Positions 1 through 64,000 of a stretch of DNA of 64,000 bases are shown here, piece by piece (position 1 is the first letter of the stretch; each line of letters begins with the position of its first letter). The stretch is from a virus. The stretch lies in IMG/VR virus record IMGVR_UViG_3300040786_000030, positions 24,281 to 88,280 of that record; one strand, 5' to 3'. The notes below the pieces were generated by a model. The model was given only the letters and a program-made list of their open reading frames with translations, made no database searches and was not told where the DNA came from. The translations under genes were made by a program, and so were the position numbers.

Positions 1-160
1 TTGAAATTATTTGTTGGGATGTCGTTACAGCCCCATCAACACCAGATGCTTGGATATTTAGAACACATGAAGAAAGTAGACCATATGTTGAGAACATTGA
101 AAAAAACCAATATTAATAGAAACATTAATAGATAAATTAGATAAATTCCTATTAGATTAA
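1..160 (+). CDS. gp21: Prohead core protease (T4 gp21-like), C-terminal part
   Basis: Frame 3 reads EIICWDVVTAPSTPDAWIF, matching the D-x-V-x-x-P-S motif of gp21-type proteases. It lies directly upstream of the scaffold and capsid genes; one indel near the end. Confidence 0.72.
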
Positions 161-213
161 TAAAAAAACTATAAATTTTTTAACCTAAAAATGGCTTTTA
201 TTAAAATAACACA

Positions 214-220
214 TATTTAT
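214..220 (+). promoter_or_regulatory. Putative late promoter core TATTTAT (scaffold/MCP operon)
   Basis: Motif recurs upstream of most structural genes; here about 50 nt before the ATG at 268. Confidence 0.6.
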
Positions 221-267
221 TAACAAATGAGTGTATCTCAATAAACAAAACAAAACAAAAAAAAAAA

Positions 268-1583
268 ATGGCTGAAAAAAATCAATACTTGAAGATGCGA
301 TGTTGGATATTAAAAAAATCCAAGAAGCTCTAAATGCCAACACAAAAGAAATACTTCGTAGCGTTGCTAAAGAAGAAATTGATAGTGTGGTAAAAGAATC
401 TCTTATGGAAAAGAGTATGAGGAAGAAGATTTAGAAGGTGATGAAACAGGTTTAGAAGTTGGACCAGAAATTGGTGATGATGAAGAACTTGGTTTAGATG
501 GACCATCTGATGATTTAGAAGACATTGAGAACTCTGAAGAAGTAGGACCAGAAATGGGCCTAGATACAGGAATGGACCCAGAAATGGGGATGGACTCAAG
601 TGAGTTTGGTGGAGACGAAATGGATATGACAGCATCATCTGATGATGACGTTATTGCAATTTACAAAAATTAAGTGGAGAAGATGAAATTGAAATCGTGG
701 GTGACCAGATTCATATGAATGTATCTGAACCTGGAGAATACATTATTAATCTTAAAGATGGTGGTTCTGCTGGTGCTTCAGCTGACGAATTAGGTGGTGA
801 ACTTGGTGGTGAATTAGAACTTGATGGTTCTGAGGAATTTGATAGTGTATCAGATAGTGAATTTGGTGGTGAAGAAGATGCTGAGGATGATGGTGTTGAT
901 TATGAAATCGAAATGGGTGATGAAGAAGAAGGTGAAAGCGAAGAATCTGAAGAAGGTGAAAGCGAAGAATCTGAAGAAGAATCTGCTGAAGAAGAAGAAG
1001 AAGAATTGGAAGAAAACATAGGAAATGTAAACGGTCATGCTGGTGCTCAAGGTGCTAGAAGAAACGGTTCATCTCATTTAGGTTTTGGTAAATCTTCAAT
1101 GGATGGTGAAAAAGTTAATGAGAATAAAAATCAAAAGCTGTAATTTCAGAAATCACAAATAAATATAATAATTTATTAAGTGAGGCTAAAAAAATCCAAA
1201 CAGAAGCGAAGAGTTTAAGAGTTGAAAATAATGAGTTTAGAATTGCATTAAAAGAATTCAGAACAAAATTAGTTGAAACTGTAGTGTTTAATTCGAACCT
1301 TACATACGTTGTAAGAATCTTAGAAGAAAATTCTACAACACAAGCTGAGAAAAAAGAAATTATCAGAAGATTTGACGAAGAGGTTTCGAATTTAATCGAA
1401 TCAAAAAATCTTTATAAATCTATTAGTAACGGATTGGCTTCTAGAAAACCAATTATCGAATCAGTAGAAAACAAAATTATTAAAGAGGGTGCTACTAGTA
1501 GTTCAAAACAGTTAAATCAAAATACTGCATATGTTGACCCATCAACCAAAAGAATCATCGATTTGATGAAAAGAGTTGGTTAA
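268..1583 (+). CDS. Prohead scaffold/core protein (T4 gp22-like), indel-split
   Basis: Very Glu/Asp-rich with a coiled-coil C-terminus, located between protease and MCP. It has many (I/L)xE sites (ILE, LEE, LIE, IKE). ORF-track pieces 697-1143 and 1284-1583 join across indels. Confidence 0.7.
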
Positions 1584-1624
1584 AAAAATTAAAATAAGAT
1601 TACATTAAATAAAACAAAAAAAAT

Positions 1625-3468
1625 ATGTCACATTTATTAACAAGTGGAATGGTTGGAAATATTGGTATGAACCATATGAAAGTTATTCGTTTAGAAACCC
1701 AATCAAAATGGGATTCATTAGGTTTCTTGGAAGGTCTTAAAGGACACGTAAAAGAAAATATCGCTCAATTATATGAAAACCAAGCGTCAACATTATTAAG
1801 CGAATCTACAACTGCTAACAATTCAGGTTCTTTCGAAACTGTTGTTTTCCCAATTGTACGTAGAGTATTCTCTAAATTATTAGCTAACGATATCGTATCT
1901 GTACAAGCTATGAACATGCCAATTGGTAAATTGTTCTTCTTCGTTCCACAAACTTCATCACGTGTTGATGCATTGGGTGTAATGGGTAACAACTATGCTG
2001 CTAATGGTGGAGATGGTGCTTATGGTACTACATATTCTGCACACACAGGATTAAATGGTTTACACAATGGTGTACCAACTGCTGCTGCATTGCCAGTTGC
2101 TTCAACTAAAGCTAATCAGCCTATTACTCAAATGCAAGCTAAAAACTTGTACGATGCGTTCTACAATGATGGTTTATTTGATAACTCTAAAGGTACAATG
2201 ACTATTATGGCTGACCCAGCTCCAACTAAATGGGCTTTAGGGAATGATGGTCAATATACTCAAATAACTAATGGTACTACAGTATTAGCTACTGCAACTG
2301 ATGGTTCTGTTAGACAAATTATCTTAGGTGTTTCTGGTTTTTCTGCTGGTCTTACAACCAATGGTAGAGAAGTTATGACAGGTGCTGATGGTAACCAAAT
2401 GGATACTGAATCATTCTTAGCTTCACTTCACGTATTGACTACTAATGATATTAAAGATAGAGATGGTAATACTATTGTTGCTGCTGGTAAAGAAGTTCCT
2501 TTCAGACTTGTTACTCAACAATATGGTAAAGGTATCGTATCTGGTTCTAAATCATTAACTGATGCTACAGGTGTTTGTTACTTAGGATTAGATATTACTC
2601 ACCCTGTTGGAAATGCTGGTGTTGCGTCTTATGATGGTTATATTGGAGCTTCTGCTACAACTGCATCTGCATTCACTTTCACAGCTGCTTGGGCTAACTA
2701 TGCAACATTAGAACTTGAAACTGAAATGGGAGAAGTATCTTCAAATTAGATGAGGTTGTTGTATCTGTTGAAGAAAGAAAATTACGTGCTACTTGGTCTC
2801 CAGAGCTTGCTCAAGACGTTAGTGCATTCCATAACATCGATGCTGAAGCTGAATTAACTGCAATGTTATCAGAACAAGTTGCTGCTGAAATTGACCGTGA
2901 AATCCTTAGAGATATCCGTAAAGCTGCTGCATGGCAATTGAGATGGGATTATAATGGATGGAGAAAAGCTGCAACTTCAGCTAACCCATACACGCAAAAA
3001 AGAATGGAACCAAACTTTAATTACTAAAGTTAACCAAACTTCAGCACAAATCCACAAATCTACTCTTAGAGGTGGTGCTAACTTTATCGTAGTTTCTTCT
3101 GAAATCTCTGCTATCTTTGATGATTTAGAATACTTCCACGTAAGTGATGCTAACCCAGAACAAGATAGTTATAACATGGGTATTGAAAGAATCGGTTCAT
3201 TGAGTGGACGTTACCAAGTGTACCGTGACCCTTATGCTCCAGCTACTCTATCATCGTTGGACACAAAGGAAAATCATTGTTAGACACTGGGTATATCTAT
3301 GCTCCATACGTGCCATTGCAATTGACTCCAACAATGTACAACCCATTTAACTTTGCGCCAGTTAAAGGAATTATGACAAGATACGCTAAAAAAGTTGTTA
3401 ACAATAGATTCTACGGTCACGTAAGAGTTGATGGTGTTGTAACTTTCGATATGAACGAATTAAGATAA
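1625..3468 (+). CDS. gp23: Major capsid protein (T4 gp23-like) with a large insertion domain, three indels
   Basis: Motifs RRVFSKLLANDIVSVQAMNMPIGKLF, RKLRATWSPELAQD, EIDREI, YAPYVPL and GIMTRYA. Indels are near 2742, 3001 and 3246. Confidence 0.95.
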
Positions 3469-3491
3469 TCAAATATCTTTCTTATATAAAC

Positions 3492-3520
3492 AAAAAACCT
3501 TAGAGAAATCTAGGTTTTTT
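3492..3520. terminator. Bidirectional intrinsic terminator after MCP
   Basis: aaaaaacct(t)ag-agaaat-ctaggtttttt hairpin with flanking A/T runs. Confidence 0.75.
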
Positions 3521-3533
3521 CGTTTTATATTGA

Positions 3534-3540
3534 TATTTAT
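3534..3540 (+). promoter_or_regulatory. Putative late promoter core TATTTAT (nuclease gene)
   Basis: Motif about 17 nt upstream of the ATG at 3557. Confidence 0.55.
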
Positions 3541-3556
3541 ATTAAAGAATTTATAA

Positions 3557-4197
3557 ATGAAAAAATAACTTTACTACTATTAATGTTAGCTTTACTAATA
3601 TTTACTCACAACTTAAAATAAAGACTTCTAACGGACTAAAATTAATCATGGTGACATAACATTATATTTAAGTAACGATACCTTATCATTAGTCTCTGTG
3701 CATGTGATAACATATGATAACCTTAATAAACTTACCCATGTTAGAGATGATAATTGGTATTCTGATACCTACAATACTTATGATAGAAAATACTATCGTT
3801 TTAGTGGTTATGATTTAGGTCATTTAACACCATCAGATATTACATCTTATGACAAGGTAACTAACCATAATTCGTTTAGCCTATATAATCAAGCACCACA
3901 ATTAGCTGGGTTTAATAGAGGTAAATGGGCAGGTTAGAAAATAGCGTTTATGACACTATTAGAAAATATAAAAAAGATGTAGTAATTACTGGTGTAATAT
4001 ATGATAATAATAATATTAAATACTTACCTAAATCTAGAATTAAAATACCAGTATCATATTACAAAATATTAACAATAAACAAAATAATTTATTGTTGGAT
4101 AGGCTCTAATATAAACGGTGAAATAATAATTACAGATTTATTAACCCTAAATAAAATATTTAAGGTTAATAAACTTAATTTAAATATTAATCTTTAA
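3557..4197 (+). CDS. DNA/RNA non-specific endonuclease (NucA/EndA family) with an N-terminal signal peptide, indel-split
   Basis: Motifs GYDLGHLTPS (DRGH-type active site), NQAPQLAGFNRGKW, LE, VITG and IPVSYYKI. The reconstructed N-terminus MKKITLLLLMLAFTNIYSQ resembles a Sec signal. Confidence 0.85.
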
Positions 4198-4211
4198 CTT
4201 ATTCAACCGTA

Positions 4212-4433
4212 TTAATCTTGGATTAATTTATAAATTGAATAGCTAACCTCGTCACCGAATTTATTTTTACTTTTAACCGTTTCAGATGATATATTATGAC
4301 CATCTTGTTTTAAAGTAAAAATTGTTGCAGCTAATCTAGTATTACCTAAATGTTCTATCGCATACCATGGGCTAATTGTTCTACCATTTGCCATAGCGTT
4401 TAAAACTCTTTCTTTCTGTGTTGTTTTTGACAT
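4212..4433 (-). CDS. Small winged helix-turn-helix protein (HTH_39-like)
   Basis: TQKERVLNAMANGRTISPWYAIEHLGNTRLAATIFTLKQDGHNI matches a common phage wHTH pattern. Confidence 0.65.
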   Translation of the reverse strand: MSKTTQKERVLNAMANGRTISPWYAIEHLGNTRLAATIFTLKQDGHNISSETVKSKNKFGDEVSYSIYKLIQD

Positions 4434-4472
4434 TTTTATTTATTTTAATTAATATTTTTACAATATACATAA

Positions 4473-4502
4473 AAAAACCAAATAACTTAATATTTGGTTT
4501 TT
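4473..4502. terminator. Intrinsic terminator
   Basis: Perfect 12-bp inverted repeat aaaaaccaaata-acttaa-tatttggttttt, downstream of the minus-strand gene ending at 4530. Confidence 0.75.
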
Positions 4503-4529
4503 ATTTTTACGTTAACTTTATTTTTTTTT

Positions 4530-5407
4530 TTATGCTTTATTACCACAAGACGAGCAGAATTTATCTGTCTTACCTAATTTGGCACCACAATTTGTACAAT
4601 ATCTTTTACATTAATATCTTCAGTAGTGTTTATTTTTTGAGATATAGGTAACATTTTATATTTGATGGTGTGAAATGGGTAAGTACTAAATTCTGCATCA
4701 ATTAGTTTTATTTTCTGGTCAGAATTAGACCCTTTCTCAACTCTACCAGTTTCAATAGATTTACTATTTGAAGCGCTTTTAACTGATAGTTCATCTAACT
4801 CATTTAAATCCATTAATGGGTTTAAATTTGCCGAACTAAAATAAGCACTAGGTGTTACGTTAGTTGTGGTGAATGAACTATTGTTAGTTGTGAATGTCGT
4901 ATTAACTAAACCACCATTATATACGTTGGTGCTAGAACTGCCATTTAATGGGACAAAACTTGCACCTCTTAATATACCACCACCGAATGAACCGCTATGT
5001 ACGACATTAGTAGTTGTTAGTATATTATTTAATATTAGTCTCTTTTCAGTATAGAACTCTACTTTAAAATCACCATTATCAGCTATCGCTTTTGCAACTT
5101 CTTTTGACTTACTAACTTCATAAGTATCAAATAAGAATTTTTAGGGACATCTAAATAACGGTCTAAAAAAACACGTTGGCCAGGTTTTAACACCAAACCA
5201 CCTTGTGATATGTAATCACCATTTAATGAAATTTTAGCTAATATTATTTTTTTTGAAGGATTGAATAACTCTATCGCAAATTCTTGACCTTTTGTAGGTA
5301 ATAAGTTGGCATATCGAAATTTGGGTTATAGACTTTAAGTCTAGATTTATTCACAGCTAGATTTGCTGTAGGAGTCATCGGACCCCAATTGTTTGTGTGT
5401 AGTTCAT
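4530..5407 (-). CDS. Conserved hypothetical protein with a C-terminal zinc ribbon, indel-split
   Basis: Reconstructed EFAIELFNP...GGLVLKPGQRVFLDRYLD, a low-complexity T/S/N linker, and a C-terminal RYCTNCGAKLGKTDKFCSSCG (double CxxC). Confidence 0.7.
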
Positions 5408-5500
5408 TTTTAACTTTTTTTTTTTGTGTACCAATACCTTTGTTTATCTAAACTCTGAACCGTTTTAATGGTCGGGACTAATACGTTAGTTAACGTAAAT

Positions 5501-5507
5501 ATAAATA
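5501..5507 (-). promoter_or_regulatory. Putative late promoter core TATTTAT
   Basis: ATAAATA on the + strand, about 95 nt upstream of the ATG at 5407. Confidence 0.5.
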
Positions 5508-5542
5508 TATGTAATATTACAAAAGTCAAGTAATTTTAAAAT

Positions 5543-6196
5543 TTAAACATTTCTGTATTTTCGACTAAAATAATTATTAGCTAATTTTACTGCGTCTTTT
5601 AATAAATAACCAGCGTTTTCATATTTTAAACCTCTATTTATTAAAGTACTAAATTGTGCGTTTGGTTGCATAGTATAAATTGTATTGAATAACGATAATA
5701 TTTTTTATCTTCTTCGTTTAAACTTGAATAATAATCTATAAATTCTTCTTCATTATTAAAAGTTAAATCTATTTTATTTAAAATAGAAACACTATAATTT
5801 TATTTATAGTTTTATCTGAATTAATTGGTTCGATAGTTTCTTTTTAACATCATCTCTAGAATAGAATTTAGACCAAACATTTAACGCAGTCTTTCTTATA
5901 TCACCTTCTCTATTTGGCATTAAACCCTTACCCTTAATATTTAGTAACATCATCATTAATTCATAAATATATGGTCCAAAACCTTTTCAGCAGCAACACC
6001 ACCAACACCATAATATTTACCATAATCTTCAGCATCTAACATACCGTAAACAACATTACTCGATGGGTCTATTAAAATTATCTGGGTATAGTTACCTGGG
6101 TTTACAAATAATGCAACTTCTTGTGGTAGATGTTCTAAGGATAACATTTCTTCATCAAGTAAAGATTCCTAAGTAGCACTTTAATTAATTTTTCAT
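5543..6196 (-). CDS. Putative internal head protein with a GNAT-like fold, indel-split
   Basis: Reconstructed start MKKLIKVLLRESLLDEEML. VGGVAAEKGFGPYIYEL...ALNVWSKF resembles GNAT motifs A and B. Confidence 0.45.
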
Positions 6197-6701
6197 TTTG
6201 TTTAATTTGTTTGAATAGACATCTATGAAATTCATCATAACCAAGTTTATTAGTTATTTTAGTTATAGGGTTTGCCTTTATCTCTAAGTTTACGTTTAAA
6301 GTTTTATTTAATGTTTTAGCTGCAAAATACCTATGATGACCATCTTCTAAATAGAATTTTAATCCATACCCATTAGATTCATACGATATATCAATTGGTT
6401 CGCTTAAATTTATTTTCTCACTCCATTTTTTGGAGTTAAACCGCTTTTTTAACTTCCCAGATAACATTTTCTAAATCATCACGCCATTTTATTGCAATTT
6501 TAGATGGATGTAACTCAGTTATATCTTTTCTGAAAACCCAAATGCGTATCTATCAAGAATAATAGTAGGTAAACCACCACTTCTTAATAACTGTTCGTCT
6601 GAGTCAAAATTTTTAATATAATTAATAACTTCGTCAGTTGGGAATAACTGAACACATTTAGAAATTTCTTCTCTTAGTAGTTTTTTTATTAATTTTTTCA
6701 T
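6190..6701 (-). CDS. Putative internal head protein with a ParB/Srx-like domain, indel-split
   Basis: Start MKKLIKKLLREE. PIDISY...FYLEDGHHRYFAAKTL is a ParB/Srx DGxHR motif. Confidence 0.6.
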
Positions 6702-6702
6702 A

Positions 6703-8082
6703 TTACTGAGACTTACGTAAATCCACTTGATTAATAATATCGAATTGTACTACTTTTTAAGTGTTGTAACTTCTAAGTTAGAAGTTGCTAATATGTCTAA
6801 ATAATAAGTATTAGGTATTAAACTATCAGTATCTAATAAGAAATAATAGTGGTTATTTGTCATTTCAATTGGCTCCATATCAATTACAGTTAATTCTGCA
6901 GAACCCTCAGAAACATATAACCTATATTTTAAACCACTAATTATTTGTGTCTGCTCTACAGGTATACGGTATTCTAGCAGATACTATTACTTTACGAATA
7001 TCACCACGTTTAATCTTTCTTTATTATGTAAACCACCAACTGATATAGCTACCTTCTTAGGTAATAAGTCAGCACTACCTAGAGAGTAATACTCTATAGA
7101 GTCTTTTAGTACGAAATCAAGCGTTATATTAGGTCTATTAACACCGTTTATTATAATACCAGACCATTCATCTGTCCAAATGGTATTTACCATACCAGAT
7201 AGGCTGCTAACTAAGACATCTACCGAATATACGCCTTTGGTTATATGATTAACTTGTGGTGTTAATAAAGAATCACCATTAATAATAACAGTGGGTAATG
7301 CATCTAAGTTTGTTGGATTACCACCAACATTAACATATAGGTATAATTTATTTAATTTATCTAATATAAAGTTATTTCTATCATCAATAATATGATTATC
7401 ATATTTTGTTTCAATATATGGTTCATAAAATGTTTGAGTGTTATTAGTAAAACCCAACATATTTAAGACATGGTGTATTCAGTAACTCATAACCTCTATT
7501 AAAGGCTATGCCTAAACCATAATTAGTATTACCAGTTAGTACACTATTAACGTATTCAGTAATGTCCATTTCGATATTCTCGTTTCCTTTGTCAAAATGT
7601 TGTGTTGCTATTGTTATACTTGATGGGTCCCAGAATATACACCGCTACCGTTAAGCCAAGCTTGTCCAGTACCAGATTCAACCCAATTTGATGGGCTATT
7701 AGAGTAAGCACAATCAGCGTTATTACTATCACAAATACTATAATCATATCCAACACCATTATCCCAATTTTGATTTATTTTAAACGTTATAAGGTCAAAT
7801 GAAGAAGTTCTATTTTTACCAACCATAGTACCATTTAATAGATTATCAAATGAACCAGTGTTTGTTAATCTAAGTGTATGCGTAAGTTTAGATAAGTCAG
7901 TATATGTGCCACCAGTATATAAACCCATAAGTCTAGATTCATCAAAATTGAATAAAATCTACTATATTGTTCAACACCATTATAACCACCATAATATATT
8001 TCACTTACTGGGTTTAAACCTGTATTTACTGTTTGGTTTTAACTATTGTATTATTCTTATTGAAGTATGTTCTGATTACCAT
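6703..8082 (-). CDS. Virion structural protein (probable baseplate component), indel-split
   Basis: About 460 aa, beta-rich: MVIRTYFNKNNTI...WDNGVGYDY...TQHFDKGNENIEMDIT...TFYEPYIET. It is adjacent to the spike gene and preceded by TATTTAT. Confidence 0.55.
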
Positions 8083-8095
8083 TTTTTATTTTATT

Positions 8096-8102
8096 ATAAA
8101 TA
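8096..8102 (-). promoter_or_regulatory. Putative late promoter core TATTTAT
   Basis: ATAAATA on the + strand, 14 nt upstream of the ATG at 8082. Confidence 0.55.
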
Positions 8103-8133
8103 TCTTAATAAAATAAAAAATTTACTAATCATT

Positions 8134-9121
8134 TTAATTAATCCTGATATTATTAGATAACATTTCTTTTCTAATTTCTCAGCTTTAGCTTTAAATTCAG
8201 TCAAAGCTTGTTTATTACCAGATGATGTTAAATCTGTTGCGGTATTACCATTACCATTATGAACATGTGAAAATAAAGCCTCTTTTAATAACTTTAAATA
8301 CTCTAATAACACATCACCAAATGGTAATCTATGAGCACCACCATCAATTTCGGATGATAATATTTTACTTAGCTCAGAATCACTAATTAAATTTTCATTA
8401 TTAGTCACGTTGAATCTAGGTGTACCTTCTTTATGTGTTATTAAGTTTATTTTATTAGCAACTATATTAGTAACGGTACCTTTATCTATGACATCGTTTT
8501 TAACACTAATATTAACATCATTTTAATTTGAATAAAAGCCTGTGTTAAACTATTAAATTTAAAAGGGTTTATATTTGTTATTGGTGAAGATATAAATTTA
8601 CCAGCCCTAATTAATATTTCATTATTTTTATGAGTTATATCTGTATTATCTCTACCTTCCATAGACACATCACTAGGATTTGGGAATACACCCTTTAATT
8701 CTGGTATAGTATTTAAATCAATATTAGCGGCTTGCGTTCCAAAACTAAAACCAGCTAAACCACTACCATTATAAGAATCAAACCCTAATTTTTGAGATTG
8801 CGAGATTATTGGCCCAATGTATAATCTATCAGTATGTTGTTTATCACGACTAAACGTAAGTATTAATACGGTTTCATTATTCTTAGGTTGTACTGAAAAA
8901 TGTTTAGGCATTAATGGAAAACACCATGGTAATTTATTATCTAAAACACCATCGTCACCACCCAAACCAGTACCACCTTTAATCCTTACTTTTATCCTAC
9001 CTAAGTTTTGTGGGTCAATAACGGAAATAACCTCACCATATAAAACATGTTTATAATTATCTGTAGATGCGTATACACTATCCCTACCAGTTATATTTTT
9101 ATTGTTACCAGAGTTTATCAT
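8134..9121 (-). CDS. Baseplate central spike protein (gp5/gpV-like OB-fold N-terminus, HxH tip), indel-split
   Basis: GEVISVIDPQNLGRIKVRI...LPWCFPLMP...PKNNETV is a Gp5/VgrG OB-fold pattern. The C-terminal SHVHNGNG is a metal-binding spike motif. Confidence 0.75.
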
Positions 9122-9299
9122 TTATTCACCTTTTAATCTTTTAGTTAATATTTTATTTGCCTCATCGAATTTTTTTTTCTAACTCGACCATAGTATCATA
9201 ATTTTTAAGCATCTTTAATTTAACCGCTTCATGCGCTGCTTCTAGTTGTTTTATCTCAAATAAAATTTCATTATTCGATTTATTCATTAAATCATTCAT
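9122..9299 (-). CDS. Small coiled-coil hypothetical protein
   Basis: MNDLMNKSNNEILFEIKQLEAAHEAVKLKMLK..., with its stop abutting the spike gene start. Confidence 0.55.
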
Positions 9300-9312
9300 A
9301 GCGTTTATTTTA

Positions 9313-9744
9313 TTACCTGATTATTCCATTACCAATTCCTAAGGTTGTTGTTGTACCTAAAGAAATAACTGGTGCGCCTAAGTTACCAACACCAGTAGTA
9401 GTGACACCAATACCTAATGGTATTACAACATTCACTACCGACTCATTTAATAAAGCGTTAATTACCTCTTCAATTATTATTAATATCATAGCCTCACTAG
9501 TGTTTGGCCCATCGGCAAATACGTCACCAGTTACTATACCAGCTTCTGATTGTCTATATTCTAGATAAAATTGATTCTGATGATAGCCCTGGTCTTAAAT
9601 TTGAACCTAATAATATTAATGGCGGTGGTAGTGGCGCTATTGGTATATTAGGTACTGTAAAGCTGCTAAGATGGTATTTAATACACCATCTATAGAGTCT
9701 ATCGAATCGTTACCAATATTTTCATCTATCTTTGTTGTGTCCAT
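9313..9744 (-). CDS. Conserved hypothetical virion/baseplate protein, indel-split
   Basis: Reconstructed PIAPLPPPLILLGSNLRPGLS...GVTTTGVGNLGAPV; translationally coupled (TAATG) with the upstream gene. Confidence 0.5.
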
Positions 9745-11228
9745 TATATTTTAAGGTTATTTAATGTTTCTTGATTTTGACCACTTAATGAAAGTACTTG
9801 ACTTTTCTTTGTTTAGTTTTCTCGGTATTCCTTTTAATTATTACCTTAACCATTAATTTAGCTATTTCTTTTAACGCTAATCGCATTAATTTTGCAATAA
9901 TAACTTTAGATATACTTCTAATAACACTTTTAAATATGTTTTATTTTTCTTTATAAAATCAACACCATCTTCATAAACAGCATCTTCACCGTAAATTATT
10001 TTAAATTAATTAAAAATATCATGATGACCTTTGGTGATATTGTAGTACTAACAATTGTAGTTGTTAAATTTTTAAATATATCAGAAGCAAAGTTTAATTT
10101 TACCGTGGCTTTATCTGGTAATGCTGATATACTTGGCATTTTTGGTAAATTAGGTAAATTACTAGGTATTGGTAGAATTGGTGTTAATTTAGCTGTTGTA
10201 GCTTCAGCCATTTTATTTAAATTTGAGGCTATTATATCTTTTGCGCAGCTAATGATTCCCATTATTTGTTATACTTTGAGCAACATTCATTTCATCTGTA
10301 AAATTATTTAATAATTTTACAGGGACTGAAGCATCGATTTGGTTTGAAAGGTTTATTTTATGTATTCCCTGTTGTCTTAGCGTTGCTAGTTCACCATGTT
10401 TAGCTGTTTCATCATTAGTAAACGTGAAAAATCATCTGTAATCTGTTCATTAGCGTCAGCGTCAATTAGTTTATTAATAACAGTATTTATCTTAGCTTCA
10501 TTAATTAATTGTTTTTTACTTTTATTAACTGTAAATGATATTGAACCGTATATGCTATCGATTATTCTATTCACAATTTCTTTAGAGTTGAATAGTGTCA
10601 AACTATCAATAAAATCATTATTTAAATCTGTTAGTTTTTTATTATCATAACTAACGTTAGCTTTTATTGTTAAACTATTATTTGGTCTTGTGGTTGTACC
10701 AATAGAATCAAATCTAATGTCTAATATATTTTTACCATTACTAGACCAAGTATTTGTAGTACCATCATTTTGAATCACAGCATACATAAAAGTATTAAAA
10801 TCTGTACTACTTAATTGGTTAGTAGTATCATTGTATATTAATTGGCCAGATTTTGTTGTTGGGTCAATTTTAAATATATCAAAAAAATCAACCTTAGAAA
10901 CATCTATAACAATACCATTACCAGTAGACTTTAAAAGACTGGTAAACTTGGGTTAACACCACAACTAGTGATTATTTTTAACTCACTTTTTAACCCTTTT
11001 TTAATTTCTTTTCGATTCTAACTAAATAAAAGTTAAGGTATCAACAATAGCATTAACTAATACAATAAAACCAACCAAAGGCTAATAACATCAGTTAGAT
11101 AGTCAACTATTTTACCTTTTTATTATTAAAGATTCTAACGACTCTATTTTTCTTTTATTAGCGTTTGCAAGTGTTTTACTTGAAGCTATTTTACTGTACG
11201 TTTCTCTCTTTTTGCTTTGTATTGACAT
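9744..11228 (-). CDS. Hypothetical protein of about 490 aa (probably structural), indel-split
   Basis: ORF-track pieces 9996-10262 and 10386-10787 lie on one continuous coding stretch between coupled start/stop junctions. Confidence 0.5.
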
Positions 11229-11611
11229 TATTCTTCTGCGATATCTTCATTATTTTTTGGGTCTTTAAACATCGCTCTAATTGAGTTAAACCCATCAAGC
11301 ACTGAACCAGTTTCACTTCTTTCTTTTACTGTAACGTCAACATCACCTCTATTTTTAAGTATATCGCTTTGTAGTTTAGCTATCTCTAATTTAATTTTAA
11401 TAGCTGAATCTTTAACTTTAAAAGTTAACTTTTTCTTTTGCAATTTTAGTTATATCGTCAACACCATCTGGCGTTAGTGTTAGTGTTAATTGGTTGATAC
11501 CAATTTGACTATCCGTTATTTGTAAACAAGCATCACTATACGTTTCTTGCATTAACCCTTCTAATGAGTCATTAGAATTTACTCTTATATCTTGTTTTCT
11601 TTTCTAGGCAT
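11228..11611 (-). CDS. Conserved hypothetical helical protein
   Basis: MPRKRKQDIRVNSNDSLEGLMQETYSDAC...KDSAIKIKLEIAKLQSDI; one or two indels. Confidence 0.55.
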
Positions 11612-11641
11612 TTTAATAGTTTTAAGTTATTGTTATTTACT

Positions 11642-11648
11642 ATAAATA
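11642..11648 (-). promoter_or_regulatory. Putative late promoter core TATTTAT (baseplate operon)
   Basis: ATAAATA on the + strand, about 30 nt upstream of the ATG at 11611. Confidence 0.55.
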
Positions 11649-11674
11649 CCCGTAAAATCTTTTATTTTAAAATT

Positions 11675-12627
11675 CTATAAACCATGTTGTTTTAACACTT
11701 CGTATAAATCTTTAAACCTTTTCATAGATAGTCGAATATCTTTAGTTGACAAGTTGGTATAATTTCTCATTGTTTCTAAAACCGAATTTTTATTATATTT
11801 AGAACCACCTTCCATAGATTGAAAAGCCCTTTCCCAATTTTCTAAAATTTCAACCAATGCATAACCAACTTTTTTCTCATTCTCATTTAACCTCTTTTTT
11901 GTTGGTAAATTAACATCTTCTAACTCTGTTTTAATACCATCAGATATTTTTTTAATAAATGCATCCATAGAAACTCGTCATCATCAATATAATATATTAA
12001 ATCATCACGTTCTTCAATGTATGAAGAAATATCTTCATACGATGAATTTTGTTTCATATATTTTCGTCTTTAATTAAAAGACCTAGTATATAATTTTTAC
12101 ATATTGTTCCAAAATAAGAATACGCTTTTTTATTTAAAGTAGGTTTAAATTTATGTACTTTAGTCATTAAAAATGATACAGTATCACCATGAAGTTCTTC
12201 GAATGTCTCACCTTTTCTATATAACTTATAACGTCTAATAATCGCCTCTATCATTTTATCTAACGGGGCTTTTAACCATTCGTTAAAATGGTGTTTCTCA
12301 ATATATCGTCACTTATGATAACATTAGCGCCTACGATATCTTCCACTGACATTATATCTAAAGACGTATCAGTTAAGTTTGATGTTAAAATATCAATATC
12401 AATTGTTATAAATTTACTATCGGTACCATACCAGTTTTCATTTGGTATGGTATAACTACCACTAACAACAACGTCTTTACCTAATTTATGGGTAATCGTT
12501 ATATGTTTATTAGCAATTAAATCGACAGTCTCTACATATCTAGAACTTAAAAATTTTATTACAGCTTCTTCCTCGTTTGGACCAAAGTACATTTCATTTG
12601 TTCTTTTCGTCCTCGTTTATTAACCAT
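11675..12627 (-). CDS. Late-transcription sigma factor (T4 gp55-like) with an N-terminal insertion, indel-split
   Basis: ELHGDTVSFLMTKVHKFKPTLNKKAYSYFGTICKNY aligns by eye with the sigma region 2 pattern of gp55 (F-D/K-P-x-K-x-x-A-x-x-Y-F). The N-terminus reads YFGPNEEEAV. Confidence 0.7.
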
Positions 12628-13415
12628 TTATACATTTTGAGCTTCATATGTTATTTTTCTATCATTAGAAGTAATATTCTTTTTAGCAACACTTAACCAC
12701 CATTTAGCCTCAATCGGGTCCATATTAGTTCTATAATTTGCGAATAGTGATTCTTCTCTTTGGTTTACGTGTTTATACCCAAATCTAGGGATTACCATAA
12801 CTTTAACATCTTTGAATGTCATACGTAATAGAATTCATAAATAAATGTCAATTTAATACTAGGTTTAAACCCACCATTTTCCTCATAAACTGATTTTCTA
12901 ATTACCATACCATCGGTGTTGAAATTTTGATATGTTAATAAAGCATTATTGTCTAAGATACCTAATTCATCTGAAAACTAGCAGCCCATACAGCTTCATT
13001 TGTAAAACCAACAAATTGGTTTTGATTATCAACATCAACAATGATTGGCATGAAGATATCAATATTCTCATGTGCTTTTGATAGGTGATAACGTTTTTAA
13101 TCAAATATTTGCAAGCTCATCATCAAATTCTAATACACTAACCCATTCTGTTTTCGCAACACTAACACCGTAATTAACTTGCGATGCAAAATCGGTTAAA
13201 CCTGGATTAGAAGCAACAGTAACAGTGTAATCACCATAATCAAAACCTAACACGTATTTTTCTACTTCACTATCTTTAGGTACCACAATAATTAAATTAT
13301 CTGGTCTAGTATTCTGAGTTTTAACACTTTCTACTGCGTTAAAAAAATAATTTTTTGTCTCATCGTTCAATTCGTGAACAGGAAGTATAACACTAATATT
13401 ATTTAATTCTTTCAT
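12628..13415 (-). CDS. Glycosyltransferase, GT2/GT-A fold, indel-split
   Basis: ISVILPVH, AVESVKTQ, NYGVSVAKTEWVSVLEFDD (DxD-type). Confidence 0.8.
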
Positions 13416-13433
13416 ATTTTTTTTATTTATTTG

Positions 13434-13834
13434 TTAATTTCTAAATTTTTATTAAAGTTTACAAAATCAGAAATTTCTTCTAGATTTTAAACCATTTACC
13501 ACCATTTTCTTTAACCATATTACCAACCATATCTAAAGATTTTATTTGATGTTTGTTAAATTCTTTACCATCATCATCTAGTAGATACGTGAAAATTGTT
13601 TTTCTGGTCGTTTATTCGAATCGTCAATTAGTTCAGCTATTGAGTAAACACCTTCCATTTTGGTGTGATTACATATAATACATAATCACAGTTTTACGTT
13701 GTTTTATTTCTTCTTTCTGTGCATTATCATCCCAGTCACTAACAACTGGATTAAAATACTCTATTTTAATTTTTTTATTAAAATATCTCGCCAATCAGAT
13801 TTATTAGTAGTTCCACCTAAGAATATTTTTTCAT
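13434..13834 (-). CDS. Nucleoside 2-deoxyribosyltransferase-like protein
   Basis: Reconstructed MKKIFLGGT...SDWRD...IEYFNPVVSDW...CDYVLYVITPKMEGVYSIAEL, typical of the Nuc_deoxyri_tr2-like family. It is TAATG-coupled to the upstream GT. Confidence 0.7.
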
Positions 13835-14985
13835 TAAATCTCAATAGTTTTAACTTCGGTAGTTGCAAGTTCATCACTAGTTAATTTTAACATGTGTTCA
13901 AATTCAGCGATTCTATTACCTACTAACGCACCATAGACAGTATTTAAAGTTTCTTTTGTTTTTCCGATGTATATTGACCTTTACTTTCACCCATTTGTTT
14001 TAATAGTTCAGCTGGTACAGCATCTTCTAACCATACTTTTAAATATGTTGCGATTAATTCTGGGATATTAAGTGTTGTGTTTGTCCAAATACCATTATTT
14101 TAATAGCTGTTTGTCCTTCTTCATTAACAGTTTCCATCCATTCTGGAATTAAGTTAGGAATTTTACCAATAATTGAGTATCACACTCTAACGCTTCAATT
14201 GGAAAAGTTCCAAAACCTGAAACATCATCAACCCATACAGCCAAACAAGATTTACTTAACTCAGTTGCGAAATCAGGTCTAGATAACCCTCTTAATTCTT
14301 TAAATGTAACCCATTTATAAGCTGGATATTGTAAATAAAATGATTTAGCAATTTTAGCTGCATCACCTTGTGTTCTAGTGTGTACCGCAACAATTGGTAA
14401 TTTAGGTTTATCACTAGACTTAAAATAATCTGGTATCGATACAGGCACTAAATGTACATTTATAGATGGGAAAAGATTATGAATATATTGAGCTTGTTTA
14501 GCACTAGTCGTTATCACATCATTGAATCCGTAATCAACATTCCATCTTTTACCAACTGGTAATAATTCTAATAAATAATCATAACTTTGAGATAGAACAA
14601 TTTTTCTACATGGAAAACTTTAACTTGGTCCATAATGTTTGAAAAAATTTCTGGTATAATGATAAAATCAGCTGGTCCAACATTTAACCCTTCACCCTCA
14701 ATTGAAGCGTGTGGTAAATTAGCGTATTCTTCGCCTAACCATTCATTGATACCATTAGCATTTTCATCACCAATACGTTGATAATCATTTTTCATGTAAG
14801 ATAGTTGCATTGTAACCTAACTCATTAAGTAACTTTACATGCTCATAAATATTTGCAATACCAGCAGTAGGGTTACCCTTAGTATCTAAAGTAAAAAATA
14901 CATTTTAAATTCTTTATTATTTAAAACAGCTAAAGTATTTTCAATTTGTTTTTTTGTTCTTCCATTTGTTTTTTTGTTCTTCCAT
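13834..14985 (-). CDS. Glycosyltransferase, GT-B (GT4-like), indel-split
   Basis: GNPTAGIANIYEHVKLLNELGY, IIIPEI, VWVDDVSGFGTFPIEALEC (E-x7-E-like signature). Confidence 0.75.
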
Positions 14986-15032
14986 TTTTTATTTATTAAT
15001 TTTATTAACTCTTATATAAGTTTGTATTTTTA

Positions 15033-15380
15033 TTATTTTCCTTTTATTATTCCATACTCATAAAGTGTATTGAAAGCTATTTTAAATGATAATGAAGATT
15101 TTTCTAACCCCATTTCCGCACCTAATGTTTCATCAATTTCTTCTGTAACATCTAATACAACATCTAACATTGTTCTAAGTATATCGTATTTTGCCGCATT
15201 AACCTCTCTAATTCTTTCTGTCATAATCTCATTAACCTCTATACTAATTATATTGGTATTTTCATCTAGATATGTTTTTTTGTGTATTTCAACTACTTTA
15301 GTTTCATCTAATTTTGCACTAATAATATTTTCTAACACGTCAATATCTATACTATATATTATACCACCAAATTCTATCAT
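15033..15380 (-). CDS. Hypothetical protein
   Basis: Intact 115-aa ORF inside the operon. Confidence 0.6.
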   Translation of the reverse strand: MIEFGGIIYSIDIDVLENIISAKLDETKVVEIHKKTYLDENTNIISIEVNEIMTERIREVNAAKYDILRTMLDVVLDVTEEIDETLGAEMGLEKSSLSFKIAFNTLYEYGIIKGK

Positions 15381-15384
15381 ATTT

Positions 15385-15983
15385 TTAAATTTCTTCGTAA
15401 CTTGTTATTTTTGTATTTAATATTTTGTTTCTAAATTCTTCATTTTTCATAAATTCTAAAAGTGAATCTATTTCATAGTCAGCTGAAACATTTTTATTGT
15501 AAGATGCGTTAACTTTAATACTTATTTTACCTTCAGGTTTTGACTCTAAAGCTTTAGGATTGGCAGTTATTAAGACATCTATACCATCCCATTTTTTAGC
15601 GTAATCTGTAACAAATCTAATATTTTCAATTTTACACCCAGTTTTGGATAGAAAGAAGAAAGTTGAGGGATTGCTTTTCAACCTCTCGACTAACTAACTC
15701 TATTTGGTGTTCTTCTTCATCTTTAATTTCACCTAAAATATATTAAAATGGTTAATTAAACCATCTGATAATTGGTCAGCATGTCCGAAAATTTCTAATG
15801 ATGCTTCAGTATAAAGAAACATATTAAGCTTATCAATATTTTCAAATTTAAAAATTCTAATAAATTAAAATTTGTAACATCACCCTCTTTGATATTACTA
15901 TCAGCGATATATTTATCGTAAGTGTACGTTATTTGACCAATGTAGTCCCTTAAAACCTCGTTAATGCTAATTCCTATCTTCAT
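15385..15983 (-). CDS. 5'(3')-deoxyribonucleotidase-like HAD-fold protein with degenerate motif I, indel-split
   Basis: MKIGISINEVLRD (the canonical motif is xDxDGVLxD), STFFFLSK, DVLITANP and KVNASYN resemble the NT5C family. Confidence 0.55.
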
Positions 15984-16092
15984 ATAACCAATTTAATGGT
16001 TATATGAGTATAAGTAAAGAAAAGAAATGATTTTTTTAAAAATAGATAAAAATTTGTCTTTAAAGGTTTTTCTTCTATAATAATGGGTGTGA

Positions 16093-16891
16093 TTATTTTT
16101 TATCTTTTACAACTATAGGTGTTGCATCTAATCTTGGGTAATTAGCGATAATTTTTTTAATTATTGGGTTTCTAACAATATCAGCATCGCTAAACACAAC
16201 AAATCCAATATCTGTAATGTTTTTATGTCTAGTCATAGCATCATATAAACCACTTTTAGTGTAATCTCTATATTTATCTGATTGGTCTAAATCACCAGAA
16301 ATGATAAATTTACTATGTTCACCAATACGTGTTAAGAGTGTTTTCATTTGGGCTGGACTCATATTTTGAGCTTCTTCCATTATTAATATTGTATTATCAA
16401 TTGATTTACCCCTAATGTAGGCCAATGCTTGTACTTCTAACACCCCAATTTCCTCTAGTTTAAGTCTATTTGTTTTACCGATAAGTTTATCGAATATATC
16501 TAACGACGACGATAGATAAGGGTCCATTTTCTCACGCATATCACCAGGTAGGAAACCTAATTTTCATCTGCTTCAACTATCGGTGTTGATATGATAATTT
16601 TATTAAATTTATTATCATCACTTCTAAGTAATTCAATAGCCCTAGCTATTGACACGTATGATTTACCAACACCAGCGGCACCAGCAGATATAATAATCTC
16701 TTTACCATTAATAGCGATGATTAAATCTTTTGTGTTTTAGTTTTGCATTTAAAATCATGCATAGCTAACATATTTTTTTAAATCTACAACACCTTTAGGT
16801 TTTGACACTTGAAGATTGTTGTCATTCTTTTATCTTTAGTCGTTTTCGTAGTACCAGTTTTAGATACAGAATTTGTAGCTTTTTTTATCAT
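16093..16891 (-). CDS. phoH: PhoH-like protein, indel-split
   Basis: GAAGVGKSY (Walker A), LGFLPGDMREKMDPY, YIRGKSIDNTILIMEEAQN, LTRIG, GDLDQSD. Confidence 0.92.
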
Positions 16892-16892
16892 A

Positions 16893-17881
16893 TTATTTAA
16901 TTCGTTTACTAATTATTTCATCCCAACTATCAACCATGTCATCCATTAAAGTTTCAAACGTATATTCTGGTTTCCAACCCAATGTTTCTCTAATCTTTGT
17001 TGAGTCACCTTTAAGGTATTTTAATTCTTCTGGTCGCATAAACTTAGGATTTTGTGTAACATAATCCCTATAATCCATACCTAATCTTTTAAACACATAA
17101 TCAACCATTTCTCTAACTGAATGTGTAGTCATTGTAGATACTACAAAATCTTCAGGTTCAGTGTGGTTTATCATTAAATGCATAGCTTTAACATAGTCTT
17201 TTGAATGACCCCAATCTCTATAAGAGTCCATATTACCTAATTCTAATTTATCAGTAATACCATATTTAATTTCAACAGCTGTTTTAACCACTTTATTTGT
17301 TACAAAATTAGATGCACGTCTTGGTGATTCATGATTAAATAATATACCATTACACGCATGTAATTTATAGGCGTTTCTATAATGTCTAACAATATTATAT
17401 CCAAATACTTTAGAACAACCATAAGGGCTTACTGGTGACATAGCTGTACTTTCTCTTTGAAAACCATCTTCATCAACAGAGTTTCCAAACATTTCAGACG
17501 AACTAGCTTGATAAAATTTAGCAGTAGGGCAAGAACGTCTATAAGCTTCTAATATGTTCAACACACCAATTGCGTTAGTTTGAACGGTAAATTGTGGAAC
17601 ATCAAAACTAATCCTAACATGACTTTGCGCTGCTAAGTTATAAATTTCATCTGGTTGAATATCATCCAATAATCTCTCTAAACAACCTTGGTCTAATAAG
17701 TCACCATAGTATATATTTAGATTATCTCTGGTTTCATCACCTAATCTACTTTGTTGGTTTTCAGAAACTGAGTTTCTTCTTACTATACCATGTACTTCGT
17801 AACCTAATGATATTAAATATTCTGCCAAGTATGACCCATCTTGACCATTGATACCTGTAATAAATGCTTTTTTCTTTTCAT
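16893..17881 (-). CDS. gmd: GDP-mannose 4,6-dehydratase
   Basis: AFITGINGQDGSYLAEYL, YNLAAQSHVRISF, YQASSSEMFG, PVSPYGCSK, GILFNHESPRR, RDWGHSKDYV. Confidence 0.97.
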
Positions 17882-17924
17882 ATTTTAATTTACTAATTAA
17901 TTTTAGAAAAGTAAATTCTTTCCA

Positions 17925-18626
17925 TTATTTTTCTACATCAACATACGTTTTACTATTACCAGTATCTGGATTAATGTCTGGAACTGTATCGATTATTATA
18001 ATACCTCTAGCCGCATCTTCTGGTGTCATATACATATGGTAACCAAGCATTTGGACATGGTTTTCATCGGTATATGGGAGATTTAAGTCTCTACCATCGT
18101 AAGATGCCATTTTAAGCCATTTATACGCCTCAAAATCATCAGTTAATATAATACCACCCTTCCAATCGGTATCCTTTTTTTTATTTGAAATGAAACTACT
18201 TGTAAAGCGTCAAGACCAACATACATATCTTTGGTCCATCTAACAGCACCATCCCAAACTCTAGAACCTTTTAATTGATAGACACCTGACCATTCTAAGT
18301 CTTCAAAGGTTACTTTATTACCAGCGTTTATAATTTGCATAGGTGCTGACACATAAGTCATTTTAGGTATTTCAAGTTCAACACTTGTATTTAATTCGCC
18401 AATATGTTGCAAATATTTTAAAGATAAAAATAAACCATGTGAACAACAATCGATACTTACAGCATATTTACTACCAGCAAATTTAGCGACTTTTCTTCAA
18501 ACATATTTATAACATCTCTTGGGTCTGACCAATTATACCCTAATTCTTTTAATCTATCTAATTCTGGTCGTTGTAACTCTTAGGTACTTGTCCTAGTGGC
18601 CAACTTGTGTATTTTACTTCTTTCAT
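17925..18626 (-). CDS. DegT/DnrJ/EryC1/StrS-family PLP-dependent sugar aminotransferase (short form), indel-split
   Basis: KYAVSIDCCSHGLFL, PKMTYVSAP, VSFQIKKRIPIGKGG (SFxxxK Schiff-base Lys), GYHMYMT. Confidence 0.8.
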
Positions 18627-19425
18627 TTTATATAATTTTCAAATATGTAATCTTCAGCAACTGGCATATTGATAACCCTGTTGTAATTATCATTTATTGC
18701 GTCAATTTTATTATAATATAATTCAGGTGTTAAGTCATTGATATTAAAATTTTCATTCAACATTATAATACCATCCATATTAAAAACATCACCAATCATA
18801 TCAGTACCATAATAAATTGGTATGGTCCCTGTGGCAAAACAATCGCTTATTTTTTCACTATACGCTAGTGGGTATGTATGATTTTCCATAGTTATTGAAA
18901 ATGGTAATCTTTAAGCCCTATTTCTTTATTCTTAATTTCATTGTAACCACGACCAAAAAAGGTCAATTTTATCACGATATTTATCTATAATTGTTTGTCT
19001 ATATAAGTGTTCTTGACACATAATTTTATTTGATGCAATCATAGATATTAATTTACTCTTAGTGTGAACACCAATATCTGTAACCCAAGGTTTTGCACTA
19101 CAAGTAACTAACTTAAATTTAGGTGATAATTTTAATAATTCAGTATCGTGAGTAAATAGTAACCTATAGTTATCCTCTAAATATTTTACATTAAATACAC
19201 ACCATTGGTATAATGATAAGTTTATAGTTTTGATTCAGATAACCAAGCATAATTTATCTTTGATTTATCTGGAATAATTTCCATAACTCCATAATCAATA
19301 TGTATAGATATATCAGCAGAATTAGAGCCTTTAATCCACTCAATTTCTTTTGGGATACTTCCAGATGATGAACATACATCATGTTGAAATCCACCACCTA
19401 CCATATTTATTTTTACTTTACTCAT
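18623..19425 (-). CDS. GT10-family (alpha-1,3/4-fucosyltransferase-like) glycosyltransferase, indel-split
   Basis: Reconstructed KDYHFSITMENHTYPLAYSEKISDCFATGTIPIYYG matches the GT10 motif. Confidence 0.8.
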
Positions 19426-19943
19426 TCTGGTTTAATAATATTACCATATTTAATTATATTTTCTTTCTCACGATATTTTACAAATACAGCTGGAGTTCCA
19501 ACATATACACCCCAAGGTTCAGTGTCTTTAGTTACAACTGAATTAACACCAATTGTAGACCCTTCACCTATCGTAACCCCAGGCATAATAACACAATTAA
19601 CCCCAATACAAGCATACTTACCAATCGTTACCGTGGTAAATTTTGTTTCTTTATATTCTAAAGGTATTTGTGGGTTTGTCATCCCTTAGTAAAATCATCA
19701 CTACCACAAATAATTTTTGAACCAGCAGCTACACCACTAAAATCACCCATAACTAATTTTGAATTAACCCCACCTATTATACAAACGTATGGTGCTATAT
19801 GTACATAATCACCAATAATTGCTTCAGTAGCTAAATATACTCCAACATCTATAGCTACATGGTCACCAACCTCAACTAAATGTGGTTGTTTAATTTGTGC
19901 ATTATCCGCAACAAATAAATCTATACCTTCTTTTAAATACCAT
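19422..19943 (-). CDS. Hexapeptide-repeat (LbH) sugar acyltransferase, indel-split
   Basis: VEVGDHVAID, IIGDYVHIAPY, VTIGKYACIGVNCVIMPGVTIGEGSTIGVNSVV, WGVYVGTPA. Confidence 0.88.
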
Positions 19944-19944
19944 A

Positions 19945-20595
19945 TTATAATAATCCTCCGCTAATATTTATATTTTGACCTGTTATGTATTCTGTTTCAA
20001 TTAAAAATCAATTGTTTTATATAGTTCAACTATATCACCAAACGTTTTAACCCTATTGATTCTTTTATTGTTTCTGCAAATTTAATTGGTAATTTGTTTG
20101 TCATACCACCATCGAAATAACCTAACTGTAAACTGTTACAAGTAATATTTTTAGATATGTTTTCAGCGCTAACCATTTTCGTTATACTATCAGTAAATGT
20201 TTTACTTGCACTATATAAACCAGTACCTAAAGTTACCTTTTCAGCTAAGACAGATGAAATTAGTATTATTCTACCATATTTTTGCTCTCTCATTTTTATC
20301 AATGCATTAGTAACAACATTAATACAACCCTTGATATTAACATCAATTATTTTATCAATTTCAGATATGCTATTTTCATCTAATTTATGTATAAATGAGT
20401 TAAAATTATATCCAGATAAATTAATAACAATATCAATATCGTTAGACTCAAAAAAATATTTAACATCATTAAAATTAGTAATATTAACCATTTTGAGGAT
20501 GGACTAACAACATTATATTTATCTTTTAATAATGGTATTAATTTTTCACCTAAACCACCACGCCCACCGAATAACCCTATTGTTTTCTTTTCCAT
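19945..20595 (-). CDS. Short-chain dehydrogenase/reductase, indel-split
   Basis: GGRGGLGEKL Rossmann motif, INLSG, DVNIKG, GRIILISS, YSASK (YxxxK), GYFDGGMT. Confidence 0.88.
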
Positions 20596-20597
20596 GC

Positions 20598-21015
20598 TTA
20601 ATCTTTATTTAAAAATACCTTATCTAATTTTGACCCTCATAAGGTCCAGTTTTATACTCATAAACAATAGTATCATCTTCTAAAATTTGATATGTATGTC
20701 CACCATATAAAGTGAAACTAGCATCACCAGCTTTTAATATTGGTGTTGCTATTATACTATCATCAATATCGTAGAAAATACATTTAACACTACCCTTAAT
20801 TACAACCCAAGACTCTTGAGCTATTTGTGCTGGGTAAGTTCGTTCTTTAGTAATGTGTTTATGAGGTGGAAAAGTTTACCCTTTTCCATTTTTTAACGTT
20901 GCACATTGAATAAAGTTATCTTCTGGTACCATTTCGGTTCTACCATTTATTTCATCTAGTCTATTAATTATGTGTAATAGTTTTCCTTCTTCAATTTTAG
21001 AATATATTTTTTCAT
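20598..21015 (-). CDS. Cupin-fold protein (sugar isomerase-like)
   Basis: Reconstructed FPPHKH...ESWVVIKGSV...LKAGDASF...GGHTY...EYKTGPY, a two-motif cupin. Confidence 0.7.
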
Positions 21016-21018
21016 AGT

Positions 21019-21812
21019 TTATAATTTAATCCAATTGTCTGGTAACACATCAACTGCGTTAAAAGTTATTGATGGTCCGAACCATATTTTAGGTCCAACC
21101 ACTATTTTATTTTCATTTTGGTTCATTATTGCAGCCCATAATGAAACGATGAATTAGCAATAATATTATTATCACACATACCCATCAAGTATATCTCAAT
21201 ATAATCTTTTCACTATCTATGTAAATAGGGTTTATAAAATTAAAATTATCTTTACACCACTCTATATCATCACTAAAAATTATAAATTTATCAGTGTCTT
21301 TTTTAATATTTCGATAGCCTCATTATAATAATCCATTGATAACATCGGATGATGATTTGGTAGTTTAGCATAATCACCACGTCTAATGTGTATAGAAGTA
21401 GTTCTCTCCTTTAAAATTTCACCATATTTTTTTAGTTATATGGGTTTGGATTGATTTTGGTATTTTAAGGAATTCATTGATTTGTAACTTATTATGACCA
21501 AAATATTTCTCATTGAAAAACCCATCAATATAAAATTCATCATTTGGTGTTTCTGAAACTTGATACTCAAAGGGTAACGTATTACTGGTAATTGTTGTGT
21601 CGGTTGTGTGTATCTTAATCTAGAAAACATTTCTTGATATTCAAAACTATGTTTTAATCTTGGGTTATAATAATCGTCCGAATCCATAAGATTATATTGA
21701 TAAATCAAATTAGGAAACTACAACCAACACCTAAGTCAATCGCCATGGATTTTGTTGTTGCTATCTGGAAAAGCATATTAGCTAATCCACCTTTTAAATT
21801 ACAATATATCAT
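21019..21812 (-). CDS. GT11-family (alpha-1,2-fucosyltransferase-like) glycosyltransferase, indel-split
   Basis: Reconstructed GGLANMLFQIA, SIHIRRGDY, YYNEA, IIFSDDIEWCK, NIIANSSFSLWAA: all canonical GT11 motifs. Confidence 0.9.
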
Positions 21813-22584
21813 TACTTAATTTGCTATACCTATTACCGTTATTTTTTATATAGTTACCATATATCATCGCATTATCAATACTTTTATTATGTTCATTTGT
21901 AGGTAACTCATTATTATATACATAAAGAACCTCATTAAGAAAATATGATTTTCATTACCACACATTTCAATAAATGGAATAAAAAGCCGCATCACCAGCA
22001 TATGTGTAATATGAACCATCAACAAATGGGTCCATCATATCCGTTTTATTTAATTTTTTATATAAAAATGCTTTAGAAGTTCTAAAATGAGTTACTGACC
22101 AATAATTTCTGTTATTATATATAACATCATCTGATGGTAATGACCTAGATTGTCCAATATTACCATTGGTGTTTCTATGTTGTGACCAAACTAACCATTT
22201 ATTTTCCGTATCATATACATATGATATTCTATTCACAGCTTTACTATTTGATAGTCTATCGTCTCCATCTACAACTGCAATGATTGAGTTATCATCTGAG
22301 GTATAGTTAATGACACTATCATACGTATTACCAATTGGGTAAAATTTTGTGGTATTTCGAATATAGATAATGTCCTTACCATTAAATTCAATTTTCCAAA
22401 AATCACCACTCATACCAAAAAAAATCGTTAATTATGGTATTAGTACCATCAGTTGATATGTCATCCCTGATTATCACACTAAATCATCAAAATCTTGACT
22501 AATTATAGATGACAGACATTCTACAATTAAATCTTTTGCATTATATACTGGTACTATTATTATAAATTTATTATCTAATTTCAT
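21809..22584 (-). CDS. Glycosyltransferase, GT2/GT-A fold, indel-split
   Basis: IIIVPVYNAKDLIVECLSSI, RDDISTDG, IAVVDGDDRL. Confidence 0.85.
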
Positions 22585-23535
22585 TTCTTTTCTTTAGTTC
22601 TATATCTTTCTTCTAAATCAAGTTGTCTATGTTTAGCTAAAATATCTAAACCATTAATAATTGGCGTTGCGATAAATTTAATCACATAATACCATTAAAT
22701 TCGACTATTTTATCAAAAGATTTTATGTTATATTGGTATTGGTGATTATCATAAGCACCAATTGTTTTATCAGTTATAAAATGTACTTCGTCAATCTCTA
22801 AAATTGATGAACCATTTTTTAGACGTAATTGCTTTTTTAACTTCACTTAAAAATAACCTACTAGTTCTATTATACATGTCTGGATAGACACTAACATAAA
22901 ATTCTAATAGTTTTCAGTGTCATTAATAGTCCTAACATTAAGTTTAGTGGTATAATTCTCTAAATTAAATTGTCTACTTAAATTACTAATAATTAATATT
23001 GGTCTTTCAGTTTTACTACTGGCAAAATATTCTTCACCATTAATCGTACCATGTGTCTTACTAATTGGTTTACCATAATCATCATAATTTATAATGGCAG
23101 TATTAGTTAAACTAATATACTCATTATCCATAGCCTCATTAGCACCAATAGTTATTTCATCATTATTAACAACTAATTCTAATTTGTAATCATCATAAGA
23201 ATCAACTTTAATACCTTTTAACCCTATTTTCTTATCAATTTTAGTAGTAAGTGTAATAGGGTACCATCAGCTTCATAACCAGTTATTTCAGCGGTAAACG
23301 ATTCACTGGCTTGCATAATTTTATATGTTCGCCATCTAAGGTCCATAACTTCTTGTGTTACCTCACCATTAACTAGCGAATCTAAAACTTGACCTTGAGT
23401 TAATCGTTGTGATTGTGTGATATTAGTGGACATAAGTTCACCTGTTTGAGATAAGGCATTTTTTCAACATTAGCAAATGCCATAGAAGCCGTTCCTGTTT
23501 TTTTTACCAATCAAGGATTTTTTAACCGCACTCAT
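22581..23535 (-). CDS. Conserved hypothetical protein of about 315 aa, indel-split
   Basis: Pieces 23224-23433 and 22904-23131 join; coupled at both ends to GT genes (TAATG and ATGA). Confidence 0.55.
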
Positions 23536-25170
23536 TATAATACTGATTTATAAATTTCCATTATTTGCTTACCTACAATATCACTTCTAAATTTATCAAC
23601 ATCTGTTGGTATTTCATTAAGGGTTTTATTTTTAATATTACCACTAGAATCAACATCATAAATCCATCCTTTTTTACCACATAACCAACCCTCAATTGTT
23701 GTTCTACCTAATAAAATACCAGCAGTTTCATCACATTGATGAATATATTTTTCAGTGTTAGATGTTGGTTCGAAATAAGTTACATGTTCTTGACCTTTAA
23801 TCCATATCATCTAGATACGTATCATTTTTTTTACCAACAATCCATAATTCTTCATTATTTTCTTTAGTAGTATTAACTAAATCTTGTATTGTATTTTTTC
23901 GTAAATAATCTATTGTACCAACAAACAATATTCTTTTTTTAACCCTATGTTGTTCAGGTCCTAATTTAAATCTAATATTATCGATAGGGTTGTAAACAAC
24001 TTCAACTAAATTTGAATCAACATTGAAATCATCAACAATATATTTTTTAATTTCAGGTCTAATAGCTATATATTTTTTAATTTCAGGTGTTAGTACTGGT
24101 TCTTCTAACGCAATAACCTCTGAATGTATAGTACAGACCATTGGAGTATTAGGGTAAAACGTAATAAATGTTCTGTTATTGGTTTATGATTTAAATGTAT
24201 TACATCGAAATTAACATCATTAACTTTATATAACGTATTAACAGCTGAAACAACGTCACCCTCTGTTGATTTTAATAACCATTTACCATCACCCAATTTA
24301 AACCAGGCGGTTCTTGTAAGTTAAACAAATTAATACCTAATTTCTTAGCAGAAGCGGCTAAAGGTAACCCAAGATTAGAACAAATACTAACATTGCAGTT
24401 TTCCTTTAATAATTGTTTAGCTAATTCAAACACATATAATTCAGAACCAGTATAACCGTTAAAATTTAAACACCCAATTAAGACATTTAATTTTTCACCC
24501 TTACGTAAAATCCTAGGTAAGGTCACAGGTAGATTATCTTTAAATTTTCAGAAAAAATAACTCTATTTTCTTCCCATTTTCATTAGTAACACCTATTGAC
24601 TGATGATTAACCTTAATTAGTGTAGTAACACCGATGACAACTTCTTTTAGGAAGTTTTCAAAACAAAAGTTACATCATAAAAATGGAACCCTCAACTTCT
24701 TCATTAAAGTTTGTTGCTATTTTTGTTTTATCAACAGCAAAGAAAAGCCCATCCACAGATACTACAGATTCTAATTCTTGACCTAAATCATTACTATAGG
24801 CTGATAACCAAGTTTTACCTTCATTAGTATGTTTAACTCTACCATACATTTTCTTAGGGTTTTCCCACCATCTACCATTACTTGGTAGGTACTTAGAACC
24901 AGCAACACCAATAATACCAAACGTTGGATTTTTTTCAAATTGTTTTAATAATTTAGAACCCCATTGTTTTGTTTCAATAGTTATATCATCATGACAGAAC
25001 ACCACAATATTAGTTTTAGCTTGTTCTAAGCCACGATTATAACATTTAGTTAATGATTCACCATTATTAATTATTTCTATCACATCTATGTGATTATGAA
25101 GCCCAGAAGACTTTTTTTAAGTGTTCTATATGTTCTGGGTTTGATTTTCTCGTGCAGTATACGACTGTTA
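23535..25170 (-). CDS. Probable two-domain glycosyltransferase (GT-A Glyco_tranf_2_5-like N-terminus plus GT-B C-terminus), indel-split
   Basis: YNRGLEQAKTNIVVFCHDDI, GIIGVAG and VDGLFFAV, followed by GYTGSELYVFELAK, VYNPID, LFVGTIDYLRK and GRTTIEGWLCG. A fusion versus two genes cannot be resolved because of indels. Confidence 0.7.
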
Positions 25171-25231
25171 TCATATTATATTTATTTTAAATAAAGATAC
25201 ACAAAAAATTTACATAGTAAAGTAGTTAAAC

Positions 25232-25260
25232 AAAAAAACCCACAATAAAGTGGGTCTTAA
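25232..25260 (-). terminator. Intrinsic terminator after dut
   Basis: acccac-aataaa-gtgggt hairpin with an A7 run (U-tract on the minus strand). Confidence 0.65.
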
Positions 25261-25321
25261 CGTTTTAGGGTTTTAAAATGTATTATTTTTATAGTAAGTT
25301 AATCTAACCCTAATTATTTTT

Positions 25322-25790
25322 ATTTAACTCCAGTACTACCAAATCCACCAGTACCACGTCCAGAATTTTCATCTAAGTTGATAACTTCTATTAGATTTAT
25401 TTTTGTTTGACTTAAAACTGAGGCAAAACTCCTTGTGCAATTCTATCACCTTTTCTACAATAAATGGTTCATCACCTAAATTTATTAGAATTACTTTAAT
25501 TTCACCACGATAATCAGCATCAATCGTACCAGGTGTGTTTAATACCGTAACACCATATTTAGCAGCCAAACCACTTCTAGGTCTAATTTGTATTTCATGA
25601 TTATCTGGTATGTTAAAAAATAAACCAGTTGGTATTATTTCTATTTTCATTGGTAAAATAGTTACAGACTCAAGTACGTTTGTTCTTAAATCAAACCCTG
25701 ATGAACCATTTGTTGCATATTCAGGGTTTTCATTAGTCGATTCATTTTTAATTGTAAATCCATTATTTATTTGCTTTTCATGTTTAACAG
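25322..25790 (-). CDS. dut: Trimeric dUTPase, indel-split
   Basis: [28 protein letters not shown] and a C-terminal [10 protein letters not shown]. Confidence 0.95.
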
Positions 25791-26322
25791 CAAATAAAGT
25801 TGCCATTTTAATAGGTCACCTAACATTGAGTTATGGTATTCTGCCATTTTATCATCTGTTTTATCAGAAAATGTAATAGCAGCAAATTCTTCCTCGCTTA
25901 ATTCAATACCATTAGCTAAGGCATAATATGCGCTTCTCTCACTAACACGCATTGATGTTAAGTTATCTATAAACTCATACATTTTACCTAAGTTATCACG
26001 ATGCCATTTTGACTCGCATGGTTTAAATGTTTTAGCTTTACCAATTTGGTGTAGAAAACAAACTTTTAATAAAGATATTTGGTCTACTCTTTCATTCTCT
26101 GGTAATGCAGTATTAAATTTAACAGCGTAAGATGCTACTCTTAATAAATGGTCAATTAAACCACCTGTAAATGCATTATTTAAACTTTCCATCGTCGATG
26201 CTGGCGCATTAATAAATTCCTCACCTAAAAACTCATTAGTTTTTCATTCATAAAACCTAACTTAGTCGCTGTTTCAAAATACTTTTAGTATTAGCTATTA
26301 TTTTTCCTTGTTCTAAAGACAT
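25790..26322 (-). CDS. HD-domain (YhaM-like) fold protein with a degenerate HD motif
   Basis: [10 protein letters not shown]...[10 protein letters not shown]: the canonical LHDIGK is changed to LHQIGK. Confidence 0.65.
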
Positions 26323-26355
26323 TTAATTAATTTATTATAATTTTGTTATTTTTTA

Positions 26356-26363
26356 CAAACTTA
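26356..26363 (-). promoter_or_regulatory. Bacteroidota-type -7 promoter element TAAGTTTG
   Basis: Matches TAnnTTTG; about 35 nt upstream of the HD/dut operon. Confidence 0.5.
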
Positions 26364-26394
26364 CAATATTTATTTTAATTAAATGGTTTTTTTA

Positions 26395-27612
26395 CTAATT
26401 AAATCTAAATATAATTTTCTTCGTTGCTCAGTAACGTTATTAATTGAGTAAGTATTTTAACTGTTTCGTGTAAATTATCTTGTAATGTTTTAACGATTTC
26501 TGGATTTTGTATTAATTTTTAATAGCACCATACCAATCTTTACCATTTTAGCTGTATCAACTAAAATACTATTAGCGGTTAAATCAAAACCACCACCAAA
26601 CACCAAAGAGTTTTTCAAGTCAATTTGATATGGTCCGAAATTCTGCGCAATAATAGCCTTATTATGGAAACCAGCTTCAATTACTTTTAATTGACTTTTA
26701 ACTTTATTAAAAATGTGTTCATCTAATGGAGCTAAAGAGATATCGAATAAGTTATAATTTAATGCGTATGTTGAAATTGGTTTTGTCCAAACTCTACGAT
26801 ATGGTTCATTAGCGATATCAGCATATTCTGTTTGTGTAAATTTCATCAAAAAATCTTTATATTCTGGGCTAATAGTTTTATAATCATCCGTAAATATTTT
26901 TTCATATTGATACCAAACACTTTCTTTAGGTGTAATGTTTCTAGTTGTTTGCTCATTTGTTTGCTCGTTAATCATTGTATGTGTTCCTCTAATATCAAAA
27001 CCACATAAAACGAATTGTACCTTGTCTAGTAAATTATCGTTTCTAAGACGACCAACAACACCGTTTAAAATTTCTAAATCTTTAAATGACTACTACCACC
27101 TAACCAACCTATTCTAACTCTTTCAGATTTTCTAAATTTGGTGTGAATTGTTTTCTGTTGGGTCTACAGCATTAGCTAATATAAACACATTTTTATTAAA
27201 TTTAGCTATTTCTTTTGCAAAAATATCTGTTGTTGTAGTAACATATTGTGCTGTTTTATGTTAGACAATATCTTAATATCTAAACCATTATTTTTAATTA
27301 AATAATAAGCTGGGTGGTGAATACCTGGTGACCAGTAATCATCTAAGTCCATTATAGATATAATCCCTAAATTTTTTAACCTTTCAGTTAATTTTCCATA
27401 TTATCATAATCACCAAGTGTTCTATGGTAATGGATAATATCATATTGTTTTAACCATTCATCATTATCAATTTGAGGTTCATAATCAACATCAACGTGAA
27501 ACTCATCTGGGTAATTATTTTCTAAAGCGATATGTGGTTTTGTAGAACGAAAGTAACTTACACCTGTACGGTCAGATGGTACAACTAATATTTTAATTTT
27601 TTTGTTTTCCAT
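26395..27612 (-). CDS. Glycosyltransferase, GT-B (GT4-like), indel-split
   Basis: KILVVPSDRTGVSYFR, IIDLDDYW, DISLAPL...FNKVKSQLKVIEAG...IIAQNFGPY. Confidence 0.8.
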
Positions 27613-27670
27613 GTTTTAACTTGTTTTATCTTATTTATAAAACAAAAAAAATAAGGAAATACTATATAAT

Positions 27671-27698
27671 AAAAAAGACCCGATTGGGTCTTTATTTT
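27671..27698. terminator. Intrinsic terminator
   Basis: aaagaccc-gatt-gggtcttt hairpin with A/T flanks, just after the stop at 27700. Confidence 0.75.
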
Positions 27699-27699
27699 G

Positions 27700-28287
27700 T
27701 TAAACTGTTTTTTCTTTGTAGTAATTTTACCTTCTTTGATTAATAAATTAATCGTTTTAGTAATTGCTGACTCAGTGAGTTTTTTCTCATAACTACTTTT
27801 TAGGAAATTCATTAAAGTCTCGTTCATAATCTCTTTTAATTCAGTTCGACTAATAGTGATTAAATCCGAATTATTTCTAGACTCACTTAATTGTTGTGGT
27901 TGTTGTTGTCTTTGTTGTGGTTGCCTTTTGGGTTTATTTCTTCAATATCTTCAGCTGAGAATGATGTACCCATAGATGGTTTATCTATCGGTCTATTTAT
28001 CATAGCCTCTTTAATATTTTGAGGTAGTTTAGATGCCATTATATGTTCCTTGAGAAATTTTGTAATGGTGCTGTACTACTTAATTGTTGGCTATGTTGTT
28101 CATAATTAGGTTCTCTTTCATCTCTTTCATTATAATGTTCAGTATTGTATGATTTTGTTTCGGAAACGTTTTGTCTACTACTACTACTCACACTAGGACT
28201 TATATCTTCAACTTTATTCATCACTTTTTTAGCATTAGCTAAAATGTTTTTAAGTGCTGATAAATTTACTGGTACTGGTTGTTCCAT
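27700..28287 (-). CDS. Hypothetical protein (Gln-rich linker), indel-split
   Basis: Pieces 28039-28287 and 27585-27827 join; the real stop is probably TAA at 27700. Confidence 0.55.
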
Positions 28288-28289
28288 AA

Positions 28290-28992
28290 TTATATTTTTA
28301 TTTCATCGTTATTTAAACCATCATCTGAAATTTCTTCTTCATCTGGTTCTTGTAATTGTAACCCTTGTTTAGGTTCTTGTAATTGTAACCCTTGTTTAGG
28401 TTGTGGTTTTAACTCTTGTTTAGGTTGTGGTTTTAACTCTTGCCTTTTTGATTTAAACCTTGTTGTTGTTGTTGGTAATCTCCACGTAAATTCGCCTCTT
28501 TATCTTTAATTGATTGTAATTCATCTGGTGTTTTTATTTTATTTTTACCACCTTGACTATAACTATAATTATAATCAGCCCATTTTACAGTATTAGCTAT
28601 ATTTTTAGAATCATTACCACCATCAGTCCTAGACTTAATACCAGGTTGGAAATATGCGACTTTAGTTATTTTAAAATTATTAATACCATCTAATCTAAAT
28701 TTTTTATATACATCATTCGGCATAACTAAACCATTTTTAGATAAAACCTAGCATCAATTAAATTACTACCACTAGTTGATACGTTTCGTTGGTTAACCTC
28801 TATAAATTGGTTAGAACGTTCACCCTTTGCATTAGTATAATTAATTTCAACTCTATAATGTTTACCTGGTTTATCTTTATCACCTAATAGTAATGTATCC
28901 ACCAAATTGGTAGATACACCTTCAGATATTTTATTAACCTGTTTTCTACTTTCTTCTAATATAACTTCTGCGTATAGATTGTAAAGTCTCAT
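28290..28992 (-). CDS. WYL-like domain protein with a Q/P/K-rich repeat tail, indel-split
   Basis: YRVEINY...ERS...IE...KKFRLDGINNF resembles the WYL FRxDRI signature. The N-terminus reads MRLYNLYAEVILEES. Confidence 0.45.
28345..28442 (-). repeat. Coding tandem repeats: 27 bp x2 (PKQGLQLQE) and 24 bp x2 (PKQELKPQ)
   Basis: ggttcttgtaattgtaacccttgttta at 28345 and 28372; ggttgtggttttaactcttg at 28399 and 28423. Confidence 0.9.
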
Positions 28993-28997
28993 TTTTT

Positions 28998-29409
28998 TTA
29001 AATAATTACTTGACCAATATTTAATGACATATTAGGTTGTGTAACTTGTACCAGCAATCGCTGTAGGTCCATAACCCCATGTTGCTGCGTTAAGTATTAT
29101 TTCTTGGTCTCTACCAGAACCAATAGAAATTGCTTGGTTACCGTTTTATCCCAATCACCACCAACACCACCATAATTATAAATGTCTAGAAATTGACCTG
29201 AACCTTTACCATGTATTGGTGAATTCTTATCAGATATCGCTCTAGTATGTGTTGCACCATATTGGTTTGTCGCATCTATATTATTATAAATATTTTAGGT
29301 AAAGTGTATTTCTAGCAGCTATAGCGGCTTTTCCAATGGTGATTGTTCACCGTTATAAATTGATGGCATAATTATAAATTTTGTTTTTATTATTGTTATT
29401 GTTATTCAT
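28998..29409 (-). CDS. Small Gly-rich putative virion protein, indel-split
   Basis: Reconstructed YGATHTRAISDKNSPIHGKGSGQFLD...WGYGP. Confidence 0.5.
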
Positions 29410-29417
29410 ATACTCTA

Positions 29418-30326
29418 TTAAATATCTCATATTTGAAATTTCTTCAGATAAAGCTTGTGAATTTGTTATTATTTTATCTTTTGTTTCTTTGATTGTAAGG
29501 CCATATCATTACTTAAAATTTTATTAGTAACACTTGGACCAGAGTGGTCACTACCTTTGGTAACCATTGGTGTTGAAACTTCAGTACCCTTTTAGCTTTT
29601 GAATTGGTTTTCACGACCAGCATCCATGCCAATTTTTTCTTATTATAATTTATCTCTTGTGTTTTACTAACTAGCGGTTCTATTTCGTTAAACCTATTGT
29701 TCCCACCTAATGAATCATATTCAGAACAATTTTAGTTTCATCACAAATATTTTTAGCTTTATTAAGTCTAGATAACTCCATTGAGTATGCTTGATGGTTT
29801 TACCATCGTCACTTTTAGTTGTTAAAAACTTATTATTAATTTGTGAATTCATTATTAGATTCTTTTTGAACTATTATTATTTTTTTTCTGATATTAATTT
29901 TGATAATTCTTCTAATTGTTGAATACTCAAATCATTATCTTTATCATATCAATTATTTTACCAACTTTTGGATTATAATTCTTTTCAGTAACGTCAGATG
30001 ATTTACTTTTTTAACTAAATCTTCTACTCTTTCTTCCACATTTTTTTTTGTGATTATTTTATTAGTATTTTCAGCTCTAATACCACGACCACTACGAGAA
30101 CCACCAAAACTATATACTGCAAACCAAGGTATATTTTGTCTATAATTACCAAAAACTTTATCTGTTGTTGTTGATTGACCCTTTTCATAATATGAGTCAT
30201 CACCCCATTGTTTATCAACGGGTCCAGTTTCTATTTCACTATTATTAACAATGTTTCTATCACCACCACTGGAAGTAACATCACCACCAACTAGTTCATT
30301 TAGCTCACTCTTTTAAATGTTGCCAT
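29418..30326 (-). CDS. Hypothetical protein (putative virion), indel-split
   Basis: MATFKRSELNELVGGDV...TTTDKVFGNYRQNIPWF; preceded by TATTTAT. Confidence 0.5.
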
Positions 30327-30342
30327 ATTTTTGTCTTTTATT

Positions 30343-30372
30343 ATAAATATATTCAAAAGTTAGAATATTTAT
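30343..30372. promoter_or_regulatory. Back-to-back divergent TATTTAT late promoters
   Basis: ATAAATA at 30343-30349 (minus-strand motif) and TATTTAT at 30366-30372 (plus), between the divergent ATGs at 30326 and 30391. Confidence 0.6.
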
Positions 30373-30390
30373 AATAAAACATATAAATAC

Positions 30391-31024
30391 ATGGCTTTTA
30401 TAACAAAAATAGATTTTTCAAACAATAGACAAGTTAAACAACGTGAGCAAACTAACACTAGTTTATCAGGTTCAACAAGTTTTGGGTTACCTTTAGTGCG
30501 TTAACTAGTGGTCCTAATTTAGATAGTATAGTAATAATAAGTGGTTATACTAATTTAAATAGCACATTTTCTGGTAATAGTGGTTCAACAACATATTATT
30601 GGGCTAATGCGAATATGGTATTAGGTGAACCATCGTTATCTGCGATAACAATTTCAAATTCTGGTGTAACTCAAATAGCTAGTGGTTATGTACCAACATC
30701 ATCAACGGTTATTGATGGTAATACCGTTATTACTAGTTATAGTGGTGTTAGTTACGATGTTAATATTCAGACAATGGTTAGTTTAGGTGGAGGTTCATAT
30801 AGTGGTACTATATTCACTTCTTTATTAGAAACACAAACAACTGGAAGTCTTGGGTATCTAGGTAGAACTATTTGGGTTGATGTACCTGGGATTATTAGGG
30901 GTGAAAAATAATATTAACAAAATTAGGTGTTTATGCTGATAATTCAGCCGCTACCGCTGCGGGTTTAGATGATGGAACGGTATATAGAACTAGCACTGGT
31001 GACCTTAAAGTAAAATATACATAA
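30391..31024 (+). CDS. Putative virion/tail protein, indel-split
   Basis: S/T/G-rich; C-terminal YADNSAATAAGLDDGTVYRTSTGDLKV. Confidence 0.5.
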
Positions 31025-31026
31025 AA

Positions 31027-32714
31027 ATGGGTAACATAAAAAATTATAATTTTAATAAACTAGACCTTAAATTATCTAATAGTGACTATTGGGATTTTAT
31101 TTAAGCACAGATGATAATGGTAATAATTGTAATACCCTTTCTATTGGTGACTCATTTGTCGTTTGGTATGACTTTAATAACTCTAATACCTATTTTAATA
31201 ATGATTATTCTTCATCAGATATTTATAGTTTAATTACTTGGACAGGTGCAACTAATACTGGTTATACTATGGATACAATAGGTTTAACAGGTATTGATAA
31301 TGGGTTAGTACCTTATAATAAAATAAGTGGTGACACTTTAAATTTAGGGTTATTATCGGCATTAACGGGTACTACCCTATTCATACCATCTGGTGATACT
31401 AGATTACATATGGTTAAGGTAAGTGGTTCAACTAATCAATTTATATATGAAAATAATTATAAAATTGACCCTATTTTAAATTTTGGTTATTCTAATTTAA
31501 ATGGTGGTTTTATCAAGGCTATTATAAGTTAGATGGTAATTCATATGAAGTTTTACCAGTTAGAGTTAACCAGTCTTGGTCTGCTGAGTTTTGGATTAAA
31601 CCTAACTCAACAGTATTAACAGGTAATACACTTAATAATAAATACCCAGATAATAAAGGTATCTTTTTTACATGGGCACACGTGCTGAAAATAAATTTTG
31701 GAATACATTTGAAGGTAATAATACTGGAGATACTAGTGGGTGCACTAGTGGGTGTACTAGTGGGTGTACAATACCTAAAGAAATAGATATTGTGTTATTG
31801 GGTGATTATAATATTAACATACCACTAAACCCACCATTAATTAATATCAAATTAGAGTTTAACCCATTCCTTATATATGGTAGGGCAAGTAAAACTAATT
31901 CTACTTGCAGTTGTGGTAGAAAGCACGATGGTTTAGGTACAGAAACTGCTTGTTCATATAGTGGTGGTGGTGTCCCAGTCATAACTTATAGTCAAAACAT
32001 TACAAATACAACAAACCCATTTCTTATATATGGTAGGGCAAGTAAGACTAACGCTACTTGCAGTTGTGGTAGAAAGCACGATGGTTTAGGCACGGAAACT
32101 GCTTGTTCTTTTAGTGGTTTTAGTCAAGACCAAACTGAACTTAATTATAATTTAGACATTATTGATAATGCAATTGGTTTCAGGATAAAAGATGATGGGA
32201 GTATTGGGTATAGGTTATTAACAGTAACTGGTAAATGTAGCGATGATAGAGTTTATAGTAGTGGTATTACTATAGAAGAATCTTATTCAGTTAGTGGTAT
32301 TGTATCACCAGATATCTGGTCTTACATCGTAATTAAATTTGTAACTGACTATATGGATGATTGTCAACTTAAAACGGAAAAACTAGAAAGGGTAAACTTA
32401 TGTTTTACGTAAATGGTAAACTTAAACATATTATTGATGATTTTGATGAGATAATAGCTAGGAGACTTAACGATAATAATTTAAAACAAGTCAGGGTTCC
32501 TTTTAATTTCACTTTAGGTGGTGGTTCTCAGGGGTTATTAGAGAGCCAGACGTTTGATGGTATAGATGAAATGGATAGAGGTTTACCAATTGAGGAAAAT
32601 TTTGCTGGTACTTTTATTGGTGGTTTATCAGAATTTAAATTCAACATAAATAACCTGTCGTTTTGTAATATTACCGATAATTATAATCAAGATAGTTTAA
32701 AATATGGATTATAA
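31027..32714 (+). CDS. Virion protein with a LamG/concanavalin-A-like domain and Cys-rich insertions, indel-split
   Basis: WSAEFWIKP, WSYIVIKF, FYVNGKL, FTLGGG and FIGGLSEFKF form a LamG pattern. Confidence 0.6.
31861..32118 (+). repeat. Direct repeat of about 105 bp x2 encoding NPFLIYGRASKTNxTCSCGRKHDGLGTETACS
   Basis: Copies at 31861-31965 and 32014-32118. A 12-bp x3 TSGC repeat also occurs near 31732-31767. Confidence 0.92.
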
Positions 32715-32745
32715 AATAATATAAAATATTAAAATATAAATAGAT

Positions 32746-35118
32746 ATGGCTGATAAAAAAAAGTGAATTAATTGATAATACGAACCCATCTGGTGATAAT
32801 ATAATACCAATAGTTGCTAGTGGTGTTACAATGAAACAATCACTTAGTGGTTTAAGCGCTTTTAAAAACAACTGAAGTATACGTTACTGGTGGAACTTAT
32901 ACAGCTGGAACAGCTGTATTTAGAAATAATACTGGTGGTACGTTTAACGTAACTGGTTTTAGTACAGGTACAACTGATACTGTTGTTACAGGTGGAACTT
33001 ATACAGCTGGAACAGCTGTGTTTAGAAATAATACTGGTGGTACGTTTAACGTAACTGGTTTTAGTACAGGTACAACTGAAGTATTTGTTACTGGTGGAAC
33101 ATATACAGATGGAACAGCAACATTTAGAAACAATACTGGTGGAACATTTAATGTGATTGGATTTAGTGCGTTAACGGAAGTGGCCGCAATAACTGTTGAA
33201 AACATTTCTAATTTATTCTCAACTGCTTTAAACGCTGGTACTAATTTAACAAATGTAAATTACTCAATTTTTTTAGGTAGATACTGGTTATAGTGCAACA
33301 AGCGCAAATAACTCAAATTTCATTGGTAATCAAGCTGGTTATAGTGCAACAAGCGCTTCTAACTCAAATTTCATTGGTTATCAAGCTGGTTATAATGCAA
33401 CAAGTGCTTATAACTCAAATTTCTTTGGTTATCAAGCTGGAATAGCGCAACAAATGTATTCGGGTCAAATTTATTTGGAACTAATACTGGGGATGGGGCG
33501 AAGAATGCTTATTATTCAAATTTCATGGGTGAAAATGCTGGTAGAGAAGCGATAGATGCTAGTCAATCGAATTTCTTAGGTGTGAACGCTGGGTTTCGAG
33601 CGACAACCGCTTATAGTTCAAATTTCTTTGGAGCTGGAGCTGGTTCTTACGCAATAAATGCACAATCGTCTAATTTCTTTGGTGAAGGTGCTGGTGCTGT
33701 AGCGTCAGGTGCTAACAATTCAAATTTCTTTGGTTCTCAAGCTGGGAATAGTGCAACAAATGCTTATAGTTCAAATTTCTTGGGTCAAAATGCTGGTTCA
33801 AACGCAACAGCTGCAAATAACTCAAATTTCTTTGGTGAAAATGCTGGTTATAGTGCAACAACTGCAAATAATTCAAATTTCTTTGGTAGAGAAGCTGGTT
33901 ATTTAGCAACAAGTGCTATCAACTCAAATTTCATGGGTCAAAATGCTGGTAGAAATGCAATAAATGCAAGTAACGCAAATTTTATTGGTAGTAGTGCTGG
34001 AAATATCGCAACAAATGCATATCAATCAAATTTCATGGGTAACCTAGCTGGTAATCAAGCAATAAATGCTTATAACTCAAATTTCTTTGGTTATAATTCT
34101 GGTATAAACGCATCAGGTGCTAATAGTTCAAATTTCTTTGGCCTATGCTGGTCAATACGCATCAGGGCAAGTACTTCAAATTTCATTGGTGGTGCCGCTG
34201 AGCTGATGCAACAAATGCGTTCAATTCAAATTTCTTTGGTCCTCAAGTTGGTACTCGTGCAACAAATGCGAATAATTCAAATTTCTTTGGTTTTAAAGCT
34301 GGTAATGTAGCAACAAATGCTGATAATTCAAATTTCTTTGGTCAAAATACTGGTAGTGGCGCAACAAATGCATATGGGTCAAATTTCTTAGGTATTAATG
34401 CTGGTTATAATGCAATAAACGCTTATAATTCAAATTTCTTGGGTAATACTGCTGGTTATGTTGCAACAGGTGCAAGTAGTTCGAATTTCATTGGTGGCTC
34501 TGCTGGGCAAGGAGCAACAGATGCTAATAGTTCAAATTTCTTTGGTAATAACGCTGGTGCTTACGCAACAGGTGCGGCTCGTTCAAATTTCTTGGTTTAA
34601 ACTCTGGTTATGAAGCAAGAAATGCTAATTTCTCAAATTTCTTGGGTCAAAGTGCTGGTTATAGTGCAACAAGCGCTAGTAACTCAAATTTCTTGGGTCA
34701 AAATGCTGGTTTTCAAGCGACAAACGCTAGTTATTCAACATTGATTGGTTATAATGTTGGTCAAGGTACAATAGGTTCTATTGGTTCAAATAATATAATA
34801 ATTGGTACAAACATTAGTTTATCAGCTGGAACAACAAATAGTATAAATTTAGGTGGTGTTTTATTTGCTAATAACACATATTCAACGACTAGTGGTAACC
34901 CAAGTATAAGTGCACAAACAAATGGTAGAATTGGTGTTAACGTAGTTAATCCAACAGCTAATTTACATATTGCCGCTTCAACAACATTATCGGCTCTTAT
35001 GAGACTTGGTGTTGGTGTAGCACCAACAACACCAAATGATGGGGATGTTTGGTTAGAATCAAACACTAATACGGGTTTAAAGATAAGAATTAGTGGTGTA
35101 ACAAAACAATTACATTAA
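32746..35118 (+). CDS. Tail fibre/adhesin 1: NNTGGTFNV modules plus a 14-aa SNF(F/L)GxxAG repeat array, indel-split
   Basis: 34-aa repeats (102-bp period) near 32875-33170, then about 35 units of a 42-bp repeat, then a C-terminal GRIGVNVVNPT...NDGDVWLE. Confidence 0.75.
33275..34735 (+). repeat. 42-bp coding repeat array 1 (consensus tcaaatttc(t/a)t(t/g)ggt...gctggt...gcaacaa)
   Basis: Recurring tcaaatttc every ~42 nt; translation xSNFFGxxAGxxAT. Confidence 0.92.
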
Positions 35119-35153
35119 GTTAAAAATAAATTAATTAAATATTAATTTTAATA

Positions 35154-35160
35154 TATTTAT
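35154..35160 (+). promoter_or_regulatory. Putative late promoter core TATTTAT
   Basis: 35 nt upstream of the ATG at 35195. Confidence 0.55.
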
Positions 35161-35194
35161 AGTTATATAATAAAAAATTAAAAAACAAAAAAAA

Positions 35195-35512
35195 ATGATA
35201 AAATTCGAATTTGAAATAGTAAATTTAAAATGTATAATCGCTGATAGTGGATTTGAAAACATAATTAGCGAAGTTAATTGGAAATATAAAGCATTAGATG
35301 AGAGTGGTAAATTAATTATCGAAATGTTTGGTAGTGAAAATTTAGGTAACCCTAATTATGATAATTTCACACCGTTTGATGTGTTGACAAATGAAATAGT
35401 TATCGGTTGGTTGGTTAATATACTTTCCATTAAAGGTGAATTTGAAAGTGTATCTAGAATTGAACAGATGCAATCGCAAATGATAAGTATTAAAGAAACT
35501 AAAGAAAAATAA
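35195..35512 (+). CDS. Small tail-fibre-associated protein
   Basis: EVNWKY...FTPFDVLTNEIVIGWL is a pattern typical of small proteins next to phage tail fibres. Confidence 0.55.
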   Translation: MIKFEFEIVNLKCIIADSGFENIISEVNWKYKALDESGKLIIEMFGSENLGNPNYDNFTPFDVLTNEIVIGWLVNILSIKGEFESVSRIEQMQSQMISIKETKEK

Positions 35513-35602
35513 AATATGACATTGCTAATCCAAAAACAGTGATATTAAATTTACCTAACTAAATATTTTAACATTATAAAAAACATAAACAAATAAATAT
35601 AC

Positions 35603-35806
35603 ATGGTAAGACCATTAATTAGCCCAAAAGTTTATACTATCGAAACAGATAGAACAGTAGTAAAATCACCCAATAAACATATATCAACACCTTTAGGTAG
35701 TCCAAGAAATAGAACTGTTGTAATACCAGCACCAGAACCTGTTTTAGGTTTTATTTGTTACAAGAAAATGGGTCTTATTTATTACAAGAAGATAATGGTA
35801 GACTGA
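35603..35806 (+). CDS. Small hypothetical protein
   Basis: ORF with an A-rich leader; may be indel-affected. Confidence 0.35.
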   Translation: MVRPLISPKVYTIETDRTVVKSPNKHISTPLGSPRNRTVVIPAPEPVLGFICYKKMGLIYYKKIMVD

Positions 35807-35836
35807 TACTTTAAAATAATAAATATTAACTTATAA

Positions 35837-36205
35837 AATGGAATTTAATATAAATAAAACTCATCATTACCAATTTTAAAATTGAGTTGATTCAAGATGG
35901 AAGAAACGATTTTCGTAAATTCCACGAACAAATACAAAACGCAAACATTACATTTACAATGACTAATGTAATTACTGGCGTAATAAAGATAGGTAAATCA
36001 CCAGCTAAAATACAGCAAGTATTACCTAAAAGTGATTGTATCAACGATGAGTTTTATTTAACATACCAATTTAGTGAAACACAAACTCAGTTTCAGCTAG
36101 ATATATTGGTAGTTTTGAAATTACGTTTCTTGATGGTAGTGGGAAACTTATAGTCCCAATTAGAGAAAATCTATTCATTAATATTTTGATGGTGGTATAA
36201 AAAAA
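35837..36205 (+). CDS. Ig-like/baseplate-upper (BppU N-terminal-like) small protein, indel-split
   Basis: Reconstructed INKNSSLPILKIEL...ITFTMTN...LTYQFS...YIGSFEITF...LIVPIRENLFINI. Confidence 0.45.
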
Positions 36206-36209
36206 TAAT

Positions 36210-36307
36210 TTTGTAACATTAAAAAAAAATAGTAACTTTGTGTGTCACAAAGTTAAAAATAAAACCTATTCTGTACTTGTTTAATTAGTAATTGTTTAGT
36301 ACATTTG
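36210..36307 (+). promoter_or_regulatory. Two tandem Bacteroidota sigma70-type promoters upstream of the DNA polymerase, with a palindrome
   Basis: TTTG 36210-13 plus 19 nt plus TAACTTTG 36233-40; TTG 36277-79 plus 20 nt plus TACATTTG 36300-07; inverted repeat TAACTTTGTG-tgt-CACAAAGTTA at 36233-36255. Confidence 0.65.
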
Positions 36308-36323
36308 TGCAAAATAAATAATT

Positions 36324-39300
36324 ATGAGTAAAGAAACATTAAATATTAGTAATGAATTAATTGAATCATTCCTAGAAGGTACTGACCCTCAAAAGTATAT
36401 TGTAGCTGTTGAAGCTGGGTATAATGAGGGTAAGGTTACTTTAGTTGTTAATGACCCAGAAACTGGTAAACGAATGGAAGACCATAAATTTAAACCATTT
36501 TTATGGTTTAAAGAGAATATCGGTGATAGGTTATGATGGTGCTAGAATGAAACGAATAGCCGCTGGTGAAAATACGGTGTTAAAATCATAAAACTAAAAC
36601 TTCTAATTCAGAGGGGTTTACACCAGAAAGACTTCAAAATGGTTATAAATTCATGGCAATTTGTGATAATTCCTATAATAGTTTAATAAAATTTTTTGAT
36701 GCTGGTGGTGTAAAACTATTTGATAGGAATTCTCTAAAGATATTGTAATGTTTAACCCTGTTGAGCAATTCCTTATTCAAAGTGGTAAAAGATTATTTAA
36801 AGGTATGGACGATTATAATGATGTTCATAGATTTCAATTTGACTTAGAAACAACTGGTTTATTCGCTAAAAGAGATAGTGTATTTCAAGTAGGTGTTAGA
36901 GATAACAGAGGAATGGAACATGTTTTAGAGGTAGTGGGTGATAACGGTATTGAAAAAGACAATCTGAACGAGAAACAATTGATAAATTTTTTAGGATAAT
37001 TGATTTGGTTAAGCCAGATGTTATTACTGGTTATAACTCAGAAAACTTTGACTGGCCATTCTTATTTGAACGTGCCGATATTTTAGGTATGGATATTACC
37101 GAATTTGCAATCACCCTTAATAGAATTTCTAAGATTAAACGTAAACCATCTACTGTTAAATTTGGTGGTGAAACCGAACATTATCTACAAACAAACATGT
37201 ATGGGTATAGTATATTAGATATTTCACATGCAGTACGTAGAGCAATGGCTATTAACTCTGAAATTAAAAGTTGGGGTTAAAATATATCACACAATATTCT
37301 GAAATTGCAAAACCAAATAGAGTTTATGTGCCTGGTGATAAGATTAACACAACATGGGCCGATAAGGTAAATAAATACGCATTTAACGATAACAATGGTG
37401 ATTGGTATAAAATAACTGATTCAAATCCATTAAAAGAAGGTTACCAAATAAAAAAAGGTGATTATATAGTACAAAGATATCTTTGTGATGATTTATGGGA
37501 AACTGAGCAAATTGATAATATTTTTAATCAAGCTAGTTTCTTAATTGCAAAAATATTACCAACATCATTTCAACGTAGTTCAACTATGGAACTGCTGGGC
37601 AATGGAAGTTAATTATGTCAGCTTGGTCTTATCAAAATAAATTAGCAATACCAGAAACACAAAGTAAACGTGATTTCGTTGGTGGTCTATCCTCGTTTAT
37701 TAGAGTTAGGTTACGCTAAGGATGTTTATAAACTGATTTTGCTGCTCTTTACCCTAAAATTGAAATTACGCATGGTATTTTCCCAAATTTAGATATAAGT
37801 GGTGTAATGGAAGGTATTCTTACTTATGTAGTTGATACTCGTGATAATTTTAAGTTTCTTACAGGTACAGAAAAATATTTATAAAGCATTGGAAAAAAGT
37901 TAAAAAGTGAAAGTGAAACATTAACAGATAGAGAGAAAATAACATTAAAAAAGAGATAGTTAAACATAAAGCTTTAGCTAACTTATATGATAAAAACAAT
38001 TACCACTTAAAATACTAGCAAACTCTTGGTTTGGTTCTTATGGTGCACCATATATTTTAATTGGGGTGATACAGATTGTGCTGAAGAAACCACTTGTCGT
38101 GGTCGTCAGTATTTAAGGCTTATGGTTAAATTTTTCTATGGTAAGTATAATTTTAGACCTTTGGTTGGTGATACAGATGGTTTTAACTTTGCAGCCCCTA
38201 GTAATATTAATGATATTAAATATGTCGCAAAAGGTAGTCACTGGAAAACAACTAACGATGGTGGTAAAGAATTAGTCGGTATTTATGCCGCATTAGCGGA
38301 ATTTAACGAAACATATATGGAAGGTCGTATGGGTTTAGACCTAGATGATATTTGTAGTTCAACAATTAATTTTGCTAGGAAAATTATGCAAACGATATTG
38401 GTGGTAAAATTAAATTAGTTGGTAACTCGGTTAAATCTAAGAGAATGTCAGTTTATATCGAAGATTTCTTAGGTAAATCTATTCGTATGTTATTAGATGG
38501 CGATGGACATTCCTTTATTAATTACTATTATGAGTATGTTGATAAGATTTATAATTATCAAATACCATTAGTTAAAATGGCATCAAAAGCTAGGGTTAAA
38601 GCTACTATGGTAGATTATAAAAGAAAGCTTTAATGAAGAATAAAGCTGGTAATCCTATGCCTAAACAAGCACATATGGAATTAGCTTTTAACGCTGAATT
38701 AGATGTTACATTAGGTGATACACTTTATTACATTAATACTGGTACCGCTAAATCACATGGTGATTTAAAACTACTGATAAAGTAAAGATGACTAAAAACA
38801 GAAAGACCTTTATTTCAAAGAAAATGGCGTTTACCCAATTGTTGAAAAAATTGTTGAATTAAATTGTAAGTTGATTGACCCAAGTATTATCGAGAAAGAT
38901 TTTGAATTGATTAAAGAATTGGAAATGCTTAAAAGGCACTTGTAGCTATTGAAACCGATGATACTGATAATACTGATAAATCTTATATATCTATTAAAAA
39001 TAAAATTGAAGAAATCAATGTTAGTTTATTTACTGATGAATATAATGTTGCTCGTTATTTAGATGCTTTTAATAAAAAGTTAAACCTTTATTAGTTTGTT
39101 TTAATTTAGACGTTCGTAATGATATTTTATTAGATATTATAAAAATTAAAGATAAGCAAACTAAAGTTATTACCGAAAAATTAAAAGATAGGACTATCTT
39201 TACTATTGGTGAGTGTGAATTAGTTTCTGGTATATCTAATAAGGTTGGTGACCAAGATTCATATGAAGATTTAATGCGTATGGAAGATAAGGAGATTAAG

Positions 39301-40316
39301 TTTTGGGTTAAAGTTGATAAACTTCCTAACAATATGGAACAAGATGAATGGGAAGTTATTGTTACTGATTACCACGAGCGTTTACGTTTAGCTAAGATAG
39401 ATGGTGTTAAATATGAAAAAGATTCATTAGATGATATTATTAAACACTTAGAAATTCACGAATTAGAAAATATAATTAAAATAGGTGAACTACCAATGGA
39501 TATATTTGTATTTTCAGACATCGCTGATGATGATTCAGGATTGTTAATTTCCAGAAAATGGAACGAACCATTATGTCATAGTTCAGAATTGTTTAAATAT
39601 AGTGACGAAGCTAAGAAACGATATGAATATTATCAATTATTAAATATTAATGATGATAATAACAAATATGAACAATATTTAGATTATTTAGCTGAACAAA
39701 AATTTATAACTGGTGATACTATGACAATTATCATTGACGAAAATGACGAATCTGCTGGTGAAAAGAATTTATTGATTTAGAAGCTATTACTGACTTAATA
39801 AAGGTTAAATCACCTAAAATGGTTATTAAATTACCTGAAGAAAAAAAAGAAAGTAAAACTTTCTGAAGATGATGAAGAAGAAGAAGATGACGTAAATGAT
39901 GAGGTAATTAAATTAGACGATGAGGTTGATGATACTGTTGCATCAATACCAGAGGAATACCTTGAATTATTTACTCTGAAGAAAAACAAGATATTACTAA
40001 CACAGCCTTAGACGATATACATAAACTAAAAACGTAAAACAAGAGATAAAAGCTATTTAACCGATAATGGTTGGGAAGAAAAAGCGATAATTGTTGGGTT
40101 AAAACTGATTGGTTAGATGCTGGAGAAGGTGCTGAAAACCCAAATTGGTATAGATATGAAAATTTTGATAAAGCTTATGAGATTGCTTTATCTGAAGAAA
40201 GTAATAAAACAACACCTTGGGTTACGATACAAGAATGGAAACAATCTAAAGATAAAACAGAAACAGATGAATGGGTTTCTAATAATAATAAAGGGCCGTA
40301 TGGTTTATTATTTTAA
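36324..40316 (+). CDS. polB: Family B DNA polymerase, heavily indel-split (C-terminal limit uncertain)
   Basis: Exonuclease motifs FDLETTG, GYNSENFDWPFL and YLCDDLWET. Polymerase motifs DFAALYP, QLPLKILANSWFG and VGDTDG. Coding appears to continue through an acidic tract to 40316. Confidence 0.93.
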
Positions 40317-41448
40317 TATACCCAAAATCCTTGTGGGTGGAATTTTAAAGCTGTGTTTAAATCTTGTGCTTCTTTAGCGCTCTCTCTAATTGTGATGTTG
40401 TAGATAGTTTTAATAATCTAGCATCTAATCTTTCTAAAACTGCCCTTCTTTCATCATTACCTTCAGTTATTAATGTTTCGTAATCCATAGTCCTTTCAGC
40501 TTCTGGTGGACCTACAATACCCCCAAATTTACTCTAGTTCTACCTAGAGCTCTTTTAGCCTCAGCAATAAATAATTGCCTTACAAGAGTTCTAGTAGGTT
40601 CATTAAAATCAACGTATTCTAATCTAGATAATTCAACTTGATTTGGCATTTTAATTATATCTGGATTATCTTTTAAACAAGCATCAACATTCTCTGGGTT
40701 AGTCTCATAATAGTAATACCAAACTTGACAACCAGTCATATTTATAGAGCTTGAAACACCGCCAACACCTTGACCAAATGAAATCTTAGAACCAGGCGTG
40801 GATAAAAGATGTAATAATTTAGTACCATTTGCACCAGCTGTTATTTTATAAACTAATTCACTTCTAACTATTCTATTTTTAAGATTCATATCAGCAGCTG
40901 TCAATAAGATATCAAAGGCTGGTGCGATATAGTAACCACTTCTTTGATTAGCACCACCAGTACCTACACCACCACCTACTTGTGCGAATCCACCACCAAA
41001 ACCATAATCAATACCACCATAATTGGCTAATAACGCTTGACTCATAGCTGGTGGGGTTATCCAAAGTACTTCATTTACCTCACGATTAGCTGGTATAGTA
41101 TAAACTTGTCTACCATTTTCTAACTCTACAAAGTCTTTTTAATTCCCAAGGTCCATTAGTTTGATGACCAACTTGTTTAGAATACGCATAAGTATATTGA
41201 TTTACATAATCTAGACTTCTAACACTTAAAGCAAATGCCATATCGGTTGTTCCTACAGTTTTACCTAATAATGATTGCCATTGATGTTCTATTAACCATT
41301 CTTGGACATATTGAGCGTAATCCTCAATTGCAATTTCCAAGTAAGTACATAACATTTCATCAGTTACTTCTATTTGACGAATTGGCGCACCGATAGAATG
41401 TCTAAACTGTCTGAATAATTTTTCAGTATCTTTACTACTTATACTCAT
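40313..41448 (-). CDS. gp13: Neck/head-tail adaptor protein (T4 gp13-like), indel-split
   Basis: IGAPIRQIEVTDEML...EIAIEDY matches the gp13 N-terminus; ...VRQLFIAEAKRALGRTR. Confidence 0.75.
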
Positions 41449-41462
41449 GTTTTCTTTTTATT

Positions 41463-41469
41463 ATAAATA
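41463..41469 (-). promoter_or_regulatory. Putative late promoter core TATTTAT
   Basis: 15 nt upstream of the gp13-like ATG. Confidence 0.55.
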
Positions 41470-41482
41470 TAATAAAAATATA

Positions 41483-41737
41483 TTAAATTAAAAAATTCTT
41501 AGTTAATTCAAAACCCTCTTTAATTGTTTTAAAAGAAACGTTAGGTATTAGTAACTGTTTACCAACTTTTATAACTGGTACTTCGTCTGACTTAGTTTTC
41601 TCATATATTAATCTATATTCTTCTTTATTTTCAGGTAAAAGAACATTAACATCTCTAAAGGTTATATTATCTTTAGTTAAAAACTCTTTTAATTCATTAC
41701 AGTACCCACATTTTGGTACACTATATATCGTTAACAT
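41483..41737 (-). CDS. Glutaredoxin/NrdH-like redoxin
   Basis: IYSVPKCGYCNELKEFL...VPVIKVG (CxxC and cis-Pro motif). Confidence 0.9.
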   Translation of the reverse strand: MLTIYSVPKCGYCNELKEFLTKDNITFRDVNVLLPENKEEYRLIYEKTKSDEVPVIKVGKQLLIPNVSFKTIKEGFELTKNFLI

Positions 41738-41749
41738 ATTCTCCAGATA

Positions 41750-43555
41750 TTAATTTATCAACCAATAAGGTTGTTATTTGTTCATCGTTTAGTTTTTATC
41801 ACCCATGATTATTGAAATATTATCAGTCTTTTCTTTTAATAATTCCCATATTCTAGTACTAATAGTATCATCAAATAACTGATAATAAACATTTACGTTA
41901 TTTTTTGTCCAATACGGAAAGCCCTATCTTCTGCTTGTTCATTATTACCAGGCACCCAATCAAATGAGTTAAAAATAACCACAGTACCCTCAGTTAGTGT
42001 TATCCCAACACCAGCTGATAATATATTACCAACAAAACCTTAATCTTGGGTTTTCCTGAAATGCATCAACTGATTTTTGTTTCATCTTAGTTGTCATAAG
42101 ACCATTGTGTTTAACCGCTAGTTTACCAAAATGTTCTTGTATTGTTTCTAGTTCTTCAGTAAAACTAGTAAATATAATAACTTTGCGACCCATTTCAATC
42201 GCATTTTCAGCGATATCTATAGTGTAAGGTATTGATATTGATGCAATGTATTGTCTTAATAATATTAATTCAACTAAATCTTTTTGTGTCTCTATTGATT
42301 TTTTACCTTGTAATTTTCTTTTTCAGTATAATCATCCCATAGTTTATCATATTGTATTAACTCTTTATGTGATAATTTTTGATACATAGGTGTAATTACT
42401 TTGTCAGGCATATCTAAAACTTCAGTTTTAATCGCCTTAAAAATATGTTTTAGTCTTAGAGGCTAATTCTTCTAAATTACTAGCACCATCAGTTAACCAT
42501 ATCTGTTTTTTTTGCCCATTTTAAGCACTCTAAAGAACTGTTTACCTTCACAGTATCTTACGGCATAGTGTTTCCAATTTTGAGCAATAGGGGACTTAAT
42601 AATCTTTAATAAATTAAAATAATCCATTGGTCTATTAGCTACTGGGGTACCAGTTAATAACCAAACTTTATCTATATTATATTTTACAGATAATTCCACC
42701 ATAATTTTACCACGAATACTCTCGTTATTCTTTAATTTATGTGCTTCATCTATTATACATAAATCAAAATTAGCGTTAACTAAATCATGATGTATTATAA
42801 CTTCCTTTTATCTTTTTATTATTCGGTAATGTGTGAAAATTTTTAAGTATGTCAAAGTTAATTATCACAAACTTAGCGTCACCCATTTATTACCATCAAT
42901 TATTGTTGTATCATTACAAAATGTATTAATCTCTCTTCCCAGTTAATTTTAGTTGATGATGGGCAAACTACTAGTATTTTTTTAGCACCACTTTCTAATG
43001 CCGCAATAATTGATTGCATGGATTTACCTAATCCCATATCATCACCTAATATAGCACCATTTCTAGACAATAAAATTTAATACCATCTTCTTGGTGTTGG
43101 TATAATTTTTTATTGTTTTGAGATAAGATATCATTATATTTACTAAAATCAACATCAACATTAATAGGTTCAAAATATGGGTCATCATATACTTGAGTTT
43201 TAGGTAGGAAATACATCTTAGATTTTTGTTTAGTTGTTAATTTACCATATACATGATATGTTTTATCATTTTCAGCTAACATAAACTCTATTAATATTTT
43301 TCTGGTGTGAAAGCTAGTTCTTCAGTTCTTTTAATTCTTGACCTATGTAACTAGATATTCTTATCACCCTATTTATTAACATAGGGTCTCGGTTATAATT
43401 ACTAACTATATAATTAATTTGATTATCAGTTAATATTATTTTACCGTTTTTTATAAAACTTTCTTTTAATTTTCTTATATATGGATTTATACCATTATAG
43501 ATTTTAAGTGCTCTAAGGCTGACCTTCCCTTTATATCTGCTAATTTTATCAATTC
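41750..43555 (-). CDS. SNF2-family (HARP/SMARCAL1-like) helicase, indel-split
   Basis: [57 protein letters not shown]. Confidence 0.9.
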
Positions 43556-43647
43556 AAAATAGTTTATTTTTATGGTTATATTTATTAAATATAATCATTA
43601 TTTAAATAAAAATCAAGTGTTAAATAGTTATTAACTAAAAAAGTAAA

Positions 43648-43654
43648 TATTTAT
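43648..43654 (+). promoter_or_regulatory. Putative late promoter core TATTTAT
   Basis: 12 nt upstream of the ATG at 43666. Confidence 0.55.
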
Positions 43655-43665
43655 TAATAAAAACT

Positions 43666-44189
43666 ATGCGTAATAACAAAATTATACCTATAACTCGTAT
43701 AAATAAATTTTTTCTGAAGAAGATTTTAACTTAGAAATTGAGATGGGTCGTGAGGCAATTGAAGGTGATGGTAACTTTACAGTTATTCTATATCAAGTTG
43801 ATAGAGAATTGACTGAATATGATAGTGTTTATGGTGAAGCGTCTAAGGATGGTATTAGGTATTCACCACCAGTTGAGCTTAAGGTTATACCAATAATGGC
43901 AGCACCTGAAAATAAGTCTTATAATTCGTCAAATGGTGGTTTAAGACATTTACAAGATGGTCAATTGACATTTGGTATTTATGATGCACAATTAACCGAA
44001 TTAAATGTAGAGTTAAATTATGGTGATTATATAGGTTATCCAGTAACTGAAACTGAAGTACGTTATTTTAGTGTTGTTAATGATGGATTAAAAAATTATG
44101 ATAATAAACATACTATAATGGGGTATAAGGGTGCTTTTCGTACCGTTGTTTGTGCGACAGTAGATGGAAACGAATTTAGAGCATTGTAA
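43666..44189 (+). CDS. Neck/head-closure protein (T4 gp14-like)
   Basis: DSVYGEA...YSPPVEL...GQLTFGIYDAQL...ELNYGDYI; synteny with the gp15-like gene. Confidence 0.65.
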
Positions 44190-44201
44190 ATAAATTAAAC
44201 T

Positions 44202-45260
44202 ATGGGAATGCAAAAGGTTATAGAACCAACATAAATATTAAAAATCAAAAAATAGGTCCAGAACGTAGACAAGAAATATTAGATAATATATCTGATAAAG
44301 GAACTTTTCTACCTAGAGGTGTTTTGGAAGAAGATATGGACCAAACTTTTGTTGAGTATCTGAATTCAGATACTGGGTTGTCGATTAGTATCGATGGTGC
44401 TAAAGTGCCTGTAATTTTTTTAACAATACAAAGGTGGGTTGAATTCTCTAAAACTTGGCAATTTTCAGATAAATATAAAAATATATCATTACCATTTATA
44501 ACAATAATTAGAAAACCAGATATTCAACAAGGTCAAAACCAAGCTGGCTTATGGAATATCCCAGGAAACAGAACTTACACTTATACTAAAATACCAACAT
44601 GGGATGGTATAAGAGAGGGTATGGATTTATATAAAGTACCACAACCAACATCTGTAGATTTAATGTATGAGGTTAGATTATTTACCAATAAAATGAAAGA
44701 TTTAAATAAGTTCAATAGAAAAATTCAAAGAGCTTTCCAGTCAAATCAATCATATATAAACGTTAATGGTCATCCAATGCCTTTAAAGTTAGAAAGTATC
44801 GGTGATGAAAGTAATATCGAAGATTTTGAAAATAGACGATTTTATGTTCAAATGTTTGAAATGAAATTACTAGGTTATATTTTAGATGAAGATGATTATG
44901 AAGTCGTACCAACAATAAATAGAACCATGTTAACGATTGAAGTGGAAGAAACTAGAATAGTTTCAGATATTGTATTTGATACTGATAAAAAAGGGTAACA
45001 CTGCGACTTATAGTTTTGTCTTTAAACCAAAATCAGATTCTAAATTTTCATTTACCGCACAATATGATATAACATTTACACAATTAATCGATATTCAAAA
45101 CATTTCTAATATTAGTATTAGAGTTAATGGTGTGCTAGTATTAAATGGGTTAATAATGTCAAACTCAATAATATTAAAGTCTAGTGACATTGTTGAAATT
45201 AAAATAATAAAAAATAACTTGGTGACAGGTATATTTAAACCAATCGGAACTACTATATAA
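44202..45260 (+). CDS. Tail sheath stabiliser/terminator (T4 gp15-like), indel-split
   Basis: VPVIFL..QRW, LPFITIIR, PQPTSVDLMYEV...DLNKF pattern. Confidence 0.65.
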
Positions 45261-45651
45261 TGAGTTGTAACACAAATTTATCAGATATTAACCAAACTTT
45301 TATCGTTGAGGCTATTATCACAACTGATGCATATAGTGGTGCTTGTGATGGTGTTCATACTAACGAATTACTTAGTTGTGATGGTGACGCAACAATATAT
45401 CTATCAACTGGTGAGACAATTTTAATACTAGTATTACATCATCAGGAGATGGTGAAATTGATTTAGGTTTACCTGTTAGAAGATTTAGAAATATTAATAC
45501 AATTAGTGGTGCGTCTACAGTTTGGATATCTAGTATTAAAATTATAACACCAACATTAGATTTAGGGTTAGATTCTGATGGTAATATTAGACAAATAACT
45601 GCAAATAATTCGGTTATTAGTTATGATGTTTTAGAAGGTGGCACATATTAA
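45260..45651 (+). CDS. Small tail-associated protein ending LEGGTY, indel-split
   Basis: Coupled to the gp15-like stop; DLGLPVRRFRNINT segment. Confidence 0.5.
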
Positions 45652-45686
45652 CATAAAAAATAAATAAATAAAGGTCAAAATTAACA

Positions 45687-45693
45687 TATTTAT
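45687..45693 (+). promoter_or_regulatory. Putative late promoter core TATTTAT
   Basis: 18 nt upstream of the ATG at 45711. Confidence 0.55.
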
Positions 45694-45710
45694 ATAAAAA
45701 AGATAAAACA

Positions 45711-47894
45711 ATGGCAAAAAAGAAATGCGACATTAATAATTAAAAATAATGCAAATTCAAACGCACCATTTTCTGGTGCTTCGTTATATGCTGGTGAGGC
45801 TATTGTAAATACCGCTGGTGGTGTAATGATGTTCTCTGGTGTTACTAGTGGGTCAAATGATTGGGTACCAGCTGGTATTGGTGCTAATGCTAACTTTTTG
45901 AGGTTGGTTCTAATTTATATAATTTAAAAATTAGAAACCAAATAAGTTCTTATAGTGGTTTAACTAATTTATCTGGTAAATTTTATCTGGTACTACAAAT
46001 GGTTTTGTATTAGGTAATATATCTGCCATAGCTGGTATTGATACTTACCTTACTGGTGGTACATATAATAACCCAACTGGTACTGCTACGTATACTAATA
46101 ATTTTGGTGGTATATTTAATGTGAGTGGGTTTTACACTGGTGCAACTGATGTATTTATAACTGGCGCAACTACTAATAACTCAAATAAATCTTATAATTT
46201 CACAAATAATACTGGTGGAACATTTAGTGTATCTGCATTAACTGATATATTTCTTACAGGTGGTACTCCTAATAACTCAACCAAATCTTATACTTTAACA
46301 AATAATACTGGTGGAACATTTAACGTATCAGCATTAACTGATATATTTCTTACTGGTGCAACCGCAAATAATATAACCAAAACTTATACATTCGCAAATA
46401 ATACTGGTGGAACCTTTAATGTGTCTGCATTAACTGATATATTTGTTAGTGGTGGAACATATTCAGCTGGAACAGCAACATTTACGAATAGTACTGGTGG
46501 AACATTTAATGTATCTGGGTTTAGCGCATTAGGTAATGATACCGTAGTAACAGGTGGTACACCTAATAACTCAACCAAATCTTATACTTTCGCAAATAAT
46601 ACTGGTGGTACATTTAACGTATCAGCATTAACTGATATATTTCTTACTGGTGGTACACCTAATAACTCAACCAAATCTTATACTTTAACAAATAATACTG
46701 GTGGAACATTTAATGTATCCGCATTAACTGATATATTTCTTACTGGCGCAACTCCAAATAATATAACCAAAACATATAGTTTTGCAAATAATACTGGTGG
46801 AACCTTTAATGTGTCTGCATTAACTGATATATTTGTTAGTGGTGGAACATATTCAACTGGAACAGCAACATTTAATAATAGTACTGGTGGAACATTTAAT
46901 GTAGCTGGGTTTTACACTGGGGCAACTGATGTATTTGTTACTAGTGGTACTCTAATAACTCAACCAAAACTTATAGTTTTGCAAATAATACTGGTGGAAC
47001 GTTTAATGTGTCAGCATTAACTGATATATTTATTACAGGTGGTACTGCGAATAACATAACAAAACTTATACTTTAACAAATAATACTGGTGGAACATTTA
47101 ATATATCAGCATTAACTGATATATTTGTTACTGGTGCTACATATAATGCTGGAACAACAACGTTTAGGAATAGTACGGGTGGTACTTTACCGCTACTGGT
47201 TATAATACTGGAGACACTTTACAAGTGGATTCACATATTCATCAACCGAAAATAAATTAACGATTGCTAGAAATCAAGGTCAACCAGATTTAAGTGTTTT
47301 TATAACAACAGTATCTGGGTTAACAGTATCTGATTTATCAACCAATAGACTTGTCTATACAACAACTAATGGTAAATTAATAACTGGTACAGCAATATTT
47401 GATGGTACCAACATGTCATTACCAAGTGCTGGTTCTTTAAGTGTCGGTACAGGTGGTTTAACTATTGGTACAGGTGGTTCGGCTGGTATTAGTGGTACAG
47501 GTGATTTAGTTGTTAATGGTAATTTAACAGTATTTGGTGGTAGTATCTCAGCATTTACATCACAATTATATGTTGAGGATAATAATATTACACTTAATTA
47601 TAACCCTACTGGTAATACAATATCAACATCTGTTGGTGCTGGTTGGACGATACAAGATGGTAATGGTATAATTGAGGTGATATCAGTATGGATATTAGAA
47701 CCATGAGTACTTTAACGGGTATTACCGCAACTCAAGTACCTAACATAACAGAGTATACTGGTTTAAATGGTTTTACAAATAGAGGTTTAGTAACTCAACT
47801 AAACGATATAGTTATTAGAAGTAACAACGTTACAATACCTAATGGTGTTAGAGTATTAGCCGAATTTGACATTTTAGATGGTGGTAGTTACTAA
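45711..47894 (+). CDS. Tail fibre protein with an Mtd_N/hyaluronidase-like N-terminus and 32-aa repeats, indel-split
   Basis: N-terminal LYAGEAIVNTAGGVM; repeats ALTDIFxTGxTxNNxTKxYTxxNNTGGTFNVS; YVEDNNITLNY; C-terminal LDGGSY. Confidence 0.75.
46100..47200 (+). repeat. Coding repeat array, about 96-bp units with a 390-bp higher-order period
   Basis: aataatactggtgg/agtactggtgg at about 46207, 46303, 46399, 46489, 46597, 46693, 46789, 46879, 46987 and 47081. The segment from 46207 recurs at 46597. Confidence 0.92.
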
Positions 47895-47914
47895 ATAATA
47901 TAACTTAAATAATT

Positions 47915-47941
47915 AAAAGAGGCTTCGGTCTCTTTTTTTTT
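47915..47941 (+). terminator. Intrinsic terminator with a cUUCGg tetraloop
   Basis: aaaagaggc-ttcg-gtctctttt followed by a long T run. Confidence 0.85.
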
Positions 47942-47971
47942 TGTTTTATCTAATAATCTTTAATTTACATA

Positions 47972-47978
47972 TATTTAT
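47972..47978 (+). promoter_or_regulatory. Putative late promoter core TATTTAT
   Basis: Just after the terminator, about 65 nt upstream of the ATG at 48044. Confidence 0.5.
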
Positions 47979-48043
47979 ATTATAATGGTTATATAACCAA
48001 AAAATAATAACTCTAATATAGAGATTTACAAAATACCATATAT

Positions 48044-50097
48044 ATGGCAAATAGGAATAATACCTTTTATTAAAACGTTCAAATATACCAGGAAATAAAC
48101 CATCATCTGGTCAAATACTTCTTGGTGAACTCGCTTTGAATACTTCAGATGCTATATTATATACTTCGGGTACAACAAGTAACTCTATATTACCAATTGG
48201 TTGGGACCGTATTTCTAGAACTGGTGATACCATGACTGGAACGCTTTATACACCTAATTTGATATCAAATAATTTTAGTGGTGTTAGTCTTAATACAATT
48301 GATTATATAATATTTAATACTGGTACTACAAGTGCTGCGACAGTTGCTGGTACAGTTTATTTTGATAATAAAGAAAAGCTTTATCGTATAATACATCTAT
48401 TAATCAAAATGTTACAGTAAATTTAGGTCAACAGAATTTTATTAGGGTTTTAATAATAGTGGTGTTGATATAGCTAGAGGTAAAGCGTTAGAAACATTGT
48501 CAGCATTTAGTGGTTTACCATCTGTAACACTAGCAGTAAATAAACATTTAGGTTTTAATATTATAGGTGTTTCAGCTGAGATAATACCTAATGGTAAAGA
48601 AGGTATTGCAATTACTAACGGTATTATTAGTGATATAGCTTTAACTGGTATTACAGTTGGTCAATTAGCTTATGCTTCGGATACGGTTCCTGGTTTTTTT
48701 ACTAATAGTGAAAAATATTTTTTACCCATTAACAGCCAGAACAAATAGTGTTGGTTATGTAGTTCAAACAGGTGTAACAACAGGTAAATTATTTGTTAAG
48801 ATTGTTAATGAAAACCCTTATTATCATTCACAGATATTGAAAGGAATATTTTAGAAGGTAATAATATATCAACTGGTGTGTATGAATTCAGTGGTATAAC
48901 TAAAGCTAGTAATACCACATTTAATATTGCATTGGTTAATGGTTGGGTAGCCTTAAATACTTATGCTAATGCAACAAACCCTAACACTATAAATTTAAAT
49001 TTTAGTGGTCAAACTGGGTTAACAACACCATATTTAACCACTCATAGTTCAACATTTGTATCATTAAGTAGTGGTAATACGATAACTTTATCACCAAATT
49101 CACCAACACCACAAGAAAGAAGGTTAAGTATTTATTTGGGTAAAGTTATACACCCAAATAGACAAATAATTCAAAACGTAAATAACGTTACCGATTTTGA
49201 TATTAGCCCTATGTCAACGATTAGAGATTTATTTACACCAATAAAACTAATAAATACTGGTGTTATAATTACATCTAATGGTAGTAATTTATCGATTAAT
49301 CAAAGTAGTGGTAATCTTTGGGGTTATGGTATCGGTTGGTTTACTGACCAGTTAAACCCTAATATGGTTTTGATTCCAAGTAACATACTAAAAACGTTTC
49401 AATATAGAACACAAACGGGTGGTACATTTTCAGACACAACTGTTATTGATAATTTATATTATGATGTTGGTGGTGTCAGAACTATTATACCTGGTAATAC
49501 TGGTAGTCAATTTGGTAGAGCAACAAATCATCGTATTTATTTATTTCCAACAAACGTTGTTAGAATTCAATATGGTCAAAACTTTTATGAAACGCTTGGT
49601 GAAGCTATTGATAATATTCAAACCGAAAATTTTGTAGCAGAAAAAATATTAATGATAATGCTATTTTAATAGCCACTATTTCAGTTACTAGAAGTTGTAC
49701 ATCATTATCAGATTCATTAACATCTAAAATTATATATGTATCAAAATTTGGTGAACTTGTAGGTGGTGGTGGTGGGGCTTCGATAGTAGCAGTATCACAA
49801 TATAAATCATTAATATTAACAAGTGGTACTATTTATAGTTTTACCAATTTTAACCTTGTTAATACATTATCAATAAATAAAACTATTAGTTCAGCAACTA
49901 GAGTTAATTTGAACCAAACACCAAACCCTAATGATTTTTATGTCGTAAAAGATAGAAAAGGTGACGCACTTACAAATCCGATTACAATATCTGGTGGTTC
50001 ATATACTATAGATGGAAATGCAACTGTAACTATGAACCAAATAAATAACCCATCATTAACATTTTTATTTGATGGTGAACAATATATAATAATATAA
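48044..50097 (+). CDS. Tail fibre/tail protein with an Mtd_N-like N-terminus, indel-split
   Basis: LLKRSNIPGNKPSSGQILLGELALNTSDAILY; beta-rich body; C-terminal YVVKDRKGDALTNPITI...FDGEQYIII. Confidence 0.7.
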
Positions 50098-50098
50098 A

Positions 50099-53000
50099 AT
50101 GAGTTATACTCCAAATATCGAATTTTCTGGTGATGTTACATCACTTGGTAATATAACAACTATTACGTCTAATAAAGTTAGTGATACTATGCTTTCTAAT
50201 GTTAATAATTTAACCTTTAAAGGTCGAATTTCTCCACTTTCAGGTTCTAGTGAAAACTTAACTGTTTCGCAAGCAACATCTATGTTAAATGTTTTCGTAG
50301 GTGATACGGGTTCTGGTAGTCTAAAAGGTCTAGTACCAGCAACTATTTCAGGTGATGGTGTGAAATATCTTAAAGGTGATGGGACATGGGGTATTATTAG
50401 TGGCTCAACATTTGGTGGTGGAACAGTAACTGGGCCTACACAATTTACTAATGGTTTAACAGCAAATACTATATCATCAACAAATTATTTAAATTTACCA
50501 ACTGATGTTAGTGTAACTGGTGGTACGTATTCAAACGGAACCGCTATATTCGCTAATACTACTGGTGGTACATTTAATTTAACTGGTATAACTTCTACTA
50601 ATATCCCAGTAAAATCTTTAGGTGTTGTTACATATAGTAAAATACAAGATTTTATTAACACTACTTTGTCTTCTGGTAGGATTAGTGGTGGTGAACTTGT
50701 TAATAATGGTAATGGTACTTTAAATATACTTTTAGGTTCTGGGATGATTAAAACTAGTGATATTATTGGTGAGACCGTATTTTTTAATTGGCCAACAACA
50801 AATAATATAACACCAGTTAATAATGAAACATCTTACGTGTATGTTGATTATAATGGTGGTGTTCCAAGTATTTTATAACAACTAATTTTTTATTAATAAC
50901 ACAAACAACTCAGTTTGTTTTAGCTTCAATTTATAGACAAGATGATGTAATTTATACAGCTCAAACTGGTACTGAAATAAGTAATTTATCTAGAAAATAC
51001 AAGAAGAATAACTGAAGCTTTTGGTTTTCAAAGAACTTCTGGTATTATCACGAGTGAATCTGGTGTTAGAGGTCTTAGAGTTTCTACTGGTATTATATGG
51101 GCTGGTTTAAATAGAAATGTGTTTCCAACTTTTAACACATCGTCTGGTAATACTTTTTCAATATTTTATAGAGATGGTGGAGCTGGGTTTACGGAAACTC
51201 AGAATAATGTACAATTAAATAATTTATTTTATGATGATGGTAGTGGAATTCCAGCTATTGTATCTAATAGTAGATACGCATCTTATTTTATATTTGCATC
51301 ACCTGGTGGTAAGGTTGTTGCTCTAATGGGTCAAACGAATGCTAACCTTAGTTCGACACAAGCTAGTTTTATACCTAGTAATTTACCAAAAATAATGTCT
51401 GATTTTAGTTTATTTATAGCTAAAGTAATTCTAGATAAGGGTGATTTGACAAAATTTACAGAGATTCAATTACCATATGATACTTTGATTTCTCAAAGTA
51501 CTGCTAATGAACATAATCAATTAGCTAATATACAAGGTGGTACAGTAAATGAATATTACCATATAACATCTAATGATTATAATAATGTTGTTAATTTAAC
51601 AACATTATTAAATCAAAACTAATTTAACTGGTGCTACATTTACTGGGAGTTTAACAGCAAATACAATATCAGCGACAACTTATTTTAATTTACCGATAAC
51701 AATTGAAAATACTTCAAACTTATTTTCAACTAGTTTAAATGCTGGTAGTGGTGCAACATTTGCTAGTGATTCAAATTTCTTTGGTCAAAATGCTGGTTAT
51801 GGGGCAACAGGTGCTTCTAATTCAAATTTCTTTGGTAAAATGCTGGTTATGGGGCAACAGGTGCTAAATTCTCAAATTTCTTGGGCCGACAAGCTGGTTA
51901 TAGCGCAACAACCGCAAATAACTCAAATTTTTTTAGGTGATAACGCTGGTTTTCAAGCAACAAATGCTGAATCATCAAATTTTGGGTTATCAAGCTGGGC
52001 GAAATGCGATAAATGCTTATCAGTCAAATTTCATGGGTTATCAAGCTGGTTATAGCGCAACAGGTGCTTTTGATTCAAATTTCTTTGGGGCTTCTGCTGG
52101 TTATGAAGCAACAAATGCAAGTTTTCAAATTTCATTGGTCCTTACGCTGGTCAAAACGCAACAAACGCTGGTCAATCAAATTTCTTGGGTTATCAAGCTG
52201 GTTATAGTGCAACATCGGCAAATAATTCAAATTTATTTGGGTATAACGCTGGTTCTAGCGCAACAAATGCTAGTAATTCAAATTTCTTTGGGGCTTCTGC
52301 TGGTAATGAAGCAACAAATGCTGAATCATCAAATTTCTTTGGACAACTAGCTGGTAACCAAGCAACAGATGCATATCAATCAAACTTCTTTGGTAATAAT
52401 GCTGGTAATGGTGCAACAAGTGCAAATGGTTCAAATTTCATTGGTCCTTACGCTGGTCAAGGTTCGACATTTGCTAATAACTCAAATTTCTTTGGTAATC
52501 AAGCTGGTTATCAAGCATCAGATGCTTCTTTTCAAATTTCTTGGGCCGACAAGCTGGTTATAGCGCAACAAGTGCTGGTGGTTCAAATTTCTTGGGCCGA
52601 CAAGCTGGTTATAGCGCAACAAGTGCTTATAACTCAAATTTTTAGGTGATAACGCTGGTTTTCAAGCAACAAATGCTGATAGTTCAAATTTCTTTGGACA
52701 ACTAGCTGGTAGCCAAGCAACAAATGCTAGTGGTTCAAATTTCTTTGGTATTACTGCTGGTATAAACGCAACAAATGCTTTTCACTCAAATTTCTTTGGG
52801 TTCCAAGTTGGTAATGGCGCAACAAATGCATATCAATCAAATTTCTTTGGTTATCAAGCTGGTAATGGCGCAATAGGTGCTAGTTATTCAAATTTCTTTG
52901 GACAACTAGCTGGTAACCAAGCAACAGATGCATATCAATCAAACTTCTTTGGTAATAATGCTGGTAATGGTGCAACAAATGCTTTCAACTCAAATTTTAT

Positions 53001-54403
53001 TGGTCAAGAGGCTGGTTTTGGTGCGGACAATGGAAGTTCTTCAAATTACTTAGGTTATCAAGCTGGTTATAACGCATCACAATCTTATTCTTCAAATTTC
53101 TTTGGTACTCAAGCTGGTATTAATACTACATTTGCTAATAACTCAAATTTCTTTGGTGACAACGCTGGTAATAATGCGGCAAGTGCTAATAACTCAAATT
53201 TTTGATTACAAGCTGGTAGTCAAGCAACATTTGCTAGTAATTCAAATTTCTTGGGTCAAAATGCTGGTAGTGGCGCAACAAACGCAAGAAACTCAAATTT
53301 CTTGGGTTTAAACTCTGGTTATCAAGCATCAACCGCAAATAACTCAAATTTCTTTGGGGTTTCTGCTGGTTATAAAGCAACATCGGCAAATAATTCAACG
53401 TTGATTGGTTTTAATGTTGGTAATGCTAACGTTTTATCATCTATTGGTCCCAATAATATAATAATTGGTACTAATATAAGTTTATCAGCTGGAACAACAA
53501 ATAGTATAAATTTAGGTGGTGTTTTATTTGCAAGGAACACATATTCAGCAACTACTGGAAATCAAGTATTCTCCCACAAACAAATGGTAGAATTGGTGTT
53601 AATGTGGTTAATCCAACGCAAACATTTGAGGTTAGTGGTACTACTATATTATATGGTGGTTTAACAGCAAATACAATATCAGCAACAACATATTTAAACT
53701 TACCATCAAGTGCTGGTGGTTCTGATATTAGAGTTACTGGTGGAACATATTCAAATGGAACTGCTCTATTTACCAATAATACTGGTGGTACATTCAACGT
53801 AACTGGATTTAGTACTGGTAGTACTTCTACTAATACCACCTTTACAGGTGGTACTGTAACTGGTAATACAGTATTTACTAATGGGGTTACAGCAAATACT
53901 GTATCAGCAACAACTTATTTTAATTTACCAACTGATATTAGAGTAACTGGTGGAACATATACAAATGGGACAGCTCTATTTACCAATAATACTGGTGGTA
54001 CATTCAACGTAACTGGATTTAGTACTGGTAGTACTTCTACTAATAATACATTTACAGGTGGTACTGTAACTGGTGCCACGCAATTTACTAATGGTATTAC
54101 TGCGAATACAATATCAGCAACAACTTATTTTAATTTACCAACTGATATTAGAGTAACTGGTGGAACATATACAAATGGAACCGCTGTATTCAGTAATAAT
54201 ACTGGTGGGTAACTGGTTTTAGTACTGGAACATCTACTAATAATACATTTACAGGTGGTACTGTAACTGGTGCTACACAATTTACTAATGGGGTTACTGC
54301 AAATACTATCTCAACTACAACAATATCAGCAACAACTTACCTTAATTTACCTTCCAGTGGTGGAGGGTTATCTTTGCTCAAATATATTCAATAACAACAT
54401 TAA
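50099..54403 (+). CDS. Tail fibre/adhesin 2 (about 1400 aa) with a 14-aa repeat array and 70-aa C-terminal repeats, indel-split
   Basis: FSGDVTS, KYLKGDGTW, EHNQLANIQGG...EYYHIT; a SNFFG repeat array; three 210-bp repeats near 53680-54330. Confidence 0.72.
51735..53400 (+). repeat. 42-bp coding repeat array 2
   Basis: Same consensus as array 1; contains an identical 91-bp block at 52329 and 52888. Confidence 0.92.
53680..54330 (+). repeat. 210-bp coding repeat x3 (TANTxSATTYxNLPTDIRVTGGTYxNGTAxFxNNTGGTFNVTGFSTG...)
   Basis: aataatactggtgg at 53776, 53986 and 54196. Confidence 0.9.
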
Positions 54404-54414
54404 ATTTATAAATT

Positions 54415-55624
54415 ATGATTTTTTTAAACACAATAAATGAAACATTAGAACTTAAAACTAGTTCTACAGCTGACATCGATTTCCAAATTAATTATGTGGA
54501 TATAATTCCAGCTTCATCGGCAACGCCTGGTAGTAATCAAGGTAAGTCAACTATTATTGGTACAATAATACTATTATCCGCACCTTCTTCAACTATTTCA
54601 AGACAAATTAAATCTGTATTTATTAGAAATAGAAATACGACAACATCAAATACCGTATCTATAATTAAAGACGTATCAGGTGTTGAATATTTATTAACTG
54701 GTGATATTTTATTACAAGCTGGTGCTACTATCACATATGAAAGTAATATAGGTTGGAGTCTTGGTACTATCTTAATAAATACACTTACTAATGATTACCA
54801 TACCGCTTATCAAGACTGGCAAGCGATTATTGACCCTGTAGCTCCAGCTGCTGGTGATTTAAGGGTTTACGCAAAACCAGTATCTGGTAGAATGTTACCA
54901 AAATGGAAAGGTCCATCAGGTCTTGACACGCCATTTCAACCAGCTTTTTGGTAATAATATTGTAATGTGGAATCCAGGATTAACTTCTGGAGCTATGATT
55001 GGTGGCGTACAAGCAGTTATAACTGCTGGTGTATCTACACTACCCAGTATTACTAGCAGATACTCTTCTTTGCGTAGAAGTGTTTTTACTTCAGCGACTG
55101 GGGTAAATACAATGAATAGTCTTAGAAGTGAAGCAGCTTTTTAGAGGCTCTACTACTGGTGCTGGTGGTTTCTTTTCTTTTGTAGATTTGGTTTTACAAC
55201 TTGGACAATGGGTGATAGATTATTTGTTGGAATGTGTGTCGATACTACAGCTTTATTAACCGCTGACCCATCCGCTAAATTTAATACTTTAGGGTTTGGT
55301 GTTGATGCTGCTGATATCGCTATTTCATTTATGCATAATGATAGTGTTGGTATAGCAACTAAAGACGCAATTGCTGGTCAACCAGCTTTATCTAGTAATA
55401 ACGCATATGATGCTTATATTTTTTGTAGACCTAATGATACTACAGTTTTATAGATTAGATGACGTAACAGGTGGTACGACACTTATAGATACATCTACAA
55501 GTGTTGACCTTCAATATCTACGACTATGTTAATTGCAACTTGTGGTATTGGGAGTGGATTAAATGCTACAGCTGGTGCTGCAGCTATTGGTTTAAATAGA
55601 ATGTATATAGAGTCTGATTATTAA
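54415..55624 (+). CDS. Putative tail/virion protein, indel-split
   Basis: RQIKSVFIRN, RMLPKWKGPSGLDTPFQP, FFFCRFG, LGFGVDAAD; beta-sandwich-like C-terminus. Confidence 0.55.
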
Positions 55625-55665
55625 AAATAGAATTAAAATAATTTACATTAATAAATAAAAACAAT

Positions 55666-56134
55666 ATGTTTGGAGTAAAAACACTTTTTCTTACAAGATT
55701 CAATTATATTAGCTAATAAACGAAACCAATTAATTTTTTATTAAAAGATATTTGGGATAGAAATAACATAGTAACTTCTTTTATTTAGAAGCTTATGATT
55801 TCTTTTGTATTAACCCAAAAGAATTTGATGGTGCGACAATAGTTAAAGATTTAAAAGTATACCTAATCTTGATATTCACGCTATGATTCATGATTATTTA
55901 TATATAAAATATAAAGTATCTGTTAATTTTAAATATAAATGGTATGCAGATTTAATCTACGCAAAAGAAATGGAGTTAATGGGTGCGTCAGCTTATTCAA
56001 CATGGAGTAGGTTTATAGGGTTAACAATATTTGGTGGGTTATTCTTTACACCAATAATGTATTTTTCTGGTAATAGAATGTCTAGAGATAAAAGAGTAGT
56101 TTTAAAACTTTATACTTTTTTAAGTCATAATTAG
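55666..56134 (+). CDS. DUF1353-like protein with a C-terminal hydrophobic segment, indel-split
   Basis: FDGAT...AMIHDYLY...ADLIY pattern; C-terminal FIGLTIFGGLFF. Confidence 0.45.
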
Positions 56135-56279
56135 TCTTCATCATATATACCTTTTTTGGTAAGCACTTATCATTAATAAGTTTTCAACAAATGAAAACAT
56201 CTTTAACCCATTTTCTTCACAATATTTTTAAGTGTAGAATGGGTTTTGTTGTTATTTTAATATTCTTATCTCGTTTCAT
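56131..56279 (-). CDS. Small ribbon-helix-helix (CopG/Arc-like) DNA-binding protein (not in the ORF track)
   Basis: Reconstructed MKRDKNIKIT..THSTLKKYCEENGLKMFSFVEKLINDKC: an alternating beta ribbon followed by two helices; contains indels. Confidence 0.6.
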
Positions 56280-56293
56280 TATAGTGTTTACGT

Positions 56294-56340
56294 ATAAATA
56301 TAGTAAAGTATGAAAAAAGTATGATAGAATACATACTTTT
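56294..56340. promoter_or_regulatory. TATTTAT promoter (minus) plus three AAAGTATG boxes (candidate RHH operator)
   Basis: ATAAATA at 56294-56300; AAAGTATG at 56305 and 56316 (11-bp spacing); inverted CATACTTTT at 56332-56340. Confidence 0.55.
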
Positions 56341-56382
56341 AAAATTAAATTTTATTAAGTCTCTACTTTGTAAAAAACTGAA

Positions 56383-56389
56383 TATTTAT
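56383..56389 (+). promoter_or_regulatory. Putative late promoter core TATTTAT (sheath)
   Basis: 45 nt upstream of the ATG at 56434. Confidence 0.6.
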
Positions 56390-56433
56390 AATAAAGAAAA
56401 GAATAAAGTAAATAAATAAAAAAAAGAAATAAT

Positions 56434-59269
56434 ATGTCACAAAATGTATTCGTTAGTCCTGGTGTTTATACTTCAGAAAAAGACATTTCATTCATAACAC
56501 GTCAAGTAGGTGTAACCGCACTTGGGTTAGTTGGTGAAACAACTATTGGTCCAGCTTTCCAGCCAATATTTATAACAAATTATGGTGAGTTTCAGTCATT
56601 CTTTGGTGGTTTAAATGCTACTAAAAAGATACTGGTGCTCCACAATATGAATTACCATATATTGCAAAATCATATTTATCACAAGCTAATCAATTATTTG
56701 TAACTAGAGTTTTAGGGTTTTCTGGTTTCAAAGCTGGCGAAGCTTGGGAATAACATTGATGCAGCTATTGACCCTGAAACAGAGGTTGTAACACAAACAG
56801 CTACAAATGTACCAACATTATTTACATTTCAATCAACAACTGGTGCAACAGGTAGTGTAACTAGTTTAACTTCAAGTAATCCAAGAATTCAAACATTATT
56901 TAATGCTGGTATATTAGACACAGCATTAACTGGGTTAAATCTTGCAACTGTAGGTATGACTGGAACTACAGGTACAGAACCATTATATTATAAAATAGCT
57001 AGTAATTTTAGTGGTATTAGTTTTACTTTTAGAGTTGGTTCAGTTGGTACTAGCGGTACTTTATTAACTGGTTCTACTAGTGGTGTAACAATTCAATACA
57101 GTGGAACATCATATACTGATTGTGAGAATCAATTAGTTGCTTTAATTCGTTCTAGAGGTACAATTAACTCTTCAACTGAATTACCAGCATTTGAGGTAAC
57201 TGGTTCGACTGGTGTTGCTTTTGACCCATCTTATTTAGATGCGACTATGGACGCTAAAGGTGATTTTCACTTAGTGGTAACTCAACACTACAGGGTTTAT
57301 TCGATTATAACTTATCATTAGATTCAACAAAAATGAATTATATGCCTAGAGTATTAGGTGTTAGTGCACAAGATGGTAAAACAGCTTTATTCGTAGAAGA
57401 ATTATATGGTAATTTATTTAATGATTTATATACTGCTGGTAAAATTATCGGTGTAAAACAAACATTAGTAAAATACGGTAAAACATTTGAAGAATATCGT
57501 ACTCAATATCAATCAGCTGAAACTCCTTATGTTGTTTCAGAATTACGTGGTAATAAAGTATTAAGATTATTTAAATTTATAACTATTTCTGATGGTAACG
57601 CAGCAAATGAACAATTTAAAATATCAATCATTAATATTAAACCAGATGCTAGAGAATTTGATGTTTTAGTACGTAGTTTTTATGATACCGATGCACAGCC
57701 AGTAATATTAGAAAGTTATAGCCGTTGTACTATGGACCCTACTTCAGATAAATTTATTGGTAGAAGAATTGGTACTGTTGATGGTTTATATGTTTCTAAA
57801 TCATCTTACATTGTAGTTGAATTAGACGAGTCTTCAGATACTAGCGGTGCATTTCCAGCTGGTTTTGTTGGTCTACCAGTTAGAGATTATAAATCAAATA
57901 GTAACACAACAGTTATTGAACCATCATTAACTTATAAAAGACATATGGTGCATTTGAGAATAAACGTAAATATTATTTAGGTCTTTCAAATACTCAAGGT
58001 ATTGATGCTGACTTTTTGATTATAAAGGTATGCCATCTAATCTATCTTATGATAGTTGGACAGGTTTAACTAAAGGTTTCCACATGGATATTGATGCTTC
58101 TGGTGTTACTATTGATAACGTGGTTTTACCATTAGGTACTGGTGGTACTTACAACCCAATATTTGAGTTTGAAACGGGTAATGCTCAATTTAGAACAGAT
58201 AATGGATTAACTGGTACTGATTATGAAAAAATTTATGCTCGTAAATTTACATTCACTTTTATGGTGGTTTTGATGGGTGGGATGTTTATCGTACAAGTAG
58301 AACAAATAAAGATACATACATAGTTAATGGTGCAAAGGGTATTAGTGGTAGAATTTCTGGTGCTTTTCTTATAAAACATTAACAAACGGTGATATTGGTA
58401 TAAATTCAGATTACTACGCTTATTTAGAAGCTATCTATACATTCAAAACCCAGAAGCGGTAAATATTAATGTATTTGCAACGCCTGGAATTGATAATGTT
58501 GATAACACTAACTTGATTGAAGCTGCAATAGAAATGGTAGAACAAGATAGAGCAGATTCACTTTATATTATGACAACACCAGATGTAAATAGTGGTGGTG
58601 ATATTATGAGTGTCGAAGACGTTGTTGGTTTATTAGATGGTGGTTTTGATAGTAATTATTCTGCAACATATTGGCCTTGGGTACAAATAAACGATACTGA
58701 AAATAATGTATTAATTTATGTTCCACCAACAAGAGATGTTGTTAGAAATATAGCATTCACAGATAATATCGCATTCCCATGGTTTGCAGCGGCTGGTATA
58801 AATAGAGGTGATGTTGACGCAATTAAAGCTAGAAAAAATTAACACTAGCTGAGAGAGATGTTCTTTATGAAAATAGAATTAACCCTGTTGCAACATTTAC
58901 ATCTGATGGTATAAAATATGGGGTAATAAAACACTTCAAGTTAAAGAATCAGCACTTAACAGAATTAATGTTAGAAGATTATTATTACAATCAAGAAAAC
59001 TTATATCTGCAGTTTCTATCAGATTATTATTTGAACAAAATGATTCAGTTGTTAGAAACCAATTCTTAGGACTTGTTAACCCGATATTAGAAAATATCAG
59101 AAGTGAAAGAGGTCTTACTGACTTTAGAGTACAACTTTCAAATAGCCCAGAAGATATTGATAGAAATCAATTAACTGGTCAAATATTCTTGAAACCAACA
59201 CGTGCTCTTGAATTTATTAAATTAGAATTTGTAATTATGAATACTGGAGCTTCGTTCTCTAACATTTAA
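56434..59269 (+). CDS. gp18: Tail sheath protein (T4 gp18-like), indel-split
   Basis: FVSPGVYTSEKD, VGETTIGPAFQP, YSATYWPWV, YVPPT, FPWFAAAGINRG, LYENRINP, IWGNKTLQ, RINVRRLL, IFLKPT. Confidence 0.95.
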
Positions 59270-59288
59270 TAGAATATAATAAATAATT

Positions 59289-59312
59289 AAACCTCTATTT
59301 TTAGAGGTTTTT
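59289..59312 (+). terminator. Intrinsic terminator after the sheath gene
   Basis: aaacctcta-tttt-tagaggtttttt. Confidence 0.8.
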
Positions 59313-59326
59313 TATTTTATTAGATA

Positions 59327-59333
59327 TATTTAT
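59327..59333 (+). promoter_or_regulatory. Putative late promoter core TATTTAT
   Basis: 15 nt upstream of the ATG at 59348. Confidence 0.55.
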
Positions 59334-59347
59334 AATAAACCAATGAT

Positions 59348-59740
59348 ATGACTAAAATTAGAATAACAGAAAAACAATATGAGGTGATTCTTTCATATAA
59401 ATCTTTATTGAAAGAGGGTGATGATGCGATTAAAACTGATTTAAAGGTTATTTTAGCTATTAGTGTGTTAATTGGGTTGAATATTACTGGCCATAATAAA
59501 ATAATGGCTGATATGGCTTTTAAAGACAAAACAATATTTACTAAAATAAAAGAAACGTTAGAATCTAAAGATGATTTAGAAGAATTAGTAAAAGCTTTAG
59601 AGATAAAGGGACTTAAGAAACCAGAAAAAAATTAAAAGATGTTATGGGTTCACTTATTAGTAAATTCAATACTTTATCAAATGAAAATGGTTTTAATATC
59701 AAATTATCACCAACTGCTATGGTAAATTTAAATAATCTAG
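59348..59740 (+). CDS. Hypothetical protein (putative internal head protein), indel-split
   Basis: N-terminal MTKIRITEKQYEVIL...LLKE leader. Confidence 0.5.
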
Positions 59741-59787
59741 ATTCAGAATAAAAATAAAATAAATTATTTATAAAAAAAAAATATGAA

Positions 59788-59794
59788 TATTTAT
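59788..59794 (+). promoter_or_regulatory. Putative late promoter core TATTTAT (tube)
   Basis: 36 nt upstream of the ATG at 59830; a second copy lies at 59765. Confidence 0.55.
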
Positions 59795-59829
59795 AAATAA
59801 TAATAACAATAAATTAAAACAAAAACAAC

Positions 59830-60317
59830 ATGGCTGATTTACTAATGAAAATGCCCTTACCATACGAACCTAAAAAGAAAAATCGTTGGTTAATTACATT
59901 CCCAGCTGATTTAGGTATCCAACAATGGTGGTTATCAACAGCTTCAAGACCTTCTATAACACAAAATGAAGTCGAAATTCAATTTTAAATACATCTACAT
60001 GGGTTTTAGGTAGATTTACTTGGGAATCAATCGATGTGGTATTCCGTGACCCTATTGGACCATCAGCAACACAAGCTATTATGGAATGGGTACGTTTACA
60101 TTCTGAGTCTATTACTGGTCGTCAAGGTTATGCTGCTGGTTATAAAAGACCTGTTGAACTTGAAATGCTTGACCCTACTGGTGTTGTAGTTGAGAAATGG
60201 TTATTAGATGGAACTATGTTAACTAACGTTGGTTTTGGTGATTTAGCTATGGATGATGATAGTATTGCTGAAGTTACAACAACACTTAGATTTGATAGAG
60301 CTATTCTACTTTTCTAA
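59830..60317 (+). CDS. gp19: Tail tube protein (T4 gp19-like), one indel
   Basis: YEPKKKNRW...ASRPSIT...GRFTWESIDVVFRDPIGPS...WLLDG...TLRFDRA. Confidence 0.9.
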
Positions 60318-60336
60318 AATTTAAATTTAAAAAAAT

Positions 60337-60945
60337 ATGAGAAAAATTGATAAATCATTAAATATAGCAAAAGCTAATTTATTATCAGAACAAAGATATT
60401 TAACATCTAAGGGTATTATACGTGAAAGTGTTGAAAATGATGGTGCTGATGGTGATGAAACTGATATGATTAACTACATTAAAAGTTTAGGTGGATTAAA
60501 GGAAGAACCATTAAATGAATTATCACCAGAGTTAAAACAGAGAGCTTTTGATTCAGCTTCTGATGAAGCTAGTAAATTAAAAATAGTGGGGATAAGGATA
60601 ACTATAATCCATTAAAGGTGATAGAAGATTACAACAAGCTAACACTATTGGTAACACGGTTGACCCAAAATTTATTAAAGTTGCTAACGATATTGGAACT
60701 TATTTAGGACTTCAAGCTACAGTAAAAAAGGTTTCAGACCCAAGAGGTGATAAAATAAGTCTTAGTTTTCATAAAGGTGGTGAAGTTGGTACATATGATA
60801 AGATTTTATTATATACTATAACTAAAAATGGTTATGATGATTATGTTAAAATGTCCAATTACCAGAAAACTTCGCTAGGAGAATTGAGAGGTTAATAATG
60901 GCACTTCAACAAAATGAGTTAGCTGGAGAACAAACAGCAAGATAA
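60337..60945 (+). CDS. Hypothetical protein (putative internal head protein), indel-split
   Basis: NLLSEQRYL...GIIRES...LNELSPEL with repeated (I/L)xE sites. Confidence 0.5.
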
Positions 60946-60965
60946 TACACATATTAAATAAAATT

Positions 60966-60996
60966 AAAACCACTTAGAAATAAGTGGTTTTTTTTT
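60966..60996 (+). terminator. Intrinsic terminator (GAAA loop)
   Basis: aaaaccactta-gaaa-taagtggttttttt. Confidence 0.85.
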
Positions 60997-61038
60997 ACGT
61001 TAATTTTAATAGTCTTTACAAAAAAATAAAATTATATA

Positions 61039-61045
61039 TATTTAT
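61039..61045 (+). promoter_or_regulatory. Putative late promoter core TATTTAT
   Basis: 34 nt upstream of the ATG at 61079. Confidence 0.5.
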
Positions 61046-61078
61046 TTTAAAGAGTTATAAAAAATAAATAGTTTTAAT

Positions 61079-62317
61079 ATGGAAAACCACAAGTATTCCC
61101 AAGCAAGGAACAAATAGACATAGCTAACGCTGAAAAATTAAAACGCAAAATTATCAAACTGAAAAAGCTGCAGCTGTAAATGATATTTATGTTGGTCCTA
61201 CAACCTTAGAAGACACACCAGAGGGGCATAAAGACGCATTGACTATGATGCAAGAACATACCGCTAGACAAATGGAACAAAAGCAAAATTTGGTAAAGTA
61301 GTTGAACTGATTATGCTGAAAAACAGAAGAAGGTAATAGATTTGTCGCACAGAATTACAATTCTCAAATTGAACTTCGTGATAAACAATTAGAAATGAAT
61401 AAACAACAAACACAAAATTACCAAAAATTAGCTGAAGAAGCTTCAAATAGACAAATACCAGAAAAGAAAATGCAAGAACCGTATGTAGCTCCAGTACAAC
61501 CATCATCACCATCATCACAACCATTAGTTGCAAATAATGTTAGTTATGGTCAACCAACACCTAGTGTAACACCATATATATTAGAAATTAGTCAACCTAA
61601 TTATAATTCACCATTTGATGTTATCCCTTTACCTTCATTAGGTAAAACCTATAGAAATAAGAAACCAAATGTTAGACTTGGTTATATGACAACTGCTGAT
61701 GAAAATATTTTAACTAGTCCAAATTTATTACAAAGTGGGGAATTTTTAAATGTATTAATTAATAGAAAAATTCTAGAACCAGACTTGAGATATAATGACT
61801 TATTAGTCGGTGATAGAAATGCAATCATGATATGGTTAAGAGCAACAGGTTATGGTGAAATGTACCCAGTTACCCTTTTAGATGAAAATGGTGATGCATT
61901 CGATACTGAATTGAATCTTAACGAATTAAAAACTAAAGAATTAGGTGCTGAACCAGATGATGAGGGGTTATTTGATTATACATTTAAATTAGCTAGAGCA
62001 CAAGTTAAATTCAAATTATTAACGTGTGTGATATTGACGCTATTGGTTAGTAGAGAAAAAGAAAACGGTGTTTTAATTGATAATACAACCACATATACAT
62101 TGGAAAAACGTATTGTAGAAATTAATGGTTCTAGAGATAAACATACCATTAAAGAATTTTCAAACGTAATCAGAGTACAAGATGGAAAAGATTTTAACAA
62201 ATATTTAGATATGGTCGAACCTGGGATTGATTTAAATATTACGGTTGGAACCCAGGAGGTGGTTCCGTTAATACATTTCTTCCACTTAACATCAGCTTTT
62301 TTTGCTTTCGAGTATAA
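61079..62317 (+). CDS. Baseplate hub/tail-assembly-chaperone protein (T4 gp26-like) with a Q/P-rich N-terminal extension, indel-split
   Basis: DVIPLPSLGKTY, YMTTADENIL, LLVGDRNAIMIWLRATGYG; the likely true end is ...TFLPLNISFF...RV* at 62315-17. Confidence 0.75.
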
Positions 62318-62549
62318 GGTTTCTTTATTAGAAGAAATTTATTTATGTACCCAACACTTAGATGGTTTTGGGTATAGTGATGTTTTACTATTACCAGTTT
62401 ATGAAAGAAGATTTTATTTGAATTTAAAACTAGAGATGTAATGAAACAAAATAAAACAGCGACTGATAATCAACCAAGAGGTAAACAAAATAAACTTAGC
62501 GGTGATAATCTAAAATAGAATGAATAATGGTGATATACCATTATTATAA
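62297..62549 (+). CDS. Overlapping ATG-less extension ORF (gp51-like / G-T chaperone extension)
   Basis: EYKVSLLEEIYLCTQHLDGFGYSDVLLLPVYERRFYL begins in an alternate frame at the T7 run. Confidence 0.55.
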
Positions 62550-62589
62550 TAATACCTGTAATTAATTACGGGTATTTTGTTTTATAAGA

Positions 62590-62596
62590 TATTTAT
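62590..62596 (+). promoter_or_regulatory. Putative late promoter core TATTTAT
   Basis: 19 nt upstream of the ATG at 62615. Confidence 0.55.
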
Positions 62597-62614
62597 AATC
62601 AAATACTATTAAAA

Positions 62615-63506
62615 ATGGCTAAAAAATTAAAATTAGTGAATCACAATATAATACATTACAAAAATATTTGGTTGAGACACCTTATGATGAAGTATATAAA
62701 AGTATTAAAGTGGATGATATAATAGAAATCGAAAACAAGGGTAATATTTCTAAATATAAAGTAATGTATTTTGGTGGTAATCAAAATGTTGTTTTATCTG
62801 GGTAACACCAAATGTTAATAAATATTATTTTGCAATGAATAAAAACGATTTTTATAATGGAACTTTAAAAGCTAGGTTTATACCAAAAGACGAATTTATC
62901 GCAAATAGAGATATTGACACTTGGAAAGAATATAGTATGAATATTACCAGTTTCAAACTAATCAGAAATAATTCAATTATTGACACTGTAGATATTAATG
63001 ATTCAACACAGGAACCAGAAGAACCGCAAACACCACAAGGTGATGTAGTATCAGAACCAATAGATTTAAATCCTAAAATACTAGCCCTGAAGCTATTGCT
63101 GCTGAAAAGGATGAAGAAGATAAAAAGAAGCGGCTAAAAGAAGCTGAAATTAAAGCTGCTGGTCAAAGAGCTTTAGAGGCGATTATTAATGATAAAGACT
63201 TACAAGCAGCTTTTATAGACAACCTAGTTTTGGAAATTTGTTGCTGATATGACTGGAACAAAAGCGGTAGGTAAAGGTATAGTACCAACAGTTATTGGTT
63301 TAGTTAATAGATATAAAAATAAAGAAACTAATGAGAAAGCTTATGAAGATTTTAAACGACATAGAATAGCTGATTTTAGTGTTTTAGAATTAGTTGAAAT
63401 TATAGCTACTGGTGACCAAAATCCGTTTTTTGCAATTGAACCTAATGTTGATTTAAACGCTACAGTTCAAGATTATTTTGAACCAACTACTGGAATGTTA
63501 AATTAG
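62615..63506 (+). CDS. Hypothetical protein (putative virion protein), indel-split
   Basis: Reconstructed MAKKLKISESQYNTLQKYLVE leader; pieces 62835-63137 and 63249-63506. Confidence 0.5.
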
Positions 63507-63533
63507 TTAATAATAAAATTAGTCCTGATAGAC

Positions 63534-63756
63534 CAAATGGTTTTCTATGTATGTTAGAGGTATAACTAATGAAGAAAACGTATATCTATGTGATTTTGAA
63601 ACAACTAGGGATGAGGTTGATAAGGTTACTGATACAAGGATTAAAAACAAATATAAAACAAAACTCCAGTTAAAGTTAGATTTAACGTATCTGCTGGATA
63701 TATCCCACAAAAAAATAAATAAAGATGGCAGCATTAACACCAGAAGAATTAGCTAA
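63534..63756 (+). CDS. Small hypothetical protein
   Basis: ORF-track 63547-63756; boundaries uncertain. Confidence 0.3.
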
Positions 63757-64000
63757 ACTAGCGTTAGAGCAGACGAAATTAGCTACGATACAATTAAAAG
63801 AACAAGCAAAAATTAGAGCTGAGTTAAGTAATAGTCTTGATGGTTATATCAAGGGTATTAAGGATTTAAAAGCTATTCAAGATACTATAAAATATAATGA
63901 GGAAAAATATTAAAGTTAAAAAATGATGGTATTACAAGAACTGATGAGGAACTAGCAATACATGAAGCTAAACTTAAAATATTAGAAGAACAAACAAAAT
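63725..64000 (+). CDS. Putative tape measure protein, N-terminus (runs off the window)
   Basis: Heptad-rich helical start, located shortly after the tube and chaperone genes; a positional inference only. Confidence 0.45.

Follow-up and report, generated by a model that had tools for sequence, protein, structure and literature searches.

The glycosylation locus in this window (the whole stretch of 64,000 nucleotides analysed) is composite: genes A, E, T and U form part of the core of an abundant lineage of uncultured T4-like phages of 288-369 kb, and they are accompanied by a swappable sugar cassette. The initial annotation had treated the island as one self-contained unit, a description that does not hold. 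We tentatively read it as a two-tier locus for glycan assembly in the cytoplasm, with virion proteins as the acceptor.

Seven genes on the minus strand, from 27612 to 12631, hold eight glycosyltransferase (GT) domains between them, as identified by Pfam on window fragments and intact orthologues and, for A and T, by PHROG and profile matches; at least seven had been proposed. The island also contains Gmd, a short Lys-type DegT aminotransferase, an LbH acyltransferase, a probable cupin and a FabG-like SDR (Table 1). Of these previously named accessory enzymes, Gmd, DegT and LbH were supported, the SDR resembled FabG/acetoacetyl-CoA reductase and was ruled out as a sugar reductase, and the cupin is a language-model lead only. 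Genes that neither make nor transfer sugars (HD, dUTPase, PhoH, X1, R, S and NDT-like) are interleaved.

Frameshifts break the window into fragments, and the longest open frame in the 193-kb record is 444 aa. Stop-codon recoding was tried as the cause and rescues none of the broken frames. The breaks are homopolymer indel errors of the record and not pseudogenes, the genes being intact in nature. Because of this fragmentation, the genes were mapped via the intact collinear relatives L004, L006 and L003. Gene packing is tight in L004, in line with the translational coupling earlier proposed for most genes. The DNA comes from an ice metagenome and belongs to a T4-like jumbo phage that has not been cultured. 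The proposed position next to the sigma factor and virion genes was correct and could be refined by mapping the MCP, hub, sigma and fibre-like genes, as the island is embedded in the virion-gene region, with the baseplate hub and sigma genes on one side and the fibre genes on the other.

Table 1. Features of the island and its flanks in window coordinates
Feature	Position	Strand	Evidence or remark
MCP	1829-3423		flank
gp5-like baseplate hub	9121-8489		flank
gp55-like sigma factor	11678..12616	-	flank; weak Sigma70_r2 match on orthologue
Gene U, GT2	12631..13415	-	lineage-core; directly upstream of sigma; GT2 match at 13104-13433, 1.6e-4 (Pfam, window fragment)
Nucleoside 2-deoxyribosyltransferase-like (NDT-like)	13483..13880	-	weak call; PF15891 0.015-0.026, two fragments
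Gene T, GT-B/GT4 of Agt/AmGGT subfamily	13947..14898	-	lineage-core
Genes R and S, conserved unknowns	15036..15983	-	head R-S-T-U-sigma operon
Conserved two-box promoter-like element CTTTACTTAT ... TTAAATTGG	15984..16030	-	abuts gene R ATG
PhoH-like ATPase	16096..16754	-	not glycan-related; conserved flank
Gene N, GDP-mannose 4,6-dehydratase (Gmd)	16893..17876	-	only extended SDR in record; match at 16896-17924, PF16363 1e-114
Gene M, short DegT-family PLP aminotransferase	17907..18611	-	abuts Gmd; DegT at 17928-18496, 8e-5 (Pfam, window fragment)
Gene L, GT10 (alpha-1,3-fucosyltransferase family) C-terminal domain	18626..19425	-	orthologue PF00852 2.5e-6
Gene K, LbH (hexapeptide) acyltransferase	19425..19960	-	Hexapep (Pfam)
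Classical SDR, FabG/acetoacetyl-CoA reductase-like	20033..20604	-	adh_short at 20033-20503, 1.3e-21 (Pfam, window fragment)
Gene I, probable cupin	20627..21016	-	in Gmd-DegT-cupin core module; language-model lead
Gene H, GT11 (alpha-1,2-fucosyltransferase family)	21022..21812	-	orthologue PF01531 4e-25
Gene G, GT2	21867..22593	-	variable cassette; L004 orthologue PF00535 5.6e-16; fragment 21970-22431, weak GT2 match (Pfam)
Gene X1, conserved, non-enzyme-like	22584..23510	-	beta-rich C-terminal domain
Gene E, fused GT-A (Glyco_tranf_2_5) + GT-B (GT4)	23538..25174	-	lineage-core; 5 frame pieces; Glyco_tranf_2_5 at 24673-25116, 3.8e-28, GT4 at 23800-24183, 6e-4 (Pfam, window fragments)
Terminator hairpin (25258-25235), then CTTTACTAT promoter-like box	25213..25258	-	heads E-to-Gmd operon
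dUTPase-family protein	25323..25806	-	orthologue PF00692 1.6e-21
HD-domain phosphohydrolase (nucleotide metabolism)	25770..26243	-	orthologue L004:1649-2215, weak PF01966
TAAGTTTG box		-	upstream of HD gene
Gene A, GT-B (GT4-like)	26391..27612	-	lineage-core; frameshifted here; PHROG 7162 glycosyltransferase 7e-46
Intrinsic-terminator-like hairpin	27674..27693	-	just upstream of gene A
Fibre-like genes	from ~30.4 kb		flank

Among 30 loci sampled by gene T, R-S-T-U-sigma was present in 28-30, E in 13 and Gmd in 6, so that only about one fifth of the relatives in this unbiased sample carried the Gmd cassette. Core GT genes keep fixed positions in the lineage and the cassette is variable, which is what the suggested check of co-occurrence and synteny returned. 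The four core GT genes are strongly conserved over thousands of contigs from varied environments. Genes A (58% identical to L004:1-927) and T, the two earlier called GT4-like, had no Pfam match, and both are GT-B by other evidence. A low-confidence model of A (pLDDT 61, pTM 0.62) gave top 50 PDB fold matches that were all GT-B enzymes (E 1e-7), and T matched AmGGT (PDB 8XSG, an Agt-family GT4) at 1.8e-16 by profile, compared with 4e-3 for generic GT4s. Metagenomic homologues of A number more than 7800, and the best 120 of them share 68-99% identity with the L005 copy, which points to a conserved, phage-intrinsic acceptor.

The Gmd cassette occupies a hypervariable slot between E and X1/PhoH, which may alternatively hold GT2s, methyltransferases or a UDP-GlcNAc 2-epimerase; the complete relative G007 has the Gmd cassette. 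Gmd is 82% identical to that of L004, and there is no GDP-fucose synthase. The catalytic Lys of gene M is conserved and aligns with that of its top solved match, GDP-perosamine synthase, in a short form of ~217-243 aa (196-260 aa in most viral loci vs ~370 aa). Gene I is 84% identical to the L004 copy, occurs together with Gmd in 71 of 81 loci and gave Cupin_2/WbuC as feature leads (0.93-0.96). The nearest solved relative of gene K is the 3VBI-3VBP series, which we take to be AntD. The window's GT11 and GT10 genes carry the motifs HIRRGDY (gene H) and ENHTYPLAYSEK, and an FkbM methyltransferase stands in L004 where the window has the SDR. Gene X1 has no Pfam or PHROG match, all of its 730 homologues are hypothetical, and its weak fold matches are tail-tube/Hcp/neck proteins. 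The NDT-like gene is not at the matching spot in L004, L006 or L003.

Judged by family membership, which also underlies the roles given to the cupin and the donor sugars, Gmd would convert host GDP-mannose to GDP-4-keto-6-deoxymannose, which the cupin may isomerise or epimerise before amination by the truncated DegT enzyme yields a perosamine-like GDP-amino-dideoxyhexose. The AntD-like LbH enzyme would then N-acylate this rare amino sugar, and the FabG-like reductase encoded beside it would probably supply a 3-hydroxyacyl-CoA donor. GT10 and GT11 are GDP-sugar-dependent families. Together with the GT2 enzymes they would add the outer sugars, with phage-made GDP-sugar or host GDP-fucose as probable GT10/GT11 donors.

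No TM helices were found in the intact L004 and L006 orthologues of the window's island genes, which bears out the earlier impression that the GTs lack them. L006 has one extra cassette gene, without counterpart in the window, whose product begins with a hydrophobic segment. The sole hydrophobic fragment of the window was rejected as a membrane protein, since it is an out-of-frame read-through. Neither the record nor any of four partial and five complete relatives (the latter DTR-bounded, 288-369 kb) contained Wzx, Bac_transf, PNPT, Wzy_C or ABC2_membrane, and GtrA was likewise missing from the record and the partial relatives. The lack of export machinery noted for the window thus extends well beyond it, and a flippase elsewhere in the genome, which together with membrane GTs would have spoken for the host envelope, was not found in the record or the complete relatives. 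With soluble GTs and no export machinery, the glycan is therefore built inside the cell. TM-less GT2/GT4 enzymes are the norm in O-antigen pathways too, so that missing phage export genes are also compatible with host carriers and exporters.

Host-type promoter-like boxes precede the GT operons; TATTTATA, the box preceding structural genes, is missing from them, and T and U are followed directly by the late sigma gene. Expression is therefore probably pre-late, and the enzymes would be made ahead of the late genes from host-type promoters.

For virion proteins as the acceptor, the least certain element of our reading, the analogy is with chloroviruses, mimiviruses, some mycobacteriophages and probably XacN1. 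The initial annotation's virion-glycosylation proposal is strengthened in its soluble, export-free part, and its step from soluble GTs to a virion acceptor is one we infer. Location inside the virion-gene region counts in its favour. So does, as a hint towards a protein acceptor, the nearest solved relative of T, as it belongs to the Agt family and Agt elongates protein-linked glucose; AmGGT acts on free oligosaccharides, however, and the Agt link therefore leaves the protein acceptor unspecified. Counting against it are the GT operons lacking the TATTTATA box of structural genes, the absence of an NGT/HMW1C (GT41) initiator from the phage and its relatives, and published readings of analogous islands, which favour a putative host O-chain modification.

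Comparable islands have already been published for cyanophages (P-SSM2, S-SCSM1, S-SCSM2R) and pelagimyophages, as clusters for “LPS”/cell-wall synthesis and host recognition (PMC12801897, PMC7029224). Like ours, they combine a T4-like virion module with GT2/GT4/GT10/GT11 genes and nucleotide-sugar enzymes including Gmd, lie beside tail-fibre genes and are hypervariable between relatives, and the target is predicted from genes alone in both. Unlike them, the present island belongs to another lineage (MCP only ~36-43% identical to any isolate, relatives of 288-369 kb), has four lineage-core GT genes with only the middle variable and a conserved sugar core of Gmd, mini-DegT and cupin, and its lack of export genes is shown explicitly in complete genomes.

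Chlorovirus and mimivirus glycans consist of a conserved core and strain-specific decoration. PBCV-1 and mimivirus share with the island virus-encoded Gmd-type nucleotide-sugar enzymes, an aminotransferase, an N-acyltransferase and soluble multi-domain GTs active in the cytoplasm, but they infect eukaryotes and their particle glycans are shown experimentally, whereas that of the island is predicted. Phage-encoded soluble GTs near virion genes also occur in mycobacteriophages Che8, Corndog and Myrna, with virion O-glycosylation (Freeman et al. 2023, as cited in PMC12619734), and in the Xanthomonas jumbo phage XacN1, with two GTs and at least two virion glycoproteins (PMC5852040); capsid, tail-tube or other virion proteins are glycosylated there. 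Those phages have 1-4 GTs, encoded within the late structural operon, and lack an extensive sugar-nucleotide pathway, unlike this island, and tblastn detected no homology for T, U or E among 50,697 phage records. Gene T belongs to the GT4 subfamily of the cytoplasmic N-glycosylation system of Actinobacillus (NGT/Agt) and of AmGGT (PMC12159676), soluble enzymes that elongate terminal glucose or mannose in the cytoplasm, but the phage differs in having no NGT-type initiator. The Gmd-Per-PerB pathway for GDP-perosamine and N-acyl-perosamine likewise pairs Gmd with the aminotransferase that DegT matches best, and the acyltransferase resembles AntD of anthrose synthesis; the phage aminotransferase is truncated, a cupin stands alongside, and donor and regiochemistry are predicted.

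It is unlikely that the GTs and GDP-sugar pathway instead modify undecaprenyl-linked O-antigen, capsule or glycoprotein intermediates of the host on the cytoplasmic side of the membrane, with host flippases and ligases exporting the altered glycan. Gmd, the Per-like aminotransferase, the N-acyltransferase and the GT2/GT4/GT10/GT11 content are typical of O-antigen clusters, a hypervariable cassette flanked by conserved genes resembles O-antigen loci, pre-late expression from host-type promoters suits host takeover, and this is the standard published reading of the cyano- and pelagimyophage islands. Yet the five complete relatives lack a priming transferase, flippase, polymerase, ligase and ABC exporter, and with GtrA also lacking in the record and partial relatives every membrane step would need borrowing from the host. 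Four conserved core GT genes are hard to reconcile with host glycan intermediates, since these should differ from host to host, and the surface-converting phages known to us are temperate and use membrane Gtr/Oac/Wzy-type proteins. The glycan might also go onto host or phage proteins outside the virion, or be made as a free oligosaccharide or a glycolipid, with the effect of altering the physiology of the host or draining its nucleotide sugars. This would suit the activity of AmGGT, the lack of a recognisable protein-initiating GT such as NGT and the probable pre-late expression. We consider it quite improbable, as the hypervariable outer cassette hints at a glycan exposed to external selection and we know of no phage precedent for such an elaborate system.

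Least probable of the readings is DNA hypermodification, in which some GTs would glycosylate modified bases to evade restriction with participation of the HD, dUTPase-family and NDT-like genes. E comes right after the HD and dUTPase-family genes and in most relatives is directly coupled to them, the window has the NDT-like gene between T and U, T4 DNA is glucosylated by GT-B enzymes, coliphages and Campylobacter phages also carry homologues of A, and diverse DNA glycans are reported (Pyle et al. 2024). However, the only thymidylate-synthase-family gene, single-copy in the window's genome and three complete relatives, has LPPCH, GLPFNIASY (Asn, dUMP-specific), GDTHLY and an IKAP C-terminus, and there is no dCMP hydroxymethylase; hmC-type DNA glycosylation is therefore unlikely, which weakens what the initial annotation had named as its alternative. 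No Tet/JBP match was obtained in a search whose control was silent too. In relatives a GMP-reductase/IMPDH-family gene lies between dUTPase and E, so that HD and dUTPase look like a neighbouring nucleotide-metabolism module. We know of no described DNA glycan that would call for as many as eight GT domains, GT10/GT11 among them, and for an N-acyl amino-sugar pathway as well.

In the two-tier reading with a virion acceptor, the four soluble GT genes at fixed positions throughout the lineage would form the first tier and the swappable cassette the second, and their product, a conserved core with a strain-specific outer part, would be added, while still in the cytoplasm, to fibres, capsid or another particle protein of the phage itself. 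Were the host envelope the target instead, remodelling would change the cell surface during the long jumbo-phage latent period, which may result in superinfection exclusion or in fewer progeny lost on debris.

The glycosylation island, a single co-oriented block of nucleotide-sugar genes and several peripheral glycosyltransferases (GTs), was mapped using intact collinear relatives (L004, 65 kb; L006; L003), located via the GDP-mannose 4,6-dehydratase gene (Gmd), as scaffolds. Most Pfam assignments were made on the window's own fragments and the remainder on orthologues.

Features of the glycosylation island, alternative cassettes in related loci, and TATTTATA boxes (window positions unless a locus is named)
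Feature	Position	Strand	Assignment
A	27612-26391	minus	GT-B glycosyltransferase; no Pfam match
C	~26243-25770	minus	HD-domain phosphohydrolase
D	25806-25323	minus	dUTPase family
E	25174-23538	minus	GT-A (Glyco_tranf_2_5) and GT-B (GT4) fusion
X1	23510-22584	minus	protein without Pfam or PHROG match
G	22593-21867	minus	GT2
H	21812-21022	minus	GT11
I	21016-20627	minus	probable cupin (language-model lead only)
Unlettered	20604-20033	minus	classical SDR, FabG/acetoacetyl-CoA-reductase-like
K	19960-19425	minus	LbH (hexapeptide) acyltransferase; Hexapep match
L	19425-18626	minus	GT10
M	18611-17907	minus	short DegT
N	17876-16893	minus	Gmd
P	16754-16096	minus	PhoH
R, S	15983-15036	minus	conserved, no assigned function
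T	14898-13947	minus	GT-B glycosyltransferase; no Pfam match
Unlettered	13880-13483	minus	weak nucleoside 2-deoxyribosyltransferase-like gene, inserted between T and U
U	13415-12631	minus	GT2
V	12616-11678	minus	sigma factor
Alternative cassettes, same slot	L006:4563-8523; L119:1506-7236; L147:3935-6457
TATTTATA boxes	214, 3534, 30366, 35154, 45687, 56383, 59327, 59788, 62590	plus
TATTTATA boxes	41469, 29292, 11648, 8102	minus

The source IMG/VR record (193,180 bp, the window spanning its bases 24281-88280; GC ~29%) is broken into frame pieces of 40-150 codons in all genes, essential ones included, and its longest open frame is 444 aa. Stop-codon recoding was rejected as the cause, as no code restored long frames. 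The window sequence is present in a public run from an ice metagenome, and an independently assembled contig from the same run (~90x depth) shows 14 substitutions and 100 one-base indels relative to the window over 14.7 kb. Ten of the 12 listed indels fall in A/T runs of 5-7, and seven (25112, 23802, 22815, 22417, 21427, 18955, and 12060) lie at the same places as mapped frame breaks. The frameshifts are thus homopolymer errors of the record, and the genes are to be read as intact. Across window 12000-28000, single-base indels relative to the 90x contig occur about once every 150 bp of the record, almost always in A/T homopolymers. ORF-based annotation of this record should be expected to be badly fragmented.

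Pfam, profile, PHROG, and fold searches identified eight GT domains in seven genes, in agreement with the initial annotation, which had counted at least seven. A and T are both GT-B enzymes. The T profile matched PDB 8XSG (AmGGT, Agt family) with an E value of 1.8e-16, the next GT4 following at 4e-3. A matched PHROG 7162 "glycosyltransferase" (7e-46), and the top 50 PDB fold matches of its low-confidence model (pLDDT 61, pTM 0.62) were all GT-B (E ~1e-7, TM 0.45-0.49); its profile had no match among PDB sequences, and HHalign found no relation between A and T. The SDR named in the same inventory exists as a gene but resembles FabG rather than a sugar 4-reductase, the DegT gene is likewise there in a shortened form, and the cupin is probable, its PDB sequence search having returned nothing but spurious matches to designed propellers. 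The deoxyribosyltransferase-like gene is missing at the equivalent spot in L004, L006, and L003. Just upstream of the island (27588-29031) are Gln/Pro/Lys-rich low-complexity repeat proteins (QQQQ, PKQELKPQPKQ) without family match.

The island had been read as one self-contained unit, a view which co-occurrence and synteny across relatives do not support. Gmd, short DegT, and cupin occur together in 71-72 of 81 viral loci picked by Gmd, where the DegT end directly precedes Gmd and the presence of LbH, GT10, GT11, GT2, and FkbM varies. An unbiased set was obtained by picking 30 loci with full flanks through T. Here, PhoH-R-S-T-U-sigma was found in 28-30 loci, X1 in 20, E in at least 13, and Gmd in only six. 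Different relatives have different glycan genes in the slot between E and X1/PhoH, among them GT2s, a GT2-methyltransferase fusion, a TOD1/MUCI70-like GT, SAM methyltransferases, and a UDP-GlcNAc 2-epimerase. Two NodZ-like (GT23-like) genes, a GDSL hydrolase, and a kinase-like gene were also seen in the slot. For A, over 7800 homologues occur in metagenomes, and the best 120 of them are 68-99% identical to the L005 copy. This distribution indicates that the island consists of four lineage-core GT genes (A, E, T, and U) and a swappable cassette.

We infer the sugar chemistry of the cassette from its enzymes. An orthologue of N matched PF16363 (1e-114), and the window copy is 82% identical to it. 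Gmd is the sole extended SDR in the record, which therefore lacks a GDP-fucose synthase. The best PDB matches of the short DegT were GDP-perosamine synthases with the catalytic Lys aligned, at an E value of only 2e-4 and with about one third of the fold missing. This shortened family is virus-wide, measuring 196-260 aa in most loci versus ~370 aa (window 17907-18611; L004:9218-9949; 56 other loci), and is accompanied by a cupin-like protein of 135-150 aa in 71 of 81 loci. The LbH protein best matched the PDB series 3VBI-3VBP (1.4e-14), which we take to be AntD, an N-acyltransferase that acts on a 4-amino-4,6-dideoxy sugar with 3-hydroxyacyl-CoA; such a donor could be supplied by the neighbouring FabG-like reductase. 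GT10, GT11, and NodZ-like enzymes all belong to families that depend on GDP-sugars, and the GT10/GT11 genes together with the NodZ-like genes of L006 are consistent with transfer of GDP-linked 6-deoxy sugars. Gmd and LbH N-acyltransferase features are shared with the GDP-perosamine/N-acylperosamine pathway. The Per aminotransferase of that pathway is full-length, and the island has a shortened DegT with the aligned Lys. Judged by sequence, the shortened DegT, cupin, and Gmd may form a minimal, virus-specific route to GDP-amino sugars.

TM helices are lacking in every intact orthologue of an island gene of the window, as had been noted for the GT fragments, and the lone window fragment with hydrophobic character arises from out-of-frame read-through. 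L006 has one additional cassette gene, with no counterpart in the window, whose N-terminus contains a hydrophobic stretch. The initial annotation saw no flippase, polymerase, GtrABC-like protein, or initiating transferase in the window, and this now extends, for the families searched, to the whole record and to relatives. The initiating phosphoglycosyl transferases PF02397 (Bac_transf) and PF00953 (PNPT/WecA type), as well as PF01943 (Wzx), PF04932 (Wzy_C), and PF01061 (ABC2_membrane), were not found in the record, four partial relatives, or five complete relatives, with positive controls, and GtrA (PF04138) was not found in the record or the four partial relatives. One of the complete relatives searched carries the Gmd cassette. 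Co-oriented nucleotide-sugar genes and peripheral GTs are common to the island and to Wzx/Wzy- or ABC-transporter-dependent O-antigen/capsule loci, but the initiating transferase, flippase or exporter, and polymerase or ligase of such loci were not found here, nor were the GtrA flippase and membrane GT of seroconverting Gtr-type phage systems.

A gp23-family major capsid protein (MCP) at window 1829-3423, a gp5-like baseplate hub at 9121-8489, and fibre-like genes from ~30.4 kb place the island within the virion-gene region; its operon heads lack TATTTATA and have host-type boxes. The sense-strand TATTTATA box, found 19-45 nt ahead of the start of many structural genes, is a candidate late promoter that differs from the T4 TATAAATA orientation. 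The T4 late box TATAAATA in sense orientation was rejected as a promoter, its placement being unlike one. In upstream sequences of relatives, TATTTATA precedes PhoH in 11 of 56 and is also found ahead of the gene after sigma, but never ahead of A, C, E, T, or sigma.

The R-S-T-U-sigma operon is headed by a conserved promoter-like two-box element, TT[TG]AC-N15-21-TAnnTT[TG]G (window 15984-16030), that abuts the ATG. In the form TTTAC-N15-21-TAnnTTGG it ends 6-7 nt before the ATG, which implies a leaderless or nearly leaderless mRNA. It occurs in 24 of 77 distinct upstream sequences of R versus 0.1 in shuffles, a count that shows conservation and not independent occurrences, since these sequences are related. 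Some copies, including that of the window, show pairing across the start (AACCA...TGGTT). In the window, the same CTTTACTAT box is found upstream of E, after a terminator, and TAnnTTTG precedes the HD gene in 4/4 cases examined. TAnnTTTG was weakly enriched across the intergenic gaps of relatives (7/63), and a sigma-70 consensus scan (122 sites versus 127 expected) is uninformative in AT-rich DNA. The boxes at these operon heads are similar to the primary-sigma promoters of Bacteroidota. T and U immediately precede the sigma gene, whose product is needed before late transcription. The host-type boxes, the lack of TATTTATA at the GT operons, and this position of T and U suggest that the GT operons are probably expressed pre-late. 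Chlorovirus GTs are early, and pre-late timing is compatible with virion modification without favouring it.

The absence of export steps in complete genomes, the conservation of the core GTs across environments, and the location of the locus among virion genes favour a phage-intrinsic acceptor. Virion proteins, preferred in the initial annotation, may well be that acceptor, a reading to which we give nearly even weight. Particle glycosylation has precedents in mycobacteriophages, chloroviruses, and mimiviruses, whose soluble virus-encoded GTs need no exported lipid-linked glycan; the same arrangement is seen here at the level of genes. In Xanthomonas, the jumbo phage XacN1 encodes two GTs, and its virions contain at least two glycoproteins (PMC5852040). 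Against virion proteins speaks that the GT operons seem not to be co-regulated with structural genes. TM-less GTs are normal in O-antigen synthesis and could use host carriers to build a host envelope glycan; with no membrane step found in complete genomes, we consider this acceptor unlikely. Some other cytoplasmic target is a little less probable still. T matches the Agt-family GT4 elongating enzyme of NGT/Agt N-glycosylation, and the HMW1C/NGT (GT41) initiator, PF13844, was not found in the record or four partial relatives. Agt of Actinobacillus extends protein-linked glucose in the cytoplasm, and AmGGT acts on free oligosaccharides (PMC12159676). A YadA-head nature of the fibre repeats, which would link them to NGT/Agt substrates, was rejected for lack of Pfam support.

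DNA, the alternative acceptor named initially, is improbable because the hydroxymethylase is missing. The record and three complete relatives have a single thymidylate-synthase-family gene with LPPCH, GLPFNIASY, and GDTHLY motifs, and Asn at the base-specificity position of this only copy indicates that there is no dCMP hydroxymethylase, which in T4-type DNA glucosylation has Asp instead. The thymidylate synthases of the lineage (G000:C1:8219-9496 in the source record; L166, L167, and L168) have canonical active-site motifs and reach 343-443 aa through insertions, versus 266 positions in the Pfam model. Tet/JBP searches gave no match and are uninformative, as the control was silent. In the related locus L147, dUTPase and E are separated by a GMP-reductase/IMPDH-family gene (1174-2166; PF00478, 1.4e-41), so that HD and dUTPase resemble a module for nucleotide metabolism next to the GT genes; L145 has an equal-length 330-aa ORF in the same position (1921-2913).

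Returning to virion proteins, X1 is at most a lead as a possible acceptor. Its family, X1/O (~300 aa; window 22584-23510; L006:539-1489; L004:11036-11857), has 730 metagenomic homologues, and in 20 of 30 relatives its gene adjoins the glycan cassette or lies within it. X1 is conserved and non-enzyme-like, with helices at the N-terminus and a beta-rich C-terminal domain that is modelled with confidence. Fold matches to tail-tube/Hcp/neck proteins were weak only (E above 0.01), the language-model lead was below 0.9, and X1 is not callable as a virion protein or acceptor from such matches. More tentatively than for the acceptor itself, we propose a two-tier particle glycan in this abundant uncultured 290-370 kb T4-like lineage. 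Its core would be built by the four lineage-core GTs and its outer part by the cassette, giving chlorovirus-like "glycotypes", with a GDP-N-acyl-amino-dideoxyhexose made by Gmd, shortened DegT, and cupin and transferred by members of the "fucosyltransferase" families GT10/GT11.

The MCP is only 36-43% identical to those of its nearest isolates: a Flavobacterium phage, Microcystis phage Mel-JY01, and RM378. A Megablast search with the island gave no match in 50,697 phage records, and tblastn of T, U, and E against the same collection found no cultured phage carrying them. Among the relatives found through T are five DTR-bounded genomes (288-369 kb) with a completeness rating of 100%, and the lineage is thus truly "jumbo"; the source record may be less complete than the 87% given by CheckV. 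Heat-shock (DnaK/HSP70) genes are reported in all "moraphages" (PMC12619734), and membership of that group was rejected because HSP70 (PF00012) is missing in the record and seven relatives, five of them complete.

GT or "LPS" islands beside fibre genes have been published for cyanomyoviruses and pelagimyophages, with host-surface modification as the proposed role (PMC12801897, PMC7029224). The gp23-type MCP, the GT and sugar genes beside fibre genes, and the variable content of these T4-like aquatic myovirus islands are all shared here. The island belongs to this locus type already published from large aquatic phages, of which the window is one more, error-laden member. Large aquatic phages often carry glycan islands, which annotations routinely label "LPS genes" with the host as their target. 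To our knowledge, virion glycosylation has been proven for very few phages. The present lineage is a clean test case, as complete genomes lack the export route, the core GTs are strongly conserved, and only the middle cassette varies. The mini-DegT/cupin/Gmd module would provide rare GDP-amino sugars by a compact pathway, and if the glycan is on the particle, it would bear on host range, adsorption to non-hosts and particles, grazing, and decay of a very abundant phage group.
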